Assembly: GCA_002070055.1 (NCBI GenBank)
Contig: MWCM01000001.1
Location: 16,308 to 80,307 of the forward strand
From: a bacterium ADurb.Bin212
Lineage (GTDB): Bacteria > Patescibacteriota > UBA1384 > XYA2-FULL-43-10
Length of the DNA: 64,000 nucleotides
Direction: 5' to 3'
Part shown: positions 1 to 64,000 of the stretch, piece after piece
How the letters are laid out: every line of letters starts with the position of its first letter
Position numbering within the stretch: position 1 is the first letter of the stretch
Program-made: the position numbers and the translations under genes
Notes under the pieces: model-generated
Database searches by the model: none
Told to the model about the DNA's origin: nothing
What the model saw: the letters and a program-made list of their open reading frames with translations, nothing else

Positions 1-327
1 AGTGAAAAGCGTCACATACATGCCATGCTCTGCGCACTGCTGCAGAAACCACATAGTTAGTTCCCGGTTGGCCGGCACGAACGGCTCGCCGGCGCCGGGG
101 ACGCCGATGGAATCGACGCCCATCTCCTTGGCCTCGTCGAGGATCTTCACGTAGTCATCGCGAGTCATCAGATCTTCGACGCGCAGCTTCTCCCCGCCAC
201 AGGCGTAGCAGTAGCTACATGCCAGGTTGCACCAGCCGGGGAATTCAATCCAAAGCGATTGCAAATTGCCGGTGTTCTTACGTTCGAGTCCGTGCTGAAC
301 CGCCTTTGCGCTAACATTCTTTTTCAT
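1..327 (-). CDS. radical SAM protein, N-terminal fragment (3' part outside window)
   Basis: Reverse-strand ORF starts at ATG 327 with an AGGAGA RBS. Translation MKKNVSAKAV...WCNLACSYCYACGG has the CxxxCxxC radical SAM cluster motif, followed by a GAGEP glycine-rich motif. GC-rich relative to the rest of the window. Confidence 0.6.
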   Translation of the reverse strand, partial: MKKNVSAKAVQHGLERKNTGNLQSLWIEFPGWCNLACSYCYACGGEKLRVEDLMTRDDYVKILDEAKEMGVDSIGVPGAGEPFVPANRELTMWFLQQCAEHGMYVTLFT

Positions 328-552
328 TTTGATATCTCCTGGTGCCCCATTTTGGGGCTTATTTTGTTAATGTCCCTCCCGATGATTGGTTTTAAAACCT
401 CTCATCGTGACAGCGCATTGTAACAGAATATTCACAAAATGTCCAGACCATATCACAACAACCAGACCTATTATAATAGCTAATATGAAGCTAATATTGA
501 CAAATTAAGCTAACATCATTACAATATGTGAAGAAAAATTAACAACAAAACT

Positions 553-1737
553 ATGGATAAAATTGTTGAAAAATTGGCGGGAATTGGTATTGAGGAAAAG
601 CCGGCAAGAGTATACTTGGCTACTCTTGAGATCGGTGGCGGCTTAGCCTCTGAGATTGCTCAAAAAGCCGGCATTGAGCGAACGCACACATATCATCTGC
701 TTGAACAGCTTATACGTGAGGGTCTAGTTTATCGTTCAGAAAAGGGCAATAAACTGATATTTATGGCACAAAGCCCTAAAAAGATCGGGCAGCTAATAGA
801 AAGCCGTCTAGAACAGGCCAAGAACCTTATTCCCGAGCTTTTAATGTTGGAAGGGTCAAATACCACCAAACCAAAGATTAAACTCTATGAGGGCATAGAG
901 GGGATAAAACAGCTGTTTGAGGAGACCTTAGACTTGCCGCGTGGCACAGAAACCTTGGCCTACTCTTCGGCAGAGTCAATTCATGATTATTTAAAAGAGT
1001 ATGTGCCACAGTATCTAAAGCGTCGTGTGCGCAAGGGCATCAGTCAGCGTGCAATCGCTGAGAACAGCGAAGAGGCAAGAGAACATCAAAAAATGGACGC
1101 AGAGGAGTCGCGCCAGACTAGGTTAGTTGATAGAAACAAATTTCCTTTCAAAAACGAGATCAATATATTTGGCAATAAGATTATGATCGCGTCATACCGA
1201 GATTTAATGGGCGTGATAATAGAGTCAAAAGAGATTGCTGACACCCAGCGCGCGATCTTTGAATTGGCATGGCTCGGCACTCGTGATGCAGATGGTAAAG
1301 TGCTCAATAAAGAGATAGCAGAAAATGAGCTAAGGAAGGTGGAAAAGATTCGCAAAACTACTCAAAAAGTGATATTCGAACATGATGGTAAAATTCTCAT
1401 GATGAAGGACACCAAAAATCACTGGGAGCTGCCTGGGGGCACGATTGATTTCGCAGAGGACGCTGATGTTGCATTGATGCGTGAATTAAAAGAGGAGATG
1501 GGGCTTGATCCACAGCAATATAATATTGAGAATATAATAGGCAACTTCAAGATTGTTAGAGAATTTCCGGATAAACATTATCATTTTTTAGTTTTGGTTT
1601 ATCGTGGCAAACTTAAAGTGGCTGATTTCCAAATTTCAAGTGAACACACCGAGTTTGGTTGGTTTACAATTCCCGAGATATTAGAGTTAGATATGGTGTC
1701 GGGTTATAAAGAGTTTTTTGCCAATATAACGTTGTGA
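553..1737 (+). CDS. TrmB-family HTH transcriptional regulator fused to a C-terminal Nudix hydrolase domain
   Basis: N-terminus matches TrmB-like wHTH (KPARVYLATLEIGGGLASEIAQKAGIERTHTYHLLEQLIREGLV). C-terminus carries a Nudix box (PGGTIDFAEDADVALMRELKEEMG). The middle segment (FPFKNEINIFGNKI...IIESKEIADTQRAIFELAW) is shared with the paralogs at 9412, 12331 and 25377. Confidence 0.65.
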   Translation: MDKIVEKLAGIGIEEKPARVYLATLEIGGGLASEIAQKAGIERTHTYHLLEQLIREGLVYRSEKGNKLIFMAQSPKKIGQLIESRLEQAKNLIPELLMLEGSNTTKPKIKLYEGIEGIKQLFEETLDLPRGTETLAYSSAESIHDYLKEYVPQYLKRRVRKGISQRAIAENSEEAREHQKMDAEESRQTRLVDRNKFPFKNEINIFGNKIMIASYRDLMGVIIESKEIADTQRAIFELAWLGTRDADGKVLNKEIAENELRKVEKIRKTTQKVIFEHDGKILMMKDTKNHWELPGGTIDFAEDADVALMRELKEEMGLDPQQYNIENIIGNFKIVREFPDKHYHFLVLVYRGKLKVADFQISSEHTEFGWFTIPEILELDMVSGYKEFFANITL

Positions 1738-1785
1738 TATATTAGATAAGGTCGACACCTTTTCAATTATCGCAGAAGGGATTTT

Positions 1786-2139
1786 ATGGATATAAATGAT
1801 CATAATACAACTGAGAATCTGGAAGAGAATACGAATACTCATATAGAGGCCCCTAAAGCTCGAAATGAATATAGTTTAAATGATCAAGTTGCGGAGATTT
1901 TTGCTTCTGAAATTATCAGTAGGTGCGAAGCCTTGCCAATAAATGATTCCATATCATTTACCTCCGGAACACCCATTACCGACAAAGCGGTCGGGATTAT
2001 TGATAAGCATTTTGATATAAATCAAGCTGGAGAGCCGATGGCCAAAGATCCATATATCGAGATTTTTAGAGGCGGCAAAGATATTCAAAAACGACGCCAT
2101 AAAATATTAAAAACCATCTATTATCGTAAGTTTTTATAA
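1786..2139 (+). CDS. hypothetical protein
   Basis: 117-aa ORF with no recognisable motif; host-like composition. Confidence 0.35.
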   Translation: MDINDHNTTENLEENTNTHIEAPKARNEYSLNDQVAEIFASEIISRCEALPINDSISFTSGTPITDKAVGIIDKHFDINQAGEPMAKDPYIEIFRGGKDIQKRRHKILKTIYYRKFL

Positions 2140-2228
2140 TTCTACTGACGAACTTAATTGTTATTTTTTGGAAGACATGGGGCTCTTTAATTTCTATAAA
2201 ATCTGGAATCAGCTGGAGTTAGAGGAAA

Positions 2229-2591
2229 ATGGATAAAACAAAAAACAAGACTACAGGAAGCGTGGGTGAGGATATCGCTACAGATTATTTGATCTCTAAA
2301 GGTTACAAGATCTTGCAGCGGAATTTGAGACTATTCTGTGGTGAAATCGATATTTTAGCGCAAGAGAATAGAACTCTAGTAATAGTGGAGGTAAAGACAG
2401 TGCGGGGTGCGGGATTCGGCTTGGCGCAGGATTTGGTGCGCTATAAGAAACAACAAAAACTGCGAAATTTAGCGAGGGCGATAGAACAGGAATACCCGAA
2501 CAGATCTATTAGAATCGATGTGGTTGGACTAGATTTAAGCAACCCTGAAGAGCCAAAAATAGAGCATTTAATAAATGCGGTTCAGGGATAA
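2229..2591 (+). CDS. YraN/UPF0102-family endonuclease
   Basis: 120 aa; DIATDYLISKGYKIL...EIDILA...LVIVEVKT pattern typical of the UPF0102 (YraN) PD-(D/E)xK-like family. Confidence 0.6.
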   Translation: MDKTKNKTTGSVGEDIATDYLISKGYKILQRNLRLFCGEIDILAQENRTLVIVEVKTVRGAGFGLAQDLVRYKKQQKLRNLARAIEQEYPNRSIRIDVVGLDLSNPEEPKIEHLINAVQG

Positions 2592-2745
2592 AAAAGTAAT
2601 AGTTACAATTAAAAAATTGGATGATTATCGTTTAAACTTTTGGCTTATTGTTTTTGGGTTTTAATTTATATTATGGCGCCAGGCGCCATTTTGTGCTAAT
2701 GTGACGGCTAGAGAGCGAATATCTTGCCGTCTTGGAGGTCGCACC

Positions 2746-3459
2746 ATGAAAGGCGTACTGTATTTTTCGATGCCGAAGTGGTTGGCGAAAGCCTGGCGGG
2801 AGATTTTTCCGCCAGGCGTACTGGACTGTTTCGCCAGGGGATGGAGGCTTGTGATGGCCATCGTTATCGTCATATTCGTGCTGGTGGTGGCTGCCCTCAT
2901 GTCCATCGTGCCGGCAGATGCGGATGAAGCTGCGCCGCTGAGCCTGCCGATGGCCCTCACCGAGATGGTCCGGCTTCACAATGCCGGACTACTGCTCGAC
3001 ATCACCTTGTCGAGTGAACAGTATGTGGGAGAGCTGTTGCCGGATTCGAGCTGGCGTTTTCGGCTCGAGGACGGTTGGCGGCCGTGCGCCGATGGTTTGG
3101 CGCGCTTTGTTAGGCTTGGTGGCAAGCTTCGAGCAGTTGAGCTTGTGCCACCTTCCTCGGTGATGGCAAGAGCCGGAGAGGTTAAGCCCGACACCAAGCT
3201 CTTCAGGCCAAGCAGCCTGGCAGTAGTGTCCCGCCAGTTTGCATCGGCACTGGTGCCGGAATCCCAACCTGAGCAGTGGAGTCTAGGGCTTTGCGTTGGT
3301 GTGCCCGCCGAGGGCAAGGCTACGATTCTGTTGCATAACTCTGGCCAAGGGCGGAGGCTGTTACTAACCTTGGTGGGAGTGTTGCGCGGCGACCAGCGCA
3401 AGATGGAGGTCGCCGGTTTCCGTATTGAGGAGGTGGAGAGCAAGCCCCGGCTGGAGTAA
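2746..3459 (+). CDS. hypothetical single-pass membrane protein (GC-rich island gene)
   Basis: Start chosen at ATG 2746 with a GGAGGT RBS; the track ORF begins at 2701. One TM helix (MAIVIVIFVLVVAALMSIV) then an Ala/Leu/Arg-rich soluble domain. About 60 % GC, far above neighbouring genes, and followed by a stem-loop plus T8 terminator. Confidence 0.45.
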   Translation: MKGVLYFSMPKWLAKAWREIFPPGVLDCFARGWRLVMAIVIVIFVLVVAALMSIVPADADEAAPLSLPMALTEMVRLHNAGLLLDITLSSEQYVGELLPDSSWRFRLEDGWRPCADGLARFVRLGGKLRAVELVPPSSVMARAGEVKPDTKLFRPSSLAVVSRQFASALVPESQPEQWSLGLCVGVPAEGKATILLHNSGQGRRLLLTLVGVLRGDQRKMEVAGFRIEEVESKPRLE

Positions 3460-3480
3460 TTCCGGTCGGGGTGTCGTTTT
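3447..3480 (+). terminator. rho-independent terminator-like hairpin plus T8
   Basis: ccccggctgg...ccggtcgggg stem followed by a tttttttt run, at the GC-rich/AT-rich junction. Confidence 0.4.
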
Positions 3481-3511
3481 TTTTATCAATTCATTGTGTT
3501 ATTATAGAGCT

Positions 3512-4915
3512 ATGATTAGAACCAGATACGCACCCAGTCCGACGGGTGACCCGCACATCGGCAACATCCGGACTGCTCTTTTTGAGTATTTGTTCGCCAG
3601 ATCACAAGGTGGTGAGTTTTTGTTGCGTATAGAAGACACCGATCGCGAACGTTTTGTAGAGGGCGGGGTTGAGCGTATTGTAGAATCTCTCAAATGGCTT
3701 GGCATTACGCCGGATAATATTGGCAATTTTCCCTATCAATCGGAGCGGCTTGAAGTATATAAAAAGCATGCCTTTGATTTGGTGCGTTCTGGCTACGCCT
3801 ACATTTGCACCTGTAGCAAGGAGAAGCTGGCGGCAGACCACGAGCATCAGGCCAAGGAAGGCAAACCGCCGCGTTACGAGGGGCATTGTCGCACCTCTGA
3901 ATTTAATCTCAAAGATCTAAAAGAGGGTTGCTATGTGATACGCATGAAAATGCCAGAGAATCGCAAAATTATTGTTAGCGATTTGATTAAGGGCAAAGTA
4001 GAATTTGATACATCGCTTCTAGACGATCAGATTATTCTTAAAAGCGACGGCTTTCCTACCTATCATTTAGCTGTGGTTGTAGATGATACTGAGATGGGTA
4101 TTACACACGTGATCCGTGGCGACGAATGGCTCTCATCTACCCCTAAACATCTTTTGCTTTATGAATATTTTGGTTGGGAATCACCGCAGTTTGCTCATCT
4201 GCCGGTGATACTTGGACCGGATAAAAAGAAATTGTCCAAACGTCACGGTGCTACGAGCGCGCTAGGCTATAAAGATTTAGGCTATCTGCCCGAGGCAATA
4301 ATTAACTTTATGGCACTTCTTGGCTGGAATCCAAAAGATGAGCGCGAGGAATTTACGCTTTCTGAGCTTGAAAAAGAGTTTAAAATAGAAAATGTTAATA
4401 AGGCGCCAGCGGTATTTGATATAGAAAAGCTAAATAGCATCAACGCTCAAAAGATCAAGGATCAAATATTAAAAATCAAAACGACAGATAATAAATCTAA
4501 ATATCTGGATACTTTCGGAGTCGATGGTCTTAGAGAGGGCGAGTTGGATCTAATTGGTCGCGGAGGTTATAATACTCTAAAAGAGGCGGCGGATTATATC
4601 AAGAAACTTAGAGCCGGATCAGATTATGCACCAGAGATGCTAATCTTCCGTAAGTCAGACAAAGAAAGAACGCTAACGGGGTTGCAAAATGCAAGAAGTA
4701 AAATGCAACAACTAAACAAATGGGAAAATGACGAAATTCAAAATGCCTTATTGCAGGTCGTAACTGAAAATCAGCTATCAAACGGTGATGTTTTTTGGCC
4801 GGTTCGTGTTGCACTCTCCGGTGAAGAAAAATCACCAAGCCCTGTGGAGCTGGCAGTTGCGCTGGGCAAAGAGGAAACGCTTAAACGGGTGGAAGGGGCC
4901 ATAGATAAGCTATAA
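3512..4915 (+). CDS. gltX: glutamyl-tRNA synthetase
   Basis: MIRTRYAPSPTGDPHIGNIRTALF contains the HIGH motif; KLSKR is the KMSKS motif; length fits a class I GluRS. Start moved to ATG 3512; the track ORF extends upstream into the GC-rich gene. Confidence 0.85.
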   Translation: MIRTRYAPSPTGDPHIGNIRTALFEYLFARSQGGEFLLRIEDTDRERFVEGGVERIVESLKWLGITPDNIGNFPYQSERLEVYKKHAFDLVRSGYAYICTCSKEKLAADHEHQAKEGKPPRYEGHCRTSEFNLKDLKEGCYVIRMKMPENRKIIVSDLIKGKVEFDTSLLDDQIILKSDGFPTYHLAVVVDDTEMGITHVIRGDEWLSSTPKHLLLYEYFGWESPQFAHLPVILGPDKKKLSKRHGATSALGYKDLGYLPEAIINFMALLGWNPKDEREEFTLSELEKEFKIENVNKAPAVFDIEKLNSINAQKIKDQILKIKTTDNKSKYLDTFGVDGLREGELDLIGRGGYNTLKEAADYIKKLRAGSDYAPEMLIFRKSDKERTLTGLQNARSKMQQLNKWENDEIQNALLQVVTENQLSNGDVFWPVRVALSGEEKSPSPVELAVALGKEETLKRVEGAIDKL

Positions 4916-4925
4916 GGAGACTGTT

Positions 4926-5924
4926 ATGTCAGAGGAAGAGAAGAAAGAAGGGATCGGCGGGATTCCGACCGAACTATTGCCATATGATGCCGGCAATGAT
5001 GATTTGGTTATGGGCAGGCAGGAAATAATGCTTGGGGAGGAAAGAGCCTGTGTTTTGGACGCATACACCAAAGCCGGCAAGCCAAATAGGCCGAACGAGG
5101 ATGCTTACGCCATAGTTCAAAGTGGAGCCCAAAAAGAGTTGCTGACAGCAGGTGTCTTCGATGGGATCTCCAGCGTAGTAGACCTGCCTGACTTAAAAGG
5201 TGTTAAAGGCGCCAGATTCGCTTCTCATTTTATAAGAATGCGCTTTTTAGAGTTGGCGGGCAACCCCGATATCGGTTTAAAGGATTTAATGATCGAGCTT
5301 AATCGTCTTCTTGGTGAGGCCAATTCCCAGCTTGAGGGGGCAGATTTTGACAAGCCAAGCACAGTTCCATCAACCACCGCTACCATGGTAAGAGTTAATA
5401 CTGTAGAAAACAAGATTGAAATCGCGGACTGTGCCGATTCGATATGCTTGGTATTTTATAAGGACGGGAGTTCGAAAGTGCTTTCTTTTGATACTAACCT
5501 ATTTCATATGGATGGTGGTCTTAAAAAAATTAGACCAGAGGAGTACAAACAAGCCAAAGATGAGGGAAGAAATGTGGCATGGGGTTTTGATAACAAAAAC
5601 AATCCCAAAGATGGTACTTATGGCACAGGAGCATTAAACGGTTCGGAGATGTTTGAGAGATACATTATGTCCGACCAAATAGATTTAGATGGTGTCGAGG
5701 CAATTTTCATGTCGTCTGACGGTATGTTGCCTCCGGATCTATCACAGTATGCCCCGGAAGATCGCAGGCAAATGCTACAAATTTTAAGGGAAGGTGGATG
5801 TGCGGCTTTAAAGGAAAGAGTCAACCAGGCATTTGAGTCTGGAGATCAAAGCAAATGGACGAGGCCATCGAGTCCAGATGATGCAACCGGAGTCTTTATT
5901 GATCTGAAACAAGTAACTGAATAG
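4926..5924 (+). CDS. PP2C-family protein serine/threonine phosphatase-like
   Basis: PNEDAYAI and VFDGISS motifs resemble the PP2C metal-binding motifs; 332 aa. Confidence 0.5.
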   Translation: MSEEEKKEGIGGIPTELLPYDAGNDDLVMGRQEIMLGEERACVLDAYTKAGKPNRPNEDAYAIVQSGAQKELLTAGVFDGISSVVDLPDLKGVKGARFASHFIRMRFLELAGNPDIGLKDLMIELNRLLGEANSQLEGADFDKPSTVPSTTATMVRVNTVENKIEIADCADSICLVFYKDGSSKVLSFDTNLFHMDGGLKKIRPEEYKQAKDEGRNVAWGFDNKNNPKDGTYGTGALNGSEMFERYIMSDQIDLDGVEAIFMSSDGMLPPDLSQYAPEDRRQMLQILREGGCAALKERVNQAFESGDQSKWTRPSSPDDATGVFIDLKQVTE

Positions 5925-5968
5925 AAACAATATTTGTTAAGCATTTTGATACATATAAAATCGGAGGG

Positions 5969-7105
5969 GTGTTGAGCAATCAACAATCAAAAATCAAATT
6001 AGTGCAAATTATTGCTGATTCTGATCTTTCTGGTGGCCCAAGACATGTTTTGGGTCTGCTTTCTAGCATAAACAGATCAAAATTCGAGTGTTTTTTGATA
6101 TGCCCAAACGGAAACTTATCTCGCGAAGCCAAAGAGATCTCTCGCCTTGAGGTAATTAATATCGAGATGAGTTCGAAGTTTGATTTGGTAGCCATGAGTT
6201 CCATAAACAAAATTCTGTCCCAGATACAATCTCAGAACAATCCATTTGGTCCCATGATAGTACATACTCATGGCACCAGAGCCGGCTTTCTGGGGCGGAT
6301 GTCTCTTCCAAAAGGAGTTTTGAGTGTTTACACAGAGCATCGTTGGGACGCTGACTATCATTTGGAAAATCGTATAAACGAGTGGCTACAACTATATTGG
6401 CTTAAGAGGCTAAATCAAAAAACTCATTTAATAATCGCTGTTTCGAACTCGGTTAGAGATTTTTTAATAAACAGAAAACTGGCTCCTGATGCGCGCATTA
6501 GGGTTATACATAATGGAATAGATTTACAAAATGCAAAAAGCAAAATGCAAAAAGCAAAAAATAGCAAAGGGAATCATTTTATTATCGGGAATGTGGGAAA
6601 TTTAAACCACCAAAAAGGTCATGAGTATTTGATAGAGGCAATGCCAGAGATTCTGGAACACTACCCTCATGCCATGCTAGAGATAATTGGTGAGGGCGAG
6701 GAAAGAAAAAATTTAGAATCTAAAATTCAAGATTTAAAATTGGAGAGACATGTAACTCTTTTGGGTAAACAAGTCGACCCGATGTCATTTATGGCCAAAT
6801 GGGATCTTTTTGTTCTGCCCTCTGTCGCCGAAACCTTTGGCATAGTGGTTTTGGAGGCGATGAGCCAAAAACTGCCGGTTGTGGCCACACAAGTCGGTGG
6901 AGTGCCGGATATTATTAAACACAATAAAAACGGTATTTTGGTGTCTCCGCACAGTCCTGAGTCGATTGCCGAAGCAACCATTGAACTTTTGTCTCGTCCG
7001 GCGAAGATGGAACAGCTCGCCCGCAACGCCTCCGACAGAGTAAAAGATTTTGATTGGAAAAAGATTGTGAGCAAAGTGGAAAGGGAATATCTAGAACTAA
7101 TTTAA
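5969..7105 (+). CDS. glycosyltransferase family 4 (GT-B)
   Basis: N-terminal KLVQIIADSDLSGGPRHVLGL and C-terminal EAMSQKLPVVATQVGGVPDIIKHNKNGILV are typical GT4 motifs. Confidence 0.75.
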   Translation: MLSNQQSKIKLVQIIADSDLSGGPRHVLGLLSSINRSKFECFLICPNGNLSREAKEISRLEVINIEMSSKFDLVAMSSINKILSQIQSQNNPFGPMIVHTHGTRAGFLGRMSLPKGVLSVYTEHRWDADYHLENRINEWLQLYWLKRLNQKTHLIIAVSNSVRDFLINRKLAPDARIRVIHNGIDLQNAKSKMQKAKNSKGNHFIIGNVGNLNHQKGHEYLIEAMPEILEHYPHAMLEIIGEGEERKNLESKIQDLKLERHVTLLGKQVDPMSFMAKWDLFVLPSVAETFGIVVLEAMSQKLPVVATQVGGVPDIIKHNKNGILVSPHSPESIAEATIELLSRPAKMEQLARNASDRVKDFDWKKIVSKVEREYLELI

Positions 7106-7564
7106 AATTTTCAATTTAAAATTTAAAATAAATGATAAAAACAAAAAATGGCAAATGATAAAAACAAATATGACTTAGAAGATAGAACGGAGAAGTTTGG
7201 AGAAGATATAATTAAGCTATGCAAAAAAATAAAAATTACTATTTATACTGAGCCACTTATTAAACAGCTTATAAGGTCTGGCACAAGCGTCGGTGCAAAT
7301 TACATGGAAGCAAACGGAGCCTGTTCCAAAAAAGACTTCTGCAATAAAATATACATTTGTAAAAAAGAATCACAGGAGAGCAAACACTGGTTAAAGATGC
7401 TTATATCCGCTACATGTAATCATCACGATGAGATTAGTCAACTATTGGGCGAGGCACAGCAACTATCTATGATTTTTCATAAAATATCTTCATCAAGCAA
7501 AATTAATCATTAAGCATTTTAAATTAGAGATTTATTTTAAATTCTAAATTTTAAATTGAAAATT
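7106..7564. mobile_element. small TIR-flanked cassette carrying a four-helix-bundle gene
   Basis: Left arm 7106-7129 (aattttcaatttaaaatttaaaat) and the reverse complement of right arm 7541-7564 (aattttcaatttaaaatttagaat) match at 23 of 24 positions. The cassette exactly fills the gap between the GT4 stop and the next gene start. Confidence 0.5.
7148..7513 (+). CDS. four-helix-bundle protein (23S rRNA intervening-sequence protein family, TIGR02436-like)
   Basis: 121 aa; LIRSGTSVGANYMEA and downstream KDF...HWLKML resemble the motifs of the S23-ribosomal/four-helix-bundle family. Confidence 0.6.
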   Translation: MANDKNKYDLEDRTEKFGEDIIKLCKKIKITIYTEPLIKQLIRSGTSVGANYMEANGACSKKDFCNKIYICKKESQESKHWLKMLISATCNHHDEISQLLGEAQQLSMIFHKISSSSKINH

Positions 7565-7571
7565 ATTATTT

Positions 7572-8285
7572 ATGCTTTACGTAAATAAATTCAAAAATTC
7601 CGAACTTGTTCACTCTTCCACCCGCACACATCTTAAGGTGGAGGTTTTACGAAGTGTTCATGCCGAGAGGGTTTTGGTGCTCGCGCCTCATCCGGATGAT
7701 GACGTTTTTGGTTGTGGCGCATTGCTTCATCATCTGAGCTTAAACAAAGCTCATATTAAAAGTCTCGTTTTTTGTGGCGGATCCTTAGGCAACAATAATG
7801 GAGTCAGAGATTTGGATTTGGTTGCGACTCGCGAAAAAGAAGCTGTGAGCGCCTTGCGTGAAGTTGGCGCAGGAGAGGCAAATTTTCTGCGATACGGTGA
7901 TTTGAAGTTGGGCGAACATGATAATTTGTGGGAAAAAATTTATCACGAATTTCAAGTGTTCAAACCTGATTTGGTTTTAATGCCCGACGGAAATGATTGG
8001 AACGAAGATCATGTTGCAGTGTATAGTTCTGCTTTATTGGCTCAGCGCAAAATAAAGAAGGGAAAGCCTGCTATATGGGGATATTTTGTCTGGGGAATAA
8101 ACAGGCCTAGCTATTTATTTCCTTATAATGCGGGCACCAAAAACATTAAGATGTCGGCTATGGCCTGCCATAAAAGTCAGCTTAAAGTTAAAAGATACGA
8201 TGAAGCGATAATAGGTATGAACGAATACCTCGGCAAAGGCCTAGGCCTCGAGCATTTGGCGGAGGGATATAGGGAAATTTTCTGA
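7572..8285 (+). CDS. PIG-L/LmbE-family deacetylase
   Basis: LVLAPHPDDDVFGCGALL matches the zinc-binding HPDDE-type motif of PIG-L N-acetylglucosaminyl deacetylases. Confidence 0.7.
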   Translation: MLYVNKFKNSELVHSSTRTHLKVEVLRSVHAERVLVLAPHPDDDVFGCGALLHHLSLNKAHIKSLVFCGGSLGNNNGVRDLDLVATREKEAVSALREVGAGEANFLRYGDLKLGEHDNLWEKIYHEFQVFKPDLVLMPDGNDWNEDHVAVYSSALLAQRKIKKGKPAIWGYFVWGINRPSYLFPYNAGTKNIKMSAMACHKSQLKVKRYDEAIIGMNEYLGKGLGLEHLAEGYREIF

Positions 8286-8385
8286 CGAAAATTTCAATGC
8301 CAAATTTTTAAATCATTCTTTCTAATAAAATAAGCTTTTATCATTTCTAATTAGTAAAAAACTGAAATAAATCTCTTCAGTTATA

Positions 8386-8420
8386 AAAAAGCCCCCTCCT
8401 GAATGTATCAGGCAGGGGGC
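8386..8420 (-). terminator. rho-independent terminator of the GC-rich two-gene module
   Basis: The minus strand reads CCCCCTGCCTGATACATTCAGGAGGGGG then TTTTTT, immediately 3' of the stop at 8431. Confidence 0.7.
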
Positions 8421-8430
8421 GGGTTTTGGT

Positions 8431-8775
8431 TTACCGACCGGTGGCAAACCATGCGCGCACCAGCTCGGCTGCCAGGGCGCAGCCTTCCGGCTCGCAATGG
8501 CAGGTGACAGCCATGCGCTGGTGGGTACGGTCGATGATGACGATCCGATCGGGGTAGATCGCAATCTCATCGAAAGCCACCTCGTTGCCCTCCGGGTACT
8601 CGCGCCACCACGACTTGACTTCGGTCTCATTCAGCCAACCTCCCCAGTCGTCAGGGACACCGATGGCGTCCTGGTATCTCTGACCACCTACCCAGACCTC
8701 GTCGTCCGCGCAAGGGCTGTCACAGAGGTCACTTACGAACCCGCAGAACCGAAGTGCAGCGATCAGATTGAGCAT
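8431..8775 (-). CDS. hypothetical protein (GC-rich island, distal gene of pair)
   Basis: 114 aa, Trp/acidic-rich (DDWGGWLNETEVKSWWREYPEG); GCAGGAGAC RBS; about 62 % GC. Confidence 0.45.
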   Translation of the reverse strand: MLNLIAALRFCGFVSDLCDSPCADDEVWVGGQRYQDAIGVPDDWGGWLNETEVKSWWREYPEGNEVAFDEIAIYPDRIVIIDRTHQRMAVTCHCEPEGCALAAELVRAWFATGR

Positions 8776-8896
8776 ATTAGTCTCCTGCGTTTATGGCTCG
8801 CCAGCCTTAGGTTGTGAATGTTCGAGGCTAAACCTCGGAGGAGGGTGCGATCAGTTACGATCGTACCCGGTCCATCTGAGGTGAGTAGCTTTTTGG

Positions 8897-9160
8897 CTAC
8901 TCGGGTGGGAGGGTGCCGTGTTCGGCGAAGTAAGTGATAAGCTCAATAACCCGTTGGTGATTAAGAGCCGCCTCCTCTTCGCTGTCGGCGATATGTTCGA
9001 GGTTGTTGGTGTAGTCAAGCTCTTCGTTGATCCCTGGTCCGAACGCCATTGTCTCGTAATGGTTGCGATCGGTCGGGAGAACAGTGGAAACGAGGTATTC
9101 GTTTCCGTTGATGAACAGCTTGTTGCGGAAGACGCGAACTGTCTCAGAGCGAAATTTCAT
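8897..9160 (-). CDS. hypothetical protein (GC-rich island, proximal gene of pair)
   Basis: 87 aa with an AGGTGAG RBS; same strand as the 114-aa ORF 120 bp downstream, so probably co-transcribed. Confidence 0.45.
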   Translation of the reverse strand: MKFRSETVRVFRNKLFINGNEYLVSTVLPTDRNHYETMAFGPGINEELDYTNNLEHIADSEEEAALNHQRVIELITYFAEHGTLPPE

Positions 9161-9411
9161 TTATCTCACCTATTTGTTGTCATTGCCTTACGATGTTTCC
9201 GGCGCAAGCCGCTGTTTCATCGTAACGAAGCATTATAACATAACATCATAGAAGTGTCAACGATAACGACACAAATACTAAAAACAATATTAAAAACAAT
9301 CAGGCTTGACAAGAGGCTAGGAAGTGTGGTAAAATAAAGTAAAGTGACGAAGTATACGACACTAATGATAGTTAAAAGTTCATAAAGTTACTAAAGTGAA
9401 AAGTAGGTCGA

Positions 9412-10185
9412 GTGGAAACGAAAGAGCTGTTAGAAAATCTGGGCTTGGACGAGCGGGAGAGTGAGATATATCTGGCTCTGCTTGAGCTTGGGCCACAGTT
9501 ACCGCAATATATTGCGCGCAATACCGGCATTAAGCGCACGACGCTGTATGAGATATTTCCCGAAATGATCAAAAAAGGCCTGATAGTCGAAATTGCGCAA
9601 GGTAAAAGACGACTGTTCCAAGCTGTGAGCCCGGATAAGCTCTTTAATGACTACGAGAGGAAGTATAAGGAGATCAAGGCCAATATCACCGACCTGACTG
9701 CGATTTATCGGCTACAAGGCCTAAGGCCGAAAATAGAGGTATATGAGGGCTTTGACGGTATGAAAAAGTTCTATAATTATACTCTCGAGAGCAAAGAGGT
9801 GTGTAAATGTTTTGTACAACCGGCAAAATACAATCCACGCGTACTAGATTGGCTAGTTAAGGAGTACGTGCCTGCCAGAGTCAAGCGGGGAGTGCTAGTG
9901 AAGGCGATCATGCCCGATGACGATCTAAGTGAATACTATATGGGATTTAGAAAAGAGCATCTAAGAATAGGCAGAAAAGTTCCAATCTCAAAGTTCCATT
10001 TCAAAATTGAGGGTATGATCCAAGGAAATAGAGTCTATTTTGCCAATTACGAAAAGGGAGGGCCCCAGATTGGCATCATTATCGAGTCTAAACAGATTGC
10101 CGATACATTGAGTGCGCTTTGGGACTTAGCGTGGGAGGGGGCGCAAGGTTATGGCAAGAAAGACCAGCAAAATCACTCTTGTTAA
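9412..10185 (+). CDS. TrmB-family transcriptional regulator (paralog 2)
   Basis: N-terminal wHTH (SEIYLALLELGPQLPQYIARNTGIKRTTLYEIFPEMIKKGLI) and a C-terminal IIESKQIADT...LAWEG segment shared with the other paralogs; GTG start. Confidence 0.65.
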   Translation: METKELLENLGLDERESEIYLALLELGPQLPQYIARNTGIKRTTLYEIFPEMIKKGLIVEIAQGKRRLFQAVSPDKLFNDYERKYKEIKANITDLTAIYRLQGLRPKIEVYEGFDGMKKFYNYTLESKEVCKCFVQPAKYNPRVLDWLVKEYVPARVKRGVLVKAIMPDDDLSEYYMGFRKEHLRIGRKVPISKFHFKIEGMIQGNRVYFANYEKGGPQIGIIIESKQIADTLSALWDLAWEGAQGYGKKDQQNHSC

Positions 10186-10247
10186 ATCTCAATTCGAGCT
10201 AATTAATTCAAAAAGCCAGCAAATTTAAGCTGACTTTTTGAATGTGT

Positions 10248-12080
10248 TTATGCGAAGTATCTGGTTAAAAATTCCTGCTGATTGGCCGCACTATTAAAGC
10301 TGTCTAGAATTGTTCTAAACTCCTTAGTAAGTTCGGCCCCTTTGGTCCCAACAATTGTATCTTCAGGCTGATAAGAGATTCTAACTCTGTTTTTATTAGT
10401 CGCTAATTTCCTCCAGAGCAGTAGTAACAAATTTCTAGCATCAGTTTCGGTTGGCATGTATAGTTGTTTGCCCTCTTTTTTCTCGCGTTCTTGCTGTATT
10501 GGGTCAAGATATTGCCAATTTACTATCACCTCGCGCGGTGGATTAGTCTGAGAAAGGGCAAAATCGATAGTATTGAAGGCGGCCATTGTTGCTTCGTCAC
10601 CGTTCATGGGTCTATCTGCAATTCTTCCACCAAACATGGCGTAAGCTAAAGTTGTGATGTGATGTTCTCCTAACCAGTTAAATACTCTGTTCACTGATTG
10701 CTTGTACTCTTGGCTTTTGGGGAATTTCCCTTGACGTTCAATTACTTCCTGATCAATGTACTCCAAAGCTAGTAACACCCTAAGTTCTATCCCTAAATCG
10801 TTTAAGTTCTTAGAAACATCTAGCAATCTTTCTGATATTAACTCTTTATTTGGAGCGGAGGACTCAGGGTCCAGTTCATCCAAACGAACTTCAATTTCCA
10901 CTGCGCCTAAAGCTGATCCTTGTTCTTTTAGCTCTGCTAGTACCTCGGGAAGCTTCTCCCAAAAGTAATCATTTACTTCACATCTTTCGCCGAATTCTGT
11001 GCCATGTAAGATATTACCGGCATTGAATATTTTGACTGTATCGGTCTCGGGGTGTTGGTTTAAATATTTGCGAATCTTCTCTGAAGCAATTATTGATTGC
11101 TCAATGGAAGGAGCAAAATTTTCTGCCTTAATATGTTTCACCGAGCAAAATTCACAATTATTCGGGCAACCTTTGGCGGGCAGATAACAGAACATTGTGT
11201 TTTCGTTGCCGTCAATTGTCATACGTTCTTCAAGCCCTAAAAGCTGTGGTTTGTCTAAGTCAAAACTGAATTCTAACTCTTGATTTTTGTCTGATTCCAC
11301 AATTTCTGTTTTATTCAGCAGAATCTCTACCATAACACCATAGCCGAGGCTGGTCTCATTAATCGGCCAATAATCATTTATTGGTTCACCGATTGTAATC
11401 TGTAAGCCCAGGTTGTTAGCAACTCTTTCGAACAACTTTGTGGCTGGGTTGTAATTATGTTCGAAGTATTGATTAAGTGCCTGCTCTCTTAGCTTGGGCA
11501 ACGATGTGTTGCCGGTGTGGGCTATCTCTTTCAGGGCATCTTCTCTGTGGTTCTCTAAATAGTCTTCAATAAACTCTTTTAGTCCATCACAGGTTACTCC
11601 GCCTAAGAAGCGCCGGTAACCACTTTCTTTTGCCCACTTAAGCCTCTCTTCGACTAATTCGCTGGCATAGCCTTTATTTGAGTATTCTTTTCCCCTGCGC
11701 CGGCTAATGTTGACACCCCACAAAGTATCACTTTCAAGGTTTATTTCGATGTCTCTCATCTGTTCGAATCCTTCGATATTTTCCGGCAGCGTTTTTGGAA
11801 GCATTGTGAATTGAGCCATGGGCTTTAGCATGTTGTCTTGTTCGTCTGTGGAAAAAAGCATAGCAATGCCTTCGGGGAAGCTTAAGAGTCTATGTTCTAG
11901 ATCATCTCTGCTGGCCATTTCTTCTTCTGGCCAACTGGCCGCTTCAAATTCCCATAGTGAATCAATGTTCACTTTGTCGCTTACCGTGCCGTCATAAATA
12001 CATATTTCTTTTGGTTTTGGTTCTAAAACGATGGAATCTTCATTTAATTCCGGGTTTATTTTTCCTTTGTCTTTCAACAT
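10248..12080 (-). CDS. radical SAM domain protein, large multidomain, function unknown
   Basis: 610 aa; CPNNCEFCS is a CxxxCxxC motif in the middle of the protein. The N-terminal roughly 200 aa has a GNAT-like look (GYRRFLGG); this is a weak call. ATG start with a GGAGAG RBS. Confidence 0.5.
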   Translation of the reverse strand: MLKDKGKINPELNEDSIVLEPKPKEICIYDGTVSDKVNIDSLWEFEAASWPEEEMASRDDLEHRLLSFPEGIAMLFSTDEQDNMLKPMAQFTMLPKTLPENIEGFEQMRDIEINLESDTLWGVNISRRRGKEYSNKGYASELVEERLKWAKESGYRRFLGGVTCDGLKEFIEDYLENHREDALKEIAHTGNTSLPKLREQALNQYFEHNYNPATKLFERVANNLGLQITIGEPINDYWPINETSLGYGVMVEILLNKTEIVESDKNQELEFSFDLDKPQLLGLEERMTIDGNENTMFCYLPAKGCPNNCEFCSVKHIKAENFAPSIEQSIIASEKIRKYLNQHPETDTVKIFNAGNILHGTEFGERCEVNDYFWEKLPEVLAELKEQGSALGAVEIEVRLDELDPESSAPNKELISERLLDVSKNLNDLGIELRVLLALEYIDQEVIERQGKFPKSQEYKQSVNRVFNWLGEHHITTLAYAMFGGRIADRPMNGDEATMAAFNTIDFALSQTNPPREVIVNWQYLDPIQQEREKKEGKQLYMPTETDARNLLLLLWRKLATNKNRVRISYQPEDTIVGTKGAELTKEFRTILDSFNSAANQQEFLTRYFA

Positions 12081-12330
12081 AACTCTCCAAATTTACTAAT
12101 TAATGTAACGGAGCATTGTAGCATGAATATTAGTAAATGTCAAGTAGCAAATATACAAATCTACTAAATTACAATTAATAATCAATATTAATATATTGTC
12201 ATCAAAATATGGAATATATTGGCAAAAAAGCCATAAAAGCTCAAAATATCAAAATATATTTAAGCAATAAATATTGACAACATATAGTAAAGGCTATACA
12301 ATTACATTAATTAATAATTTAAAAACTTTT

Positions 12331-13086
12331 ATGGACAGCGCAGAGATACTACAAAAATTAGATCTATCTCCTTCTGAAGCCAAGACTTACTTGGCTGTAC
12401 TTGGTGCTGGAGAAGCAAGGGTTTCTGAGGTCGGCAAATTGACAGGTGTAACCAGAATGGCAGGCTACACAGCGGCTGAGGAGTTAGTGAAGAAGGGCCT
12501 GCTTTCTTACGTTGATAAGCGTGGCAAGAAACGAGTAATGGCCGAGGATCCGGCGCGACTCGAGCTGATGTTACGAGAGAAGGAGCGGAGAGTGCGGGAT
12601 GAAGCAGAATCATTAAATGCAATTATGCCAGAGCTTCAAACCCTGTTTTCATCGAGCGATATTAAACCCAATGTGAGGGTATATTCAGGGACCGAGGGGA
12701 TTAAGACTTTGGCGGAAGATATCCTGAAAACACTCAAAAAAGGTGAGAGCTATGTTGGATATGGGGCGGTGACAAAGGAATTTGAAGAGTTAAGAGAATA
12801 TTTCCACGACTTTGTGCCGAGACGAGTCAAAAAAGAGATCAGCTTTCGTGGAATTGTGCCTGGTGATATAAACGATAATACAACAGAGAAGAACAAAGCT
12901 AAAAGACGCGAATTGCGCTATGTTTCAGTTGCCGAGTTTCCATTTAAAAATGAAATAAATATTTATGGTAATAAAATTTCGATTGAATCATTTAAAGACA
13001 AGATCGGTTTGATTATCGAGTCCAAGCAAATTGCCGATACTCAGAGAATGATATTCGAGTTGGCGTGGAGGGGAGCAGGAGAATAG
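12331..13086 (+). CDS. TrmB-family transcriptional regulator (paralog 3)
   Basis: wHTH (SEAKTYLAVLGAGEARVSEVGKLTGVTR) plus a C-terminal FPFKNEINIYGNKISI...IIESKQIADTQRMIFELAW nearly identical to the paralog-1 middle segment. Start at ATG 12331; the track ORF reads through a TTGACA promoter-like region. Confidence 0.65.
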   Translation: MDSAEILQKLDLSPSEAKTYLAVLGAGEARVSEVGKLTGVTRMAGYTAAEELVKKGLLSYVDKRGKKRVMAEDPARLELMLREKERRVRDEAESLNAIMPELQTLFSSSDIKPNVRVYSGTEGIKTLAEDILKTLKKGESYVGYGAVTKEFEELREYFHDFVPRRVKKEISFRGIVPGDINDNTTEKNKAKRRELRYVSVAEFPFKNEINIYGNKISIESFKDKIGLIIESKQIADTQRMIFELAWRGAGE

Positions 13087-13231
13087 GTGATAGGGATCAG
13101 GTTGAAGGTGACGGATTATAGAGTATCACCTAGCAATCGGCTGGCCATTGTATCAACTATTTTATCCCCAGCTTAATCCTTAATTCTAATTCATAACTCT
13201 ATTTATTAAGTGTTATAATAAATTAGACAAA

Positions 13232-13960
13232 ATGCCTGTACTGGAAATAAAAAAAATTAAGAAATTTTTTGGGAAATTGAAGGCCGTTAACGGTATTAGT
13301 TTCGCTGTGGACGAGAATGAGATATTCGGTTTGCTTGGCCCAAATGGCAGTGGCAAAACTACAACACAACGAATTCTCACTACTTTGTTGGCTCCTACAT
13401 CTGGAGAGATCTATTACGACAACAAGCAGCTATCTGACGAGAATGCTAATGATATCCGCCATCGTATCGGTTATGTGCCACAAGGAGAGTGTCTTTTTGG
13501 TGATTTAACCATTGAAGAGAATTTACGATTCTTTGCTGCTCCTTACAACTTGGATAAAAATCACGAAAAAAATAAGATAAATGAGCTTTTAGAGAGACTA
13601 GAGCTTGGCGACAGAAGAAAACATCTGGTAAAAAATCTCTCCGGAGGGCTAAACAAACGTGCTTCGATTGCGGCGGCGCTTCTTCATGAACCAAAGATAC
13701 TATTCTTAGATGAAGTGACCATGGGATTAGATCCAAATTCTCGTTACCACATTTGGGGACTGATCCGCGAACTTAAAAATACAACTACAATCATCATGAC
13801 CACCCACTATATGGATGAAGCGGAGGATTTGTGCGATAGAATTGCCATACTATCTAAGGGGAAAATTATGGACATAGACAACCCCCATAAAATTATCAAA
13901 AGATATCACGCCAAAGATTTAAATGAAGTTATTGGCAGGGTAATCGAGAGGGAGAAGTGA
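13232..13960 (+). CDS. ABC transporter ATP-binding protein
   Basis: Walker A GPNGSGKTT, signature LSGGLNKR, Walker B ILFLDEVT. Confidence 0.85.
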   Translation: MPVLEIKKIKKFFGKLKAVNGISFAVDENEIFGLLGPNGSGKTTTQRILTTLLAPTSGEIYYDNKQLSDENANDIRHRIGYVPQGECLFGDLTIEENLRFFAAPYNLDKNHEKNKINELLERLELGDRRKHLVKNLSGGLNKRASIAAALLHEPKILFLDEVTMGLDPNSRYHIWGLIRELKNTTTIIMTTHYMDEAEDLCDRIAILSKGKIMDIDNPHKIIKRYHAKDLNEVIGRVIEREK

Positions 13961-15129
13961 AAAATATTGTAGCTGTTGCCAAATATCAACTTGTGCGCAT
14001 GGCCAGAGATTGGCGCTTGATGGTAATGATATTGTCTCAGCCGATAGTAATTGCTGTTGTGGTCGGCTTTATGGCCTATCAGGAACCTGATGGCATGAAA
14101 ATTGCGGTAGCGAATACCATCCAAAGCAAATACTCTCAAAAACTGGTTGACGAGTTGAGAGAGAGCGATGGATTAAATCTCACCGAACTAAAAGAGGGCG
14201 GCAAAGAACTGGTTTTGAAAAATGGCTACAGGGCTGTGGTTATTATTGATGTCTCACCGTTTGAGAATTCGGGAGGTTCGGTTAAAGTTTACTCCGATCC
14301 GGTGGGAGGTATCGCTTCACTGGCGGCCAAAGAGGCAATAAGCAAGGCCGTTTCTACTGTTGCCAGAGATATGGCTAAAGAACAGTTGGAAGTTGATGTC
14401 AATAGTTTTGACGCCAAAATGAGGCAAAACTTACCTTCAAATATCGCGGCCATGCTACCACAGGTAGAGTTAGATGACTTTAAGCAAACAGAGCTTTCCT
14501 TGGGTTTTTATGATGCGACTGATTTTGATTTACAGCACTTTGATTATTATGCATCAGCAATTATGGTTTTATTGGTGTTTTTAGTTGTCTTGAACACTGC
14601 AGGTATATCCATAACCTCCGATCGCGAGAAAGGCACATTTGAGAGGCTATCTGTAACTCCATTCACAAAAACCGATATAATAATGGGCAACGCTCTAAGT
14701 CAGTTTGTGATAGGTCTTTCGGTTATTATTATCGGTATGCTAACCTTAAAGCTGGTTTTTGCCATCTCTATAGGTAGTTTTTGGTTGCTGTCTCTGCTCA
14801 GTGTAATTTGTGTTGCCTGCGCTGTAAATTTGGGTCTGTTAATATCTGCGATAACAAAAACAGTTGTTGAGAGTGTCGAATTGGCAATGTATGCGTTCTT
14901 TATGGCGGTATTAACCTGTGGAATAATTACACCCAGTGAGACGGCTCATGGTGCCTATCTATTCTTAAAAAAATATCTGCCTTTTAGTTACGCGGTTACT
15001 GCCTCAAGAGAGATCAATATGATGAACGCAAACTGGCAGGATATTGCCAGCGATATCTACGTTTTAATAGTGTTTACTGTAATATTTATGATCTCTGCAA
15101 TCTGGGCCTTACGCCGAGGCACCAAATAA
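13957..15129 (+). CDS. ABC-2 family transporter permease
   Basis: Overlaps the ATPase stop by 4 nt (ATGA coupling). N-terminal TM, a large extracytoplasmic loop and a C-terminal cluster of 5-6 TM helices, typical of ABC-2 permeases. Confidence 0.7.
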   Translation: MKNIVAVAKYQLVRMARDWRLMVMILSQPIVIAVVVGFMAYQEPDGMKIAVANTIQSKYSQKLVDELRESDGLNLTELKEGGKELVLKNGYRAVVIIDVSPFENSGGSVKVYSDPVGGIASLAAKEAISKAVSTVARDMAKEQLEVDVNSFDAKMRQNLPSNIAAMLPQVELDDFKQTELSLGFYDATDFDLQHFDYYASAIMVLLVFLVVLNTAGISITSDREKGTFERLSVTPFTKTDIIMGNALSQFVIGLSVIIIGMLTLKLVFAISIGSFWLLSLLSVICVACAVNLGLLISAITKTVVESVELAMYAFFMAVLTCGIITPSETAHGAYLFLKKYLPFSYAVTASREINMMNANWQDIASDIYVLIVFTVIFMISAIWALRRGTK

Positions 15130-15159
15130 GCTTTAACAAACACTAGTGTAAGAAGTCGT

Positions 15160-17760
15160 TTATCTATAGAACCGGTATTTTTTACTGTTTTTGACTATGT
15201 CCAAAACCGCGATTATCACAAACGAAACAACAATTGATATCAGCCAGTTTTGCCAGCCCAGAGGCACAGTTTCGAAGACTTTGTTTAGCGGGGTGTATAA
15301 GATAATTACAGCACCTATAATTGAACCGCTTGAGGCATAAACTAAATAGCGGTTACTTAAAAGATCAGAGCCTGCCACCGGCCATTTGAGAGAGCGGAAA
15401 TTAAAAGCGTTAGCTATTTGTAACATCATCAAAGTTAATAGCCCGGCAGTTCTTGAGAGAGTTATGTCTTCGGTTAATACCAGGTAGCTGTAATAGATGC
15501 TAATTGAGGCTATCATCAACACGAAGCCGGTGAAGAAAATCAAGCCATAAAGCTGAGGGGTAATAAGTTCTGCCCTGCGGCGCGGAGCTACCTTCATAAT
15601 ATCGCGGGAGGCGGGGTTAAACGCTAATGAAATTGCCGGCAGATCGTCGGTAACCAGATTTAAGAAAAGGATCTGGAGTGCTAAAAGCGGAAGAGGGAGA
15701 TTGAGAATTATGGCGACAAATATTATCAACAATTCTGATGCGTTACACGATAGCTGGTAGGTGATAAATTTGCGAATATTGTTGAAGATCATTCTGCCCT
15801 CAGAAATGGCGTTTACTATGGTGGCGAAGTTGTCGTCTTTGAGCGTTAAATCGGCCACATCTCGCGAAACATCAGTGCCGGCTATGCCCATGGCAACTCC
15901 GACATGCGCTTCTTTTAGGGCTGGCGAATCATTCACGCCGTCACCGGTCATGGTTACCACCTCGCCTCTGGCTTTGAGGGCTTTAACAATGCGTAGTTTG
16001 TGTTCCGGGCGGACTCTGGCAAATATGGCAATTTCCGGAACTATTGCTTTAAGTTCTTCATCGCTCATCTCATCAAGTTCGCTGCCGGTTATGGCTTTAC
16101 CGCTCAAGCCTATTTGGTGGGCGATAGAGTTGGCAGTATTAATATTATCGCCGGTAATCATTTTAACCTTAATCTTTGCTTGCTCTGCCATTTTGATTGC
16201 CTCTTTAACCTCCGGTTTAGGGGCATCTTCCATACCAACAATGCCGGCAAAGATTAGTTCATTATCAAGCGAAATGCTTTTACTTTCTCCATGTTTGTAG
16301 GCAAAAGCCACGGTGCGCAAACCTTTGTGGTTATACTGGTTATTCTTATCTAGAATATAATCCCTGTGGCCTTGGTGCAGTTCTACGATACGACCGTGGT
16401 TGTTGAATTTACTGCATCTGTCAAGGATTGTCTCTAATGCCCCTTTAACCAAGACTTCATATTTATTACCCTCTTTAATCATCACCGACATCATTTTGTG
16501 CCCTGAACCAAAAGGAATCTCCTCGACTCTCTGTTGGCTGAAAGACTCTTTATCTGCTCCGGTTTTGAGGGCGGAAACCAAAATGGCTGCTTCGGTGGCA
16601 CTGCCATTTATTTGCAGTTTTTGCTCATTTTCCTCTTTTTCCACGTAGGCATCGTTACAAACTAAAGCTATTTTGGTTAAAATATCCAAATCTTCATGTT
16701 CCCCAAAAACCATTTTTTTACCGTTAAAGTAAACATGTCCGTTTAAGTCATGACCTATGCCATCGACATGGTATTCGTTATCGTTAGTTAGAATCTTTTG
16801 TGCGGTCATTTTACCGGTGGTAATGGTGCCGGTTTTGTCGGAACAGATAACGGTTGTTTCGCCCAGAGTTTCAATAGTGGACATTCTGTTAACGATGGCA
16901 TTTTTCTTTGACATTCTATAGGCACCGGTGGCAAGGGCGGTGGTTAATACCAGCGGAAAACCTTCCGGTATGGCCGAAACAGACATTGCGATAATCACAA
17001 TCAGAATATCGACTATGCTGTGCTCCCCACCACGATCAAAAAAATACATAATAAGACCGGCGATAATTGAGGCTGATATACCGACTGTAGCCATAATTTT
17101 GGCAATTCGATCAACTTTTTTCTGCAGAGGCAGCTCTTTGTCGGTGCCGGATATTAGTTTGGCGATTTTACCGTATTCTGTATTCATGCCGGTGTGTAAG
17201 ACCTTGGCGGTTGCTTTGCCGCTTACAATAAAGGTGCCCATAAAGAGCTTATCTGCGTTTTCGGCTGATTGATTATTAATATCTGTGGATTTATGGACCT
17301 CTTTAGCTTCTCCGGTTAAGATCGACTCGTTAACCAGAAGGTCTTTTTGTTCAATTATCTGACAATCGGCAGGAACTCTTTCGCCATCTTTAAGCACAAT
17401 TATGTCGCCTGGTACAATCTGCTCGGTGGGAAGTCTTTTTAGCTTTCCATCCCGGTAGAGGTTGGTAAAAAGTAGAATGGCTTTTTTAAGTGAAGAGATG
17501 GCTTTCTCGGCTTTGTATTCCTGTATAAAGCCGGTGCCGATGATTACAACAATTACCACCAATATTGTGTAATAGGTTGAATCTTTGCCAACAGACCAAG
17601 ATATGATGGCAGCAGCCAATAGTAAGAATACTAAAAAGTTGCCTTTAATCTGCCGTAGCAAAATCTTTAGAGCTGAAAAACGGCTCGTCTCTTTTATGAG
17701 ATTCGGGCCGTATTTTTTATACTGTTCTTTTGCCTGGTGGCTGGATAAACCTATTTGCAT
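15160..17760 (-). CDS. cation-transporting P-type ATPase (P2-type, Ca2+/Mg2+-like)
   Basis: Phosphorylation motif CSDKTGTIT, plus TGDN and GDGVNDSPALK motifs, and 8-10 TM helices. Start moved to the ATG (MQIGL) 8 nt after a GGAGGG RBS; the track start is an upstream TTG. Confidence 0.85.
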   Translation of the reverse strand: MQIGLSSHQAKEQYKKYGPNLIKETSRFSALKILLRQIKGNFLVFLLLAAAIISWSVGKDSTYYTILVVIVVIIGTGFIQEYKAEKAISSLKKAILLFTNLYRDGKLKRLPTEQIVPGDIIVLKDGERVPADCQIIEQKDLLVNESILTGEAKEVHKSTDINNQSAENADKLFMGTFIVSGKATAKVLHTGMNTEYGKIAKLISGTDKELPLQKKVDRIAKIMATVGISASIIAGLIMYFFDRGGEHSIVDILIVIIAMSVSAIPEGFPLVLTTALATGAYRMSKKNAIVNRMSTIETLGETTVICSDKTGTITTGKMTAQKILTNDNEYHVDGIGHDLNGHVYFNGKKMVFGEHEDLDILTKIALVCNDAYVEKEENEQKLQINGSATEAAILVSALKTGADKESFSQQRVEEIPFGSGHKMMSVMIKEGNKYEVLVKGALETILDRCSKFNNHGRIVELHQGHRDYILDKNNQYNHKGLRTVAFAYKHGESKSISLDNELIFAGIVGMEDAPKPEVKEAIKMAEQAKIKVKMITGDNINTANSIAHQIGLSGKAITGSELDEMSDEELKAIVPEIAIFARVRPEHKLRIVKALKARGEVVTMTGDGVNDSPALKEAHVGVAMGIAGTDVSRDVADLTLKDDNFATIVNAISEGRMIFNNIRKFITYQLSCNASELLIIFVAIILNLPLPLLALQILFLNLVTDDLPAISLAFNPASRDIMKVAPRRRAELITPQLYGLIFFTGFVLMIASISIYYSYLVLTEDITLSRTAGLLTLMMLQIANAFNFRSLKWPVAGSDLLSNRYLVYASSGSIIGAVIILYTPLNKVFETVPLGWQNWLISIVVSFVIIAVLDIVKNSKKYRFYR

Positions 17761-17860
17761 ACAAAAAAATCCCTCCTGCAAAAATTATATCATAGTCGCG
17801 AGCAAATAGAGTGTGAATAAGTTTGTTTATACAAAAAAAGACAACGCGGTTGTCATTTTT

Positions 17861-17886
17861 CATGGTTCCGAGACTAGGAGTCGAAC
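17861..17886 (-). repeat. direct duplicate of the 3' end (T-arm and acceptor) of tRNA-Gln
   Basis: catggttccgagactaggagtcgaac is identical at 17861-17886 and 18015-18040. The 17861 copy has no matching 5' acceptor strand, so it is not an intact tRNA. Confidence 0.7.
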
Positions 17887-17988
17887 TCGCTTCGCTTCTA
17901 ACAACCGACTGTTTTTAGTGTTTTCCTGCAGCGGGAAACTCCCGTTTCCCGACCCCTTCCCAGGTTCGACATCCTGGAACCATAAAAA

Positions 17989-18014
17989 AAGATCATCTTA
18001 CGATGATCCCTTTT
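17989..18014. terminator. bidirectional hairpin terminator
   Basis: aaaaaaaGATCATCttacGATGATCcctttt: a 7-bp stem flanked by an A-run and a T-run. Confidence 0.5.
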
Positions 18015-18016
18015 CA

Positions 18017-18090
18017 TGGTTCCGAGACTAGGAGTCGAACCTAGATTGGCGGTGCCAGAAACCGCTGTCCTGCCATTAGACGATCTCGGA
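18017..18090 (-). tRNA. tRNA-Gln (anticodon CUG)
   Basis: The reverse complement folds as a cloverleaf: acceptor TCCGAGA/TCTCGGA, D-arm GTCT..GGAC, anticodon stem GCGGT/ACCGC with loop TTCTGGC (U33, CUG, G37), T-arm CTAGG-TTCGACT-CCTAG, and an encoded CCA. Confidence 0.75.
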
Positions 18091-18348
18091 ATATTTAATT
18101 TCAATCAGTAAATCTCTAATCTGTTGCCTTAGCAACCTTTTACCCTCGGAAGTTTTCAGAAACCTCTCTCTACGTTGAGCATCCGATTTGCACTTATAAA
18201 CTTCATAATGTACAAGCACGGGTTCTTTTCTCTTAGTAGATATAACCTTATTGGAAGCATGTTGGTTAATTCTCACTTTGAGATTGCTAGTTGAGCCCGT
18301 ATAGAGCTGATTCGTTTTTGTAAGATGAAGAATATAAACATAAAACAT
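18076..18348 (-). CDS. GIY-YIG nuclease family protein (small YhbQ/UPF0213-like)
   Basis: 90 aa; MFYVYILHLTKTNQLYTGSTSNLKVRINQH matches the GIY-YIG motif spacing. The last five codons and the TAA stop overlap the 5' acceptor/D-arm of tRNA-Gln. Confidence 0.65.
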   Translation of the reverse strand: MFYVYILHLTKTNQLYTGSTSNLKVRINQHASNKVISTKRKEPVLVHYEVYKCKSDAQRRERFLKTSEGKRLLRQQIRDLLIEIKYSEIV

Positions 18349-18484
18349 ATTAATTAGACCCTGTCATTCGACAGGGCCATATCGAATGATATGGCGATCT
18401 CGGAACAATAAAGCAATATTATCACTTTTATGGGCTTGATTCAATTGATATTGACAAATGATTATGGAATATATACTATTATGC

Positions 18485-18692
18485 TGTCGTATGTCGCAAG
18501 GGAGACAGGTCGTCCAACGACGTTTGTTGGATGATCCAACAGATGAGGTCCTCCGCAACCGTGGTGGATTATGGTCGCTTAAAGCGACCTCCTGTCTCCT
18601 CAATCTGGGACGCACGTCGCACAACGAGGCGAGTTACGGGTTCTCCCCCGTGATTCGCCTCAAATCATTTTGGGCCTTAAGGCTCTTTTTTT
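18485..18692 (+). ncRNA. candidate structured small RNA (unclassified), about 208 nt with its own promoter and terminator
   Basis: TTGACA at 18451-18456, with -10 TATACT/TACTAT 15-17 nt downstream. The transcribed segment is about 55 % GC in AT-rich context, with nested helices (gggagacagg...cctgtctcc; GGTCGC-UUAAA-GCGACC; gaggcga...tcgcctc; ccaacgacgtttgttgg). It ends in a GCCTTAAGGC hairpin plus T7 at 18672-18692, 35 nt before the RBS of the SIS gene. Confidence 0.5.
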
Positions 18693-18726
18693 GTGTTTTT
18701 GATATACTGTTTGTAAAAGGAGGCAA

Positions 18727-19767
18727 ATGGAACATGCAATGCTAAGAGAAATTAAAGAACAACCGGAGGTGCTTAGGCGCTTGGTTGGGTCTTGTAAACA
18801 TAGTTTTTTTGCTGAGGCAGTAACGCTTATTAGGGAGTCAATTAGTAATGGCGGACAAGTTGTTTTTTTGGGTAATGGCACGTCTTATCACTCTTGTATA
18901 TATGGGCAGTATCTTTTTTCGATCTCTAATCATGTAATTGTTAATATTTTTGATACGGCGGAGTTTGAGCCCTTTATAGAAAATTTAAATCAGAATGCAA
19001 CGGTAGTAATTGTTTCTCAGAGTGGTGAAACGGGGGATGCGTTAGAAATAATTCAAAAACTTGTCCCGAGTAAACCCGAGGGATCAAAAATTATCTCCAT
19101 AACTAATAATCCTAAATCGACTTTGGCCAGGGAATCGGATGTGGCAATAGACTTAATGTTGGGCGAAACCAATGCGATACCAAGCACAAAGGGCTATACC
19201 GCCGAGATGGCAACTTTCGCCTTGCTTTCTGATGGTATTAAAGAGAGCCAAAATTTTGCGGGTAAGGTTGAGACGATCGCAAAGGAGATGAAGAGAGTAA
19301 TCTTCGCAGAACACGAACAAATTAAAGCTCTTTCTGATAAATTAAAAAACCAACAGCTGATGTATGTTCTCGGCCATAGTATCGGTTTGTCAAATGCCTA
19401 CGAAGCGGCTTTGAAGATTAAAGAGTGTGCACACATACAAGCCGAGGGGTATTCTGGCCCAGAGTTCAGGCATGGTCCAAGTTCAATGATTGGCTACAGT
19501 ACTCCGGTTATTGTTTTCGCCCCGGATATCGAAAGTGAAGAGGATCTAAAAAGCGTGGTGGGCGAGGTTAAGCACTCTGGTGGCTATGTAATTGGGGTTG
19601 GATCAGAACATAGTCTCCATTATGATTTGCATTTAAAGACAATTGATGATTATTTGTATTCCCCCTTAACTGCCATTGTGCCTATTCAGTTATTGGCTTT
19701 TGAGTTGGCGATGACCAAGGGTCTTGACCCAGATAAGCCTATTGGAGTTAGGAAAGTGGTAGATTAG
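18727..19767 (+). CDS. SIS-domain phosphosugar isomerase (GlmS C-terminal-like or AgaS-like, two SIS domains)
   Basis: MLREIKEQPEVLRRL resembles the start of the GlmS isomerase half; two SIS motifs (VVFLGNGTSYHS; VIVSQSGETGDALE). No glutaminase domain. AAAGGAGG RBS. Confidence 0.65.
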   Translation: MEHAMLREIKEQPEVLRRLVGSCKHSFFAEAVTLIRESISNGGQVVFLGNGTSYHSCIYGQYLFSISNHVIVNIFDTAEFEPFIENLNQNATVVIVSQSGETGDALEIIQKLVPSKPEGSKIISITNNPKSTLARESDVAIDLMLGETNAIPSTKGYTAEMATFALLSDGIKESQNFAGKVETIAKEMKRVIFAEHEQIKALSDKLKNQQLMYVLGHSIGLSNAYEAALKIKECAHIQAEGYSGPEFRHGPSSMIGYSTPVIVFAPDIESEEDLKSVVGEVKHSGGYVIGVGSEHSLHYDLHLKTIDDYLYSPLTAIVPIQLLAFELAMTKGLDPDKPIGVRKVVD

Positions 19768-19895
19768 AGATCGGCGGATTCTCTCTTGGGCGAATTTTTA
19801 TAATAAGCGGCTTAACAGGTGTCTTTGTTTTGTCGCGGTTTTTATGTTGGGTTGACAATTTTAGTTATTGGGTTATAATAGAATTTCTCAAGGTT

Positions 19896-20012
19896 GGATT
19901 GCGGAAATCTAGGGCGGTCTTGACTTGCTCTGATCGGGCTTAGCCCATCCGCTCTAACCGACCTTGTTCACCTGGTCCCGCCGCCGCCGTTTGCGGCGGG
20001 ACCAATATTTTA
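19896..20012 (+). ncRNA. candidate small RNA B (about 117 nt, unclassified)
   Basis: Near-consensus promoter: TTGACA 19862-19867, 16 nt, TATAAT 19884-19889. GC-rich rod-like hairpin (AAGGUUGG...CCGACCUU enclosing GCGGA...UCCGC). Ends in a 10-bp GGTCCCGCCG/CGGCGGGACC terminator stem at 19974-20002, then a T-run. Confidence 0.45.
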
Positions 20013-20030
20013 TGTGCATATAATACTTTG

Positions 20031-20050
20031 ACGCGTTTGGCGTCTTTTTT
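20031..20050 (+). terminator. second rho-independent terminator (GACGC-GTTTG-GCGTC plus T7)
   Basis: Perfect 5-bp stem with a T7 tract, 20 nt after the first terminator. Confidence 0.55.
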
Positions 20051-20185
20051 TGATTATTTGATAAAATAGATTTTAGACCACAGAAGTTACATTCAGAAAA
20101 TTCAGGAGTATTGAATGAATGGTAGCAGAAAGAGGGTAGTAAGTGCTACGATAGTCTAACACCTAACACCTAACACCTATTATTT

Positions 20186-21610
20186 ATGTGCTTAACAATA
20201 CCGGGAAAAATTAAATCGATTAAAGACGGCGTGGCGACAGTCGAAAATGGTTCCAGAACCGAGCAGATTGAGCTTGGAGTAGTTTTTGATGCCAAAGTAG
20301 GGGATTGGGTGCTTTATGCCACAAATCGCGCCGTGAGACTGATAGATGAGCAGGAGGCGCGTGAGATTATTGAGCTTCTTGAAGATAATTATCAACCGGT
20401 GGATATTGCTTCTCTACCGTTGAGGTATAAAAAGATTGTTTATAAAGTGAGAAACACTGAGAAAAATCAAAATATCAATTTAAAATCAAAAAATATTATT
20501 AATAGCAATTTAACAATCCAGCAATTTAACAATATTCACAAGAGCGATCTCGAATATCTACTACAGTTGAGAGGTAAAAATAATCTTGAAGCCTTTTACA
20601 GTGAGGCTAATGTCTTGCGTAAGAACATAATTAAAGACTTCGTCTGCATACACGGCATTGTAGAATTTTCTAACTATTGCAAGAATTGCTGTCTTTATTG
20701 CGGTATAGGGAGCAAAGCTAAAATACGACGTTATCGTATGACTTCCGACGAAATATTCATGGCAGTCGAACAGGCGGTCGAATTTGATGGTTATAAATTG
20801 GTGGTTTTGCAAAGTGGAGAGGACGATTATTATAGCGATGACGAGCTCGTGTCATTGATAGATAGGATCAAAAAAGATTTAAGAGTTTTTGTCTTCATTT
20901 CGGTGGGAGAGCGGTCTAAAAACTTTTATAAAAGAGCATTCGAAGCGGGGGCAAGCGGCTCACTTTTTCGTTTTGAAACCTCGAATCCGGAGTTATATAG
21001 CCGAATGCATCCGAATCATGATTTACAAAGCAGACTCGAATCTATACAAATGCAAATCGAGATTGGATATTATTTGGCAAGTGGTGGTTTAATCGGCTTA
21101 CCAGGTCAGACTATCTCTGATATGGCAGATGATCTTTTGTTGGTGAAGAAACTTCGGATTCCAATGTTGTCGAGTGGACCCTGGATTCCAAGTTTGACTA
21201 GCCCGCTTGGAATAATAACCAATAACCAAGGCACAAGAAACAAACAAATTCCAAACGGTGTCATTGCGAGGGACGAAGCAATCTTTAACAATTTAGCAAT
21301 AAAACAATTTAGCAATAATGAAAAATTGCGTCTGACTCTTAACTATATCGCGGCGGCGCGCTTTTTAATGCCGGAGATCAAAATTCCTGTGACTACAGCT
21401 TTGGAAACATTAGACCAAGAGAGCGGACGACACAAAGCCTTGTTGGCCGGTGCCAACGCCTTAATGTTTAATATTACTCCGGAAAAATACCGAGGCGATT
21501 ATAATTTATACGATCATAAATATATAGAACGGGAGAAAGTTTGGCAAAAATACGGGCTCTTTAAAGGAGAGGAGAGTTACGAGATGCTAGAAGATAGGTT
21601 AAAGATCTAA
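20186..21610 (+). CDS. HypC/HupF-like N-terminal domain fused to a BioB/HydE/PylB-type radical SAM domain
   Basis: N-terminus MCLTIPGKIKSIKDGVATV...VGDWVL matches the HypC MCLxIP signature. Downstream, NYCKNCCLYCGIG is a CxxxCxxC motif in the C(K/R)NNCxYCG style of BioB/HydE/PylB, and GGLIGLPGQT is a family-like glycine motif. Contains two in-frame repeat-derived inserts (20506-20533; 21224-21318). Confidence 0.55.
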   Translation: MCLTIPGKIKSIKDGVATVENGSRTEQIELGVVFDAKVGDWVLYATNRAVRLIDEQEAREIIELLEDNYQPVDIASLPLRYKKIVYKVRNTEKNQNINLKSKNIINSNLTIQQFNNIHKSDLEYLLQLRGKNNLEAFYSEANVLRKNIIKDFVCIHGIVEFSNYCKNCCLYCGIGSKAKIRRYRMTSDEIFMAVEQAVEFDGYKLVVLQSGEDDYYSDDELVSLIDRIKKDLRVFVFISVGERSKNFYKRAFEAGASGSLFRFETSNPELYSRMHPNHDLQSRLESIQMQIEIGYYLASGGLIGLPGQTISDMADDLLLVKKLRIPMLSSGPWIPSLTSPLGIITNNQGTRNKQIPNGVIARDEAIFNNLAIKQFSNNEKLRLTLNYIAAARFLMPEIKIPVTTALETLDQESGRHKALLAGANALMFNITPEKYRGDYNLYDHKYIEREKVWQKYGLFKGEESYEMLEDRLKI

Positions 21611-21616
21611 ATACGG

Positions 21617-21645
21617 CAAACCCGCCGCGTTCAGCGGCGGGTTTG
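21617..21645. terminator. bidirectional terminator hairpin
   Basis: caaaCCCGCCGCgttcagGCGGCGGGtttg. The stop codon of the minus-strand GC-rich ORF lies in the loop. Confidence 0.65.
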
Positions 21646-22395
21646 TGCTCTTGTGTCTGCTCTCACAACCTCCACCCTTACTTCGCCTACTTTGGCCAGC
21701 GAGTAGGGTAGGGGCGTTACCAGTGTCACGGGCGGCTTTAGGCCCAGCGCGTGACTTGTTAGGTCAAAGCGCTTTACGGACTCGCAGCCCTGCATGTGGC
21801 GCTGAAGAGCTCGGCGTGAGCAGGTTGCCAACTCCTCTTTAAGGTCGAATGACCCTTTTCGTGTCCAGAGGTAGTCGGCAATCTCGGCCAACTCGGTACC
21901 CTTGGGTGGGATGAGGCGTAGCTCCAGCCTGCAGTGCAGGAAGGCTGAACCTCTGGCGATACTACAGCGCAGAGGCAGACTTAACCTAGACGGTAGGCGA
22001 TAGACCTTGCCATAACCCAAGCCCTCCATGATCTGTGCAACCTGCGGGTCCAGGCTGTGGCTTGTGGTTCCACCCGTGTACTCTACTGTGGCGTAGCTTT
22101 CTCTTGCGGTCTGCACCACAATGAAGCGCTTGACCCCGGCGTCACGCAGGGCCAGGTGCTGGCTGCGTCTGGCTACTTCGGCGATCATACCGCCGAGGCT
22201 GGAAACAACTCGCCATAACAGCCAGAATGCGACAACGCCAAACCCCACTCTCTGCCATGTTGCAATCGCCAGCAGTGCCGTGAAGACACCGAAGACGATA
22301 TTATTGCACAGGGTAATAAACCTCACGACGCCCGCAGCCGTCTTGAGGTGATTGAAGGCAGAAACCCTCAGTTCGTCCAAACCGTGATTCTCCAA
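21631..22395 (-). CDS. hypothetical two-TM membrane protein with an Arg-rich cytoplasmic domain (GC-rich island)
   Basis: Start reassigned to TTG 22395, 8 nt after an AAAGGAGG RBS and downstream of a TTTACA-17-TATATT promoter-like sequence. The track ORF extends into AT-rich upstream DNA. Two TM helices, then a roughly 170-aa domain with no motif I recognise. About 60 % GC. Confidence 0.4.
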   Translation of the reverse strand: MENHGLDELRVSAFNHLKTAAGVVRFITLCNNIVFGVFTALLAIATWQRVGFGVVAFWLLWRVVSSLGGMIAEVARRSQHLALRDAGVKRFIVVQTARESYATVEYTGGTTSHSLDPQVAQIMEGLGYGKVYRLPSRLSLPLRCSIARGSAFLHCRLELRLIPPKGTELAEIADYLWTRKGSFDLKEELATCSRRALQRHMQGCESVKRFDLTSHALGLKPPVTLVTPLPYSLAKVGEVRVEVVRADTRAQTRR

Positions 22396-22482
22396 GGCTT
22401 TCGCCTCCTTTGCAGTATTGATCGGACGTATGAATATAACATAAAAGATACAACTTGTAAATAGTCTGATGCTCAATTGCAC

Positions 22483-22521
22483 ACAGCAAAACTCCCGCAA
22501 TAGAATTTTGCGGGAGTTTTG
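22483..22521. terminator. perfect 13-bp hairpin (AAAACTCCCGCAA/TTGCGGGAGTTTT), bidirectional terminator
   Basis: Sits between the methyltransferase stop (22546) and the island gene's promoter region. Confidence 0.6.
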
Positions 22522-22545
22522 AAAATAGTCATTAGTGAACTCTTG

Positions 22546-24516
22546 TTATCTCTTTGGGACAAACAGCCTGTGCCAGAGTATGTGGCCCTGATCCACCATC
22601 TTGCCATCTTTATAGCCCCACTCAACTTTTTCCGGGTTTTCTGGCATATTATCCTCAATCAATTTAACTTTTTTCTGGTTTTTCTTGCGGGTAATAAGGA
22701 TAAGTGTCATATCTATAAGCGGATATTTTGCTGCAAGCTGTTTGGCAAAATCGTTTTCCTGTTCGCGATAAACAATACGATAGAAATCATACATATTCAT
22801 AGGTGGACAAGCCCGGCTGAATCTGATCTCATATTCACCGAGTTTGTCTTTGGGAATTATTTTACCTTTCATTATATCTTCGATAATAAGCGGGTAAGTC
22901 TCGAAGCCACTCTTATTATTATATGCTGGGCTTTTTGTATGAACAGCAATAACTCCGTTGTTGGCTAAATATGGCATCAAGTCCACCAATAGTTCTCGAG
23001 TAACCTTTAGGCCGTCGTGACCTCCGTCACAGTGAAGTGCAATTTCGACGGAATCTGGGCGAGCTTGGTATGGGGGGTTAATATATGCTCCGGCAATTTC
23101 CTGATCTTGATACAGGTGTAATGCGGAGCGCAGAAATCCATGATGGGTCTGATATCGTTCTTTTTTGTTGCCATTGCGTTTGATGTTGGCCAGAGTGGCG
23201 TTGATTGCTCTCTGGTTTGGGTCGACTAGAAGAATCGGATTATCTAATCCTAGATTATCCAAATATTTACCCATTAGTGTAGCTTTAACACCGGTGCCGC
23301 AACCCCCATCGATGAAGATCTTTCCTGGATTAGCTTTGGCTGCGTTCATTAATGCTTGGCGCGAATAATCCCAATCGGGCACATGTTCCCCGGGAGTATA
23401 GACGAACAAAATATCATTTGGTCTGGTGCCGTCTGGATTAAAGGTAAAGTAATTATCTGGCATTTCAATATGAATACCGTCGATATCTACCCATTTCTGT
23501 CTTACATCTCCTAGAAGCGGCTTATTGTTGTAGGTGAATTGTTGGATTTTGTCTGGAAGCTTTACTTCGGCAATTCTGTCGAATGAATCTTTCTCTTTCT
23601 TACTTAGTTTTACTAATTGGCTCATTTTATTCCCTTCTAATTTTATGTCATGGTCGGCTACGGCTTTGTGCGCTAATACCCGATCATGCCAGTTTCTGCC
23701 TTTTAAATCTAAATTATGTTTAATTTCCTTTTTTTCTCCCTTGCCATCACGCCTAATAATTCCATCTGTGAAATAAAGGTATGCATATCTACCGGCTGTT
23801 TTTGAGATAAAGTTTCTGTAACAATTTGGGTACAATTGATTAAGAAAATCTATTGTTTTTATGCGTGGCAAGATGTTAGTCCACTCAATTGAACTATCAG
23901 CGATTATCTCCGGCACGTATTTAAGATAATTTGGCCCATCCTTATCACCGAGGCAGAACATGTTAAAGAAAATTATGCCATTTTCGGCCAGATGATAGTC
24001 TGCTATGGTAAGCTGGTAGATAAACTCTCTTTGGCCTAGGCTACCGCCTCGAGCGTGAAAGGGGATGCTCTGCTCTGAGTCGCGTGGATAGAGGTGGTAG
24101 GGAGGGTAAATTCCAATAACCTTGGCTGATTCTTTAGGAACCGAATCTCTCTGGTAGGTCTCTAGTTTGAATTCAATATTGTTAAGATCATTATTTAAAG
24201 CATTATCTTTTGCGGTTTTGATTGCTCTTGGGTTAAGGTCTATGGCCGTAATTTTTGTTTTAGGGAAGTGTTTGGCGATTAGCAGCGAAAAGATACCACT
24301 ACCGGTGCCAACGTCGAGGAAGTCGATCTCTCCAGCTGACTCGTTTAATACTCTATCGAGTTTCGGCTTAACATACTGCCAAAGAATAGGTTGTTCTTCA
24401 TACATAAAATACATTAAAGCTTCGTTGCCGAGTTTTACATGTTTTGATCCTGCTGGATCGGTTTTGATTTTTACACCGTCGATAACGGCTTGTTTAGTGC
24501 TAATGTTGATGTCCAA
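22546..24516 (-). CDS. tandem class I SAM-dependent methyltransferase (two HemK/PrmC-like (N/Y)PPY modules)
   Basis: 656 aa. Module 1: DFLDVGTGSGIFSL plus IYPPYH. Module 2: IFIDGGCGTGVKAT plus YINPPYQ. TTG start with an AAGGAG RBS. Flanked on both sides by GC-rich islands. Confidence 0.6.
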   Translation of the reverse strand: MDINISTKQAVIDGVKIKTDPAGSKHVKLGNEALMYFMYEEQPILWQYVKPKLDRVLNESAGEIDFLDVGTGSGIFSLLIAKHFPKTKITAIDLNPRAIKTAKDNALNNDLNNIEFKLETYQRDSVPKESAKVIGIYPPYHLYPRDSEQSIPFHARGGSLGQREFIYQLTIADYHLAENGIIFFNMFCLGDKDGPNYLKYVPEIIADSSIEWTNILPRIKTIDFLNQLYPNCYRNFISKTAGRYAYLYFTDGIIRRDGKGEKKEIKHNLDLKGRNWHDRVLAHKAVADHDIKLEGNKMSQLVKLSKKEKDSFDRIAEVKLPDKIQQFTYNNKPLLGDVRQKWVDIDGIHIEMPDNYFTFNPDGTRPNDILFVYTPGEHVPDWDYSRQALMNAAKANPGKIFIDGGCGTGVKATLMGKYLDNLGLDNPILLVDPNQRAINATLANIKRNGNKKERYQTHHGFLRSALHLYQDQEIAGAYINPPYQARPDSVEIALHCDGGHDGLKVTRELLVDLMPYLANNGVIAVHTKSPAYNNKSGFETYPLIIEDIMKGKIIPKDKLGEYEIRFSRACPPMNMYDFYRIVYREQENDFAKQLAAKYPLIDMTLILITRKKNQKKVKLIEDNMPENPEKVEWGYKDGKMVDQGHILWHRLFVPKR

Positions 24517-24586
24517 GGTATCTCCTTAAAAATTAATCATAAGGCGAGGCTCGAGCGGTAAAGCTGCTCGAGCCCGGCTCTTACGA

Positions 24587-25126
24587 TTACCAGCTTAGCT
24601 GGTAGTCAATACCTCCTTCCCAGCTCCCTTCGGAGCGGAAGTTGTGGTGGTACCAGGCGCCGAAGCGCCCGTTGGTGAAGCTTGGTCCCACCCACCATTC
24701 GGGCTTTCCGCCTTCTTTTACGCGGAAGTGACCCGTGAGGGCGAGGCCCTCGGCGAGCGGCACGGCCGGGGTGGACACGTCCACCCATGTTGGTGCGTCT
24801 CCGAGGCCAGCCAGTACCAAGACCTAAGACTTGGTGCTGCCACCACCGAGGCCAAACTGCAGCCCGGGGCGGAGCCAGAGGTTGTCGTCGCGGCGGACTA
24901 CGGCTTTGAGCCCGTCGCCAACTGCGATCTTAGCGATGGTCAGGTCGTAGCCGCTGTGGACGTCACGCTCCTGATAGAGCGTGAGGGCGCCAGTGTTGAC
25001 GCAGACATATGGTGCGACGTAGTCGTCCATGGCGAAGACGCCAGTGGAAACGGTCACGTCGGCGGCGTGGACAGCGGTGAGGCTGGTGAGGATCACGGTG
25101 ATGGCGACGACGATAGTGGTTTTCAT
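24587..25126 (-). pseudogene. outer-membrane beta-barrel (OMP) family gene interrupted by an in-frame TAG
   Basis: AAAGGAGG RBS, then MKTTIVVAITVILTSLTAVHA (signal peptide) followed by an alternating beta-strand pattern. An in-frame TAG sits at 24824-24826 (...GGGSTKS*VLVLAG...). The C-terminus ends ...GIDYQLSW (aromatic terminal residue, as in OMPs). About 60 % GC. A 9-bp perfect hairpin terminator lies at 24553-24579. Confidence 0.5.
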
Positions 25127-25376
25127 TTCGTCGGCCTCCTTTGCGTAAGCCCGCCGGCATGATTTGCCCGAAGCGGGCATTTTGTGAAACTTCAAGGGTT
25201 GTTACACCCTCAGAGATGGAATCTAACGTGCGGATTAGATGCCATCTCTTAAGGTGTATATTGTTAATGTTTGGTCTTGCATGGTGGAACGGCCTAGTGT
25301 ATCATATAAACAAAGAGTGGCAAATAAGACCACAGGGCGGTAAATACCACCATATATTCTAAAACGAGGCTAGAAC

Positions 25377-26126
25377 ATGAAATATTACCAGATTTTTGAG
25401 AAATTTGGACTGGCAAAAAATGAAGCAATTATATACGAAACTCTGCTTAATGAGGGGGAGAGCAATGTGGCGAATATTTCTGTTAAGTCAAAAATACATC
25501 GCAGAAATGTTTACGATTCTTTAAATCGGCTCATTGAGAAAGGTCTAGTGTTCGAGATATTACAGAGCAGAGAAAACATATATAAAGCGGTGGATCCGGA
25601 TAAATTTTCGCAGATGTTGGCGGAAAAACAGAAAGAGTTAGATAAAATTATGCCCCAGCTTAAAAATATTTATCAAAATAAGCCTCATGCTCAGGAGGTT
25701 TATATTTACAAAGGCTTAGAGGGATACAAAAATTACATGAGAGACATTTTGCGACTAGGCCAAGACGATTATATTTTAGGGGGCAAAGGCCTTTGGGCGG
25801 ATCCTAAAATAATCAGTTACACCGAGCAGTTCATGAAAGAAGCTAAAAAGCTTGGCATCAAATTTCATATCATTTATGATGAAGAGGTAAAAAAATCTAA
25901 GCATAAAATTGCCTCTTTTATTGGCGGCAGCTATCGTTTTTTACCGGAGAAATACTTTACCAACTGTTCCATGGAGATATTTGCCGATAGGGTCGTGATT
26001 CTTTCTGATATAGGCAGACACGGCGAGATGGATGAGAATTCTGTCCACACGGTAATTATTAATCGACAGGTAGCGGATGCCATGAGAACTTGGTGGAAGG
26101 CACTGTGGGGCATTGCAAAAGAATAA
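25377..26126 (+). CDS. TrmB-family transcriptional regulator (paralog 4)
   Basis: wHTH (NEAIIYETLLNEGESNVANISVKSKIHRRNVYDSLNRLIEKGLV) and the same overall architecture as the other three paralogs. Confidence 0.6.
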   Translation: MKYYQIFEKFGLAKNEAIIYETLLNEGESNVANISVKSKIHRRNVYDSLNRLIEKGLVFEILQSRENIYKAVDPDKFSQMLAEKQKELDKIMPQLKNIYQNKPHAQEVYIYKGLEGYKNYMRDILRLGQDDYILGGKGLWADPKIISYTEQFMKEAKKLGIKFHIIYDEEVKKSKHKIASFIGGSYRFLPEKYFTNCSMEIFADRVVILSDIGRHGEMDENSVHTVIINRQVADAMRTWWKALWGIAKE

Positions 26127-26147
26127 TTATTAGTAAAAAAGGTTAAT

Positions 26148-26666
26148 ATGGGTACAGATAATAATGCCTTGATAATACTTGCTAACCATGATTTTAGAGA
26201 CGAGGAGTATTTGGAAACGTATCAGGCTTTAAGGGATGCTGGAGTAGAAACAAAAATTGCTGCCAACAGCAATGAGGATTGCCGTGGGGTAACCGGCACA
26301 ACTGTTTCGGTGGATTACACCTTCGATGAGATAGACCCTATCCAATATAGCGCGGTCGTGCTAATTGGGGGCGTTGGAATACAAGGTTACCTACATGATG
26401 AAAGCCTACATAAACTAGTTATAGATTTTTTAGCAAATGGCAAGATAGTTGCTGCGATATGTTGGGCTCCAGCCATACTGGCTAACGCCGGCGTATTAAA
26501 TGGCAAAAAAGCTACCGTATGGGTAGGCGCAAGTGAAGATTTAAGCAAAAGTGGGGCGGAATATACTGCAGAGACAGTAACAGTTGATGGCAATATTATC
26601 ACCGCAAACGGTCCCGACGCCGCTTCTAAATTCGGCGCCACCATTGCAGAAATGATAATAGGATAG
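26148..26666 (+). CDS. DJ-1/PfpI family protein
   Basis: 172 aa with a class-I glutamine amidotransferase-like fold signature (AAICWAPAILANAGVLNGKKAT). Confidence 0.65.
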   Translation: MGTDNNALIILANHDFRDEEYLETYQALRDAGVETKIAANSNEDCRGVTGTTVSVDYTFDEIDPIQYSAVVLIGGVGIQGYLHDESLHKLVIDFLANGKIVAAICWAPAILANAGVLNGKKATVWVGASEDLSKSGAEYTAETVTVDGNIITANGPDAASKFGATIAEMIIG

Positions 26667-26824
26667 GGAGTTTAGTATAATGCATAAGGCAGAAAGCGAT
26701 ATGGGGTAAAGGGGAAATAGGAAAATAAAAAAATCAAGAAACGAAGAATCAAGGAAGCAAGAAATTTAGCTTTGCATGATCCCGTTGTCAAGAGAGTCAT
26801 TTCATGTTAGAATGTTCTGTGTTC

Positions 26825-26899
26825 GGCGCCATCGTCTAGAGGCTAGGACGCCGCCCTCTCACGGCGGTAACAGGGGTTCGATTCCCCTTGGCGCTACCA
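26825..26899 (+). tRNA. tRNA-Glu (anticodon CUC)
   Basis: GGCGCCATCGTCTAGAGGCTAGGACGCCGCCCTCTCACGGCGGTAACAGGGGTTCGATTCCCCTTGGCGCTACCA folds as a cloverleaf (anticodon loop CUCUCAC). The D-arm is near-identical to canonical tRNA-Glu. TTGTCA-17-TAGAAT promoter upstream and a hairpin plus T-run downstream. Confidence 0.85.
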
Positions 26900-26974
26900 T
26901 GAAAAGCGCATCACTTCGGTGGTGCTTTTTTCATGGTAAGGGGGATCGAACGGAGGTGTCTATAAGAGAGTGGA

Positions 26975-27358
26975 TTAGTAGCTGGGATCTATCTCCCCTT
27001 CGCGAAGCAAACGATTTACGGTGGTGGCCAATTTGTCAGGTTCGAATTCCGCTTTAACAAAGTATCCGGCGGCACCAAGCTCGCGGGCTTTGTCTGCAGA
27101 GGCCTCCTTGGGAAGGTTTGAGAGAATCATCACTGGAATTGATGCGGTATCCTTATCACTTTTAAGTTTATCTAGAACATCTAAGCCGTTAAACTTTGGC
27201 ATAATAATATCCAACAATATTAAATCCGGATCTTGCTTTAGGGCCATATCCAGCCCTACTTCGCCATTATTAGCAAACATTACCTCGTGCCCACCGAGTG
27301 CTTCGCCGTACATGTTTAATATCGGCTCTTCGTCATCAATGATTAAAATTTTAGACAT
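26975..27358 (-). CDS. single-domain response regulator (CheY-like receiver)
   Basis: ILIIDDEEPIL...LILLDIIMPKFNGLDVL gives the receiver-domain D/D/K pattern; 127 aa with no output domain. Confidence 0.8.
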   Translation of the reverse strand: MSKILIIDDEEPILNMYGEALGGHEVMFANNGEVGLDMALKQDPDLILLDIIMPKFNGLDVLDKLKSDKDTASIPVMILSNLPKEASADKARELGAAGYFVKAEFEPDKLATTVNRLLREGEIDPSY

Positions 27359-27428
27359 ACATTTCCTTTGTGATTAATATTTTTCTATTATCTAATAAGG
27401 AAAACATTACTTATAATTTCGCTGCTTT

Positions 27429-28739
27429 TTAATCCATGGGTTGCTTTTTGGGAAGAGTTAGAGTAATTTTTGTTCCTTTGTTTACAACGCTGTCAATTTT
27501 AATGTGACCGTGATGTTTTTCAATTACGGTTTTTGCAATGTATATGCCAAGACCGGATCCGTGATTATCAACATCAATTGCGTTTTGCGACCTAAAAAAT
27601 CTGGTACCGATTTTCTCGATTTCTCTCTCCGGAATACCAATTCCTGTGTCAGCAACGGTTACATCAACCACTTCTGGGCGGTCAGTAACAGAAATAGTAA
27701 CACGACCTTTCTGGGTGTACTTTATGGCATTTTCAATTATGTTTGAGAAGGCTTGGCGCAGATGGTCCTGATCGGCCATAATTACAATATCTTTACTTAT
27801 GTCTTTGATAACCAGGCTGATATGCTTTTCTTCTGCTTTGCCTTCAAGTGATTTACTAACAGAGCCAATTATATCAGATAGGTTAACGTCAATAATTTTT
27901 AGTTTAATCTTCTCCTGTTCGATTCTGGATATTGAAAGCATTGAACCAACCAATTCAATCATCTTTTCTGTGGATGACATAATCTCTTTCAAGAAGGTAG
28001 TTTGTTTTGATGCCAGTTTGCCGGCTTTTTCGGCAAGCAACAGAGAGGTGTAGCCTCTAATTATCGAAAGAGGCGTGTTTAGCTGGTGCGATGTAACGGT
28101 AATAAATTCTTTATCTCTTTCTATTAGGGCTTTTTCGTAAGTAATGTCTCTAACAATTGCGAGTGCCATAGCCGAGTTGGATTTGCTGTCTTGAAGCAGA
28201 GTGTGGGAGGCCTCTATATCCACAATTTTACCCTCTTTGGTAATAAGTGAGTTTTCAACATACTTTTCCTTTTGCGTGGTGGCGATAGTGAACATCATAT
28301 CCGGAAGAAGGGAGTAGTTCTTTTCCGCGGAGAATTTCAACAGCTCTTGGGCGTTTCTGCCGATGGCGTCTTTTCTGGTGTAGCCGGTGATTTTCTCCAT
28401 GCCGGGGGAGAATTCTTCAATCGTTTTGTCCTGGTCTAATACCAATATCCCGTCTGTAGAATTATTAAATATCAGGTCTATGGTTTTTTGTCTACTTTTT
28501 AGTTGCTTGTGACTTTCTGTTAGTTTTATTGTTTTTTCTCTGGATTCATTTAGCAAGGTTCTATTTTTAAGGTAAAAATAGACCGAGGCTATAAGTGCCG
28601 CCATGGATAAGTAGCGCAAAATCTGTTCGGCTTGATACCACTGGAAGCGGGATACCACAAAAATGGTAATAAATATCACCAAAATCCAAAAAAGAACTTC
28701 TGCCCATTGCTGAATTTTTTGATTCGAAATTTTTGTCAC
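27429..28739 (-). CDS. sensor histidine kinase (2 TM, PAS, HisKA, HATPase_c)
   Basis: H-box VTSHQLNTPLSIIRGY; N/G-box region GSGLGIYIAKTVIEKHHG; two N-terminal TM helices; PAS-like middle region. Confidence 0.8.
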   Translation of the reverse strand: MTKISNQKIQQWAEVLFWILVIFITIFVVSRFQWYQAEQILRYLSMAALIASVYFYLKNRTLLNESREKTIKLTESHKQLKSRQKTIDLIFNNSTDGILVLDQDKTIEEFSPGMEKITGYTRKDAIGRNAQELLKFSAEKNYSLLPDMMFTIATTQKEKYVENSLITKEGKIVDIEASHTLLQDSKSNSAMALAIVRDITYEKALIERDKEFITVTSHQLNTPLSIIRGYTSLLLAEKAGKLASKQTTFLKEIMSSTEKMIELVGSMLSISRIEQEKIKLKIIDVNLSDIIGSVSKSLEGKAEEKHISLVIKDISKDIVIMADQDHLRQAFSNIIENAIKYTQKGRVTISVTDRPEVVDVTVADTGIGIPEREIEKIGTRFFRSQNAIDVDNHGSGLGIYIAKTVIEKHHGHIKIDSVVNKGTKITLTLPKKQPMD

Positions 28740-28935
28740 TATTCCCCTCGCTTAGCTGACATAATTATAGGCTATTTGCTTGCAATTAGGCAAATGGTAT
28801 AATGCAAATAGGCGCTTAAGCGCCTAATTGCAAATGCAAATTTCTAATTTATAAAAGAATTCCGAATTCAACAATCAATTATTTAGATGTTTTCATTTAG
28901 AGCCTAGAGTTTTAGGATTCGGGGTATAGGGTTAT

Positions 28936-29937
28936 ATGAAGCAGAGGGGATCGGCAATTCTAATAGCGGTATTTTTGGTAGCTGCTGTGGGCAGTGCTTC
29001 TTTTGCTATTGGTCGGCTATTTTTAATGGATGCGGCGATATCGGATAAATACGAGAGCTCAGTAATTGCCTATTATGCGGCAGAGAGTGGTATAGAGGAG
29101 GGCTTATTGCGTTATCGCTACGACAAAAACCAAGAAGTGCTTGCAGGTGGTAGCATGCCAATTATCAACTTAACCGATAATGTTCGGACAAGTGGTGATC
29201 CATCGTCTGATGTTTTTGAGCCACTCAAAAGATACTATGTACCTTCGGTAACTTATCTGCAAGATTACTATGGTGAAGATGTAGATAATAACAATAATTT
29301 AAATGAACAAGATATAACAGATCCAAATTATCCAAAAGAGTATACGATACTAAAAGACGAAACTATAAAGTTGGACTTAAGCCAGATGGTTTTGAGCGAA
29401 GACGGATCAATTCCGCAAGATAATATTGAGCTTTATGTCAAATTCATTGATACCAGCGGCAATGTTGCTTCGTGCAGTCCTGCTTCCCCATTTTTCCTTG
29501 AAGTTTCAATGGTGGGCAGAACCCCTAGTTCAGATCGTCACCAAATTAAGGGTGTGCTGATCGACCAGAGTTGTTCGTATGATGTAAATGACATTGCTTC
29601 TGGTTCATTTATTAGTTCTGACCAACGTTTTTCCAATGGTGTTAACAGGTTCGACAATCTTTACGCTAGGCTCAGAAGCATAAACGATGACCCCATTTTT
29701 GATATAAATGGAAACAGAAGCTATCTAGAAATGGCACTCAAGCCCGTAGGCAAGGAAATCTCTGGTGTAATTATTGGCATGAAACTGTCCGGTTCTACCA
29801 ATCATTTTCCAGCGCCCTATAACACAATCAAGTCAACCGGTCACTATGGGGGTGTTACCAGAACCTTAGAGGCAAAAATTGACCGTCAGGCTGGCACGGT
29901 ATATGATTTATTTGACTTCGTGTTATACAAATATTAA
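28936..29937 (+). CDS. hypothetical pilin-like or secreted protein with an N-terminal hydrophobic anchor
   Basis: MKQRGSAILIAVFLVAAVGSASFAIGRL resembles a prepilin leader followed by a hydrophobic helix, but lacks the canonical G/FTLxE motif. It sits between the two-component system and the type IV pilus operon. Confidence 0.4.
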   Translation: MKQRGSAILIAVFLVAAVGSASFAIGRLFLMDAAISDKYESSVIAYYAAESGIEEGLLRYRYDKNQEVLAGGSMPIINLTDNVRTSGDPSSDVFEPLKRYYVPSVTYLQDYYGEDVDNNNNLNEQDITDPNYPKEYTILKDETIKLDLSQMVLSEDGSIPQDNIELYVKFIDTSGNVASCSPASPFFLEVSMVGRTPSSDRHQIKGVLIDQSCSYDVNDIASGSFISSDQRFSNGVNRFDNLYARLRSINDDPIFDINGNRSYLEMALKPVGKEISGVIIGMKLSGSTNHFPAPYNTIKSTGHYGGVTRTLEAKIDRQAGTVYDLFDFVLYKY

Positions 29938-29966
29938 TTGTTTTAAATAATATTTTGGAGGCGAAT

Positions 29967-30341
29967 ATGGGTGAGAATAAAAAGATTTTAATTGTCGACG
30001 ACGATTTAACTCTAAGAGAGATGTATGAAGAGAGGCTTAAATTTGACGGTTTCGTGGTGATTGGTGCCAGCGATGGAGAGGAAGCGCTAGCCAAGACCCG
30101 CCAAGAGATGCCAGACTTAATACTACTAGATATCATGATGCCTAAAATGAACGGAGTTGATGTTCTTAATCATTTGCGATCAGATGAAGCCACAAAAAAT
30201 ATTCCGGTTATCGTTTTAACCGCTCTTGTTCAGGAGATAGATAAAGTTAAAGCACTAATGACGCCAAAAGACGGCTATTTGATAAAAAGTGAGCAAATGC
30301 CCAAAGAGGTTCTAGCAAAAGTGCACGAAATCATCGGCTAA
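29967..30341 (+). CDS. single-domain response regulator (CheY-like receiver), paralog of 26975-27358
   Basis: KKILIVDDDLTLREMY...LILLDIMMPKMNGVDVL; ATG 5 nt after a GGAGG RBS. Confidence 0.8.
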   Translation: MGENKKILIVDDDLTLREMYEERLKFDGFVVIGASDGEEALAKTRQEMPDLILLDIMMPKMNGVDVLNHLRSDEATKNIPVIVLTALVQEIDKVKALMTPKDGYLIKSEQMPKEVLAKVHEIIG

Positions 30342-30395
30342 AAGATATAAAAAAAGCCCTCTGTTTCACTACAATGGGCTTTTTTATTTGATTGA

Positions 30396-30647
30396 TTATT
30401 TGTAGGGGAGAAACGGATTTTCTCGGCCGTAACCTTGTTCTGGGGTTGCTATAGGTTCATGGGACGAGTCTTGGATGGCTGTAAGTTTAGATTGGTTTAT
30501 CTCTATTTTGTTGCCACTTTTGTCGTTGATTAATTGTGGCCGGGAGATAATCAGCGAATATATCCAGTAACTCATAACTGCACCGGCCAAGAATATAAAG
30601 AAGGTGATAATAATTGAACTGAATTTTAATATATTTTTATCTTCCAT
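30396..30647 (-). CDS. small membrane protein in the pilus operon (PilP-like position)
   Basis: 83 aa, single TM, overlaps the upstream gene by 11 nt. Confidence 0.35.
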   Translation of the reverse strand: MEDKNILKFSSIIITFFIFLAGAVMSYWIYSLIISRPQLINDKSGNKIEINQSKLTAIQDSSHEPIATPEQGYGRENPFLPYK

Positions 30648-31230
30648 AATAGATTTTTCCTTGAACTCTTAAGTTTAGTGTTCCTTCATCGTCGTTGTAT
30701 CCGCCCAAAGAGATAGATTCAATGGTGTTAAAGCGACTCAAGCTTTCCATTTTTTCGAAAAAGACAAGAATATTCTGGTATGGGCTGCTAAATGAGGCGG
30801 TAAAATCCAGATACTTATTGTTTGGTGCGCTTGATTTGGATTCTTTTTTGTCCGTCTTATCTGTTGTATCTGTTGTTTTGCTGGCTTTAGTGGTTTTAGG
30901 CTCTGCAACATTTAGTGAATCGACAATAAGTGGGATGGAGGTAGTGGTTTGTTCAATATTTACAATGAAACTACTGGCCTCTTGCTCCTCTGGCCAGTAA
31001 TTATTAACTAATAGCTTGGTGTCTTCAAGAGATTTTTTATTTTTATCTACTTCTTTAAGTTGTTGCAGTTTTTTATCTGCGTTGCGTAATTCCAAACTAA
31101 TTTTCTCTATGTCGCTTTGGTTCTTTACTAGTTGGTTAATTTTGGAGGTCAGAAATAGAAAATAGAAAGCCCCAATTATTAGCAATGTGGCTACAATTTT
31201 TACAATTATTATAGTGGTGGGCGACTTCAT
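30637..31230 (-). CDS. pilO: type IV pilus assembly protein PilO-like
   Basis: N-terminal TM then a coiled coil (LELRNADKKLQQLKEV) and a C-terminal domain; positioned after pilN. Confidence 0.5.
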   Translation of the reverse strand: MKSPTTIIIVKIVATLLIIGAFYFLFLTSKINQLVKNQSDIEKISLELRNADKKLQQLKEVDKNKKSLEDTKLLVNNYWPEEQEASSFIVNIEQTTTSIPLIVDSLNVAEPKTTKASKTTDTTDKTDKKESKSSAPNNKYLDFTASFSSPYQNILVFFEKMESLSRFNTIESISLGGYNDDEGTLNLRVQGKIYYGR

Positions 31231-31757
31231 TTTTCGATACTCCCATACATAGAAAAAGTAAAGAAACCGTTTTTCTCATCAAAAACCGAGCTTTGAAAGG
31301 ATAGACTCTTAAGCAGTTCCATCTCCTCCAATTTAGCCTGAAGCTTAACTATATCGGCCCTTGTTTCTGCCGCAGCCGAGATCGAAAAGGTCTTTTTGGT
31401 TTTATCTACTTGAATTGAGTTAACAAGGACTTTCTCTGGGATAGAGCTATTGATCTCTTTGAAAAAGGCCGACCACTCGACGCGGTCTTTATCTAGTGTT
31501 TCCAGTTTGCCAAGCTTCTGATTTATGGTATTAACATCATCTTCAATGCTTTTTAATTTGGATATCTCCACTTTGGTTTCGTCTAATTGCTGCTTATTTT
31601 TTGTTAATTGGGCGTCAAGAAAGAAATTGACAAAATATACCGCGCTATAGGTCATTACCACCATAATCAATAAAGTAAGCATAGCTCCGCTTATTTGCAC
31701 AGAGAGCTTCTTAATTTTTTGCTCTTTTTTAATTTTTGGTGGTAATAGATTTATCAT
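31227..31757 (-). CDS. pilN: type IV pilus assembly protein PilN
   Basis: MINLLPPKIKKEQKIKK followed by a TM helix, the hallmark INLLP motif of PilN. Confidence 0.7.
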   Translation of the reverse strand: MINLLPPKIKKEQKIKKLSVQISGAMLTLLIMVVMTYSAVYFVNFFLDAQLTKNKQQLDETKVEISKLKSIEDDVNTINQKLGKLETLDKDRVEWSAFFKEINSSIPEKVLVNSIQVDKTKKTFSISAAAETRADIVKLQAKLEEMELLKSLSFQSSVFDEKNGFFTFSMYGSIEK

Positions 31758-31760
31758 GTT

Positions 31761-32753
31761 CTAAATTTTTCTTAAGGCCAAACCGAGCGCTGGAATGAAT
31801 TGAGGTTCTAGAGTTTTTTTATTGGTGATAAGTGGTGAGGAGACTTTTGACTGGATTTTGGTAGCTTTACTAAAATAGTTGTCTACTCCCTTAATTTTGG
31901 CGGCGGAACCGCAAATTTCGATGTAATCAATTGGGTTGGGTTTGTAGCTACGGTTCTGATAATACCTAATTGCGTCCAAAACTTCGTCAATAATTTCGTT
32001 AAAAACCACGCCAAAAGTTTCTTGGTCACTATTCAGATTAATCTCTGAAATATCTTTGATGCCGGGTTTTATGGAGTAAATTTTTTCTAAAATTTGATTT
32101 TTAGCACTTGAAGCGGTGGTAACAAGACGAATGTTTCCTCTGTCCCAGATGGCGATTCTGGTTAGCTCTGTGCCAATGTGCACAACCGCAATACTTTTAG
32201 TTTTGTCGCGGATAATTGCTCTACCAGTGGCAATGGGTTTTGTTTCTAATGCCGCTAATTCCAGATCTGCCATCTTTGCCATCTCCACATAATCGTCAAC
32301 CAACTTTTTGGGAGATGCGGCTACTAAAACATCCATTAATGATTCTTCGGGATGAGTTGAAAGTATTTGATAATCTATATAGACATCGCTTAGCGGAATA
32401 GGCAGATATTGTGCGGCCTCGTTAGGCACGGCTGTATCTAACTCCCTGGAACTCATCTTGGGGACCTGAATTGTTTTTGAAAATACAAAAGTCTCAGGCA
32501 GAGCCGTTACAATTTTTCGCGCTTTAATGGGGTGAGGGGAGGCTTTGCGACAGGCCTCTTTAATCATGTTGGCCGTTGCGGCCTTGTCTCTAATGCGATC
32601 ACGATCCAAAATCGGCTCGGTTAGAGTGTATTCTGATATACCCCAAAGCTCTACACCGTTAGATGTAGACTTTGACACTTCACAAAGTTTCAGGGTCTCG
32701 AAGCCGATATCAAGCCCAAAAACGCGCTCCGAACCGCCAATGAATGAAAACAA
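31761..32753 (-). CDS. pilM: type IV pilus assembly ATPase-like protein PilM (actin fold)
   Basis: 330 aa with N-terminal VFGLDIGFETLKLCEV (actin-like phosphate-1); size and position fit PilM. Confidence 0.65.
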   Translation of the reverse strand: MFSFIGGSERVFGLDIGFETLKLCEVSKSTSNGVELWGISEYTLTEPILDRDRIRDKAATANMIKEACRKASPHPIKARKIVTALPETFVFSKTIQVPKMSSRELDTAVPNEAAQYLPIPLSDVYIDYQILSTHPEESLMDVLVAASPKKLVDDYVEMAKMADLELAALETKPIATGRAIIRDKTKSIAVVHIGTELTRIAIWDRGNIRLVTTASSAKNQILEKIYSIKPGIKDISEINLNSDQETFGVVFNEIIDEVLDAIRYYQNRSYKPNPIDYIEICGSAAKIKGVDNYFSKATKIQSKVSSPLITNKKTLEPQFIPALGLALRKI

Positions 32754-32810
32754 TGCCCCTCCGAGTTTTTTAGCAATATCTTGTTATTAAAATTATAGTA
32801 TATCTTCAGT

Positions 32811-33968
32811 TTATTGCAATATCCACTCTTTTGATTCCGGATAAATCTTTGACGTGGCCCAGACAAATAATCCGCAAGACCACGCAAAGGGGACTTCGTT
32901 TTTGTATGCAGGCCATCTTTTTATGGGGTGTCCGTAAGGGGTGTATATTTCATAAACCGCCCCAAACTCATTGATACTCTTTGCTATATTTGCCAGTGTT
33001 CTATGAGCCATGGTTAAATCTCCGGTAAGATGCCAAGCGAGAGCACATAAGGCACCTATCCAAATTCTATAACCACCGTAATCGGCCAATCCGGCTAGAA
33101 AGAGCTGTGGTTGAATAATTCTTTTTTTGTAGTAAGGGTAATTCGCTTTGGGAATAAATGTTTTGCCCTGATATTGCTTGATACGTTCGAGTATCATTTT
33201 TGACTTACTTGCGTCTGTTAATCCAAAAATTATTGCCAGTAAGTTGCCAGCCGTATCTAGGTAATGATGTTTTCTGCCATCAACCCAATCTATGTAGTAA
33301 TCTTCGTTCCAGAACAACTCATCAATTTTCATAGCGGTTTTTTCCAAGTTTTGTTGGTAACGGGCGGCGACCTCACAATTTCCAAGCTGGTTGTTTAATT
33401 CAACAAATTGTTTCAACGCGCCGTAATAGAGGACATTGTTAATAAGTGTTTGGCCTTTTTTCTTGGTATGATCCATCCAGTTCGCTAGATAACCCTCTTC
33501 TATGAGGCCATCTTTATTTTTATCTTGTCGTTCTAACCACAAAAATGACAGTTCCAAATGGGGAAATAGCTCGGTAATATATTCTTTCTGATAGTCTGCC
33601 TTTAATAATTCGCAGGCCGATAACGGGAATAAAATATTTTGGTCCACGACCTTGTCGCCGAGATAATTCTTATAGTTGGGAAGTGGCTTTTTGAATCTTT
33701 TTTTAATATGAAGATACTTCAAAAACTGGTCTATCGAAATAATTCGATAGGGCAAGTGTCCGGAGGTTTTTTGATGTTTTAAATAAAGTTTTAAATTAGT
33801 TTTAACTTGAGAGGTATCGCCCAAAGCGATAGATCCCAAAGATGCAAACATGCTATCTCGAGCCCAAAAATCAACAAAATTTCGTTTGCCGGCTAAAATT
33901 CCCTCGGCTGCATAGCAAGACCTTAAGCCTTCTGCGGATATTTTATAAGCTTTGCGGATTTCATTCAT
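32811..33968 (-). CDS. (alpha/alpha)6-barrel glycoside hydrolase-like protein (GH15/GH63/amylo-alpha-1,6-glucosidase-type)
   Basis: FVDFWARDSMFASLG resembles the W(T/A)RDS catalytic-region motif of GH15-type toroid hydrolases; 385 aa. Confidence 0.45.
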   Translation of the reverse strand: MNEIRKAYKISAEGLRSCYAAEGILAGKRNFVDFWARDSMFASLGSIALGDTSQVKTNLKLYLKHQKTSGHLPYRIISIDQFLKYLHIKKRFKKPLPNYKNYLGDKVVDQNILFPLSACELLKADYQKEYITELFPHLELSFLWLERQDKNKDGLIEEGYLANWMDHTKKKGQTLINNVLYYGALKQFVELNNQLGNCEVAARYQQNLEKTAMKIDELFWNEDYYIDWVDGRKHHYLDTAGNLLAIIFGLTDASKSKMILERIKQYQGKTFIPKANYPYYKKRIIQPQLFLAGLADYGGYRIWIGALCALAWHLTGDLTMAHRTLANIAKSINEFGAVYEIYTPYGHPIKRWPAYKNEVPFAWSCGLFVWATSKIYPESKEWILQ

Positions 33969-33975
33969 AAAGGCA

Positions 33976-35172
33976 TTATATCGCGTTCACCAATCCATAG
34001 ATAGGCTGTAACACAGAAACAATTATTAAACCGATTCCCAAACCCATAATAACCATCAGCACAGGCTCTAAAAGTGTTGAGAGATTGTTGGTAACGGCAT
34101 CTACTTCTTTGTCGAAGAAGTTGGCAATGGTGTCAAAAACTTGGTCTAACGAACCCGATTTCTCTCCGACCGATACTAAATTCCCCACCATTTTGGGAAA
34201 GAGTTTGCAATCTTTTAGGGCTTTAGATACCTGCTCACCAACCTCTACTTTTTTGATCATTTTGTCTATCTCGTCTTGGTAAATTACATTGTTGATGACT
34301 TGTTTTGAGGTTCTAAAGATCTCCAAGAGAGGTAAACCGGATTTTGTAAGCCCGGAGAAGGTTCTGGCGAATCTTGCCATATAGGTTTTTTTGAATAAAC
34401 CACCAAAAACGGGTATTTTTAATTTCATTGAGTCAAAGAGATGCCGTCCAGAATTTGTTTTGCCATACATCCTGATTAAAACAAAAAGTATAATGGCGGC
34501 GATGGCGATATAAACCAGATAATCTATCATAAACTGGGATAGGGCAATTACAGCCTTTGTTAAAGGTGGAAGAGGAACGCCCGAATCATCAAAAATTGTT
34601 TTGAGTTGAGGAATAATTACAACCAATATTAAAATCATTACAGCAATCAGGGCAGTCAGCACAAAGATGGGGTAGATCATGGCGCCTCTTAATTTGGAGG
34701 TTATGGCGTAATCTTTCTCTAGTTGGACTGTTAGGCTTTGTAATACATCATCAAGCTTGCCGGATTTCTCGCCGCTACCTATGGTGTTTACATAAACCGG
34801 ATCAAAAACCGTCGGGTGTTTTTGCATCGCAGCAGAGAGAGGCTGCCCACCCTTGACGTCGGAGATTACTTGGCTAATAACTTTGGCAAAGTTTTTGTCG
34901 GAAGTTTCCTCTTTTAGCGCCTCCATGGCTTCAACAATGGATAGGCCCGATTTTATCATTACGCCAAGCTGTTGGGTAAAGATAATTTTGTCTTTTATTG
35001 TAACCTTATTAAAGATTTGTGGCAGAGCTCTGCTTTGGCTTGATGAATTGATATTACTAACGTATAAACCTTGTTCTCGAAGCGCCAAAATAGCGCCTTG
35101 CTCATCGTTGGCTTCAATTTCTCCAGATATTAACTTTCCATCTTTGTTGCGCGCTTTGTAGTTAAAATGCAT
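33976..35172 (-). CDS. pilC: type IV pilus inner-membrane platform protein PilC (GspF family)
   Basis: 398 aa with two repeats of the T2SS-F domain (GLSIVEAMEAL...; SGLPLLEIFRTS...) and 3 TM segments. Confidence 0.8.
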   Translation of the reverse strand: MHFNYKARNKDGKLISGEIEANDEQGAILALREQGLYVSNINSSSQSRALPQIFNKVTIKDKIIFTQQLGVMIKSGLSIVEAMEALKEETSDKNFAKVISQVISDVKGGQPLSAAMQKHPTVFDPVYVNTIGSGEKSGKLDDVLQSLTVQLEKDYAITSKLRGAMIYPIFVLTALIAVMILILVVIIPQLKTIFDDSGVPLPPLTKAVIALSQFMIDYLVYIAIAAIILFVLIRMYGKTNSGRHLFDSMKLKIPVFGGLFKKTYMARFARTFSGLTKSGLPLLEIFRTSKQVINNVIYQDEIDKMIKKVEVGEQVSKALKDCKLFPKMVGNLVSVGEKSGSLDQVFDTIANFFDKEVDAVTNNLSTLLEPVLMVIMGLGIGLIIVSVLQPIYGLVNAI

Positions 35173-35269
35173 ATTTAGCTTCTTAGTAATTAGCTTCTTA
35201 GCTTGTTAGTTGATTAAATCCAAGTCGATTTGACCTAAAAAGCTGATAAGCTAAAGCCTAATTCCTGAT

Positions 35270-37879
35270 TTAATTCTTGGTTGCTCTCCAAACTTCTTCC
35301 ATGCTGGTGATGCCCTCAGAGGCTTTGATAATTCCATCTTGAATCATGGTAACCATACCTTGGCTGATGGCCAGATTGTTAAGCTCGTCGGATGAAACTC
35401 GTTTCAAAATTTGCTGTTGCATCTCCGGTGTTACATCCAACACCTCATATATGCCTAATCTGCCTTTGTAGCCGGAGTTATCACAACTTTTACATCCTTT
35501 GCCCTTGTAGAATTTCAACTCCTGGCTCTGAATCTGATTTTTCTCTGCCGATGGCATTTTATCAATCTCTTTGTTGATCTCGGCAATCTCTTCATCCGGC
35601 AATTGAATCTCCTCTTTGCAATCCTGGCACAGGGTTCTAACTAAACGTTGGCCCACAACCACGTTGATAGAGGAGGTTATAAGGAAGGGTTCGACTCCCA
35701 TGTCGATCATTCTAGGGGCGGCCCCAGCCGCGTCGTTGGTGTGCAGGGTGGACAAAACCACATGCCCCGTTAATGCCGCGTGAACGGCCATCTCAGCGGT
35801 TTCTCTGTCTCTTATTTCTCCTAGCATTATAATGTCTGGATCTTGTCTTAAAATGGATCTTAGACCGGCTGCAAAGGTGTAGCCGATTTCAGAATTAACT
35901 TGGCTTTGGTTAATACCTTTCATCTGATATTCAATCGGATCTTCCAGCGTGATAATATTTACACCTTCGGTATAAACCTTTTGGATCATGGCGTATAGAG
36001 AGGTGCTTTTGCCACTGCCCGTTGGACCTGTTACCAAAACCATGCCGTGGCTTTTAGTCAAGTTTGCCTCAAGCGCCTTCAGGCCGCTACCTCTTATTCC
36101 AAGCTGCTCTATGGTTAAAATGCCACTATCTTTGTCCAAAATTCTCATTACAATCTTTTCGCCAAATGCAACCGGCATGCTTGAAACGCGGAAATCAACA
36201 CGGCGACTATCGACGTGCATGTTGAATCTGCCATCTTGAGGTACTCTTTGCTCATCAATTTTCATGTTGCACAAAATCTTGATTCGGGATATAACAGCTG
36301 CTTGAATCTCCTTAGGCAAAGAAACCTTTTTTCTTAAAACACCGTCTAGACGGAAACGGACTTCAACTTCTTTCTCTGTTGGTTCAATATGAACATCTGA
36401 AGCCTTGTCTCTTATGGCTCTTTTCAAAAGCGATGAAACAATTTTGGCGGCCGGAGCGTCATCGCTGACCGTCTCGACAATCTGTTTGGACTCATTATTT
36501 TCTTCGCTCTTTTCATCCTCCTCTTCGGCAGTGGCTATTGCGCTTGACACCTCGCTCTCCAGATCTTGGTATTGGCTTAGAACAGAGTTAATATCTGATT
36601 CTGTTGCTAAAAAGAGCTTAATCTTCTCGCCTAATAATCTTTTAATCATCTCTCTTGTTTCGACATCTTCAGGATCCACCATGGCGATGCTAATAACGCC
36701 ATCATTCTCTTCAAAGGCTACAGATTTATACGATCTGGCGATATTTTCCGGAATTTTAGAGAGTAATTCTTTCGGCACAATAAAATTATTAAGATCTTTA
36801 TATTCGATTTTGGTTTTGTCGAAATTAAAAGAGCCTTCAGCACCTGAGAATATTGAGGCATGTTGTTCGTTGGGAGTAGGGGGAAGTGAATCCTGGTTTA
36901 CCTCCGTATTTGCGCCTAATGTATCTTGGTTGGGTTGTCCCAGCTCCTCTTTGATATTGTTAATCTTCTCTTCAGCGTTCTGACTAGCTTCTACAGGAAC
37001 GATATTAACCGGCGTTGCTTCTGCTTTAGCGGAGTTTTTGTCAAAGATACCGAATTCTGCCATATTTACTGGAGTTTTGACTTCTTCATTAGAAGCAGGC
37101 TGGTTACTGTTTTCTGGAGCAGCGTCATCCTTAATTTGATCGCCAATTTCCTGATTTTTTTTGCCAAATCCCAGTTTATTCTTAAGAAGGCTCAGGGCAC
37201 TTTGACCTTGACTTTGTTGGTCAGTTGGTTGAGTTTCCTTGTTTTCTTGCTCTGGTTGATGGTTGTGGGCTTTGATACTGCCTTTAACAGTCGAAAACTC
37301 CCTGCTACCATCGCTTAAAATCTCCTCAAAAATGTTAACAGGCTTTTGCCTGCTTTCTGATGTTTGCGAGTGATATTTTTCTATGTCATCTTCGTGGTGT
37401 TTGCTTGGCTTGTTTTCTGATTCTTGACTGTTCGATGGGTGATCAATATTGATGACCTCAATTTCGTCTGCAGGTTTGTTAAATCCCTCTGATATATCGT
37501 TTTCAGTTTTTTTCTTGCTGTTATTAACGTTTATTTTAATCTCCTCTGAAAAGGATTCTTCCGCAGCTTTCTCCTCAAGGTCGTTCTGGTCGCTAATCTC
37601 TTCTCTTCCAGAAACCGCCCTTTTCAAATTGCTGGCGGGCATCCACTTTATTACTCTAGTAGGTAACATAATGAGTTTTTTGCCGTTCTTGGGGTGATTT
37701 ATTGTTTTGGACGGATATTCGATATCATAAAAAGAACCAAAATTTGAATAAACAACTTTTTGGCCGTTGCAAAGTGCCTCTTTAACCACAGCCCCAAAAG
37801 CGATAATGAGGTTCTCTGACTGTCTTTTTGACAGAGAAGTTTTTTTGGCTATGGCCTTAGCTAGATCGCTACGATTCAT
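35270..37879 (-). CDS. pilB: fusion: HU/IHF-like DNA-binding domain, acidic low-complexity linker, then PilB/GspE extension ATPase
   Basis: N-terminal roughly 90 aa, MNRSDLAKAIAKKTSLSKRQSENLIIAFGAVVKEALCNGQKVVYSNFGSFY...NGKKLIMLPTRVIKW, aligns with the bacterial HU fold. About 350 aa of Glu/Ser/Asn-rich linker follow, then a GspE_N domain, Walker A VLVTGPTGSGKST, and a CQDC...CKSC zinc motif. Start at ATG 37879 after a GGAGGGG RBS; the track start is an upstream TTG. Confidence 0.7.
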   Translation of the reverse strand: MNRSDLAKAIAKKTSLSKRQSENLIIAFGAVVKEALCNGQKVVYSNFGSFYDIEYPSKTINHPKNGKKLIMLPTRVIKWMPASNLKRAVSGREEISDQNDLEEKAAEESFSEEIKINVNNSKKKTENDISEGFNKPADEIEVINIDHPSNSQESENKPSKHHEDDIEKYHSQTSESRQKPVNIFEEILSDGSREFSTVKGSIKAHNHQPEQENKETQPTDQQSQGQSALSLLKNKLGFGKKNQEIGDQIKDDAAPENSNQPASNEEVKTPVNMAEFGIFDKNSAKAEATPVNIVPVEASQNAEEKINNIKEELGQPNQDTLGANTEVNQDSLPPTPNEQHASIFSGAEGSFNFDKTKIEYKDLNNFIVPKELLSKIPENIARSYKSVAFEENDGVISIAMVDPEDVETREMIKRLLGEKIKLFLATESDINSVLSQYQDLESEVSSAIATAEEEDEKSEENNESKQIVETVSDDAPAAKIVSSLLKRAIRDKASDVHIEPTEKEVEVRFRLDGVLRKKVSLPKEIQAAVISRIKILCNMKIDEQRVPQDGRFNMHVDSRRVDFRVSSMPVAFGEKIVMRILDKDSGILTIEQLGIRGSGLKALEANLTKSHGMVLVTGPTGSGKSTSLYAMIQKVYTEGVNIITLEDPIEYQMKGINQSQVNSEIGYTFAAGLRSILRQDPDIIMLGEIRDRETAEMAVHAALTGHVVLSTLHTNDAAGAAPRMIDMGVEPFLITSSINVVVGQRLVRTLCQDCKEEIQLPDEEIAEINKEIDKMPSAEKNQIQSQELKFYKGKGCKSCDNSGYKGRLGIYEVLDVTPEMQQQILKRVSSDELNNLAISQGMVTMIQDGIIKASEGITSMEEVWRATKN

Positions 37880-38276
37880 GCCCCTCCGTAATGAGTTAAC
37901 AAGATGTCTGGAAATGAAAAATCCCCTCCAAAAACAGTATAACAACCGCTCTTGGACAAAGCAATATTTATATGGAAAACAGACGATTTTGACTTACCGT
38001 TTAGTTGGACTCGCGCTTAAATTGTCGCTTGCTCTTAATAATATTAGTTAAATATTTTTCCTTGCTAAATTTGTCACTTAAAAAATTATTATGTTCACAT
38101 CTCTTGGGACAAACTGGGGATAAATTCGGGCTATTTCTTGATTAAAATATAGCTATTAGCTTTTGGAGCAACAAAATATACATCTCGACACGAGTTATGT
38201 GCGGCGATGGTAAGTAGAGGATATAATAAGATTGATTTGAAGCGCAACAATATTGAGATTTTTATTTTGATTTTCT

Positions 38277-39962
38277 ATGACGCTATATCGTAAATACAGG
38301 CCACAAAATTTCAAAGATTTATACGGTCAGGATCACATTCGAGATACCTTGCTTCAAGCTGTTAAAGAAGATAGATTGTCTCAGGCCTACCTCTTTGCTG
38401 GTCCGCGTGGTACAGGAAAAACTTCTACCGCCAGATTAATTGCTAGGGTTGCCAATTGTTTAGAAATAGACAAAAACAGGAAAACGGGGGAGATCAAAAG
38501 TGGCGAGCCCTGTGGAAAGTGCCTGAACTGTTTAGATATTTTAGAGGGGAGATCTTTAGACATAATTGAGATCGATGCGGCCTCAAATCGTGGTATAGAC
38601 GAGATCCGCCAGCTTCGAGAACAAGTCAAGTTTGCTCCTGCCAGTGGCAAATATAAGATTTATATAATTGACGAAGTTCATATGTTGACCCGCGAGGCAT
38701 TTAACGCCTTGCTTAAAACTCTAGAGGAACCGCCAACTCATGCTATTTTTATCCTCGCTACCACCGAACCTCAAAAAGTTTTGCCAACCATTATCTCTAG
38801 AACTCAGCGCTTTGATTTTGGCCGAATATCACTTACCAGTCTGACAGATAATTTGGAGCGCGTAGCTAAGGCAGAGAAGTTTAACTACAGCAGAGATGCC
38901 CTAGAGATTATAGCGCATATGGCAGAGGGTGGCGGCAGAGATTCTTTGTCTTTGCTTGAGCAAGTCTCATCTTATTCAAACGATATTTCTGTTGATAATG
39001 TTAAGAAAATTCTCGGTTTGACTGAATCGGGTCAGGTGATTGGGCTTATACGGGCGATTTTTAATTGCGAAGCGGAGGAGGGATTAAAAATCGCCCAGGG
39101 CCTTTACGACAGCGGAAGTAATATTGCCCAACTTAACAACTCCATTTTGGGTGTTTTGCGGAAAATTCTTAATTGGTTGGTTGCTGGTGATTTTTTGATT
39201 GATGATACTGCCGAAAATAAAAAAAATTTGGCTGATCTTTGTTCTGCTGTAAAGAATCGTTACCCCCAAAATTCCACTTCCTCTGTGCTTGCTGTTATTC
39301 GTGAATTTGTCGAGGCAAATAAAAATCTTAAAGAAACAGTCGATCCTCTTATGGCAATTGAGGTGGCCATTGTCAGTTCAACTGAGTCTTTAAAACCATC
39401 TTTGAATATGGGGAGTGAATTCAAGAAAGCTTCTGACCCTGCCAAGGTTTTAACGGTTGCCAGTAAAGAACAAAAAGATCCGGACGCCGCCTTAAACGAC
39501 AAAGAGTTTAAATTAAAGGTCCAAAATGATAAGCTCTCCGACAAAAAAGATTTTTCCAATGATCAAGATTCCTCCAACAAAAAGGTAGACGTGAGCGTAT
39601 CACAAGAGGCTCCATTACCTTCAGATAGTCCGTCTGCACTTCTAAGCGATTTGCCTGATGATATCTGGGGTGAGGTAATAGGTGCTTTAAAAAAAGATAA
39701 CTCTACTTTAGCCGCCTTATTAAAAGATGCCAGGCCAATAACTGTTGAAAGCGGCAAAGTTGTCTTGGGGGTTCGTTTTAAATTTCATAAAGACAAGATC
39801 AGCGAAGCCAAGAATTTAAAGTTGCTTGAGGGTGTTATTTGTTCTGTTACCAAGAGTAACTGTCGTGTGATGTGCGAAATCGCCAACTTTTCCAGCCAGC
39901 CCAAAAAAGCGGCCAGCGACGATGAACTGGCAGAAGAGGCTGAGAAGGTTTTTGGGGAATAA
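38277..39962 (+). CDS. dnaX: DNA polymerase III subunit gamma/tau
   Basis: YRPQNFKDLYGQDHI...AYLFAGPRGTGKTS (Walker A), the zinc module CGKCLNC, and the clamp-loader motif IYIIDEVHMLT. Confidence 0.85.
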   Translation: MTLYRKYRPQNFKDLYGQDHIRDTLLQAVKEDRLSQAYLFAGPRGTGKTSTARLIARVANCLEIDKNRKTGEIKSGEPCGKCLNCLDILEGRSLDIIEIDAASNRGIDEIRQLREQVKFAPASGKYKIYIIDEVHMLTREAFNALLKTLEEPPTHAIFILATTEPQKVLPTIISRTQRFDFGRISLTSLTDNLERVAKAEKFNYSRDALEIIAHMAEGGGRDSLSLLEQVSSYSNDISVDNVKKILGLTESGQVIGLIRAIFNCEAEEGLKIAQGLYDSGSNIAQLNNSILGVLRKILNWLVAGDFLIDDTAENKKNLADLCSAVKNRYPQNSTSSVLAVIREFVEANKNLKETVDPLMAIEVAIVSSTESLKPSLNMGSEFKKASDPAKVLTVASKEQKDPDAALNDKEFKLKVQNDKLSDKKDFSNDQDSSNKKVDVSVSQEAPLPSDSPSALLSDLPDDIWGEVIGALKKDNSTLAALLKDARPITVESGKVVLGVRFKFHKDKISEAKNLKLLEGVICSVTKSNCRVMCEIANFSSQPKKAASDDELAEEAEKVFGE

Positions 39963-40066
39963 TTTAAACTGAGTTTTGAATGTTAAAGTTAAAATGCTTA
40001 AACTATATAAATTGTAAATTGGACATTTATTAAAAATTGCTAAATTGAAAATTCAAAACAATAAAT

Positions 40067-41491
40067 ATGCCCAAAGAACAAGCAAAAAATTTTAAAAAAG
40101 ATGGCAAGCGCAAAGTATCTCTACCTGCCGGTGTTCGGATTCCGCCGCAAAACCTGGATGCTGAGAGGAGTATTCTTGGCGCCTCTCTTCTTGATAAAAA
40201 TGCCTTAATCAAAATTATTGATATTGTTACCGCACAAGATTTTTACGACGAGAATCACGGCTTAATATTTGAGGCAATGCTGACTTTATTCGAGAAGCGT
40301 CGCCCGATTGATATTGTAACCTTAACCGAGCAATTGGAGTCCGAAAAGATTTTAGACCAAGTTGGCGGCGCAAGCTATTTAACAGATTTAGTAAATGGCA
40401 CTCCCAGTGCGGCTAATGTTGTTCATTATGCCAAAATTGTTTCAGATAAGGCGGTTCTTCGGAGATTGATCGAAGCATCATCTAATATCTCCGAGCTTGG
40501 TTTCGACGAAGACGCCGAAATATCTGAAACGCTGGACAAAGCAGAACAATCCCTATTTGCCGTTTCACAAAAATTTATGAAAGATAAATTTGTGGCGGTT
40601 AAAGATATCTTAACCGAGGCATTCGATAGAATCGACAAAATACACAAAGATAAAGATAAGGGCGCGCTTCGTGGTGTACCCTCCGGTTTTAGAGATTTAG
40701 ATGCAATAACGGCGGGTTTTCAAAAATCAGATTTAATTATTCTGGCGGCACGTCCCTCAATGGGTAAAACTTCTATTGTCCTGAATATTGCCGAACATAT
40801 TGCCATAGAAGAAAAGATCCCGGTGGGTATTTTTTCCTTAGAGATGAGTAAAGAGCAGTTGGTGGACCGTCTATTATCTTCTCAGGCGGGGGTAGATTCG
40901 TGGAAATTGCGCACCGGTAATCTTTCTGATGAAGACTTCCCACGCATCGGTTACGCTATGGGTGTGCTCTCTGAAGCTCCGATGTATTTTGATGATACAC
41001 CTGGTCAAAATGTAATGGAGATTCGCGCCAAGGCTCGCCGCTTACAAATGGAACATGGTCTCGGTTTGATAATTATCGACTATCTTCAATTGATGGAGGG
41101 CAGGTCCAAGGGTGGCGACCCGAACCGTGTGCAGGAGATATCCGAGATCTCCCGTTCGCTTAAAGGCTTGGCTCGTGAACTTAATGTGCCGGTTATCGCT
41201 CTGTCACAGCTTTCTCGTGCCGTAGAGCATCGTCCCGATAAGCGCCCTCAGTTATCCGACCTACGTGAATCTGGCTCAATAGAACAAGATGCTGATGTAG
41301 TAATGTTTCTTTATCGCGACGAATATTACGATCCGGAAACGGACAAGAAAGGCATTACCGAGATTTTAATTAAAAAACACAGAAACGGTCCTACCGGTTT
41401 TGTGGAGGTTTATTTTCAACCGGAGCAGATGCGCTTCCGCGATCTGGAGAAAAGACGCGATGGAAGCTCGCCTCCGCCCGACGATTTCTAA
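40067..41491 (+). CDS. dnaB: replicative DNA helicase DnaB
   Basis: LPPQNLDAERSILG (N-terminal domain), Walker A AARPSMGKTS, IIIDYLQLM, and the H4 motif SQLSRAVE. Confidence 0.9.
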   Translation: MPKEQAKNFKKDGKRKVSLPAGVRIPPQNLDAERSILGASLLDKNALIKIIDIVTAQDFYDENHGLIFEAMLTLFEKRRPIDIVTLTEQLESEKILDQVGGASYLTDLVNGTPSAANVVHYAKIVSDKAVLRRLIEASSNISELGFDEDAEISETLDKAEQSLFAVSQKFMKDKFVAVKDILTEAFDRIDKIHKDKDKGALRGVPSGFRDLDAITAGFQKSDLIILAARPSMGKTSIVLNIAEHIAIEEKIPVGIFSLEMSKEQLVDRLLSSQAGVDSWKLRTGNLSDEDFPRIGYAMGVLSEAPMYFDDTPGQNVMEIRAKARRLQMEHGLGLIIIDYLQLMEGRSKGGDPNRVQEISEISRSLKGLARELNVPVIALSQLSRAVEHRPDKRPQLSDLRESGSIEQDADVVMFLYRDEYYDPETDKKGITEILIKKHRNGPTGFVEVYFQPEQMRFRDLEKRRDGSSPPPDDF

Positions 41492-41617
41492 GTCGAATAA
41501 TTAATTACGATTAATTAGACTTTGCGACAAGGATATAATCTTTCAATCACGACTCTTTTATAATCAACCAAAATATCCTAGAATGTAACGAGTTACTTAA
41601 TTTTGAGGGGACAAATA

Positions 41618-43495
41618 ATGAAAAGAACTATTACAATCATTGCATCCTGCATTGTCTTATTAGTTGTGTCGGTCGTGATTATTAGGGCTGTTAACGGTAA
41701 TAAGCCCAAAGCAGACATCACAATGATGAATAATATGTGTAATTCGGCGATTGCCGGCGATTGCGCAATTGATTTAATAGTAGTAAATGTTGATAAGCCA
41801 GGTGGGTCTTCTGGCAGGGACGGCTATATTACCGCCTATAACAAAGATGGCAAAACGGTTGTTTCCAGTGCTGTGAAATTAGCTTCTGATACCTTTCAAC
41901 AAATCGGAGAACCGTCGCAATTCGCGGCTGGGAACGATATACAAATGACACCTTTGGGTGTTTATAGCACCGGTTCGGTCTGGGCTTCCTCGGTTAACGA
42001 TCCGGACGGCTATGTTCAGCATCCAAATATTTCCGACAATTCAGTTTTTGGCTCTTTATTTATTGAGTTATCTGGCATTCCTGTTGATGGAGGGTCACCA
42101 CTGTGTGGCCTTAACGACCCGAGTTCGGCAACCTGCCGACATATTGGGATTCATAGCGGTGCTAATCTTAACACGCCTACTCATGGTTGTATAAAGACAG
42201 AAAACGATGTTGTGAGAAAAATCGCCAAAAATCTGAATGGGGCTAAAGTTGTCGTGACAGATATTGAGTTAGCCGGTGACGCAGCCCCTGTTGATTTCGA
42301 AAGCTATGATCCAAATTTTTCAAGCCCTTTCAAAATTATCAAAAATGATTGGAATCCTTCTTTTTCTGTTTCTGCATTAGATGGCCAACCTCTAGGAAAA
42401 GTTCACGATTTTGGAAGATGGTGGATTGCCGAGGTGGCAAAACCGAGTGGTAGGTATGAAATTAAATCAAGTGCGGCTGGATATCAGACAGGGGAAACAG
42501 TAGCAAATTTTGTTAGAGAAACAGCTGCTGGCGGTACATTGGGTGCTTTTAAGGAGAAACTCGGAGGCACTAGTCTGGTGTTGGGATTGCCACTCATGGA
42601 TGGTAACTACTCGCGCTATTTCGGGTCTTTTTATCATAATGGTTACATTGAGGAGTTAAGGTTTAGTGCTTGGGATATCTCTTATACCAACCAATATTTG
42701 CCGGATGTTAGCACTGCAAAGATCATTCTACCGATTGCCAACTCTTATCCAAAGTGTCCGGCAAAAACTTCTTCCAATCAATACATGATGGGGGATCCGA
42801 ACTGTAATAAATCGTTAGTTAGTAGTTTTGCGATTTATGCAATAACTACACCTTGGCATGATCTGGGGTATGGTTCGAGAAACGGTTTAGAGGGAGGTTC
42901 TGGCAGGGAGATTGCAAGCTTTAGTTATGATTATACTAATCCGCAATCTTCCATAACTGTCACCGCCGACCTTTCTAAACTGACTGAATCTGAAAAGAAA
43001 GCCATGTATACATGGGGTATTGCAATCTCCCAGAAACAGAAAGTCAATCATAGTGTTAATGACTATTTGGTTATGATAGACACTCATCGAAATGATATTC
43101 ATGTCAATCAAGTTGATCCTTTTATTCAGCCTGAGCTTGATGGTGAAGAGGGAAATTCTCCCAACACTCAAATTGCGGCACCAGTCACAACTCCGTCTGC
43201 ACCGGCTCCTATACCAATTGAGGCTGCGCCAAACAATGTTAGCACTCCCGGCTTGTTTTTCGGGCCTGCCGTCACATCGCCATCTGCTTGGGACCCAATA
43301 AATATATTTAACACTGCTCCTATTCCTGTTCCTGTTAGCAATACATCGGCTTGGAATATTAATTATAATGGTGAATCATTTACTATTACCGCTGCGCAAC
43401 CAGTAAAATATCAGAGCCTCGTTGATTATCTTAATCCTGTTAAATGGTTTGCCCCTGAGCCACAGCCTGTTGGTTTATTTCAACCTCCCCTTTAA
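41618..43495 (+). CDS. L,D-transpeptidase (YkuD) domain-containing secreted protein
   Basis: N-terminal TM/signal, then IGIHSGANLNTPTHGCIKTEN matching the YkuD H...(S/T)HGC catalytic motif; long C-terminal extension of unknown function. Confidence 0.55.
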   Translation: MKRTITIIASCIVLLVVSVVIIRAVNGNKPKADITMMNNMCNSAIAGDCAIDLIVVNVDKPGGSSGRDGYITAYNKDGKTVVSSAVKLASDTFQQIGEPSQFAAGNDIQMTPLGVYSTGSVWASSVNDPDGYVQHPNISDNSVFGSLFIELSGIPVDGGSPLCGLNDPSSATCRHIGIHSGANLNTPTHGCIKTENDVVRKIAKNLNGAKVVVTDIELAGDAAPVDFESYDPNFSSPFKIIKNDWNPSFSVSALDGQPLGKVHDFGRWWIAEVAKPSGRYEIKSSAAGYQTGETVANFVRETAAGGTLGAFKEKLGGTSLVLGLPLMDGNYSRYFGSFYHNGYIEELRFSAWDISYTNQYLPDVSTAKIILPIANSYPKCPAKTSSNQYMMGDPNCNKSLVSSFAIYAITTPWHDLGYGSRNGLEGGSGREIASFSYDYTNPQSSITVTADLSKLTESEKKAMYTWGIAISQKQKVNHSVNDYLVMIDTHRNDIHVNQVDPFIQPELDGEEGNSPNTQIAAPVTTPSAPAPIPIEAAPNNVSTPGLFFGPAVTSPSAWDPINIFNTAPIPVPVSNTSAWNINYNGESFTITAAQPVKYQSLVDYLNPVKWFAPEPQPVGLFQPPL

Positions 43496-43803
43496 GAGAT
43501 TTCAATTTGGAATAGATATTATATCAAAGCAAAAAATGGTTCTTTGTATGCCATGACAACCTGTTATTATGGCTAAAATAGTGTATAGAAAATATCTATA
43601 AAAAGTTGGATATATTATGTCTGGTATTTGATAAAGTTTTTGTTAGATTATTATTATCCCACAATATGTCTTGACAAATACCCGGTATAGCAGTACAATG
43701 TTATAATCACTAAAAAAGTGATGGCACACAAAAAATCAAATACAATATTAGGTCTGGAGGGGCCAATAATAACAAGCTACTAGCTATTAGTTACTAGCTG
43801 TTA

Positions 43804-43838
43804 GAAAAAAAGCTTCTCCACACAGAGAAGCTTTTTTT
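43804..43838. terminator. bidirectional terminator hairpin (AAGCTTCTC..GAGAAGCTT flanked by A7 and T7)
   Basis: Perfect 9-bp stem with A and T tracts. Confidence 0.55.
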
Positions 43839-44411
43839 GCATGAGTGAGATGGGGCCAAGAGGCGGCCGCTCCCACCGCTTCTTACAGGAAGACAAAATA
43901 CTAATCGAAAAAATAAGTGATTATAAATTGTCTTCCTCCCAGCTCGTTCCTGCAAAAAAAATACTTAAGAGAAAACTTAAGAAAAAATATCAGTAAATAA
44001 AAAAAACAGTAAAAACAAACAAACTGAAAAAGAAAAAACTGATAAAAACACAGAAAATCAAAGAAATCGAAGAAAAAACCAGAAAAACAAGAAAAAAGCA
44101 CATTAAAAACAAAAAAAGCAGGAAACAAAACAAAAACGAGGGATATAAGTCAAAATATCTTTTGTTACCAAAATGGTAATAAGGGATACCACAAACGACT
44201 TAAAACGCCATTTATGGTACCCCTCATGGGTGTAATTTACGTCACCGGGCAATAATTTAAAATATATTTGTTCCCGATAAGCTGACAAATAAATTGCACC
44301 CAATCAAAAGAGTTCATCTTAGAGATGAGCTTTTTTGTTATATTTGCGGGACCATAAATATGTGATAATATGAAAAGTAAGATAAATCATACTAATATTA
44401 AGGAGTTCATA

Positions 44412-44651
44412 ATGAAAAAAATTGTTACAGAATTTTACGGCACTGGGACAGTTGGGGAGAGGGGGCAGATAGTAATTCCGGCGGAGGCACGTAGCAATAT
44501 GAAAATTAAATCAGGGGACAAGTTTGTCTTTATCGGCCACGGCTCGATACTTCACATTTTACCGGCTGACGCTATGGACAAGATTTTCTGCAAAATTCAT
44601 CAAAGCTTCGAAGAAGCGGTAGGAAAAACCAGAAAGGAACAAAATGATTAA
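44412..44651 (+). CDS. AbrB/MazE/SpoVT-family DNA-binding protein
   Basis: GTVGERGQIVIPAEARSNMKIKSGDKFVF is the swapped-hairpin AbrB-type domain. Start at ATG 44412 after an AAGGAG RBS. Overlaps the start of the downstream MFS gene. Confidence 0.65.
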   Translation: MKKIVTEFYGTGTVGERGQIVIPAEARSNMKIKSGDKFVFIGHGSILHILPADAMDKIFCKIHQSFEEAVGKTRKEQND

Positions 44652-46419
44652 TCAGAACAACCGCAAATGGTGGACACTAGGCACTGTCTGTTTTGCCCTA
44701 TTCATGATTTTACTTGATGGCAATGTAGTGAACTTGGCGATTCCCAAGATTATGCAAGGCTTTGGGGCGACTCTGCCACAAGTGGAGTGGATCAATAATG
44801 CATATTTGCTGTCATTTGCTATACTCCTTATTACTCTTGGTCGTTTGGGTGATACTTTTGGTCGTAAGCGCATGTTTTTGGGTGGGCTAGTGCTATTTAC
44901 TCTCGGTTCGGTTTTATGTGGTGCTGCTACAAGCGTGGATTGGCTGGTAGTTTTCCGCGTTGTCCAAGCAATCGGCGGAGCCGCCATGATGCCGGCCACC
45001 CTCTCTCTAATTTCGGCGAACTTCGCCAAAAAGGAACGAGGGACGGCTATGGGGATATGGGGTGCGGTTTCTGGCTTGGCAATAGTTCTTGGTCCAATTA
45101 TTGGAGGTTACCTTACTGATTCCGGACTTGGTACATATCTAAATAATCTACTGTATATGAACGAATTTTGGCGCTACGTATTCTACATTAATATCCCCGT
45201 TGGTATTATTGCTTTAGTTTTTGGTTTGTTGGTTATTAATGAATCCAAAGATCACGAAAAAAGGCACAGTTTTGATATCTTAGGCATAGTGCTGTCGGCC
45301 TCATCTTTGTTCCTGCTTACATTCGGCTTAATAGAGGGTTCAAAATTCGGCTGGTTTCGGGCCAAAGAGAATTTTTTGCTCGGTGGTTTCAAGTTGGCCA
45401 TTGGAGATATCGGGGCAATCCCGATTATATTTGCTCTCTCGGCAATTTTGATGGTTTGGTTCGTCTGGCATGAATCAAGGGTTAAACATGACCCGCTTAT
45501 GGATCTGAAGTTATTTCGTAGTCGAAACTTCTCGGTTGGCAACATCTCCGGCTCTGTATTAAATTTTGCCATGATGGGCTCATTTTTCTTGCTGCCCTTG
45601 TTTTTGCAGTCAATACTTGGCTACTCTGCAATTAAAACCGGTCAAGTTTTAGTGCCTTTAGCCATAACCATCATGTTTTCAGCGCCGGTTGCTGGCAAAA
45701 TCTCTGATAAATATGGGGCTAAATATATCGTAATGGCCGGAATGATATTAATGTCATTAGGTGGATTCTATCTGGCACATTTTCGTTTAGATACTACCAC
45801 TAAAGAGCTGATTTTGCCCTTTATTGTAATGGGCTTGGGCATGGGATTGTCGCTTTCACCACTTACTAACATTACTTTATACGATGCTCCAGAGGATGAG
45901 GTGGGTGGCGCATCCGGCGTGTTTTCAACCACACGCCAAATCGGCTCGGTTATGGGTATAGCAATTCTTGGAGCCGTATTACAAACAACAATGCTGGCCA
46001 AAACTGATGCTCACATTAATAACTTGAGCTCCTTAAGCCCAAGCAGTAAACAGCTGGTAACAGAAACCATAAACGACAGTGATTTCAGTTTTAGCGATGC
46101 TAAGTCTCAAGAGCTTTTATCGAACAAATTGAGAGAACAGATGATTTCAGAAGCTAAAACATCTGCCTCTGCTGCTGCCGCTGCGGTTACTCCACAACAG
46201 TTAGCTGATCCTGCTTTTGCCGCGGCTTTTACTAAAAAACAAGCTCAAATCCAGCAGTCAATGATTGAGCAGATGAAACAAGCGGGGCAAGATGTCGCTA
46301 CTGCCGGCAAGCAGGGATTTGTTGATAGCGTTAATTATACTTTTAACATTGCCGCCATTATTGCTCTATTCGGGGCTATAACTACTTTATTATTCAGTAA
46401 CAATCGAGCGAAGAACTAG
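44644..46419 (+). CDS. MFS transporter, DHA2 (14-TM) drug-efflux type
   Basis: 591 aa with about 14 TM helices, motif A-like LGRLGDTFGRKRMFL, and motif C-like GPIIGGYL. Confidence 0.75.
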   Translation: MINQNNRKWWTLGTVCFALFMILLDGNVVNLAIPKIMQGFGATLPQVEWINNAYLLSFAILLITLGRLGDTFGRKRMFLGGLVLFTLGSVLCGAATSVDWLVVFRVVQAIGGAAMMPATLSLISANFAKKERGTAMGIWGAVSGLAIVLGPIIGGYLTDSGLGTYLNNLLYMNEFWRYVFYINIPVGIIALVFGLLVINESKDHEKRHSFDILGIVLSASSLFLLTFGLIEGSKFGWFRAKENFLLGGFKLAIGDIGAIPIIFALSAILMVWFVWHESRVKHDPLMDLKLFRSRNFSVGNISGSVLNFAMMGSFFLLPLFLQSILGYSAIKTGQVLVPLAITIMFSAPVAGKISDKYGAKYIVMAGMILMSLGGFYLAHFRLDTTTKELILPFIVMGLGMGLSLSPLTNITLYDAPEDEVGGASGVFSTTRQIGSVMGIAILGAVLQTTMLAKTDAHINNLSSLSPSSKQLVTETINDSDFSFSDAKSQELLSNKLREQMISEAKTSASAAAAAVTPQQLADPAFAAAFTKKQAQIQQSMIEQMKQAGQDVATAGKQGFVDSVNYTFNIAAIIALFGAITTLLFSNNRAKN

Positions 46420-46440
46420 CTTTATTAGAGCTTCTTATTT

Positions 46441-46465
46441 AGCCCTGGCTTTGCCAGGGCTTTTT
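46441..46465 (+). terminator. rho-independent terminator (AGCCCTGGC-TTTG-CCAGGGCT plus T5)
   Basis: Perfect 8-bp GC-rich stem and a T-run after the MFS gene. Confidence 0.65.
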
Positions 46466-46540
46466 GGAATTATTAGGGGTTGACAAGCTTAAATAATGGG
46501 TATATATTCATAATATAAGCATTAAATAATTTGAGAGGAG

Positions 46541-46810
46541 GTGATAAATATGCCAAGATATGATGGAACTGGCCCAATGGGTACTGGTCCAATGACCGGT
46601 CGCGGAATGGGCCCATGCGGCGGTGGCGCTAGCTGGGGCAGAGGTTTCGGTCGAGGCAGAGGATTGGGCATGGGTTACGGCGAACGCTTTGCTGGCAGGT
46701 GCTATCTGACTGCTCGCGAAGAGCTAGATTCTTTAAAGGAAGAAGCAGTTGTAATGGAAGCTGATCTCAAGGCTCTAAAAGAGCAAATTTCCGAAATGGA
46801 AGCTAAATAA
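46541..46810 (+). CDS. small Gly-rich protein with a C-terminal coiled coil (resembles the DUF5320 family)
   Basis: MPRYDGTGPMGTGPMTGRGMGPCGGG then a coiled coil (EELDSLKEEAVVMEADLKALKEQISEMEAK); recalled resemblance only. TTGACA promoter upstream. Confidence 0.45.
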   Translation: MINMPRYDGTGPMGTGPMTGRGMGPCGGGASWGRGFGRGRGLGMGYGERFAGRCYLTAREELDSLKEEAVVMEADLKALKEQISEMEAK

Positions 46811-46894
46811 AAAGCCGTCCTGACGCGTTGGAAATTCCTTCGCGTCGGGACGACCCGCACTTTATTAATATCACAGTTGAGTTAAAATATAAAT

Positions 46895-47185
46895 ATGAAA
46901 TATGGTCATCGCAAGCGTTTTTGTATTGGACACCGCCCATCGGTGAGTTTTTATAAACCCAAGGGTATACCGATGCGAAATTTGGAGGTAGTCGATTTAA
47001 GCCATGAGGAGCTAGAATCCCTAAGGTTAAAAAATGTTTTAAAACTAGACCAGGTTAACTCTGCAAAAATGATGAATACCTCACAGAGCACTTTCCAGAG
47101 AATATTGTCTTCGGCATACAAAAAGGTTTCGTTGGCCTTGGTGGAAGGTAAAGCTTTAAAAATAAATTTACACGAAGACGAGTAG
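46895..47185 (+). CDS. DUF134/UPF0251-family predicted DNA-binding protein
   Basis: FYKPKGIPMRNLEVVDLSHEELESLRLKNVLKLDQVNSAKMMNTSQSTFQRIL matches the DUF134 pattern (FKP.G.....LE.V.L..EE.EALRL.D...L.QEEAA..M.VSR.TF.RIL). Confidence 0.6.
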   Translation: MKYGHRKRFCIGHRPSVSFYKPKGIPMRNLEVVDLSHEELESLRLKNVLKLDQVNSAKMMNTSQSTFQRILSSAYKKVSLALVEGKALKINLHEDE

Positions 47186-47225
47186 GGACATTTGTGCCTG
47201 CGACGCTAACTGATATTATTGAGTT

Positions 47226-47699
47226 TTGAAGAATATTATATATGTTATTGCAGTTATTTTCCTTTTGATAATGGCTGTCGTATTTGTTAGTATCTACTAC
47301 GGCCAAGAAAAGCAAAACACAGAACGCCAACCTGAATCAGATAATCTAGCAGAAAGAGGGGTTAAAGGTGTCTCAACGCAAGATGAAAACCTAATTATTA
47401 AATCGGTAAGCGATAATGAGGCGCTGGAGATAATTCAAAAAAGGCCAGGACTAGTAATTGTTGATGTTAGAACTCCCGAGGAATATGCCGAAGGACATAT
47501 TGATAGTGCCATCAACATAGATTTTTATGATCCAGATTTTAATAACAAATTAAAGTCATTAGACAGAGATTTGCCATATCTGATTTATTGTCGAAGTGGT
47601 AGTCGCAGTAGCATGGCAATTGATTATTTTAGAAATCTGGGCTTTGTGGAGTTGTATGAGTTGGGTGGCGGCTATAATTCTTGGCAAAGTAATATTTAG
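47226..47699 (+). CDS. membrane-anchored rhodanese-domain protein
   Basis: N-terminal TM; VIVDVRTPEEYAEGHIDSAINID and the active-site loop YCRSGSRS. Confidence 0.75.
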   Translation: MKNIIYVIAVIFLLIMAVVFVSIYYGQEKQNTERQPESDNLAERGVKGVSTQDENLIIKSVSDNEALEIIQKRPGLVIVDVRTPEEYAEGHIDSAINIDFYDPDFNNKLKSLDRDLPYLIYCRSGSRSSMAIDYFRNLGFVELYELGGGYNSWQSNI

Positions 47700-47783
47700 T
47701 AATCGTCGTTTTGTTATAATGCTGATAAAATTATAAATGGAAGTAGCGGTGGGTGGATTTACTATTTTAAAGAACAGATTTTA

Positions 47784-48905
47784 TTGAGGAGGAGTATGCC
47801 AGAGAAGCCGGATTTTTTCGCTCATCTGTCAGATAGACATGAGAATCCATGGGGCAAGAGAGCAAAGCCTGAACTTCGATTGTTGGAAGGAGAAGATGTC
47901 GGAGAAAGTCTTAAGCCTGATTCTGTTGTTGACAATATTGAAATCGCTCATGGCGCGGCTAACTCGGAAGACAAACTTCATAATTTAGAAAGAACTGCCG
48001 AGGCTCTGGGTTGCGATAAGAGGCAGGAAATAGATGAGGTGAGGGAAGAGATTTATGGACTAGCCAGCAAACAAGATAAGACTGCTAAACTTGTTGAAGC
48101 TGTAATTGCCGAACAAATGCTAGAGGCCTCTGCAGCTGTAATATCGAAGGAAGATGTATATAGAAGAGATGGTTTTAAATCAGTTAGTCTAATACAACCA
48201 GATAGGATTGCACATAATGATCAGCCACAAATGCAAATGGAAAAATACCGCCAAAAATATCCTGATTTTTACCAAGCAGCAAAGGAATTAAGTGGGGATT
48301 ACCCAGAATATCAAGCCGCAAACAATGAGGGTGTCAGCCAATTCTACGAAAAAATGACAGGAGTTTCTGCTAGTGAGATGAGAAGCGTCACCTCGTTAGC
48401 CGAACATAAAATCAAAAAATTTGTAGAGAATTTAAACGATGTTCCCTTGGAATATGGCAAAAAGTCAGTGCTTAAAGACAAATGCAATGCAATTCATTTA
48501 GAGTTCAATAATTTGTGTGAAACTCCATTTTTCTTAACAATTAATCCGAATATTGTTTTACCGGGAGTCATGGCCCATAACGGTGCTGAGCCTTACGCAG
48601 AATACTATTTTGACGGAGCACCAGAGAGTGCCATAGATGCCAAGGAGTATGTTGCGCAGATGAAACGAATTATTACGGCAGTGTTGGGTTTAGCTGAACA
48701 ACTTAAAACGTCACCAAATAAAGATGAGGCCGGGGAAGTTCCAGATAACAGAGAGATCCAATCATTGCCAGTCTCGAGACCAAATATGCCAAATGAAGCC
48801 CCAACGCCTTCTATTGGTCGTCCTAGAAGACCAAAACGCAACAAGACAAAACCACCACTAAAGCCAAACAAGCCTAGGAGTTTTTTATCTCGTCTTTTTG
48901 GTTAA
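47784..48905 (+). CDS. hypothetical protein
   Basis: 373 aa, acidic with a basic Pro/Lys-rich tail; no motif I recognise. Confidence 0.35.
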   Translation: MRRSMPEKPDFFAHLSDRHENPWGKRAKPELRLLEGEDVGESLKPDSVVDNIEIAHGAANSEDKLHNLERTAEALGCDKRQEIDEVREEIYGLASKQDKTAKLVEAVIAEQMLEASAAVISKEDVYRRDGFKSVSLIQPDRIAHNDQPQMQMEKYRQKYPDFYQAAKELSGDYPEYQAANNEGVSQFYEKMTGVSASEMRSVTSLAEHKIKKFVENLNDVPLEYGKKSVLKDKCNAIHLEFNNLCETPFFLTINPNIVLPGVMAHNGAEPYAEYYFDGAPESAIDAKEYVAQMKRIITAVLGLAEQLKTSPNKDEAGEVPDNREIQSLPVSRPNMPNEAPTPSIGRPRRPKRNKTKPPLKPNKPRSFLSRLFG

Positions 48906-48985
48906 TCGTAATAATTCATTATGAAAATGCGTCCTAACAATTATCAAAATGTGAATTATCGAGTGCGCGGAAATAGGAGAGCCAT

Positions 48986-49459
48986 ATGAAATCTTTAGTT
49001 GTTTATGATTCCTTTTTTGGTAACACGCAAAAAATTGCTGAGATAATCGCGGAGGAGATTGGGGCCGAGTCGAAAAAGGTTCAAGATGTTGTAAAAGAGG
49101 ATTTGCAGGGCTTAGACTTGCTGGTTGTTGGTTCTCCAACACGAGCTTTCAGGCCTTCTCCGGACATTACTTCTTTTTTGTATAATCTGGCAGAGAGTAG
49201 CCTCAGGGGCGTAAAAGTATCAGCCTTTGATACGCGGATAGAAGTAAAGGATATTAAATCTCCGGTAGCCAGGGCTTTCCTTGGTCTTATGATCAAATTT
49301 TTTGGTTATGCAGATAAACCGATTATTAAAACATTAATTAAAAAAGGCGGGGAAGTTTTGGGCGAGACAACCGGTTTTTGCGTGCTTGATTCAAAGGGGC
49401 CACTTCGAGAAGCAGAGGCCGAACGTGCCAAAGAATTTGCCCAGTCTTTAAGGTGTTAA
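48986..49459 (+). CDS. flavodoxin-like protein
   Basis: MKSLVVYDSFFGNTQKIAEIIAEEIG is the flavodoxin FMN-binding N-terminal loop; 157 aa. Confidence 0.6.
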   Translation: MKSLVVYDSFFGNTQKIAEIIAEEIGAESKKVQDVVKEDLQGLDLLVVGSPTRAFRPSPDITSFLYNLAESSLRGVKVSAFDTRIEVKDIKSPVARAFLGLMIKFFGYADKPIIKTLIKKGGEVLGETTGFCVLDSKGPLREAEAERAKEFAQSLRC

Positions 49460-49732
49460 TTTGCCCTATGTTTAAAAATCGTCGAATATTAATTTTTATC
49501 ATTGCTACAGTTATAATATTTTCTACTATTACCATTCTATTTATGCGCAAAGATGAAGATGCTTGGGTTAAAGATTCAAGCGGTAATTGGGTAATGCATG
49601 GTAATCCTGCTATACATGATTTCGACTCATGTGCAAAGAAATATCCGGTTCGCGAAACTTACCCTGAGCAGTGCGCAATGCCAAATGGGCCAACTTTTAC
49701 CAAAGAGTATTAAGAAATTAACGGGAGGAAAG

Positions 49733-50740
49733 ATGCCTGAAGAAACCAACCAAAATATTCAGCCGGATGTGCCAGAGAAGAAACCATCCATTTGGTCGTG
49801 GTTTGTAGTGTTTATCGTCATAATTATCGTCGTAGGATTATACTGTTTAGTTTGGAACAAATCTCAAGTGAATGTAGATAATGAAAATAAGAACGCCGAA
49901 TCTGATACTTTTGACAAAAAGGATGACAAAGGGGCGGATCCCAATATGTATAATTGGTCCAAAATGGACAGAGGTCCTTATCACGACAAAGTGTCTTTCG
50001 CTACTAGCTCCGATCTTGTAAATTGGACCGATTCCGAAGAGATTCTGGTCGAACACGCCTCTGTGCCGGATGTAATAATTAAAGACGGCGTATTGTATGT
50101 GTATTTTGTGGATGTTGAGACTGATGGTAGAAAAGAGCAAATAGGTTTAATTACCTCAAGAGATAATGGCAAAACATGGAGCGAAAGGCAAATTGTAAAC
50201 ATAGAGGGAATAGGAGACAAAACGGCGGTTGACCCAGCACCGTATTTACTGGATGACGGCAGAATTCGCCTTTATTATTTTGATATCTCTACCACGATGA
50301 GAGATCCTGATTTGAGCGAAAACACCATGTACTCGGCGATTTCCGATGACGGTATAAATTTTGTGGAAGAGAGTGGAGTGAGATTTAAACACCAAGCAAT
50401 CTTTGACCCAGATGTTATTAAAACTGACAGCGGCTGGTATATGTATGTCGGTACAGATGATCAAAAAGTTCTTTATGCAACTTCTAAAGATGGTTTAGAT
50501 TTTGAATATGGAGGAGAAGTAATGAGTGGGGGAGCTATTCCGAATGTAATATTTGAATCGGGCAAATATTATCTATACACCGGAGGTATTGATATTGCTA
50601 CCTCTAACTCACCAACTTCATTTACAAAAACTTCAAAGCGATTTGATAGTGGTGGCTTAACCGCTGATCCTGGAATAGTAAAATTGGATGATGGCAGTTA
50701 TTTAATGGTATACAAAACCAGTGATAAAATGCCTAAGTAA
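49733..50740 (+). CDS. BNR/Asp-box repeat protein (sialidase-like beta-propeller), membrane anchored
   Basis: Start at ATG 49733 after a GGGAGG RBS; N-terminal TM; Asp-boxes TSRDNGKTWS and ATSKDGLDFE. Confidence 0.5.
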   Translation: MPEETNQNIQPDVPEKKPSIWSWFVVFIVIIIVVGLYCLVWNKSQVNVDNENKNAESDTFDKKDDKGADPNMYNWSKMDRGPYHDKVSFATSSDLVNWTDSEEILVEHASVPDVIIKDGVLYVYFVDVETDGRKEQIGLITSRDNGKTWSERQIVNIEGIGDKTAVDPAPYLLDDGRIRLYYFDISTTMRDPDLSENTMYSAISDDGINFVEESGVRFKHQAIFDPDVIKTDSGWYMYVGTDDQKVLYATSKDGLDFEYGGEVMSGGAIPNVIFESGKYYLYTGGIDIATSNSPTSFTKTSKRFDSGGLTADPGIVKLDDGSYLMVYKTSDKMPK

Positions 50741-50759
50741 TTGAAATGGATAAAAATAG

Positions 50760-51488
50760 ATGGACAACTTCAATATAATTATTCTGTCTTTTATTGCCGG
50801 TGCTGCTACTTTTTTTGGAGTTTGGTTGGGTTCTAGGCATAACTATGGAGAAAAAACCGCTGCTTTTGGTGCATCTTTTGCCGCTACGATAATGCTTCTA
50901 ATCTCCGGTGTGGAGTTAATACCAGCTTCAATATCAGATGGAGGCCTAATAAAAAGTAGCATTTTTGTGATTATTGGAGTTTCGCTTATTGCCGTGGCAA
51001 ATTATATTGTTCCTCATTTGCACACCTTTCATGATATAAAAAACTGCGATCAAAAGTGCATGCTTAGGGCATCTTATTTGATTGCTATTGGCTTAGTTTT
51101 GCATGATTTTCCAGAGGGATTTGCAATTCCGGCATCTTTTGGTTCATCAACATCCTTGGGAACAGTTGTTATTATTTCATCATTTTTGCACAATATTCCC
51201 GAGGGTTACGCTATGACTGTGGCCTCACGTGGTATAAAAGGCGGCTTTTGTTACAAATCAGCAGCTTTCTCGACCTTAGCCTCGCTATCCGGCGCAATAT
51301 TGGGGATAATACTTATCGGAAATTTTGCTCACATTAATTCGATTTTTCTAGCCGTTGCCGCTGGAGCAATGCTGTATATCTCCTTTCACGAACTTATACC
51401 CATGGCGCTAAAGCACAAAGAAAAAACTGCCATGCTTTGGGGCGCTGCGGTGGCGTTGATACTGTTTTTTCTGCTAGGACTAATTTAA
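50760..51488 (+). CDS. ZIP-family zinc transporter (ZupT-like)
   Basis: HDFPEGFAI and HNIPEGYAM metal-binding motifs in TM helices IV and V; 8 TM. Confidence 0.8.
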   Translation: MDNFNIIILSFIAGAATFFGVWLGSRHNYGEKTAAFGASFAATIMLLISGVELIPASISDGGLIKSSIFVIIGVSLIAVANYIVPHLHTFHDIKNCDQKCMLRASYLIAIGLVLHDFPEGFAIPASFGSSTSLGTVVIISSFLHNIPEGYAMTVASRGIKGGFCYKSAAFSTLASLSGAILGIILIGNFAHINSIFLAVAAGAMLYISFHELIPMALKHKEKTAMLWGAAVALILFFLLGLI

Positions 51489-51539
51489 TCAGCTTAATAA
51501 TCTTTTTTTGCCCCAAACAGAGCAAGGCTTGAAAATGAT

Positions 51540-52655
51540 TTGTTACAAGCTAGAATGAAAGAGATGAAAAAATCTCTATTTATTATTGTAATTCTATCAG
51601 CGGCCATTTGGGGCGCCTATTACTCTTCCCACCAGTATTCACTATCTAAGGATGCGGCATCAAAGAGTGATTCAGAGGAGTCTGGAAATGCGGATATACC
51701 GACTGATCCGCCAAAAGAGCTTGCCGATAGGCCGGCTAAAATTTCATTAACCTTTGCGGGTGATGTAATGCTAGACAGAAATGTCTGGCACAACTACAAA
51801 GATGTCGGCCTAAAAAAGCTACTTAGCGATTTTGATACCTCTCTGTTTAAAGATGTAGACTTATCGGTATTAAATTTAGAGGGCCCGATAAGTAAACAAC
51901 CAATAGATGACGATTGGCAAAGTGGTAGTATGATTTTTAATTTTCCTCCCGAGAGTGTAGATTTTTTAAAATTTGCCGGTATTAAAGCCGTTTCTTTGGC
52001 TAACAATCACACCTATAACGCCGGCAAAAATAATTTTGTATACACACAACAAGTTCTCAAAGAGAATAACATTGGTAATTTTGGTCGGCAGATCGGTTTT
52101 AATGAAACAGAAGATATTTATCGCTTTGACGGGGAGATACCGGTATCGGTAATCGGTCTGGATGTATTGGCAGAGTACATAGATGGCGAAATTATTAGCG
52201 CTATCAAAGCCGAAAAAGCCAACAATCGTTTTGTAATTATGATGCCACATTGGGGAGTTGAGTACAGTCAAAAACATCACTCAAGCCAAGAGAGCGTGGC
52301 GAAAAAATGGATAAATGCCGGTGCCGACATGATTATTGGAGGACACCCGCATGTAATACAGGATTTCGAAGTTATCGATGGAGTGCCGGTTTTTTACTCT
52401 TTGGGCAATTTTATTTTTGATCAATATTTTTCACCGGAAACACAGGAAAGCCTGGTGTTGTCTGCCGAAATTAGTGAAGAGGAGATCGTGGTAAAAATTA
52501 TTCCGGTTTTTCAAACTAAATCTGCTCCAAAGGTGGCGGATGGCGCAAAAAAAGAGTCAATCTTAGAGATGCTTATGACTGCGGAAAGTATCGGTGAGGC
52601 GCAGAAAAAAGGCGATGACACAATAATAATAGACAGAGAAACTACTATCGATTAA
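51540..52655 (+). CDS. CapA/PgsA-family metallophosphatase-like protein
   Basis: LTFAGDVMLDR, SLANNHTYNAG and GGHPHVIQ motifs of the CapA/YwtB family. Confidence 0.7.
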   Translation: MLQARMKEMKKSLFIIVILSAAIWGAYYSSHQYSLSKDAASKSDSEESGNADIPTDPPKELADRPAKISLTFAGDVMLDRNVWHNYKDVGLKKLLSDFDTSLFKDVDLSVLNLEGPISKQPIDDDWQSGSMIFNFPPESVDFLKFAGIKAVSLANNHTYNAGKNNFVYTQQVLKENNIGNFGRQIGFNETEDIYRFDGEIPVSVIGLDVLAEYIDGEIISAIKAEKANNRFVIMMPHWGVEYSQKHHSSQESVAKKWINAGADMIIGGHPHVIQDFEVIDGVPVFYSLGNFIFDQYFSPETQESLVLSAEISEEEIVVKIIPVFQTKSAPKVADGAKKESILEMLMTAESIGEAQKKGDDTIIIDRETTID

Positions 52656-52669
52656 CGGTTTGTTACTAT

Positions 52670-53794
52670 ATGAATAAACTTGTTTTAATAGACGGTAATG
52701 CTATCATTCACAGGGCCTACCACAGCATGCCAAAAACACTAAGCACACGCAAAGGAGAGCAGACAAATGCCATCTATGGCTTTGCCATCACTCTAATAAA
52801 GGTGCTTGAAGATTTAAAGCCGCAATATTTAGCGGCGACTTTTGATTTGGCTGGGCCGACTTTTCGCCATGAGGTTTTTGAGGAGTATAAGGCCACCAGG
52901 GTAAAGGCCGATCAGGAGCTTTATGATCAAATTCCTCGCGTAAAGCAGTTGGTGGAGACAATGGGCATACCGATATATGAGAAAGATGGTTTCGAAGCGG
53001 ATGATGTGATTGGAACGATTGTGGAAATAATTCAAAAATCAAAAATCAAAAATCAAAAGTACAATTCAAAAGTAAAAAATAAAAAATTTATTTCAAGTGA
53101 AACGAAGGAGCCTAATACTTTAGCAATAGAACAATTTAACAATTTAACAATATATATAGTAAGTGGGGACAAAGACATTTTTCAACTCATAAACGGCAAT
53201 GTCAAAGTGTATAATCTTAAAAAAGGATTGAGTCAGACGCAAATTGTTGATACTGAGGTAATCCAAAATGAATATAATTTACAGCCATCAGATTTTATCG
53301 ATTTGAAGGCTTTGGCGGGTGACCCAAGTGATAATATCCCAGGGGTGCCTGGGATTGGACCAAAGACAGCTACAGAATTGATACAAAGATTTGATACTTT
53401 GGAAAAGATTTATGAGAATATCACTAAATTGCTCAATTGCCCAATTGCTGATTTAAACAATTTAACAATACAACAATTTAACAATGAAACGATCGAAGTG
53501 GTTGCCAAGGAGCTTGGCCTTAAGCCTAGGGTTGTGAAACTGTTGATTGACAATAAGGAGCAAGCCTTTCTTTCTCAGCATCTTGCTACAATTCACAAAG
53601 ATGTTCCAATTGATTTTGATCTGGATAAGTGCAAGTGGGGAATGTATGATAAAAGTAAATTGAGCCAGTTGTTTGAAGAATTGGGCTTTCAATCACTCCT
53701 TCGAAGATTTGCCAACAACGCAACGGAAGAACAAAAAAAACAAGAGCAAAGAAGCGAGGCGCAAAAAAAAGATGAGCAATTAAAACTACTATGA
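52670..53794 (+). CDS. polA: DNA polymerase I, 5'-3' exonuclease (FEN-like) part
   Basis: LVLIDGNAIIHRAYHS...GFEADDVIGT...SGDKDIFQL...PGVPGIGPKTA are the 53EXO motifs. Ends at TGA 53792-53794, 1 nt before the ATG of the polymerase ORF, in a different frame. Carries about 35 aa of repeat-derived insert (53040-53151). Confidence 0.8.
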   Translation: MNKLVLIDGNAIIHRAYHSMPKTLSTRKGEQTNAIYGFAITLIKVLEDLKPQYLAATFDLAGPTFRHEVFEEYKATRVKADQELYDQIPRVKQLVETMGIPIYEKDGFEADDVIGTIVEIIQKSKIKNQKYNSKVKNKKFISSETKEPNTLAIEQFNNLTIYIVSGDKDIFQLINGNVKVYNLKKGLSQTQIVDTEVIQNEYNLQPSDFIDLKALAGDPSDNIPGVPGIGPKTATELIQRFDTLEKIYENITKLLNCPIADLNNLTIQQFNNETIEVVAKELGLKPRVVKLLIDNKEQAFLSQHLATIHKDVPIDFDLDKCKWGMYDKSKLSQLFEELGFQSLLRRFANNATEEQKKQEQRSEAQKKDEQLKLL

Positions 53795-53795
53795 T

Positions 53796-55136
53796 ATGTG
53801 GAGCCATCTAAAAGGTAAATCAATAATTGTACCGCAGATCAGCTCGGATGAGATTTCAAAACAGCTTGAGCCGGTTTTGCGTGAAATGGAAAAGGTAGGG
53901 ATTAGGCTGGATGTTCATGAATTCTCTAAGCTGGAGAAAAAGCTAACTGCTGATAGCTTAAATCTGAAAGCTCATGTCCTTGAACTTGCCGGAGAGGACT
54001 TCAATATTGATTCACCTTCACAAATGGCCGCAGTTTTATTTGATAAACTAAAACTTCCTACTGAAGGGTTAAAACGTACCAAAAGCGGGCCATCCACGGC
54101 GGCGAGTGAACTTAATAAAATCAAAGATAAGCATTCAATAATCGCGCCAATCCTTGAATACCGCGAGCTAGCAAAATTGCTATCAACATATCTAACTACC
54201 CTGCCTAAAATGGTGGATAAAAATTCACGACTTCACACTCACTATGCTCAGGATGTAGCTACTGGCCGTATTTCGTCCAATGACCCGAATCTGCAAAATA
54301 TTCCCATAAAAGGCCGATATGGAGAGGAGATCCGTAGATCTTTTGTGGCCTCGCCTGGCAATGTGCTAATCTCTGCCGATTATTCTCAAATAGAGCTACG
54401 TATTGTGGCTTGTTTGGCAGAGGACAAGGAGATGATTAAATCATTTAACTCTGGTCGTGATATCCACAGTGAAACTGCGGCTGACATATTCAAAAAAGAT
54501 TCTTCGCAGGTGACGAGTGACGAGCGTCGATTTGCCAAAACCATCAATTTTGGCGTTCTTTACGGTATGAGCCCATACGGCCTGTCACAAGCATTAAATA
54601 TCGGAGTTGATTCGGCTGCAGAATATATTAGACGATATAACGAGGTTTACTCTGGTATAAGCGCTTATTGCAAGAGAATGATTACTGAGGCGAAAGAAAA
54701 AGGCTATGTGGAGACTCTTTTTGGCTATCGCCGAGTTTTACCCAATATCAACTCCAACAATCGCTACTTAGCTGAGGCCGAAGAGCGCATGGCAATAAAT
54801 ACACCGGTGCAGGGGACTGCAGCGGAGATTTTAAAGCTCTCGATGCTGGATCTAGATCGAGAGTTCAATAACCAAGGTACAAGAAACAAGATACAAACAA
54901 ATTCAAAAATAAATATTCAAAATTCCAAAAAACTATCACCTAACATCTATAACCTAAAACCTGTAAAAGCTCAGCTTTTACTCACTGTCCACGATGAGCT
55001 GGTGGTGGAAGCGCCGGAGGCGGAGGCTGGGGAAGTAGCTAAGGTAGTCAAAGTAACAATGGAAAATGTTATCAAACTATGTGTGCCAATTGAGGTAGAG
55101 GTTGGAATTGGAAAAAACTGGGCTGAGTCAAAATAA
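53796..55136 (+). CDS. polA: DNA polymerase I, polymerase (family A) domain part; no 3'-5' exonuclease domain
   Basis: Family-A motifs RRSFVASPGNVLISADYSQIELRI (motif A), RRFAKTINFGVLYG (motif B) and LLLTVHDELVVE (motif C). Carries a roughly 30-aa in-frame repeat insert (54868-54960). Confidence 0.85.
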   Translation: MWSHLKGKSIIVPQISSDEISKQLEPVLREMEKVGIRLDVHEFSKLEKKLTADSLNLKAHVLELAGEDFNIDSPSQMAAVLFDKLKLPTEGLKRTKSGPSTAASELNKIKDKHSIIAPILEYRELAKLLSTYLTTLPKMVDKNSRLHTHYAQDVATGRISSNDPNLQNIPIKGRYGEEIRRSFVASPGNVLISADYSQIELRIVACLAEDKEMIKSFNSGRDIHSETAADIFKKDSSQVTSDERRFAKTINFGVLYGMSPYGLSQALNIGVDSAAEYIRRYNEVYSGISAYCKRMITEAKEKGYVETLFGYRRVLPNINSNNRYLAEAEERMAINTPVQGTAAEILKLSMLDLDREFNNQGTRNKIQTNSKINIQNSKKLSPNIYNLKPVKAQLLLTVHDELVVEAPEAEAGEVAKVVKVTMENVIKLCVPIEVEVGIGKNWAESK

Positions 55137-55159
55137 CAATTAATTACACTGCTTATAAA

Positions 55160-55192
55160 AAACGACAGCCGCCCGGGTGGGGGCGGCTTTGG
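55160..55192. terminator. bidirectional terminator hairpin (AGCCGCCC-GGGTGG-GGGCGGCT)
   Basis: 8-bp GC stem with an A-run before and a T-run after, between polA and the minus-strand island ORF. Confidence 0.55.
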
Positions 55193-55215
55193 AACTCTTT
55201 GCTCTTCTGGGCGGT

Positions 55216-55482
55216 TTACTTACTTTGACTCGTGATCGTAACACTCGCCGGGGATGTTGCTTCAAGCCTACCGACAAATGCTAGAACCTCCTCCCATGTC
55301 TTGGGCTTAGGTTCTGCTTCTTCAATGGCGGTACGGATTGCTTCAAGGCTATAACTTGCCCCTTCAGCCACATCGTCATTCGTGGCCTCTCTGATCTCGA
55401 CCACAATCCCCAACGCGCCCAATTCATCGACGGCTTGGATGGCCGCCGAATACCGACCCAAGGCAGAGGCTGGCTGTGTCAT
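55216..55482 (-). CDS. hypothetical acidic 88-aa protein (GC-rich island)
   Basis: AAGGGGGAC RBS; about 58 % GC; Ala/Glu-rich; no recognisable motif. Confidence 0.4.
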   Translation of the reverse strand: MTQPASALGRYSAAIQAVDELGALGIVVEIREATNDDVAEGASYSLEAIRTAIEEAEPKPKTWEEVLAFVGRLEATSPASVTITSQSK

Positions 55483-55537
55483 GTGTGTTTGTCCCCCTTG
55501 ATAAACATGATGGAATCAGGTTACCATAAATAGTGCC

Positions 55538-56545
55538 ATGATTCAATTTATTTACGGTGAAAATATGTATCTAATAAAAAAAGATCTTGCCAAAATAGAG
55601 CAGGAGTTCTTGAAGTCCGACCCAAGCGCCATAAATATGGAAAAGCTGGAGGGTGAAGATATAACCTTAGCCAAGTTTACTCAGGCTATTAGCGCCATGC
55701 CGTTTTTGGCAGAAAAGCGTCTGGTTGTCGTGAGAAATCTACAACTGGAGAACAAAGATGCCGAGACCAAACAAAAGATGGCCGAGCTTCTTCAAAGATT
55801 CTCCCTTAAATCCAGTAACGACAAAAAAATTACAAATCAAAAATCTGCCGTAAATGATTCAGTCGACATTGTCTTTATTGAGATGGGTGTGCCAGACAAG
55901 AGGAGCAAAATATTTAAGTTTCTTTTAAAGGAAGCAAAATGCACAGAACGTAAAAATCTCGAAGGCAAAGTTCTTACTAACTGGATTAAAGATGAGTTTG
56001 AGTCTAGGGGTGTGAATGTTTCTCAAACACAACTTCAGGCATTAGCTTATGAATGTTCTGGTGATATGTTAAAAACATTAAATGAAATTGAAAAACTATC
56101 CCTTTATGCCAAGTCGCAGGGACGAAAGACTATCGAGAAAGATGATATCTCTAAGCTGGTTAAAGTTGAATTTAGCCCAGATATCTTTAAATTTACCGAG
56201 GCAATAGCGAAAAAAGATTCCAAACAGGCGCTTAGATTATGGTTTGAGTTTGTGCAGAATAATGAAAGTGCTCACAGAATCTTATCCATGATAACTTATC
56301 AGTTTCGCACCATGATCATGATCAAGGAAGCTATAAACCAAGGTCTTTCGGCAAATCAAATTTCTAAAGAAACCAGGTTACATCCTTTTGTGGTGCAAAA
56401 AACCATGCCTTTGGTCCAAAAATATACTATAAAGAAACTCGTAAGTATGTATGATCAATTAAGGCGCACAGAAGCAGTCATTAAGGGTGGGGTTATGCCC
56501 TCTGAGCTAGCAACAGATATACTGATTACATCTCTGTCAAAATAA
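55538..56545 (+). CDS. holA: DNA polymerase III delta subunit
   Basis: MIQFIYGENMYL... has the N-terminal pattern and length (335 aa) typical of HolA. Confidence 0.6.
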   Translation: MIQFIYGENMYLIKKDLAKIEQEFLKSDPSAINMEKLEGEDITLAKFTQAISAMPFLAEKRLVVVRNLQLENKDAETKQKMAELLQRFSLKSSNDKKITNQKSAVNDSVDIVFIEMGVPDKRSKIFKFLLKEAKCTERKNLEGKVLTNWIKDEFESRGVNVSQTQLQALAYECSGDMLKTLNEIEKLSLYAKSQGRKTIEKDDISKLVKVEFSPDIFKFTEAIAKKDSKQALRLWFEFVQNNESAHRILSMITYQFRTMIMIKEAINQGLSANQISKETRLHPFVVQKTMPLVQKYTIKKLVSMYDQLRRTEAVIKGGVMPSELATDILITSLSK

Positions 56546-56638
56546 TATATTTAATGTGATAAAATATATTTAGCTATCGCTATAATGTGATTAGCCAACA
56601 ACTCTGTTCTTTTGGTATAATTTGATTATCGGAGGGTT

Positions 56639-58126
56639 GTGAACAGAAAAAAATATAAAAAGCCAGCTGTTGTCGGAGTATATCCCAGAAAGCTCTTATT
56701 CTTTTTGGTGGTTTTTAGTCTGTCTTTTGCTGCTTTTAGTTATTTTAATAACAATCGCATTGGTGCCGATCAAATTGGCCAAGACAATATCTATAATGGA
56801 GAAGATGTAAATGTTGAGGTGGAGGTAAAATCTGACGGAAGTATTTTTGTTGACAATAAACAGGGTAACTACAAAGTCAACTTTCTAAACGATGCCGACG
56901 AAATCAGAATAAAAATTCTTGATAATCCAAGCAATTATATAGATAATTTTGCTTTAAACCTTAAGCTCCCTTCACCTGTGGCCACTGAAACCAAACACAA
57001 TATTTTGGCCATACACGGTGTTACCAGATCATATTCTGAGGCGGTAGACTCATCAACCATAGCATACTATGCTTCAGATATTGCACCAACAGCAACAATC
57101 ACCATTGTTGCGGCAATGCCCAAAGGCACAATCAATCCAAGCCTTATAGAAAAGCTAACCAAATCTGTTTCCTCTTTGGAGTTCTCGTTTTGGGTCTATC
57201 TGGTATTAATTTTGCCGGCAATTGCCTTTATCGGTATGCTGGTTTTTATTAAATTTACCTATCGTATTAATAAAGTCGATAATCCAGAGAAGGCAATATC
57301 CTCTCCGCCCATGGCCATTCCTCCAGCCCTAGTTGGGGTTCTTTATCATCAACGTGTAACACCACGTGAAGTTGCCGCCACTTTAGTTGACCTGGCTCTT
57401 AGAAAAGATATTTATATATTAGATAGGGAGCGTGGCTTCGCCTTTGGTAAAGGTAAATTTGACCAGAGGCTATTGGGCTACGAAAAGTTGCTACTTTCAA
57501 AAATTTTTAAAAACAATATGTCGGCCTCGCAGGAGTATCTGCAACAGAAAATTCAGAACCAAGTGTACAGTAAAAAGGTCTCTATGGTCTCGGCAGGTAT
57601 TTACGCTATCGCTACCCGCTTGGGATATTTTAGACAGAATCCACGAAAAATACATGCTAAATATTGGCTATTCGGCACCGTTGCCATGCTCGTCGGTTTA
57701 GCAGGATTCGCAATGAGTTTTATTACTAAAACATTGCCGTCTTTTACAGCTTTCTTCTGGGTTGGCATGATGATATCGGCTTTGGTTATTATTATAATGT
57801 CTGCCTACATACCGATGCGCACGGAATTAGGCAACGAAGCGTTAAGCAACTGGTTGGCTTTTAGAAAGTTCCTCGCTGATCCTAGTCCTATTGAATATTC
57901 ACCAACCGTTTTTCAGTTGTTCGAAGCCTATTTGCCTTATGCTATAGTTCTTGACTGCGAGGCGGCTTGGTCTAGGCGTTTTATGGATCATACCTTTACG
58001 ATTCCAGACTGGTTTATAACCGATAAAAACGGTTTGGGTATTGAGGATTTTTGTTTGGCCTTATTCCCAATTGTTTCTTATGTTGGCAGAAGTTTGGCAG
58101 CCATGAGAGAGCCGGGGTTTGAGTAG
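56639..58126 (+). CDS. hypothetical membrane protein (N-terminal anchor, extracytoplasmic domain, C-terminal multi-TM; DUF2207-like topology)
   Basis: Topology inferred from hydrophobic segments only. Confidence 0.4.
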   Translation: MNRKKYKKPAVVGVYPRKLLFFLVVFSLSFAAFSYFNNNRIGADQIGQDNIYNGEDVNVEVEVKSDGSIFVDNKQGNYKVNFLNDADEIRIKILDNPSNYIDNFALNLKLPSPVATETKHNILAIHGVTRSYSEAVDSSTIAYYASDIAPTATITIVAAMPKGTINPSLIEKLTKSVSSLEFSFWVYLVLILPAIAFIGMLVFIKFTYRINKVDNPEKAISSPPMAIPPALVGVLYHQRVTPREVAATLVDLALRKDIYILDRERGFAFGKGKFDQRLLGYEKLLLSKIFKNNMSASQEYLQQKIQNQVYSKKVSMVSAGIYAIATRLGYFRQNPRKIHAKYWLFGTVAMLVGLAGFAMSFITKTLPSFTAFFWVGMMISALVIIIMSAYIPMRTELGNEALSNWLAFRKFLADPSPIEYSPTVFQLFEAYLPYAIVLDCEAAWSRRFMDHTFTIPDWFITDKNGLGIEDFCLALFPIVSYVGRSLAAMREPGFE

Positions 58127-58162
58127 TTAATCCAATAAGATTGCTACCCATTATTCAATTAA

Positions 58163-58735
58163 ATGAATCAACTAATAGAAAAAATTATATATGGTGGGGG
58201 GCTTGTTTTCGATTTAAGCAAATGGATAATTTTTGTGTTAATCTGTTTGGTTCTGGTCAATAGTTTTTGGTACTCGATATTTATTGTAGACGGTCTATCA
58301 ATGGAGCCTAGTCTACATGATGGTGAAGTAGTTATGATGGATAAATCTTTTGTTAGGCAGAACAAGAAACCACAGCGTGGGGACGCGGTTGTGGTAAAAT
58401 ATCCGGGAGATCCAGACCAAAAAAGGTATGTTAAAAGGGTAATCGGCTTGCCTGGAGAGACGGTGGCGATTAAAAACAATAAAGTTTCAGTTAATAAAAA
58501 AGTAATTCGTGAAAGTTATATCCCGCTTAACGCCGGCACTTTTCCTGATGGTGTGTGGCTTTTAGATGATGAAGAGTATTTTTTGATGGGTGACAATAGG
58601 GAGAATTCAAATGATTCTAGATACTTTGGGCCTGTGGCACAGAGATTTTTTATCGGTCGTGCCACCAATGTAATTTTGCCCAGTTTGCGATCTTTGAATA
58701 TCCCGCAATATGATCTGAATTTAGCTTCAAAATAA
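58163..58735 (+). CDS. lepB: signal peptidase I
   Basis: Box B DGLSMEPSL (catalytic Ser), box D/E GDNRENSNDSRYFGPV, and an N-terminal TM. Confidence 0.85.
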   Translation: MNQLIEKIIYGGGLVFDLSKWIIFVLICLVLVNSFWYSIFIVDGLSMEPSLHDGEVVMMDKSFVRQNKKPQRGDAVVVKYPGDPDQKRYVKRVIGLPGETVAIKNNKVSVNKKVIRESYIPLNAGTFPDGVWLLDDEEYFLMGDNRENSNDSRYFGPVAQRFFIGRATNVILPSLRSLNIPQYDLNLASK

Positions 58736-58777
58736 AAAAATGCCCGAGTTACGCAACGAGGGCATTTTTTCTATTTC

Positions 58778-59071
58778 TTATTTAGCTTTTTTGGCTGGTT
58801 CTTTGGCATCAGTTTTTTTGATGCTTTTTACCAGACGAGATTTTAACCTAGATGCCTTATTCTTGTGAATTACATGTTTTTTAGCTGCGGTGTCTAGTTC
58901 GGAATAGGCCTTGTCCACTAACTCTGATATCTCTTTGTCTTTCTTTCCTTCTCTTATGGCGATTCTGGCGCCCTTAAGGGCACTTTTAACCTTAGATCTG
59001 GTTAAATCATTCTCTATTTTTCTTCTTTTCTCAACTTTGAGAGCTTTTTTAGCTGATTTTGTTAAAGGCAT
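58778..59071 (-). CDS. rpsT: 30S ribosomal protein S20
   Basis: MPLTKSAKKALKVEKRRKIENDLTRSKVKSALK is a typical S20 N-terminus; 97 aa, basic. Confidence 0.8.
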   Translation of the reverse strand: MPLTKSAKKALKVEKRRKIENDLTRSKVKSALKGARIAIREGKKDKEISELVDKAYSELDTAAKKHVIHKNKASRLKSRLVKSIKKTDAKEPAKKAK

Positions 59072-59318
59072 AATTTGTTACACTTAAATTTAAAATTTAA
59101 AATTTAAAATTTAAAAAGCTATTAAATCAAAAATTCTAAATTATAAAAGCCAACTGTAACAGGAATAAAATAGCACATATATTGACAGGCGTCAACAAAG
59201 TGGCTATATTGAAGGGCCTTGACAATAGGTGGTAGGCGTTAGGAATTAGCTTCTTAGGATCAGTTTTGAAATTATTTTGCTAAAAAGCTAACAAGCTAAT
59301 ACCTAAAAGCTGACATAT

Positions 59319-60491
59319 ATGGAACTTTCACCAAAACAACAAGTTGTAGAGAGGGTTCGCGAAGCGGAAAAGATTCTCATTACCACTCATAAAAATCCTG
59401 ATGGTGATGCGATTGGTGCTACTCTGGCTCTTTTGCTATTCCTCAAAAAGATGGGCAAAAAAGTCACGGCTGTTACCGAGGACATGGCTCCGGATGTGTT
59501 TAACTATTTACCTTCTTTTAACGAGGTAAGCCAGAATTTCGCAGGTGCCAGAGATTTTGTGATCTCAGTTGATATTTCTAAAGTAAAAGCTGACAAAATA
59601 ATGTATAAAGTGTTGGACGACAAGCTCAACATAATTATTACACCCAAAAATGGCCAATTTAAGGACTCGATGGTCTCTTATCCGGCCGGTAGTTTTAATT
59701 ACGACCTGATTATTGTGCTGGATTCGCCGGATTTGGAACGGATGGGTGTTATATATGACAAAAATCCCGATGTCTTTTTTGAGACGCCTGTTATTAATAT
59801 TGATCATCATGCCGGCAACGATCATTTCGGCCAAGTGAATTTAGTTGATTTAACTGCTACTTCTACCTCCGAGATTTTAGTTTCAATTTTGGAGGCTCTG
59901 TCACCGGAGAAATCTCCGTTTAACGAGGACATTGCAACCTGTCTGCTCACCGGCATTATCACCGATACTGGTTCTTTCCAAAATGCCAACACTACACCAA
60001 AATCTTTGACTGTTTCAGCGCAAATGGTGGCGGCAGGTGCCAGAAGAGATGAGATTATTAAAAGAGTTTATAAAACCAGATCTCTTTCCACTCTTCGCCT
60101 ATGGGGTAGGGCACTGGTTAATATACACGATGAAAAAGCGGATGGTTTTGTTTGGAGCTCGTTGTCAAAAAACGATTTTGTTCAAGTTAGCGCCAATGAA
60201 AATGAATCTGGTGGGGTAATAGACGAGCTATTAAAAACTGTTTCCGGAGCAGAATTTGTACTACTTTTGTCGGAAAAAGCAGGCGGCGTTTCCGGATCTC
60301 TGCGGGCGGTTGAGAAGGGGATGGATGTATCTAAAATTGCCAAAATTTTTGGCGGAGGCGGACACGCCATGGCGGCAGGTTTTGAGATCAACAATACTAC
60401 GCTCGAGGAATCAAGCCCAATGATTATCCAGCGTATTAAAGAGAATAGACAATTGCCAAACGGACAGTTTATAGTAGAAGAAGGGGAATAG
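59319..60491 (+). CDS. DHH-family phosphoesterase (NrnA-like oligoribonuclease/pAp phosphatase)
   Basis: HKNPDGDAIGATLAL (DHH motif I), NIDHHAGND (motif III), and a DHHA1-like C-terminus with GGGGHAMAAG. Confidence 0.75.
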   Translation: MELSPKQQVVERVREAEKILITTHKNPDGDAIGATLALLLFLKKMGKKVTAVTEDMAPDVFNYLPSFNEVSQNFAGARDFVISVDISKVKADKIMYKVLDDKLNIIITPKNGQFKDSMVSYPAGSFNYDLIIVLDSPDLERMGVIYDKNPDVFFETPVINIDHHAGNDHFGQVNLVDLTATSTSEILVSILEALSPEKSPFNEDIATCLLTGIITDTGSFQNANTTPKSLTVSAQMVAAGARRDEIIKRVYKTRSLSTLRLWGRALVNIHDEKADGFVWSSLSKNDFVQVSANENESGGVIDELLKTVSGAEFVLLLSEKAGGVSGSLRAVEKGMDVSKIAKIFGGGGHAMAAGFEINNTTLEESSPMIIQRIKENRQLPNGQFIVEEGE

Positions 60492-60643
60492 TCACAGAAA
60501 TGGTTCACTGAATACTACAGAAAATGTTTTCAATATCTGTGTAAATCTGTGAACAAAATCTGTGGCAGTGCTCACATAACATATCTCTTGTTTCGTGGGT
60601 TGTACCATCGCACCATACACCAACGAATGCAGGAGGTAGCCAT

Positions 60644-60889
60644 ATGCCTTTGCCGAAAGTCGAAAATGGCCAGAAAGTTAGCCTTGAGGTCTTTGGTTGG
60701 GGGGATAACCGCAAGGTGACGGCCAAGGTCGAGTCGTTCGATGACGACCACATCTATATCAAGGACATCATGTCCAACCCCGCGCCGCCTTCTGATCGGG
60801 CGGTTGTCACCTACAGCTCAAGCCACGCGAGCTGTGTGATGTGCTGGAATAAGCAGGGGGTGGCAAACCAACTCTGCGAGTTCAAGTAA
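60644..60889 (+). CDS. hypothetical 81-aa protein (GC-rich island)
   Basis: GCAGGAGG RBS; about 57 % GC; Cys pair CVMC near the C-terminus; no recognisable family. Confidence 0.4.
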   Translation: MPLPKVENGQKVSLEVFGWGDNRKVTAKVESFDDDHIYIKDIMSNPAPPSDRAVVTYSSSHASCVMCWNKQGVANQLCEFK

Positions 60890-61155
60890 GGTGCAACATC
60901 CCACGGCACTGTGGTCCGCCCATCTTAGGGCGGCCCTTGCCATATGAGCAAAAAAGAGGTAATATACAGAGGCAACAAGAAGCCACGTTTTTGGTTCTTG
61001 TGTTGTCAATTTTATAGTTAATTTTAAATAGGGAGAGACCAGCGCAAGGAAATTGTGGAGAGCACCACCACAGATCTTTTTCACCGATCGACACAGATCC
61101 GTGGAAATCTGTAAAAGTGAACACATTTTTTCTTTGCCTGCTGGCCACAGTTATT

Positions 61156-61440
61156 ATGACAAAAGAAGAGAAAAGCACAAAAAAGCAGGCTAAAACTGAC
61201 CTGATAGAAAAGTACAAGTCGCACAAAGAGGACACCGGCTCAACAGAGGTGCAAATTGCTGTGATGACCAAAAAGATCTCTGATCTAACCAAGCATTTGA
61301 AAGAGCACAAAAAAGACTTTGATTCCCGCAGAGGTCTTTTAATGATGGTTGGCAAAAGAAGAAGATTGTTAAACTACCTAAAAAAGACAGACGAAGCCAA
61401 GTATGCTCAGCTTATTGCTGACCTTGGTTTGAGAAAATAA
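61156..61440 (+). CDS. rpsO: 30S ribosomal protein S15
   Basis: [50 protein letters not shown] is canonical S15. Start moved to ATG 61156. Confidence 0.85.
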
Positions 61441-61461
61441 AATTTTTTCAAAAAAATTACA

Positions 61462-61592
61462 ATAAACAAGAAACAAGATACAAACAAATTCCAAATGTCA
61501 ATTTTCAAGAGTTCAAAAGTAGTGTTATTTGTAATCTGATTGTTGAGTATTGAATATTGTTTGATTATTGTTTCTTGTGTCTTGTTTATTTA
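61462..61592. mobile_element. MITE-like palindromic repeat element (about 130 bp) with imperfect terminal inverted repeats
   Basis: Left arm aataaacaagaaacaagatacaaacaa (61462-61488) versus the reverse complement of the right arm aataaacaagacacaagaaacaa (61570-61592). Partial copies sit inside coding regions at 21224-21262 and 54868-54905. Confidence 0.55.
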
Positions 61593-61782
61593 TTTAAAAT
61601 TGACAGTTTGCAAGTGAGGCCAGGCAAGAAAACGTAATTTTGAGAACACCACCACAGAACCTGCTCGCAGATTAAAACTGATCTGTGAAAATCAGTGAAG
61701 AAAATCTGTGGAAGTGCGCTCACTATTATTACTTCTTGCTTTGCCTTAGAACTCTAAATGCAAATTTGTCAGAAAGGAAAGC

Positions 61783-63945
61783 ATGGCTGTACTTAAAGAG
61801 TACAAAACAACCACTTATGAAGTGGATTATTGTGGTAAAAAATTAACCCTTGAGACGGGTCGTTTGGCTGGTCAGGCGCAAGGTTCTATTACAGCTCGTT
61901 TGGGAGATACTGTTGTTTTAGCAACTGCTGTGGTCTCTGATGAACCAAGAGAGGGTATGGATTATTTCCCACTACTTGTTGACTTCGAGGAGCGTTTTTA
62001 TGCTGCAGGAAAGATATCGGGATCCAGATTTATTAAAAGAGAGGGAAGGCCAAGCGATGAGGCTATTTTGGCTGCCCGAAAGATCGATCGCCCCATTAGG
62101 CCACTTTTTCCTAAGAATTTTCGTAACGACGTTCAGGTTGTAGTAACGGTTTTGTCTTACGATGGCGAGAATGATCCGGATCCAATTGCCATAATTGCCG
62201 CATCTAGTGCGCTAATGCAAACCCATGCCCCATACAAAGGGCCGATTTCTGCTGTAAATATCTCTCTTGTTGACGGTGTAATTAAACTTAACCCTACAAT
62301 GGACGAACTGGAAGCCAGTGACTTACATGTTTGTCTGGCCGCTACAAAAGATCGGGTCATGATGCTGGAAGTCGAGGCCAACGAGGTTAAAGAAGAGGTA
62401 GTAATTGAGGGCATAGAGAAGGCGTTAATAGAGCTTAAGCCAATTATCGAGATTCAACATAAGATCGCCGAAGATCATCGTAAACAGGAAGTAGAAGAGG
62501 GGGAGAAGCCGGTTGATCCAAGTATTGCGGTAAAAGCAGAGGTTCACAACTATGTGGCCGATAAATTAAGAACCGCCTTAGCTGAACTGGACAAAGAGGA
62601 GAGAGATAAGCAGATTAAAATCTTTGAAAAGGAGATCTTAGATCGTTTTGAGGGCACCTATAAGCAGGTTGATTTAAAATCGGCATTTGCTAAGCTGGTA
62701 TTCGAAGAAGTTCGCGCCCAGATTCTCGAAAATGGCATACGCCCCGATGGTCGTGGTATCGAGGAAATTAGGCCTTTGCATGTCGAAACAAGCGTTTTGC
62801 CTAGGACTCATGGTAGTGCATTATTTGCCAGAGGCGAGTCCCAATCGTTAAGTGTTGTAACTCTGGCCAGCCCTGGCATGGAACAGCTCATTGATACAAT
62901 GGGAGAGGAGACCACCAAACGCTTTATGCATCATTACAATTTTCCTCCTTTTTCGACGGGCGAGGTATCGCCGATGCGAGGCACCTCCAGGCGTGAGATT
63001 GGTCATGGCTACTTGGCAGAAAAAGCGCTTAAACCCATGATCCCGGAAAACGGCGGTTTTCCATATACTATTCGTATTGTCTCAGAGATTCTTTCCTCAA
63101 ACGGCTCAACTTCTATGGCGGCAACCTGTGGTTCAACTTTGGCATTAATGGATGCCGGTGTGCCAATTAAAAAGCCTGTTTCCGGTATCGCTATGGGTTT
63201 GGTCGCAAACGCTGATGCAAGTGAATATAAGATATTAAGCGATCTACAAGGCTTGGAAGACTTTGCTGGTGACATGGATTTTAAAGTTGCCGGGACCAAA
63301 GATGGTATAACTGCTGTCCAAATGGATACCAAGATCGAAGGTTTGACAATGGAAATAGTTAAAGAAACTTTCCGAAGAGCTCTAAGCGGCCGCTTAGAGA
63401 TTATGGACGCCATGCTCTCAGTTATTCCTGAGCCCAGAGCCGAGCTATCAAAATATGCTCCTCGCATTGAGGCAGTTCAGATTAATCCGGAGAAGATTGG
63501 CGAAATTATCGGGCCCGGAGGAAAAAATATTCGCAAGATCATCGAAGAGTGCGGCGGTAAGGATGTTTTGGCAATTGACATAGAGGAAGATGGCACAGTT
63601 ATGATATCGGCTATGGATCCGGTAGCCGGAGAAAAAGCAATTGCCATGGTAAAAAGCATGACTCGCGAAATTAAACCGGGTGAGATTATCACAGGCGAAA
63701 TAATTGAGATTAAACGCGACAGAATGAGTGGTAAAGAAATAGGTGCTATTATGGCTATCACTCCGAAATTAGATGGCATGATTCATGTTTCACAAATCGC
63801 CAACCGTCACGTAGAAAAAGTTTCCGATGTGCTCAAAGTCGGACAAACCGTGACTGCAAAAGTTATTGAAGTTGACCCGATGAAGGGTAGAATTTCCCTT
63901 TCAATGAAGGCTGCTGCCGAATCAAGTAATCCGGATAAAGCTTAA
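61783..63945 (+). CDS. pnp: polynucleotide phosphorylase
   Basis: 720 aa with two RNase PH domains (FPLLVDFEERFYAAGKI; ETGEVSPMRGTSRREIGHG), a KH domain (IGEIIGPGGKNIRKI) and a C-terminal S1 domain. Confidence 0.9.
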   Translation: MAVLKEYKTTTYEVDYCGKKLTLETGRLAGQAQGSITARLGDTVVLATAVVSDEPREGMDYFPLLVDFEERFYAAGKISGSRFIKREGRPSDEAILAARKIDRPIRPLFPKNFRNDVQVVVTVLSYDGENDPDPIAIIAASSALMQTHAPYKGPISAVNISLVDGVIKLNPTMDELEASDLHVCLAATKDRVMMLEVEANEVKEEVVIEGIEKALIELKPIIEIQHKIAEDHRKQEVEEGEKPVDPSIAVKAEVHNYVADKLRTALAELDKEERDKQIKIFEKEILDRFEGTYKQVDLKSAFAKLVFEEVRAQILENGIRPDGRGIEEIRPLHVETSVLPRTHGSALFARGESQSLSVVTLASPGMEQLIDTMGEETTKRFMHHYNFPPFSTGEVSPMRGTSRREIGHGYLAEKALKPMIPENGGFPYTIRIVSEILSSNGSTSMAATCGSTLALMDAGVPIKKPVSGIAMGLVANADASEYKILSDLQGLEDFAGDMDFKVAGTKDGITAVQMDTKIEGLTMEIVKETFRRALSGRLEIMDAMLSVIPEPRAELSKYAPRIEAVQINPEKIGEIIGPGGKNIRKIIEECGGKDVLAIDIEEDGTVMISAMDPVAGEKAIAMVKSMTREIKPGEIITGEIIEIKRDRMSGKEIGAIMAITPKLDGMIHVSQIANRHVEKVSDVLKVGQTVTAKVIEVDPMKGRISLSMKAAAESSNPDKA

Positions 63946-64000
63946 GTCGAATACTATTCTAAAATCGGTTACCAATTTTATAAGAATTAGCCCTGTATGT

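Follow-up and report, generated by a model that had tools for sequence, protein, structure and literature searches.

Short GC-rich patches in an AT-rich Patescibacteria genome are fast-evolving, clade-restricted genes

Results

GC-rich islands in an AT-rich stretch of genome

The window analyzed here is a 64-kb stretch of contig MWCM01000001.1 from bacterium ADurb.Bin212 (Patescibacteriota), with an overall GC content of 41.4%. Maximal-scoring segments define four strong GC-rich islands within it: 2675-3476 (island 1, 59.5% GC), 8391-9151 (island 2, 57.2%), 21614-22408 (island 3, 58.0%) and 24543-25178 (island 4, 63.1%). A radical SAM gene at the window edge (segment 22-311, 60% GC) qualifies too. 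The four strong islands score 58-86, and all five strong segments, the window edge included, score 30-86, against 21.8 for the islands-removed background and at most 21.3 for 20-bp block shuffles. Raw-GC scores of 55163-55497 (22.2), 60681-60941 (22.8) and 46565-46724 (21.8) are all close to background, and we treat the first two (islands 5 and 6) as borderline.

Third codon positions tell the cases apart. Core genes have a GC3 of 0.399 ± 0.038 (n = 42), whereas island genes, 60644-60889 included at 0.73, reach 0.65-0.80 – 6-10 standard deviations above the core; gene 55216-55482 is at only 0.52. A GC3 screen of the genes in the window revealed no additional outlier. By both GC3 and segment score, the islands thus have the deviant base composition of a classical horizontally acquired island.

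A preliminary description of this DNA had listed seven GC-rich islands and had noted the radical SAM fragment at 1-327 as compositionally foreign. The latter observation holds, and the four strong islands were recovered at near-identical coordinates. The proposed seventh, milder island (46541-46810) is a native gene and no island: its product has a full-length DUF5320 match (60 bits against a cutoff of 27), and its GC content stems from glycine codons. The remaining six short GC-rich patches are genuine genes, fast-evolving and found only in this clade. Their products are small membrane, secreted or acidic proteins, much as the preliminary description had put it (Table 1).

Table 1. Features of the GC-rich islands and of related loci in the 64-kb window.
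Position	Strand	Feature	Basis or remark
1..327	-	GC-rich radical SAM/SPASM gene, 5' part	GC3 0.72; Pfam Radical_SAM/Fer4_12
2673..2689	+	Palindrome, UPF0102 intrinsic-terminator hairpin followed by TTTT	Terminator-like match in scan
2691..2707	+	Promoter-like motif TTGTGCTAATGTGACGG, extended -10 type	Conserved; putative promoter role
2746..3459	+	Island 1 gene, 237 aa, SD GGAGGT at 2734-2739	GC3 0.68
3444..3482	+	Island 1 terminator, 13-pair stem overlapping stop codon, then T-run	Terminator scan
8391..8420		GC-rich hairpin between A- and T-runs, bidirectional terminator	Fold -28 kcal/mol and sequence
8431..8775	-	Island gene 2a, 114 aa, acidic, 6 Cys	GC3 0.73; ORFan
8897..9160	-	Island gene 2b, 87 aa, acidic	GC3 0.66
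21616..21646		12-bp perfect hairpin overlapping island 3 stop codon	Met the T-tail rule of the scan
21631..22395	-	Island 3 gene, 254 aa, TTG start after AAGGAGG	GC3 0.65
24548..24574	-	Island 4 3' hairpin GGCTCGAGC...GCTCGAGCC, within longer -33 kcal/mol stem	Fold and palindrome
24587..25126	-	Island 4 gene, predicted signal peptide and beta-rich ~155-aa domain ending ...YQLSW	GC3 0.73-0.80
46550..46810	+	Native Gly-rich DUF5320 gene, not an island	PF17253 E=5.2e-16; GC3 0.40
55216..55482	-	Weak island (5), 88-aa acidic protein between polA and holA	GC3 0.52; segment score 22, equal to background
60644..60889	+	Island 6 gene, 81 aa, 3 Cys, SD AGGAGGT	GC3 0.73

Genes and slots of the individual islands

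Island 1 lies between a UPF0102 gene and gltX, and its product has one predicted N-terminal transmembrane helix followed by an ~180 amino acid domain. The order UPF0102, island gene, gltX is found in the window and in the related sequences L001/L016, L004-L006 and L013; in L014 and L017 the order is the same, with the UPF0102 gene recognized by its sequence (3' end or ORF translation) and not by a Pfam match. This family has 6-7 members, and wherever flanks are readable all of them sit between UPF0102 and gltX. The motif TTGTGCTAATGTGACGG precedes each slot-1 allele (window, L001, L004, L007 and L013, with a variant in L014), and GC-rich DNA begins ~25 nucleotides downstream of it; the motif is the putative promoter of island 1.

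The island 1 gene has a dN/dS of 0.16 against L004. Its identity to relatives does not follow that of gltX, which argues for exchange: L001 is 94% identical in gltX and 34% in the slot-1 protein (over 102 aligned residues), whereas L004 is 87% identical in gltX and 74% in the slot-1 protein. The L001 protein is only a marginal BLASTP match to island 1 (E=0.15), and homology is suggested by position, topology and an RLHxxGLL motif. In the outgroup L014, the most distant relative, the slot-1 gene has a GC3 of only 0.45, so the GC enrichment of one gene varies between lineages. An AlphaFold2 model of the island 1 protein (three sequences) was unusable at pLDDT 51, and the best Foldseek match of this model in the PDB (E=0.15) is meaningless.

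Island 2 occupies the slot between PIG-L and TrmB (8.3-9.2 kb), as it does in L096 and L010. The hairpin at its 8391 border closes both PIG-L (plus strand) and gene 2a (minus strand). The 2a protein has no family match and no predicted transmembrane segment; against its L096 orthologue (GC3 0.62) dS is 1.44 and dN/dS 0.12. Gene 2b is preceded by the promoter TTGACA-17-TATAAT (9260-9232, matching the consensus at 12 of 12 positions) and is divergent from the TrmB gene at 9412. A block of ~8750-9330 that holds 2b is 92-100% identical to L096, compared with ~76% in its flanks and 76-81% in core genes, and dS for 2b is only 0.09; these identities mark a recently exchanged block. In L001 and L013, the same slot carries genes non-homologous to island 2, so insertion or replacement is required beyond allele exchange.

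The island 3 protein combines a hydrophobic N-terminal region, with about two predicted transmembrane segments, and a conserved C-terminal domain. Its gene has the promoter TTTACA-17-TATATT (22461-22433), and the hairpin at its 3' end also terminates the radical SAM gene that converges on it (20186-21610). In L003 and L012, it likewise lies between a methyltransferase gene and the radical SAM gene. Only three relatives were found, at 85, 76 and 63% identity. dN/dS is 0.19 in the called frame and at least 0.33 in each of the remaining five.

The island 4 gene (dN/dS 0.20) is divergent from a TrmB gene at 25377. In L008, it is kept together with its 3' hairpin at a different locus, where it is also divergent from a TrmB-like gene. 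An in-frame TAG (24824-24826) interrupts the gene here; a codon alignment places CAA (Gln) or GGT at this position in relatives, and L003 encodes an intact 178 amino acid orthologue. Identity to L003 is 100% on the 3' side of the TAG and 59-83% on the 5' side, with identity breakpoints at ~22400, 24810 and 25200. We considered TAG recoding and rejected it as unsupported, since this case stands alone, the codon is CAA or GGT in relatives, and no suppressor tRNA turned up. AlphaFold2 (two sequences) gave an unusable model (pLDDT 30).

The radical SAM gene at the window edge encodes 379 amino acids in full (L009, 8636-9775). Its full-length product has Radical_SAM and SPASM domains, and within the 109 amino acids that fall in the window Fer4_12 exceeds its cutoff and the translation contains CNLACSYCYAC, a CxxxCxxC cluster. 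The radical SAM core and C-terminal SPASM domain of peptide-maturase-like enzymes are thus both present. NCBIfam maturase matches are weak and equivalog models all fall far under their cutoffs, so no specific radical SAM subfamily can be assigned. The gene has a sigma70-like promoter (445-417) and is divergent from a TrmB-NUDIX gene (553-1737). A scan of JGI metagenome contigs with the protein found nothing.

Copies of the two borderline islands were seen in the same strain only. A fold prediction places a hairpin with a T-run at ~55167-55188, on the 3' side of the island 5 gene. The island 6 gene is bracketed by a 39-nucleotide imperfect inverted repeat (60535-60573 and 61060-61098, 82% complementary). 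Such repeats could belong to a MITE or other small element with terminal inverted repeats. A third, direct copy of the motif is found ahead of the next gene (61642-61699), however, and would agree just as well with a regulatory motif.

Island genes are coding and carry their own expression signals

Each island consists of one or two protein-coding transcription units. Called frames of island genes follow GC3 > GC1 > GC2, and protein-level conservation extends down to 30-40% identity where the DNA is unalignable. dN/dS is 0.12-0.27 for islands 1, 2a, 2b and 4, compared with mostly 0.01-0.06 for the core genes compared; the exception among the latter is gene 28936 (0.21). Island proteins are depleted in K, I and N, their amino acid usage being tilted to GC-rich codons. 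Codon usage is heterogeneous between islands: island 1 is rich in G and island 4 in C at third positions. Searches of all island proteins against Pfam, NCBIfam, PHROGs and PADLOC matched only the DUF5320 gene and the radical SAM gene. PADLOC and PHROGs were blank for the ORFan proteins, leaving an earlier suggestion of defence or anti-defence cargo without support.

The strong Shine-Dalgarno (SD) sequences and hairpin terminators attributed to the islands in the preliminary description are borne out. Of the island genes, 7/8 are preceded by an SD match of at least 5 nucleotides, compared with 5/29 of the core genes (Fisher p=5e-4), although core start codons came from the ORF list and the core deficit may therefore be overstated. 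A host-type promoter lies in the AT-rich flank of each island. Hairpins follow the island genes, with a clear T-run on the 3' side of the genes at 3459, 8431 and 55216 and no clear T-run after those at 24587 and 60889. Island borders coincide with promoters and terminators rather than with random points.

The same holds for two palindromes previously taken to mark junctions. The first, ATGGCGCC-A-GGCGCCAT, is exactly where it had been placed, and the second is at 24548-24556/24566-24574 rather than 24553-24579. We found neither to be an integration scar. The first is the terminator of the upstream UPF0102 gene, and we rejected it as an insertion junction: its hairpin is kept at this position in L001, L004, L013 and L014 despite sequence changes. 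The second is the 3' hairpin of the island 4 gene itself.

Island genes are confined to one lineage

Relatives of the islands come from several samples: L003 and L010 from Logan DRR381268; L006, L012 and L096 from JGI 3300044603; and L004 and L005 from SRR25572339 and SRR22315504. In these independent assemblies, which cover at least four other samples, islands occur in matching order with matching flanks. Positions 1-9695 of the window match L010 at 99.6-99.9% identity, with no break at islands 1 and 2.

Outside such relatives the island proteins are exceedingly rare. A word-indexed search of 5.8 billion clusters returned 1-3 relatives per island family. When 1.84 billion representatives were searched exhaustively with a profile, four matches to island 1 came up, two of them new. 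Island protein families have only about 2-6 members each among billions of proteins. All members whose flanks could be read belong to this CPR lineage, have GC above that of their flanks and usually occupy the corresponding slot. Neither search found homologues of the ORFan island proteins outside the clade, IMG/VR held no viral and PLSDB (tblastn) no plasmid relatives, and a scan of JGI metagenome contigs with the island 1 alignment found nothing. The lineage itself is represented by 1-5 sequences per 90% cluster, and GTDB species representatives include just two close genomes, L016 and L017.

Signs of mobility were similarly scarce. Island ORFs and flanking genes include no integrase, transposase or recombinase (Pfam, PHROGs, NCBIfam), no att-like repeats are common to island borders – the inverted repeat around island 6 being the exception – and two tRNA genes (18017-18090 and 26825-26899) are not at island borders. 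Several known types of element were considered and set aside. For a classical genomic island, islands 1-4 lack donor homologues, mobility genes and att repeats and are present at matching loci in relatives. For integron gene cassettes, the islands are scattered, each with its own promoter, and have no common attC-like repeat and no integrase among the scanned genes. As targets of a diversity-generating retroelement they have no island repeat pair, their divergence is gene-wide, and no reverse transcriptase is found among the scanned genes. As a separate observation, a PF05635 four-helix-bundle gene is present at 7148-7513. Neither this MAG nor any GC-rich islets in Patescibacteria were described in the literature that we searched.

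High GC content persists in relatives

Members of the island families have a GC3 of 0.57-0.74, compared with 0.28-0.45 in their flanks, with the L014 outgroup as the exception. GC3 still stands at 0.62-0.74 across synonymous saturation (dS 1.1 for island 1, 1.44 for 2a and 1.39 for island 4), dS values above 1 being imprecise. Under a model of decay towards 0.40, an ancestral GC3 of ~1.0 would be required.

Polarized substitutions point in the same direction, within the limited precision of parsimony with distant outgroups. Pooled over all sites, S>W and W>S changes number 86:69, an S>W fraction of 0.555 compared with an expected 0.67 (p=0.004); at third positions they number 49:34 (p=0.001). 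The equilibrium GC content implied by these changes is 0.53-0.58. A core control, tiny at 24 changes, gave 11:13 at 40% GC. Because island genes keep their positions in relatives and their GC content is not decaying, they are neither assembly errors nor fresh imports.

Discussion

The island genes are coding, clade-restricted and position-conserved, their composition is persistent, and recombination occurs at the islands. The reading that we favor, at a probability of roughly one half, is that they are flexible genes found in this clade alone, which recombination exchanges and which are held at a GC-rich equilibrium of their own. Each island would be a small transcription unit with a host-type promoter, a strong-SD 5' UTR, one or two genes and a hairpin terminator. 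Islands 1 and 3 would encode membrane-anchored proteins, island 4 a secreted one, and 2a, 2b, 5 and 6 small acidic proteins of the cytoplasm; the membrane and secreted products suggest a role at the cell envelope or in host contact. The islands may belong to a pool of flexible genes in a single, narrow Patescibacteria/CPR lineage of anaerobic digesters, occupying fixed intergenic slots whose content lineages would swap or replace through homologous recombination in conserved flanks. Uptake of relatives' DNA could proceed through the type IV pilus/competence machinery, whose genes lie in the window. On this account GC-richness would be inherited and long-standing, near its own equilibrium of ~53-58% GC, compared with ~40% for other genes; candidates for holding it up are recombination-linked GC-biased repair, mRNA or codon selection, and a hidden GC-rich reservoir.

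Some observations sit less easily with the flexible-gene reading. The foreign dialect of the islands – GC-rich codons, K/I/N depletion and SD use – is what import from a GC-rich donor predicts, and the lineage is thinly sampled, so a GC-rich reservoir could be unsampled. The difference between G3-rich island 1 and C3-rich island 4 is not obviously predicted by one uniform process, and the non-homologous slot-2 genes of L001 and L013 count against the reading as well. We also entertain, tentatively, that some accessory genes of this AT-rich lineage have a second, GC-rich equilibrium (GC3 ~0.6-0.75, compared with 0.4), at which a gene-local process holds them without a foreign donor. Candidate processes are very strong recombination-linked GC-biased repair at hypervariable, often-exchanged loci, or selection that favors highly structured mRNAs, GC-rich and SD-led, for proteins at the surface or in contact with a host.

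Repeated, recent import from high-GC donors, each island being fresh and not yet drifted to host composition, was proposed in the preliminary description and is in our view unlikely. The extreme GC3 and shifted amino acid usage, SD-led translation where most core genes have no SD, heterogeneous codon usage, the non-homologous cargo of the PIG-L/TrmB slot in L001 and L013 and the absence of the radical SAM island from L001 would all fit such imports. However, homologues at matching loci in related AT-rich genomes – which the preliminary description had itself set out as evidence of ancestry – are present for islands 1, 2, 3 and 4, still GC-rich in relatives whose core dS is saturated, and none of the databases searched, whether of cellular, viral or plasmid sequences, yielded a donor-side homologue of the ORFan proteins. 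The observed GC3 is also unattainable by passive decay, substitutions are close to balance, promoters are host-type and conserved, and the islands have no integrase, transposase or common att-like repeats.

We judge a sharper form of the favored reading improbable to much the same degree; here a gene-specific GC-biasing process would make and keep the islands in place. Its leading form is biased gene conversion, through GC-biased heteroduplex repair at recombination hot spots; the other is mRNA or codon selection. In its favor, islands coincide with recombination mosaics and breakpoints, the implied equilibrium is not 0.40, and enrichment differs by lineage, as L014 illustrates. Folding is also more stable than in dinucleotide shuffles for the longer coding regions of the islands (1 and 4, and to a lesser degree 3), with z-scores of -2.5 to -3.8 compared with a core mean of about -0.7. 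However, this null ignores codon structure, and the antisense strand has the same excess of folding; the effect is therefore not RNA-specific. One core gene reaches -2.8. We thus rejected functional RNA structure and take the excess as a DNA-level or compositional effect. Local hairpins show no evident excess within islands over core genes. A shift of +0.25-0.35 in GC3 is, moreover, far above the known extent of bacterial biased gene conversion, and other recombining or fast genes are not GC-rich, gene 28936 having a GC3 of 0.37.

It is very improbable that the islands are non-coding, GC-rich structured RNAs whose long ORFs merely reflect the scarcity of stop codons in GC-rich DNA. Overlapping ORFs do occur on both strands in every island, and whole-transcript fold z-scores are about -4. 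Yet dN/dS is minimal in the called frame, the codon-position gradient and the distant protein-level conservation are those of coding sequence, SD sequences with start codons, transmembrane helices and a signal peptide are present, and folding does not distinguish sense from antisense. We likewise rejected an Rfam-type structured RNA, the coding signal being clear and Rfam at gathering thresholds yielding two tRNAs only in the window. Least credible are chimeras of assembly or binning, with foreign GC-rich fragments fused into an AT-rich contig: compositional steps are sharp and island 4 has an in-frame stop with an abrupt change of identity, but recurrence in independent assemblies of other samples, unbroken identity to L010 and borders at promoters and terminators already refute this for islands 1-4.

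Of the earlier interpretation, what stands is the view of the islands as accessory, foreign-looking genes that carry their own expression signals, with slot cargo that is non-homologous among relatives; chimerism, recent import, junction scars and the seventh island do not.

Among the closest known parallels are flexible, or 'replacement', genomic islands: hypervariable loci at equivalent positions in marine and halophilic bacteria and archaea, exchanged via homologous recombination in conserved flanks. As in those systems, slots here are fixed between conserved core genes. Among close relatives, slot 1 holds strongly diverged alleles and slot 2 unrelated genes; the islands coincide with breakpoints in a mosaic pattern of identity to relatives, and several products are predicted to be envelope-exposed. 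Unlike those multi-gene glycosylation clusters, the islands here comprise one or two genes (0.3-0.8 kb), are persistently GC-rich in an AT-rich genome and each have their own promoter, SD and terminator.

Models of the Lawrence-Ochman type describe imported ORFans or 'genomic islets' whose atypical composition ameliorates towards that of the host. Like imported ORFans, the island genes are short and lineage-specific, deviate in GC3 and amino acid usage, and evolve faster than core genes. Horizontally acquired ORFans are usually AT-richer than their host, whereas those described here are GC-richer; they also have position-conserved orthologues, no mobility genes or att repeats were found, and their composition shows no decay across dS 1.1-1.4.

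GC-biased gene conversion has reportedly been found in recombining bacterial genes, with effects of a few percent of GC3. Here, too, GC3 is high where recombination is evident and substitutions are balanced above the genome-average GC, but the shift of 25-35 GC3 points is confined to single genes. GC-rich non-coding RNA islands are said to occur in AT-rich genomes of (hyper)thermophiles. The sharp GC peaks, a few hundred bases long within an otherwise AT-rich chromosome, are similar, but the islands here are protein-coding and have no Rfam family match.

Atypical base composition is a standard cue for calling horizontal transfer, dated through amelioration. The cue is strong here, yet the genes are position-conserved, found only in the clade and undecayed at saturated synonymous divergence. 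If this holds up, composition-based transfer calls would be misleading for such genes in CPR/Patescibacteria, and these loci would serve as a natural test between biased gene conversion and GC selection in bacteria. That island genes are SD-led, whereas most of the core lacks an SD and is in part leaderless, suggests that translation is initiated in two ways in this genome. The islands also single out those proteins of this uncultured and probably host-dependent lineage that are most variable, exposed at the envelope and probably turned towards the host.

GC-rich islands and the genome that carries them

The window belongs to a 100.8-kb contig (L009) of the metagenome-assembled genome "bacterium ADurb.Bin212" (NCBI proteins OQB066xx), which has also been deposited as GCA_022705445.1. 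Window GC is 41.4%. A Patescibacteria/CPR bacterium is indicated by the gene content, with its many regulators of the TrmB family, type IV pilus genes, split PolA and small genes. The same affiliation is suggested by the GTDB species representatives, of which just two are close relatives, each carrying the label "Candidatus Saccharibacteria" MAG; after these, the best gltX match has 46% identity. The lineage is very thinly sampled.

The preliminary description listed seven sharp GC-rich islands, and these are largely real. Five maximal-scoring GC segments score 30.4-86.2, compared with maxima of 21.8 in the islands-removed background and 21.3 in block shuffles. Codon-position analysis gave a GC3 of 0.65-0.80 for island genes and 0.399 ± 0.038 for 42 core genes, with no further GC3 outlier genes in the window. 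The three claims at 55.2, 60.7 and 46.6 kb, with scores of about 22, do not rise above background. The 60.7-kb gene (island 6) nonetheless holds by its GC3 of 0.73, within the island range, and the 55.2-kb gene (island 5) is weak (GC3 only 0.52). The 46.6-kb candidate is ruled out by its native GC3 of 0.40 and its identity as a Gly-rich DUF5320 protein.

Features of the islands and of other elements in and near the window (window positions unless another contig is named)
Feature	Position	GC segment	GC	Score	Promoter	Product or description
Radical SAM gene, window edge	1-327	22-311	60%	30.4	TGGACA-17-TACAAT, 445-417	
Island 1	2746-3459	2675-3476	59.5%	80.0	Extended -10-like conserved motif TTGTGCTAATGT, 2691-2702	237 aa, one TM helix
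Island 2, genes 2a and 2b	8431-8775; 8897-9160	8391-9151	57.2%	58.3	2b: perfect TTGACA-17-TATAAT, 9260-9232	Acidic, 114 aa and 87 aa
Island 3	21631-22395	21614-22408	58.0%	67.5	TTTACA-17-TATATT, 22461-22433	254 aa, N-terminal region hydrophobic
Island 4	24587-25126	24543-25178	63.1%	86.2		About 178 aa, signal peptide, beta-rich, C-terminal ...YQLSW
Island 5	55216-55482					88 aa
Island 6	60644-60889					81 aa
Rejected island	46550-46810					Gly-rich DUF5320 protein
In-frame TAG of island 4	24824-24826					Minus strand
Hairpins	2673-2689; 24548-24574					
TrmB-family genes	553-1737; 9412-10185; 25377-26126					
PF05635 gene	7148-7513					'23S rRNA intervening sequence' four-helix-bundle
Inverted repeats of PF05635 gene	7098-7139; 7531-7572					42 nt, AT-rich
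tRNA-Gln gene	18017-18090					Minus strand
Exact copies of tRNA-Gln 3' part	17857-17886; 18011-18040					30 nt, 154 bp apart
GAGARCACCACCACAGA...ATCTGTG motif	60535-60573; 61058-61115; 61642-61699					About 40-58 nt
Repeat families AACAATTTAACAAT... and AATAACCAAG...ACAAACAAATTC	20496-20533; 21214-21324; 53114-53151; 53448-53493; 54867-54908; 61454-61495					38-42 nt, AT-rich
rpmA-rplS stretch	L009 4400-5350; L001 5001-5600	 	52-65%			

Island ORFs are real genes organized as transcription units

The island ORFs are real genes, because their GC content follows the order GC3 > GC1 > GC2 and dN/dS is low in the called frame. For island 3, dN/dS is 0.19 in that frame, with no value below 0.33 in the remaining five; genes of islands 1, 2 (2a, 2b) and 4 have values of 0.12-0.27, versus 0.01-0.06 for most adjacent core genes. 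Family and fold searches yielded no assignable family or fold for the products, though the membrane and secreted proteins among them suggest envelope or host-contact roles. The larger coding regions fold in excess of expectation, but equally on both strands, so this excess is no evidence for functional RNA.

Each island is a transcription unit. Host-type sigma70 promoters are placed in the AT-rich flank, and the GC-rich stretch begins just 3' of the promoter and ends at the terminator. As proposed from the sequence, strong Shine-Dalgarno sequences (≥5 nt) precede seven of eight island genes, versus 5/29 core genes (p = 5e-4; core start codons are uncurated), and hairpins, several with T-runs, follow island genes. 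The two palindromes previously read as junction marks are both terminators: the one at 2673-2689 serves the upstream UPF0102 gene and is retained there by relatives with altered sequence, while the other forms the 3' hairpin of the island 4 gene, with which it is also found at a different locus in the relative's contig L008.

Island genes have long 5'UTRs led by Shine-Dalgarno sequences, unlike core genes, most of which have none. The gltX gene (start 3512) carries a -10-like TATTAT 7 nt upstream of its ATG, with equivalent TGTGATAAT boxes in relatives, suggesting that its mRNA is leaderless. In the window, every one of the three TrmB-family genes is paired divergently with an island gene of high GC (radical SAM, 2b and island 4; chance about 1e-3 by a rough estimate). 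This pairing recurs in relatives' contigs L001, L013 and L008, even with an unrelated island gene. TrmB-type regulators may control the island cassettes.

Islands are clade-restricted and occupy fixed slots

Chimeric assembly, one of two origins first suggested, is wrong: the same islands occupy the same places in contigs assembled independently from other samples. L010 and L003 (Logan DRR381268) span islands 1-4, L010 matching the window at 99.6-99.9% identity straight through islands 1 and 2, and L004-L006, L012 and L096, all from a more distant relative, hold islands 1, 2 and 3.

The other suggestion, repeated horizontal acquisition from high-GC donors, drew on a foreign look that we confirmed, in that codons, amino acids and Shine-Dalgarno use are all unlike those of the core. 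As a recent process it lacks support where the main islands are concerned. Across 5.8 billion protein clusters, word-indexed searches with islands 1, 3 and 4 recovered only 1-3 relatives, and profile searching all of 1.84 billion representatives exhaustively brought the island-1 family to four proteins in total. Island proteins had no match in IMG/VR, PLSDB and JGI contig scans or in four HMM libraries. All relatives with readable context belong to the same lineage and nearly always use the same slot, so that homologues do lie at the same loci in AT-rich relatives. Island 1 sits directly upstream of gltX in six additional genome types, and wherever the opposite flank is readable it holds UPF0102 or the 3′ end of that gene. 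The island 2 slot lies between PIG-L and TrmB, and that of island 3 is bounded by a methyltransferase gene and by radical SAM gene 20186. Island 4 and a TrmB-like gene are transcribed divergently, including in L008, which has a different gene on the other side. In all of these relatives GC3 is higher in the island gene (0.57-0.74) than in the flanks (0.28-0.45), the sole weak case being the most distant, L014 (0.45 versus 0.40). Such a pattern is precisely what the preliminary description gave as refuting a foreign source.

Lineages of the clade exchange the islands. Divergence in island 1 is not matched by divergence in gltX: relative to the window, L001 has 94% identity in gltX and 34% in the slot-1 protein (102 aligned residues); the corresponding values for L004 are 87% and 74%. 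Gene 2b and both promoters lie in a block, at about 8750-9330, that matches L096 at 92-100% identity (dS 0.09 versus >1.4 in core), with flanking core genes at 76-81%. The PIG-L/TrmB slot of L001 and L013 holds small, unrelated GC-rich genes. Against L003, stretches of 100% identity give way to stretches of 60-90%, or the reverse, at about 22400, 24810 and 25200, the second switch falling inside island 4.

Island 4 carries an in-frame TAG that is CAA in L003 and GGT in L008. Identity to L003 is 100% 3' of this codon and 59-83% 5' of it, switching about 10 nt away; the TAG is a nonsense allele at a recombination (or strain-consensus) breakpoint. Across 21300-36150, blocks of 99-100% identity to the DRR381268 strain (L003) alternate with 80-90% blocks in islands and beyond (e.g. 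26100-26700, 27100-29400); extensive recombination takes place in populations of this lineage.

Other repeats and elements

The stretch 7098-7572, comprising the PF05635 gene and its inverted repeats, is precisely missing from the otherwise 99.6-99.9% identical L010 and looks like a small mobile insertion. The tRNA-Gln duplicate may be the leftover of an integration/excision event at the tRNA gene. One copy of the GAGARCACCACCACAGA...ATCTGTG motif is inverted and precedes island 6; the two others are direct and lie 5' of rpsO (61156) and of the gene that follows (61783). The motif has no Rfam match and could be a common leader/operator motif or a small repeat element. The AT-rich repeat families recur close to the 3' portions of polA and of ORFs 20186-21610 and 52670-53794, and also 3' of rpsO. 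About 5 kb upstream of the window, a GC-rich stretch of 0.6-0.95 kb separates rpmA (L27) from rplS (L19). Partly conserved between L009 and L001 (tblastx), it has no convincing long ORF and no Rfam match, and may contain very small Cys-rich ORFs or an RNA not yet described.

Island composition persists over long divergence

Core genes are saturated for synonymous divergence from L096 (dS 1.4-2.8). Gene 2a has a dS of 1.44 to its L096 counterpart with GC3 of 0.74 and 0.62 in the two lineages; island 1 against L004 (dS 1.1; 0.68 and 0.67) and island 4 between L003 and L008 (dS 1.39; 0.73 and 0.62) are similarly GC-rich. Under a simple HKY model in which GC3 decays to the host's 0.40, an ancestor at 0.75 would by now have fallen to 0.52-0.56, and the observed values are reached only from an ancestor near 1.0. 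In islands 3 and 1, the changes polarised with outgroups almost balance (S>W:W>S 86:69 at all sites, 49:34 at third positions), deviating from host-equilibrium expectation (p = 0.004 and p = 0.001, respectively) and implying an equilibrium GC of 0.53-0.58; the core control gave 11:13 at 40% GC in a small sample. These estimates are rough, given saturated divergence, distant outgroups and small counts, though all run in the same direction.

The best-supported reading is that the islands are clade-restricted flexible genes in fixed slots with their own GC-rich compositional equilibrium. On this reading they are transcribed from host promoters, outpace most core genes three- to tenfold in evolutionary rate, and pass from one lineage to another when conserved flanks recombine. 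Three candidates could account for their GC content: recombination-linked GC-biased repair; selection on GC-rich, Shine-Dalgarno-led mRNAs; and an unsampled GC-rich reservoir, which may exist given the thin sampling and the islands' "foreign dialect". The islands represent a small-scale, GC-rich variant of flexible genomic islands, and their compositional persistence is potentially instructive.

Follow-up and report, generated by a model that had tools for sequence, protein, structure and literature searches.

Comparison of the 64,000-nt stretch of DNA analysed here (hereafter, the window) with related genomes shows that a small four-helix-bundle (4HB) gene and the inverted repeats on either side of it evidently constitute one copy of an insertion-type element, which is widespread in Patescibacteria and is both gained and lost. 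We regard gene and repeats as a single insertion-type cassette because such arms accompany 71 of 84 homologous copies, because the copies occupy unrelated sites, because two pairs of filled and empty sites are at hand, and because ORF-less derivatives exist. The interpretation that we favor, with a probability of roughly 0.6, is that of a hairpin cassette resembling the intervening sequences (IVSs) of rRNA genes, which resides in operon spacers, is transcribed by read-through and has arms that pair in the RNA, where it is probably processed by RNase III.

Anatomy of the cassette

The features to which we refer throughout are the following (window coordinates).

5969-7105, plus strand: upstream host gene, a GT4 glycosyltransferase; stop codon at 7103-7105
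7098-7133, plus strand: left arm of tandem AATTTNN-type units; covers the final two GT4 codons and the TAA stop; 24-nt core at 7106-7129
7105-7109, plus strand: left junction of the 434-nt indel, AAATT; direct repeat of 7539-7543, present as a single copy in L166
7110-7543, plus strand: 434-nt segment comprising the inner arms and the ORF; missing in the near-identical strain contig L166
7148-7513, plus strand: 121-aa 4HB gene (PF05635 / TIGR02436)
7530-7565, plus strand: right arm, reverse-complementary to the left one (86% over 36 nt); its end lies 6 nt ahead of the PIG-L ATG (7572)
7539-7543, plus strand: right junction of the 434-nt indel, AAATT
7572-8285, plus strand: downstream host gene, a PIG-L family deacetylase; ATG at 7572, without a Shine-Dalgarno-like motif in front
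59076-59161, minus strand: hairpin without an ORF, with arms of the cassette type, in the rpsT leader, directly upstream of the rpsT ATG (59071)

Read directly from the sequence, the left core arm (7106-7129) runs AATTTTCAATTTAAAATTTAAAAT, and the right core arm (7541-7564), once reverse-complemented, runs AATTTTCAATTTAAAATTTAGAAT. The two match at 23 of 24 positions and differ at one, as the initial annotation had reported, and a repeat search lengthens the pair to 36 nt at 86% (7098-7133 / 7530-7565); the same two arms are also 84% alike as direct repeats. The cassette had further been described as filling the gap between its neighbors, which agrees with the positions of the GT4 stop codon (7103-7105) and the PIG-L ATG (7572): it fills the spacer between a host stop and a host start. 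Its GC content is 24-35%, as opposed to ~44% in the neighboring genes and 41% in the window as a whole. Since identical copies occur in four independent assemblies, the cassette is not an assembly artefact.

Two minor features of this region may be recorded here. A perfect 16-nt direct repeat, AAATGATAAAAACAAA, occurs at window 7130-7145 and 7153-7168, across the 4HB start codon; the 5' end of the gene seems to have been duplicated over 23 nt, and a short upstream ORF in another frame results. A high-GC island (window 8300-9250; 0.54-0.62 vs 0.41 for the window) lies between PIG-L and a TrmB-like gene and has small ORFs that have no Pfam match (8431-8775 and 8897-9160 on the minus strand, 8497-8817 on the plus strand), and the second strain (L166) carries this island as well.

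The arms are heptamer arrays conserved across the phylum

Homologues of the 4HB protein at 53-77% identity led to 80 loci, fetched from species-representative genomes and nearly all from Patescibacteria, and 84 gene copies from ~75 Patescibacteria genomes had enough flanking sequence for a test of the arms. The inverted-repeat score was that of the best ungapped inverted match of the upstream flank to the downstream flank (130 nt each), with 30 local shuffles for each copy. The window copy scores 21 against a maximum of 10 in local shuffles of its 130-nt flanks. In 71 of the 84 copies the flanking inverted repeats beat every shuffle, and the median over all 84 is 15, compared with 8 for the direct-repeat control. 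The arms are thus conserved around the 4HB gene across the phylum, and the view of the initial annotation that these are genuine terminal inverted repeats is borne out both by the shuffles and by the family-wide arms. Within the window, the arm pattern has 7 matches at up to 3 mismatches, against none in 100 shuffles. Over the collected loci, 131 matches of the arm motif fall within 120 nt of the 86 genes, a total of 20.6 kb, as against 33 in the other ~330 kb, which amounts to a ~60-fold enrichment.

The upstream arms consist of tandem heptamers (AATTTTC, AATTTAC, AATTTTG or AATTTAA), the complements of which stand downstream. There are 4-5 AATTTNN units per arm, the arms mostly lie within ~30 nt of the start and stop codons, the ORF begins 0-30 nt past the left arm, and whole elements measure 430-520 bp, with 5'-AATTT and AAATT-3' as their termini throughout the family. 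An octamer unit (aatttaaa x4) had been proposed earlier; a search with an octamer regex found almost nothing, whereas one with a heptamer regex, in keeping with the actual period of 7, was successful. Irregular units (for example an 8-mer inside an array) are mirrored in the partner arm, and arms pair better with their own partner than with arms of other loci (median 17.5 vs 13.5, p=4e-9). Cross-locus scores are high as well, because the AATT core is kept family-wide. At the variable heptamer positions, register-anchored covariation stands at 45.7% vs 39.8%, a small excess that is diluted by register ambiguity and on which we place no weight.

Some of the cassette-bearing MAGs bear titles such as Gammaproteobacteria, Bdellovibrionales, Ignavibacteriaceae, Chloroflexia or Undinarchaeales (L018, L020, L036, L039, L043, L048, L057, L060, L062, L069, L071 and L079), which suggests mislabelled or contaminated bins, or else horizontal transfer.

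Cassettes lie almost always in sense orientation to the host operon

At the 66 sites where both neighboring genes are on one strand, the 4HB gene is sense to them in 65 cases and antisense in 1; adjacent genes in these loci are co-oriented in 85% of cases, and a randomly oriented insertion would give 50%. The median spacing is 51 nt between the end of the upstream gene and the 4HB start codon, and 70 nt between the 4HB stop codon and the gene that follows. The sites themselves are unrelated (T2SSE/pilin, GHMP kinase/GT2, TraG/amidase, SmpB/PLD, SAM riboswitch/metK), even the nearest homologues, which also have the most similar arms, are found at unrelated sites, and one 150-kb contig carries at least three copies. 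The copy at L007 2334-2905 stands between a SAM riboswitch, complete with its terminator hairpin, and the metK start codon. This cassette must belong to the host transcription unit, and, since it lies between the riboswitch terminator and metK, cassette and metK should both be under riboswitch control.

A scan of the window cassette for intrinsic-terminator-like sites gave none. Its left arm contains weak sigma-70-like, that is promoter-like, hexamers, and might conceivably hold a promoter of the cassette's own, in which case the left arm would be untranscribed. In an exploratory count over L005-L084, Shine-Dalgarno-like motifs preceded 27% of ordinary genes, 4% of 4HB genes and 9% of the genes just after a cassette. 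Rfam searches of the window and of 20 related loci returned no rRNA, and a permissive threshold gave no match in 6900-7800.

ORF-less hairpins share the arms of full cassettes

Many of the motif matches away from 4HB genes belong to arm pairs, spaced by 100-150 nt, whose folds are long hairpins. In their arms they match the 4HB cassette found in the same genome (over as much as 57 nt at 95%, or 36 nt at 100%), some of them retain the first and last few codons of the ORF, and one has just ATG-ACA-CAA-TTT-TAA between its arms. By their sequence, then, these hairpins look like internal-deletion derivatives of cassettes.

The window contains one of them in the rpsT leader. It folds at -23.5 kcal/mol (z -4.4) on the minus strand vs -11.3 on the plus strand, its arms match those of cassettes, and the tract at 59087-59117 is (AATTTAA)x4. 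What the initial annotation had taken for a possible solo remnant of a terminal repeat is instead an entire hairpin, on the minus strand and without an ORF, that belongs to the arm family of the cassette. When polymorphism was sought in the second strain, the hairpin there proved identical.

A further arm family, with AAATCTC / GAGATTT units, was seen as an ORF-less hairpin at the GT4/PIG-L junction of L086 (2390-2498) and as a solo array right behind the 4HB cassette in L170 (2917-2981). Successive elements seem to pile up in spacers.

Filled and empty sites point to insertion and to loss by deletion

In distant relatives, the GT4-PIG-L gene pair is conserved in more than 20 metagenome loci, and at ~18 of the 23 loci examined GT4 and PIG-L either abut or overlap; comparison with relatives at this junction, which had been proposed as a check on the cassette, thus yielded empty sites, together with a strain (L166) that lacks 7110-7543. 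A second family member, the P0048 cassette, was seen on more than 24 contigs, where its neighbors are a type IV pilin gene and a large gene, and in its relatives, with pilins 82-87% identical, these two genes are 2-7 nt apart and there are no arms. Presence/absence polymorphism between related genomes is therefore found at two loci (L166 vs the window; L170 vs L177 and L183), and these comparisons show insertion of the cassette between genes that otherwise abut or overlap. A search with the GT4 protein for further alleles of the window locus gave no new ones.

Contig L166 merits closer attention. It encodes an identical PIG-L protein, comes from a strain about 99.5% identical, and over ~5 kb is identical to the window save for two short patches and the 434 nt that it lacks. 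Of the left arm it retains the outermost 12 nt, and of the right arm, with two substitutions, the outermost 22 nt. AAATT is found at both indel junctions in the window and once in L166, and the borders of the indel lie inside the arms (12 nt and 22 nt in), at unequal depths in the two halves of the inverted repeat. Sites that are truly empty lack any arm-like sequence. Because of the asymmetric borders, the AAATT junctions and the retained arm ends, which true empty sites do not have, we read L166 as a secondary deletion: it looks like the product of deletion between short AAATT repeats in the arms, and not like a pre-insertion site or the excision of a transposon by its terminal repeats. The case shows how a cassette can apparently be lost by deletion between short repeats inside its arms, leaving a scar or an ORF-less hairpin.

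The indel sits in a patch of clustered differences, mostly at third codon positions (6994-7038, 7070, 7549, 7551). The two patches that distinguish L166 from the window, at 5462-5498 and 6994-7038, hold 5 and 12 mismatches, the second mostly with third-codon spacing. Such mosaic differences are typical of recombination tracts and suggest two haplotypes exchanged by homologous recombination. With the indel lying inside a recombination patch, it is likely that the cassette spreads within populations by homologous recombination of its flanks.

Could the element instead be a non-autonomous DNA transposon, i.e. a MITE with a passenger gene, whose termini (AATTT...AAATT) are bound by a transposase acting in trans that moves it by cut-and-paste and leaves a 5-bp AAATT duplication? 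This would account for the terminal inverted repeats, which it indeed has in common with MITEs, and for their family-wide 5'-AATTT / AAATT-3' ends, for the AAATT that stands at either end of the 434-nt indel and as a single copy in L166, for ORF-less miniature copies sharing arms with the ORF-bearing copy of the same genome, and for the many unrelated insertion sites. We nevertheless think it unlikely. The borders of the indel are asymmetric, falling within the inverted repeat by 12 nt on one side and 22 nt on the other, and a target-site duplication, for which the initial annotation had suggested to look, is not seen family-wide (the shared word averages 4.28, compared with 4.11 for the control; p=0.07). 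Furthermore, a 65:1 sense orientation is unusual for cut-and-paste elements, copies within one genome differ in their arms while their synonymous divergence is saturated, the Pfam list shows no transposase within +/-10 kb of the window copy, and a search of viral contigs gave no relatives. The earlier suggestion that the family moves as a miniature cassette thus holds insofar as gene and arms act as one insertion-type unit; with no family-wide target-site duplication, asymmetric borders and no transposase seen nearby, it finds no support in the form in which it was put.

The closest relative, L085 (61% aa identity), has at the GT4/PIG-L junction (726-1308) a GxxExxY gene (TIGR04256) flanked by a 40-nt inverted repeat of its own (775-814 / 1257-1296) with CACAGAT-like units, which are reminiscent of the GACAGAT heptamers of the Coxiella IVS. 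It thus resembles our cassette in its junction and its inverted-repeat flanks, but differs in protein fold class and in its CACAGAT-type arms, and is the single case examined; it suggests that armed small-gene cassettes with other cargo exist.

A proposed hairpin in the operon transcript

Our favored reading of an IVS-like hairpin cassette can be spelled out as follows. Read-through from the host operon would transcribe the cassette. Its two arms would then pair in the transcript as an A-U-rich stem of some 30-36 bp, with the ORF looped out and the stop codon of one host gene brought close to the start codon of the next. By analogy with rRNA IVSs, this stem could be a substrate of RNase III. 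The 4HB protein, which is Avd-like and likely binds nucleic acids, may serve the maintenance or spread of the element. Read-through transcription, formation of the stem in vivo, cleavage by RNase III and a role of the protein at the arms are what we infer.

Both the MFE and the centroid fold of 7085-7580 have the arms paired and the ORF looped out, with a z-score of only -1.3 for the fold of the whole cassette. The arms carry no strand-specific RNA signal (58 G.U vs 80 A.C mismatches), their sense and antisense duplex energies do not differ significantly, and the ORF-less hairpins have no consistent strand asymmetry. That there is neither a bias of G.U over A.C nor an asymmetry in strand energy may speak against a role of the arms solely at the RNA level. 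The AATT core is conserved beyond what pairing needs, and this suggests some sequence-specific partner, at the level of either DNA or RNA.

These observations lend some weight to the possibility that the arms are DNA-level arrays of protein-binding sites, operators or a promoter for the 4HB gene, bound for example by a pentameric 4HB protein, and that their symmetry reflects binding sites without any hairpin. The persistence of the AATT core across very divergent hosts in which synonymous sites are saturated, the 4-5 repeats per arm, the promoter-like hexamers in the left arm and the lack of G.U bias would all suit such arrays. We judge this to be quite improbable, however, as it leaves unexplained why a mirrored array is retained past the stop codon, why arm pairs without an ORF survive in the form of tight hairpins, why arms match their own partner better than those of other loci and mirror its irregular units, and why the orientation within operons is strictly sense.

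The 4HB protein is conserved under selection

The ORF at 7148-7513 scores 57.1 bits against PF05635 (23S_rRNA_IVP; cut-off 33.8) and 76.8 bits against TIGR02436 (cut-off 24), and these scores above the curated cut-offs vindicate its initial assignment as a TIGR02436-like four-helix-bundle protein. To our knowledge, a function has been assigned in this very large family (PF05635/TIGR02436) only for the Avd protein of diversity-generating retroelements (DGRs). An AF2 monomer model of the 121-aa protein has four helices at a pLDDT of 91. Foldseek aligns this model with 2RLD (TM 0.72-0.85), which is also matched by profile search (E 2.5e-18), with 2GSC (TM 0.73-0.79) and, more distantly, with DGR Avd (8UB7_E and 4DWL, TM about 0.7).

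Between copies, pS is 0.7-0.9 (saturated) and pN 0.14-0.36, and the ORF is intact in 88 of 92 copies. This shows strong purifying selection on the protein across copies. Saturated pS with low pN and 88 intact ORFs argues that the 4HB protein is functional, and in this it would be unlike the decaying ORF of the Coxiella IVS. Searches of PADLOC and PHROGs with the protein gave no matches. It has a K-x6-H motif (K73...H80), which might suggest a HEPN-like RNase; an identity as such an RNase found no support in the literature searched, and is not claimed here.

That the gene is the Avd accessory protein of a DGR is suggested by the predicted fold, which resembles Avd at a TM of about 0.7 (8UB7_E, 4DWL), and by the assignment of Avd-like proteins to PF05635 (PMC10053308). 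The four-helix bundle is indeed of the same superfamily, but the cassette has no template/variable repeats and no reverse transcriptase nearby (none among the called genes within +/-10 kb in the precomputed Pfam list), its neighbors here are GT4 and PIG-L, and in 80 other loci they are unrelated housekeeping genes, all of which makes this explanation very improbable. Finally, a chance resemblance of A/T-rich intergenic DNA around an ordinary resident gene, which the low GC of the region (24-32%) and the 84% likeness of the arms as direct repeats might suggest, and which the initial annotation had named as the case (A/T low complexity, no other copies, no empty sites) that would undo its proposal, has next to no probability, given that local shuffles never reach the observed score, that the same layout surrounds 71 of 84 homologues, that the motif is ~60-fold enriched at gene flanks, and that empty sites exist.

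Relation to known elements

The PF05635/TIGR02436 family, rRNA IVSs and the rRNA counterparts in CPR are already known. The Coxiella IVS measures 428 nt, has an inverted-repeat stem and tandem heptamers ahead of its ORF, and is cut by RNase III in the stem (PMC4990558). The likeness of our cassette to the ORF-bearing 23S rRNA IVSs of Coxiella burnetii and Leptospira extends to a length of about 430-490 nt, to terminal inverted repeats that form a stem, to a roughly 120-aa PF05635 four-helix-bundle ORF lying in sense in the loop, to short tandem heptamers just ahead of the ORF (GACAGAT in Coxiella, AATTTNN here), and to a sporadic distribution suggesting horizontal spread (PMC4990558). The cassette thus has the terminal repeats and the sense ORF of an rRNA IVS, but it lies between protein-coding genes of an operon, here GT4 and PIG-L, and not inside a helix of a 16S or 23S rRNA gene. 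In Coxiella, moreover, the ORF is decaying and probably untranslated, whereas the cassette ORF is intact and under purifying selection, and the cleavage by RNase III described there is a prediction for the cassette. The rRNA insertions of CPR bacteria (J Bacteriol 2024, PMC11270868) belong to the same phylum and carry ORFs of the same protein family (23S_rRNA_IVP, PF05635); they are inside 16S/23S genes, and the accessible part of that report describes neither arms nor free-standing copies.

With MITEs the cassette shares not only terminal inverted repeats but also short ORF-less derivatives, a multitude of sites and presence/absence polymorphism; it differs from them in carrying a conserved non-transposase gene, in having no consistent target-site duplication and no partner transposase within +/-10 kb, in its strictly sense orientation, and in arms that are heptamer arrays and not unique terminal sequence. 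Its ORF-less members, as intergenic hairpins inside transcription units, recall REP/BIME palindromes, but REPs enclose no gene and are mobilised by RAYT transposases. From integron cassettes it is set apart by half-arms on both sides of the ORF, by single housekeeping neighbors and by the lack of an integrase nearby. The literature that we searched contained no free-standing heptamer-armed 4HB cassettes, ORF-less hairpin derivatives or strict sense orientation within operons, no GxxExxY cassettes bounded by inverted repeats, and no description of MITEs or hairpin repeats in Patescibacteria.

A broader proposal, which we put forward tentatively and would ourselves rather bet against, is that heptamer-armed 4HB cassettes represent a distinct and hitherto undescribed class of mobile element, with rRNA IVSs as no more than the special case of an insertion into rRNA. 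The hairpin would render an insertion within a transcription unit phenotypically silent, either through excision by RNase III or by holding stop and start codons together, and an Avd-like pentameric protein would recognize the arms and drive maintenance or copying without a conventional transposase.

The origin and movement of rRNA IVSs have been debated since the early 1990s (hypotheses reviewed in PMC4990558). If armed 4HB cassettes are common, selectively maintained residents of operon spacers in Patescibacteria, the question of IVS origin becomes testable outside the ribosome, with defined arms, ORF-less derivatives and natural filled and empty alleles at hand, and with predictions on offer for RNase III cleavage, for whether the protein binds the arms and for how the host gene downstream is expressed. 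There is also a bearing on the annotation of CPR genomes, in that cassettes and hairpin scars occupy spacers, sit in riboswitch-controlled leaders and may pass for promoters or terminators. In the window itself, heptamer-type arrays (NNAAATT or CAATTNN) stand immediately upstream of start codons at 39990-40065, 53427-53490 and 20490-20540, without a clear partner arm; these unpaired arrays may be scars of older cassettes.

Follow-up and report, generated by a model that had tools for sequence, protein, structure and literature searches.

A functional tRNA-Gln(CTG) gene in the window (the whole 64-kb stretch of DNA that was analysed) appears, on balance, to have been invaded from both sides by small elements of two different kinds. 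On the 5' side lies a GIY-YIG nuclease cassette (element A), and on the 3' side a non-coding, structured element of ~125 nt (element B), one copy of which occupies 17857-17990 (Table 1). We lean towards the view that both families live in the tRNA genes of Patescibacteria-type genomes, where the tRNA stays intact and a partial copy of it is left at the far side of the insert.

Layout of the tRNA-Gln locus

Table 1. Features of the tRNA-Gln locus, in window coordinates.
Feature	Coordinates	Strand	Basis or remark
Intrinsic terminator past the distal copy (GACAACCGCGTTGTC + T7)	17833..17854	-	
X_down: second direct copy, tRNA T-loop to 3' end plus 6 nt of trailer	17857..17886	-	Exact repeat
3' end of element B (GCGAAGCGA; GCGAAGC mini-hairpin motif)	17887..17895	-	Precedes the downstream copy in many family members
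Conserved core: GGGAAGGGGUC, P2 (GGGAAAC-GGGA-GUUUCCC), purine-rich linker, P3 hairpin	17896..17961	-	Covariance model R1
Inverted copy covering tRNA trailer, CCA end and T-loop (UUUUUUUAUGGUUCC-AGGAUGUCGAACCU); 6 nt are missing from its interior	17962..17990	-	I1, I3
Terminator-like hairpin between tRNA-Gln and element B	17991..18008	-	Inverted repeat I1
X_up: 30 nt (tRNA ~55-76 plus trailer TGAAAA), repeated downstream	18011..18040	-	Exact repeat D2
Intact tRNA-Gln(CTG), CCA encoded	18017..18090	-	ARAGORN; Rfam RF00005, 57.3 bits
90-aa GIY-YIG nuclease ORF, catalytic domain only, stop within the tRNA	18076..18348	-	PF01541
Pseudo-tRNA 5' fragment, part 2: TCTAAT, tRNA nt 11-16, abutting the ORF start region	18353..18358	-	Read from sequence
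Double hairpin CCATATC-ATTC-GATATGG + CCCTGTC-GAAT-GACAGGG, between pseudo-tRNA nt 10 and 11	18359..18394	-	Fold z=-3.1
Pseudo-tRNA 5' fragment, part 1: tRNA-Gln nt -1 to 10 (TTCCGAGATCG), upstream of the ORF	18395..18405	-	Direct repeat D1/D4 with 18081-18091

The direct repeat of the tRNA 3' end, put at 26 nt in the original prediction, is real and extends to 30 nt: 17857-17886 and 18011-18040 are identical (TTTTCATGGTTCCGAGACTAGGAGTCGAAC on the forward strand), and the repeat spans tRNA-Gln nt ~55-76 together with 6 nt of trailer. A 24-nt version of it has two matches in the window, where none is expected (100 shuffles). The T-run of the terminator-like hairpin falls at 17983-17990, inside the part of element B that forms the inverted copy. 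The neighbours of the locus in the window are a P-type ATPase and a SIS protein (Pfam).

The identity of the distal 30 nt with the tRNA end would also be expected from a simple tandem duplication of tRNA-Gln whose distal copy has decayed. This is barely credible, as neither ARAGORN nor Rfam calls a second tRNA at 17861-17950, the intact copy by which the original prediction proposed to recognise such a duplication; the segment does not significantly resemble tRNA nt 1-50 and is itself a conserved core that is also found at other tRNAs. A candidate pseudo-tRNA in 17861-17950 was rejected on the same ground, its local alignment to tRNA nt 1-50 being matched by 204 of 500 shuffles.

The GIY-YIG cassette upstream of the tRNA

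A profile search confirms that the 90-aa ORF encodes a GIY-YIG protein (PF01541, E=2.9e-14; 53.6 bits, cutoff 22.6; residues 1-70), as had been proposed from the letters alone, and its last five codons and stop do lie inside the tRNA-Gln 5' end, with a 15-nt overlap. Pfam finds the catalytic domain alone, and no C-terminal DNA-binding domain, in this protein, whose gene is present in single copy in the window. The 149 homologues (83-100 aa) come mostly from CPR bacteria. In an alignment of 45 sequences that includes the window protein, Y5, Y16, G18, R26, H30 and E61 are invariant; from knowledge of I-TevI and UvrC, these are presumably the catalytic Tyr (GIY, YIG), Arg, His/Tyr and Glu residues. 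The tight coupling of nuclease gene and tRNA gene, which the original prediction had found unusual, is meaningful and not due to chance, for the relatives are fused to a tRNA gene at 65 of 80 loci under strict scoring (~74 by inspection). The tRNA start is located -40 to +150 nt from the ORF stop in 58/80 relatives, with 21 different anticodons.

A copy of the tRNA 5' end (TTCCGAGATCG) followed by a 36-nt double hairpin, both missed by the original prediction, lies upstream of the ORF. The same pseudo-tRNA arrangement precedes the ORF at three further tRNA-Gln(CTG) loci (L004, L006 and L007), where the double hairpin is kept with compensatory stem changes; in L006 the same continuation (nt 11-16) resumes after the hairpin. 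The upstream copy follows each genome's own tRNA, with A6 in the window and G6 in L004. More broadly, a match of at least 9/11 to the first 11 nt of the tRNA is found upstream of the ORF in 31/55 relatives, against 0/55 in the control. About 12 further relatives stand directly after a tRNA and are followed by GGTTCG, the double hairpin and an AATCC..3'-end copy. Pseudo-tRNA breakpoints in the family fall in the D-loop, at anticodon 34/35 and in the T-loop (53-57), and the piece is interrupted by the conserved double hairpin, often exactly at T-loop 57/58.

Hairpins centred on TC-NNNN-GA, the loops of which form complementary pairs, occur at 5.7/kb in the flanks of the 80 homologous ORFs and at 0.06/kb inside them, a 93-fold difference. 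In the window, the hairpin centre TCATTCGA has four exact matches (2.4 expected): two in the double hairpin, one per strand, and the remaining two at 21845 and 23579. A scan for sigma-70 promoters around the cassette gave 4 candidates against 2.2 expected, which is not above chance.

The 5' side of the locus can be modelled as a free-standing, SegB-like GIY-YIG nuclease cassette, consisting of pseudo-tRNA nt 1-16, the double hairpin and the ORF, which would be expressed from the upstream region of the tRNA and read into the intact tRNA. The nuclease would introduce nicks or cuts into tRNA-gene DNA where loops are exposed, chiefly at T-loop 57/58, and at tRNA ends, and repair after the cut may then copy the cassette and duplicate part of the tRNA. 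The breakpoint footprints at T-loop 57/58 and at tRNA ends are consistent with site-specific cleavage of a gene-free allele. Seg-type enzymes carry a DNA-binding part; the bare 90-aa catalytic domain, unlike SegB and I-TevI, has none, and this counts against the model.

Among the closest known systems is SegB of phage T4, a free-standing GIY-YIG homing endonuclease encoded in a tRNA gene cluster, which has GGTTCRANTCC as its recognition motif and cleaves at the tRNA 3' end, immediately behind CCAR; the gene had been cloned on a fragment of 687 bp (PMC2330249). In both systems a GIY-YIG gene is placed among or against tRNA genes and many tRNA species are potential targets, and the landmarks of SegB recognition and cutting, T-loop 57/58 and the tRNA end, are those that bound the duplications described here. 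The two differ in that SegB is a phage protein of about twice the size, whereas the present protein is a 90-aa catalytic domain encoded on a bacterial chromosome and its cleavage activity is predicted. Descriptions of segB mention neither a pseudo-tRNA nor a double-hairpin flank, and sequence similarity does not extend beyond the GIY-YIG domain (TIGR01453, E=3e-4, below cutoff). In size (~90-100 aa) and in being restricted to the catalytic domain, the protein resembles the stand-alone GIY-YIG proteins of UPF0213/COG2827 (PDB 1zg2, BH0048). The match to 1zg2, the sole solved relative, is weak (E=0.008), and that entry describes an uncharacterised protein and gives no tRNA linkage.

The structured core downstream of the tRNA

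A highly conserved sequence of 66 nt (17896-17961), passed over in the original prediction, separates the inverted from the direct 3' copy: covariance model R1 matches it with 75.1 bits (E=2.5e-17), its sole match in the 64 kb. The locus fits a family of cores found in the 3' flanks of tRNA genes, with the core and its P2 and P3, the inverted copy and the direct copy all present. The degenerate inverted copy reported earlier is real but weaker: AGGTTCGAC(A)TCCT, at 17962-17975 on the forward strand, scores 21 against 13.7 +/- 2.3 for shuffled tRNA (5/500), and the GGAACCA that follows it is shared with an extended terminator hairpin, whose 3' arm it forms (I1, I3).

Family members were collected by an exact 20-mer of the core, which is present in at least 120 species genomes, mostly Patescibacteria, with multiple copies per genome or per 8 kb. 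Among the copies listed, a same-strand tRNA ends 17-270 nt upstream of the core in 87/120, at 17-77 nt in most, and these tRNAs cover all 20 amino-acid identities. The last 16 nt of the tRNA recur downstream at 13/16 or better in 65 of 86 members; in 57 of these 65, the start of the downstream repeat lies 15-20 nt ahead of the tRNA end, which corresponds to T-loop ~57/58, and in most copies the repeat reaches 0-8 nt beyond that end. This footprint, from T-loop to 3' end, is that of the GIY-YIG cassettes located downstream of tRNAs. The inverted T-arm copy is likewise specific to the cognate tRNA (10.0/13, against 8.3 +/- 0.16 with permuted tRNAs). Copying from mature tRNA by reverse transcription was considered and rejected, as a gene without CCA gives a copy without CCA and some copies enter the trailer.

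The core is structured. All nine P3 pairs covary, with 216 compensatory cells against 62 +/- 9 in shuffles (0/500 reach 216), and P3 is 93.6% paired, a figure that falls to 61.5% or less on sliding. Most P2 loops are of the GNRA type (GGGA or GGAA). Rfam 15, which includes the group I intron, tmRNA and small ribozymes, gives no match to the core at E<=5 in window positions 16500-20000, and nothing at E<=1 over the core in eight other loci. An Rfam match to sX4 at one locus (L030) is driven by the tRNA-Ser inside the sX4 model, to which the core part aligns poorly. A tmRNA-like reading of GGAUUCGAAC-AGGGA was rejected too, the motif being the reverse complement of the cognate T-loop and neither ARAGORN nor Rfam reporting a tmRNA. 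A phage origin of the core was rejected, as the 20-mer is absent from IMG/VR. A second core was also considered at the tRNA-Glu of the window, where an inverted T-loop-like GGGGGATCGAAC follows the terminator, yet model R1 finds no core. Separately, an apparent 3' copy near that tRNA-Glu falls within a response-regulator coding region and is probably due to chance.

Large islands use tRNA genes as landing sites, and Williams reportedly described in 2002 how integrative islands and prophages in tRNA genes are bounded by attL/attR partial tRNA copies. The original prediction read the tRNA-Gln repeats as such a scar, left by integrase-mediated integration into the tRNA 3' end after most of the island had been lost. 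Partial tRNA genes derived from kb-scale islands are indeed common (PMC9897764), a direct repeat from T-loop to 3' end is the classic footprint of T-loop-type integration, and both situations combine one intact with one partial tRNA. Nevertheless, this reading is largely refuted, and we regard it as very unlikely. Such islands are kb-scale, encode a tyrosine integrase and owe their repeat to attP/attB identity, whereas the element here is ~125 nt long and has a universal core, no recombinase, an added inverted target copy and flanks matching 20 tRNA identities, which attP identity cannot explain. The DNA enclosed between the repeats in the copies listed is always small: it consists of the ~66-nt conserved core, 17-77 nt away from the tRNA, and in no case of a kb-scale island. 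No integrase was found in the window neighbourhood of tRNA-Gln, and the 3 kb around the 120 core loci listed show no enrichment of integrase, transposase or reverse transcriptase genes; the same architecture is, moreover, present at protein-gene ends. What stands of the original proposal of a remnant or miniature element is that partial tRNA copies mark an inserted miniature element; a decayed remnant it is not, since the unit is conserved at more than 100 loci.

MITE/PATE-like elements are comparable in being small, non-coding, structured, present in several copies per genome and flanked by repeated target sequence. The core element differs from them in lacking fixed terminal inverted repeats, its inverted repeats being copied from each target. 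Its duplication measures 17-30 nt or more and has one edge fixed at T-loop ~58, and no partner transposase was found.

The core unit is also present at the 3' ends of protein genes, such as rplL, and these ends have no T-loop, which counts against the model of tRNA-gene breaks. Copies linked to rplL are common to Saccharibacteria and Paceibacteria MAGs. Protein-gene copies carry a second copy of the last ~9 codons that is synonymously recoded: it retains the C-terminal peptide and stop of that genome while nearly every wobble position is changed (16 codon pairs identical, 47 synonymous, 9 non-synonymous), and both gene-end copies follow lineage-specific peptide variants. Two loci (L119 and L124) have a second copy without the stop codon. 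Synonymous recoding is not predicted by a decaying target duplication and hints at a retained function. Adenine mutagenesis of the DGR kind is not diagnosed by these differences, which are mostly wobble A, with A-ending codons used in the upstream copies (a pattern judged by eye on the codon pairs).

A distinctly less probable explanation than insertion of a selfish element is that element B is a retained, cis-acting structured RNA module found where highly expressed genes (tRNAs, rplL) end. Base-pairing of its antisense arm would span a defined site in the upstream RNA, and a spare gene 3' end would be available in its 3' arm, either for an intron- or trans-splicing-like '3'-end replacement' or for an alternative 3'-end or termination device. 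The excess of synonymous changes with peptide and stop retained, the covariation of P3, the GNRA-type P2 loops and the sharing of rplL-linked copies between two lineages all argue for it, and the combination of antisense arm, conserved core and 'second exon' recalls how trans-splicing ribozymes are built. Where copies are linked to tRNAs, X_down matches the tRNA with 97% identity in its stem-forming part and differs at T-loop nt 58-60 in 29%; substitutions in tRNA stem positions (8/252) are too few for testing whether pairing is kept. On the other hand, a core of 66-100 nt is far smaller than any known self-splicing ribozyme and no catalytic motif is recognised in it. The T-stem strand of X_down in L006 (CCAAG) would disrupt two pairs with the resident tRNA, the stop codon is lost in the two loci named above, the upstream copy already completes the gene, leaving no evident need for a second, and most tRNAs in core-carrying genomes lack the element.

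The same gene-end copies bear on another, unlikely explanation, according to which the core and its 3' flank form a guide RNA (a scaffold with a target-derived guide, like the omega-RNA of TnpB/IscB or the IS110 bridge RNA) that serves a nuclease or recombinase whose gene lies elsewhere. Empty alleles would be the targets of homing, and recoding would let the upstream copy act as a 'rescue' beyond the reach of the guide. Omega-RNAs, bridge RNAs and trans-splicing group I ribozymes do combine a conserved scaffold with short, locus-specific segments that match the target. Here the scaffold is directly adjoined by 16-27 nt matching the native gene end, the antisense arm covers the junction, and the upstream protein-gene copy differs at wobble positions throughout, both copies following lineage-specific peptides. 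The likeness is, however, architectural only, with no TnpB, IscB or IS110 protein and, according to Rfam, no group I core: TnpB, IscB and IS110-type genes are absent from the recurrent neighbours of the 120 core loci listed and not enriched near them. No target-adjacent motif common to tRNA T-loops and rplL ends was found, the sequences to the left of the duplications being different, and the upstream tRNA copy is identical and cannot be recoded, so the element would target its own locus.

A speculative proposal, to which we give a low probability, is that the core represents a new class of self-programmed RNA element, in which a target-copied antisense arm marks the site and the 3' arm carries a replacement gene end. 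Such an element might splice or exchange RNA 3' ends, or home as DNA with a recoded 'rescue'; the role of the small GIY-YIG proteins would be that of structure-specific nickases, opening tRNA-gene loops to such insertions. This would account for the second copy at rplL and other protein genes, with the same peptide and stop and changed wobble positions.

Independence and distribution of the two elements

The original prediction joined the ORF and the 3' repeats in one feature, which has to be divided: these are two independent elements. The core is found in none of the 80 GIY-YIG loci, which excludes its linkage to the nuclease gene in cis, and a GIY-YIG gene lies directly upstream of the tRNA in only 7 of the 120 core loci listed; any dependence of element B on element A would thus act in trans. 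In the favoured model, element B, made up of the hairpin, the inverted T-loop/3'-end copy, the 66-nt structured core and the direct copy of tRNA 58-76 with trailer, would behave as a non-autonomous relative, possibly exploiting the same breaks in trans.

We could not find a description of either element in the literature (full text, open-access PMC and bioRxiv only), although the GIY-YIG cassettes and the core elements are large families in ultra-small (CPR) bacteria. As the tRNA-Gln locus shows, tRNA genes of the Patescibacteria, a very large and mostly uncultured radiation, host two abundant kinds of tiny insert as well, and neither kind matches an Rfam family. If selfish, these inserts would offer a compact model of homing elements that invade essential single-copy RNA genes and spare the host by partial target duplication; for MAG annotation they would mean a systematic supply of 'pseudo-tRNA' fragments and spurious ORFs. 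Should the core be a working RNA, the recoded gene-end copies would point to a new RNA- or DNA-level mechanism of 3'-end replacement. In either case, a new RNA family could readily be proposed from the conserved 66-nt core and its covarying helix, and the 90-aa nuclease is a candidate minimal enzyme acting on tRNA-gene DNA.

Presence of the two elements at homologous tRNA-Gln loci is sporadic. A GIY-YIG gene is found at the tRNA-Gln(CTG) loci of the window, L004, L006, L007 and L016 and is missing from L056, and all combinations occur: both elements in the window, L006 and L016, the GIY-YIG gene only in L004, and the core only in L056. The variability among relatives that the original prediction looked for thus exists between tRNA-Gln loci such as L004 and L056, whereas the sole near-identical contigs (99.6%) have the same arrangement as the window. 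As no filled/empty pair was recovered among close relatives, it is the distribution of the elements that points to their mobility. The copy in the window has details in common with that of L016, among them the extra T in the inverted T-loop, which suggests that the insertion of the core in the window is old and vertically inherited.

Anatomy of the tRNA-Gln(CTG) locus

The order of the parts can be read directly from the DNA (Table). The original prediction had noted a repeat of the tRNA 3' end, which is real and is in fact an exact 30-nt match (0 expected by chance). The 90-aa ORF does run into the tRNA as proposed; it encodes a GIY-YIG domain protein and is the sole such gene within the window. 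The inverted copy is likewise present, but its T-loop match is statistically modest when taken alone (5/500 shuffles). A simple tandem duplication would have left a second tRNA; none is present, and the 3' segment contains no remnant of tRNA nt 1-50. The same locus occurs in two other assemblies at 99.6-100% identity.

Table. Parts of the tRNA-Gln(CTG) locus and related features (window positions unless another contig is named)
Feature	Position	Strand	Description
Whole locus	18405 to 17833, 5' to 3'	-	order of parts as in the following rows
Part 1	start of locus, upstream of ORF	-	copy of first 11 nt of tRNA region, TTCCGAGATCG
Part 2	after TTCCGAGATCG copy	-	36-nt double hairpin, CCATATC-ATTC-GATATGG then CCCTGTC-GAAT-GACAGGG
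Part 3	between double hairpin and ORF	-	TCTAAT, tRNA nt 11-16
Part 4	after TCTAAT	-	90-aa ORF
Part 5	overlaps last 15 nt of ORF	-	intact tRNA-Gln(CTG)
Part 6	directly after tRNA-Gln	-	TGAAAA
Part 7	after TGAAAA	-	terminator-like hairpin
Part 8	after terminator-like hairpin	-	inverted copy of tRNA trailer, CCA end and T-loop, slightly deleted
Part 9	between inverted and direct tRNA copies	-	66 nt, GGGAAGGGGUC..., then GCGAAGCGA
Part 10	after GCGAAGCGA	-	perfect second copy, last 24 nt of tRNA and 6 nt of trailer
Part 11	end of locus	-	second terminator
Core match, covariance model R1	17896-17961		sole window match, 75 bits
ORF end	18076-18090	-	frame reads into tRNA
tRNA-Glu(CTC) terminator	26825-26960		CCA-TGAAAA-hairpin-TTTTTTCATGG
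Structured segment	18480-18700	+	between cassette and SIS-domain gene
Promoter match	18451-18479		TTGACA-17-TACTAT
Closing stem	18501-18514 / 18586-18599		~10 bp, encloses four hairpins
Hairpin	18626-18661		15 bp
Terminator	18672-18685		followed by T-run
Core copies in L013	323-386, 2130-2192, 4488-4550
Nested ~75-nt insert	L034, ~5190-5270; L047, 860-932 region		..TGAGGAGTGATGTTATCATTCCGCAAGACCTTGAACG..GAAAGGTGTACAG..CTGTAAGG
Core copies at rplL 3' ends	L021, L066, L097, L102, L114, L119, L124
Core copies at other protein genes	L086, L054, L025, L083
GIY-YIG loci, arrangement (b)	L134, L138, L142, L144, L148, L151, L160, L176, L182, L188, L193, L199

The core element and its family

The insert on the 3' side of the tRNA contains a conserved structured core, for which no Rfam family gives a match. 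Covariation is evident in its helix P3, with double-sided changes at 9/9 pairs of the R1 alignment, 216 compensatory cells versus 62 ± 9 in shuffles, and 93.6% of cells pairing versus at most 61.5% with the partner slid. Helix P2 is nearly invariant in sequence, its loop being mostly GGGA or GGAA (GNRA-type) and GGUA in some copies; since P2 shows G-U variants, the sense strand of the core is argued to be that of the tRNA.

Contigs L004, L006, and L007 carry ORF relatives at 72-77% identity; the last two also conserve the sequence that follows the tRNA. At least 120 GTDB species genomes contain the 20-mer GGGAAGGGGTCGGGAAACGG without mismatch; it has no match in IMG/VR. Among the matches listed, the carriers are nearly all Patescibacteria, apart from a handful of MAGs that bear other labels (Bdellovibrionales, Gammaproteobacteria and others). 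Upstream of 87 of the 120 copies listed, at a distance of 17-270 nt (mostly 17-77 nt), lies the end of a same-strand tRNA, and all 20 amino-acid identities are represented. In each copy the tRNA is followed, often after a hairpin, by its own T-loop in inverted form, then the core, a hairpin that varies, and a direct repeat of its own 3' end. Among the matches listed, the last 16 nt of the tRNA are repeated downstream (at least 13/16) in 65/86 copies; the left edge lies 15-20 nt before the tRNA end, at T-loop ~57/58, in 57 of these 65, and the right edge mostly 0-8 nt beyond it. These flanks are specific to each target: the inverted T-arm copy fits its cognate tRNA at 10.0/13 versus 8.3 ± 0.16 for permuted tRNAs. 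In tRNA-linked cases the stems of the downstream copies are 97% identical to the tRNA, although in L006 the T-stem strand of the downstream copy would fail to pair with the resident tRNA.

R1 also matches more than once within several of the 8-kb blocks, with three copies in L013 and two each in L009, L040, L085, and L091, a few kb apart at neighbouring tRNA genes. In L040, L046/L047, and L058, partial tRNAs accompanied by cores are tandem or nested. An insert common to L034 and L047 lies inside the core at two differing positions (P2 loop and P3), which suggests yet another miniature element. As at tRNA-Gln, the 3' arm of the tRNA-Glu(CTC) terminator in the window re-pairs with the CCA end of its tRNA; the GGGGGATCGAAC that follows resembles an inverted T-loop, and the covariance model detects no core there.

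The duplicated ends had been read as an attL/attR integration scar, a reading that fares poorly. Only the 3' direct repeat is held in common with the attL/attR of integrated islands (PMC9897764), and there is no recurrent gene for an integrase, transposase, or reverse transcriptase within 3 kb of the core copies at the 120 loci listed. What recurs most often nearby, at 9 of the loci listed, is a small GIY-YIG gene.

Protein genes also carry the core at their 3' ends, in at least nine cases (most of them at rplL), with the same layout as at tRNAs: gene end, hairpin, inverted copy across the left edge, core, and second copy. This second copy encodes the host genome's own last ~9 residues and stop, with most wobble positions differing. 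Across eight loci, 16 codons are identical between the copies, 47 synonymous, and 9 non-synonymous, and the peptides match at 6-9 of 9 residues versus a maximum of 4-5 in shuffles; the two copies are near-identical in L083, a young case. A neutral scar should not be recoded in this way. The conserved peptide with recoded wobbles suggests that the second copy comes to expression under some condition, through intron-like removal or reversible excision, that it is kept in register with native alleles as a guide, the upstream copy being a recoded rescue, or that it is under some other constraint.

GIY-YIG genes at tRNA genes

Scanning metagenomes with an alignment of 45 ORF homologues yielded 80 loci at 52-72% identity. 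Under strict scoring, 65/80 are fused to a tRNA gene, rising to ~74/80 with loci recognised by inspection; three more end at contig edges. In arrangement (a), with the ORF upstream, a same-strand tRNA starts -40 to +150 nt from the stop (58/80 loci, 21 different anticodons), and many ORFs overlap it as in the window. The first 11 tRNA nt are repeated (at least 9/11) within 130 nt upstream of the ORF in 31/55 loci, versus 0/55 in a control region. This pseudo-tRNA extends to the D-loop, anticodon 34/35, or T-loop 53-57, or is complete, and is broken at its end point by 1-3 hairpins centred on TC-NNNN-GA. The same pattern adjoins tRNA-Ala, tRNA-Asn, and tRNA-Met in core-bearing genomes.

In arrangement (b), with the ORF downstream (~12 of the other loci by inspection; 9/80 by strict scoring), the tRNA is intact and the ATG lies 0-23 nt past its end in most cases (77 nt in L199). 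The ORF is followed by GGTTCG, a double hairpin, and (A)ATCC...3' end; T-loop nt 57 and 58 exactly flank the hairpins, after which 18-22 nt of the tRNA end are repeated. TC-NNNN-GA hairpins reach 5.7 per kb in ORF flanks versus 0.06 per kb within ORFs, and their loops pair up as complements (ATTC/GAAT, ATCC/GGAT).

In the window and at homologous loci the ORF is without a stop of its own, the frame reading into the tRNA until one occurs (KYSEIV* in the window, GPLA* at the tRNA-Ala of L087). Because the stop falls within the tRNA, RNase P processing of a co-transcript would strip it from the nuclease mRNA.

Two coinciding inserts and their possible origin

The ORF and the 3' repeats had been treated as a single feature. 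The core is found in none of the 80 GIY-YIG loci, and a GIY-YIG gene lies directly upstream of the tRNA in only 7 of the 120 core loci listed. At tRNA-Gln(CTG), L004 carries the GIY-YIG cassette alone and L056 the core alone; both are present in the window, L006, and L016, while L007 has the cassette and the start of a core, where the contig ends. The two elements are independent, and the window therefore shows two tRNA-associated inserts that coincide on a single gene rather than a composite feature. Fine details of the inverted arm are common to the window and L016, so the window insertion is old.

Among experimentally characterised systems we could find a single analogue: SegB of T4, a free-standing GIY-YIG homing endonuclease within a tRNA cluster, whose site starts with the T-loop motif GGTTCRANTCC and which, at the tRNA 3' end, cuts immediately past CCAR (PMC2330249). 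The T-loop motif and the tRNA 3' end also bound the duplications of arrangement (b) and of the core element; both elements are thus, by a modest preference, read as selfish inserts that take advantage of breaks in tRNA-gene DNA. The 90-aa nuclease is without a DNA-binding domain; among relatives with a solved structure, an uncharacterised UPF0213 protein comes closest. The nuclease may recognise either the double hairpin or extruded arm hairpins, cutting in the loops, and the outcome of repair would be an intact tRNA together with a partial copy. The comparisons establish the anatomy, the membership of each family, the specificity of the flanks for each target, and the covariation; cleavage, mobility, and any dependence of the core on the nuclease in trans are what we infer.

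Neither element matched curated RNA families, and neither is described in the limited full-text collection searched. On the favoured reading they would belong with the selfish elements that target tRNA genes, a kind already known; that the core is something categorically new is a real possibility.

Beside the cassette, towards the SIS-domain gene, lies a very strongly structured segment (MFE -102.7 kcal/mol, z=-8.7), which matches no Rfam family. The best promoter match of the region stands just before it, and the multi-hairpin domain, a further hairpin, and a terminator follow in order, making the segment a candidate unannotated ncRNA or leader of ~200 nt.
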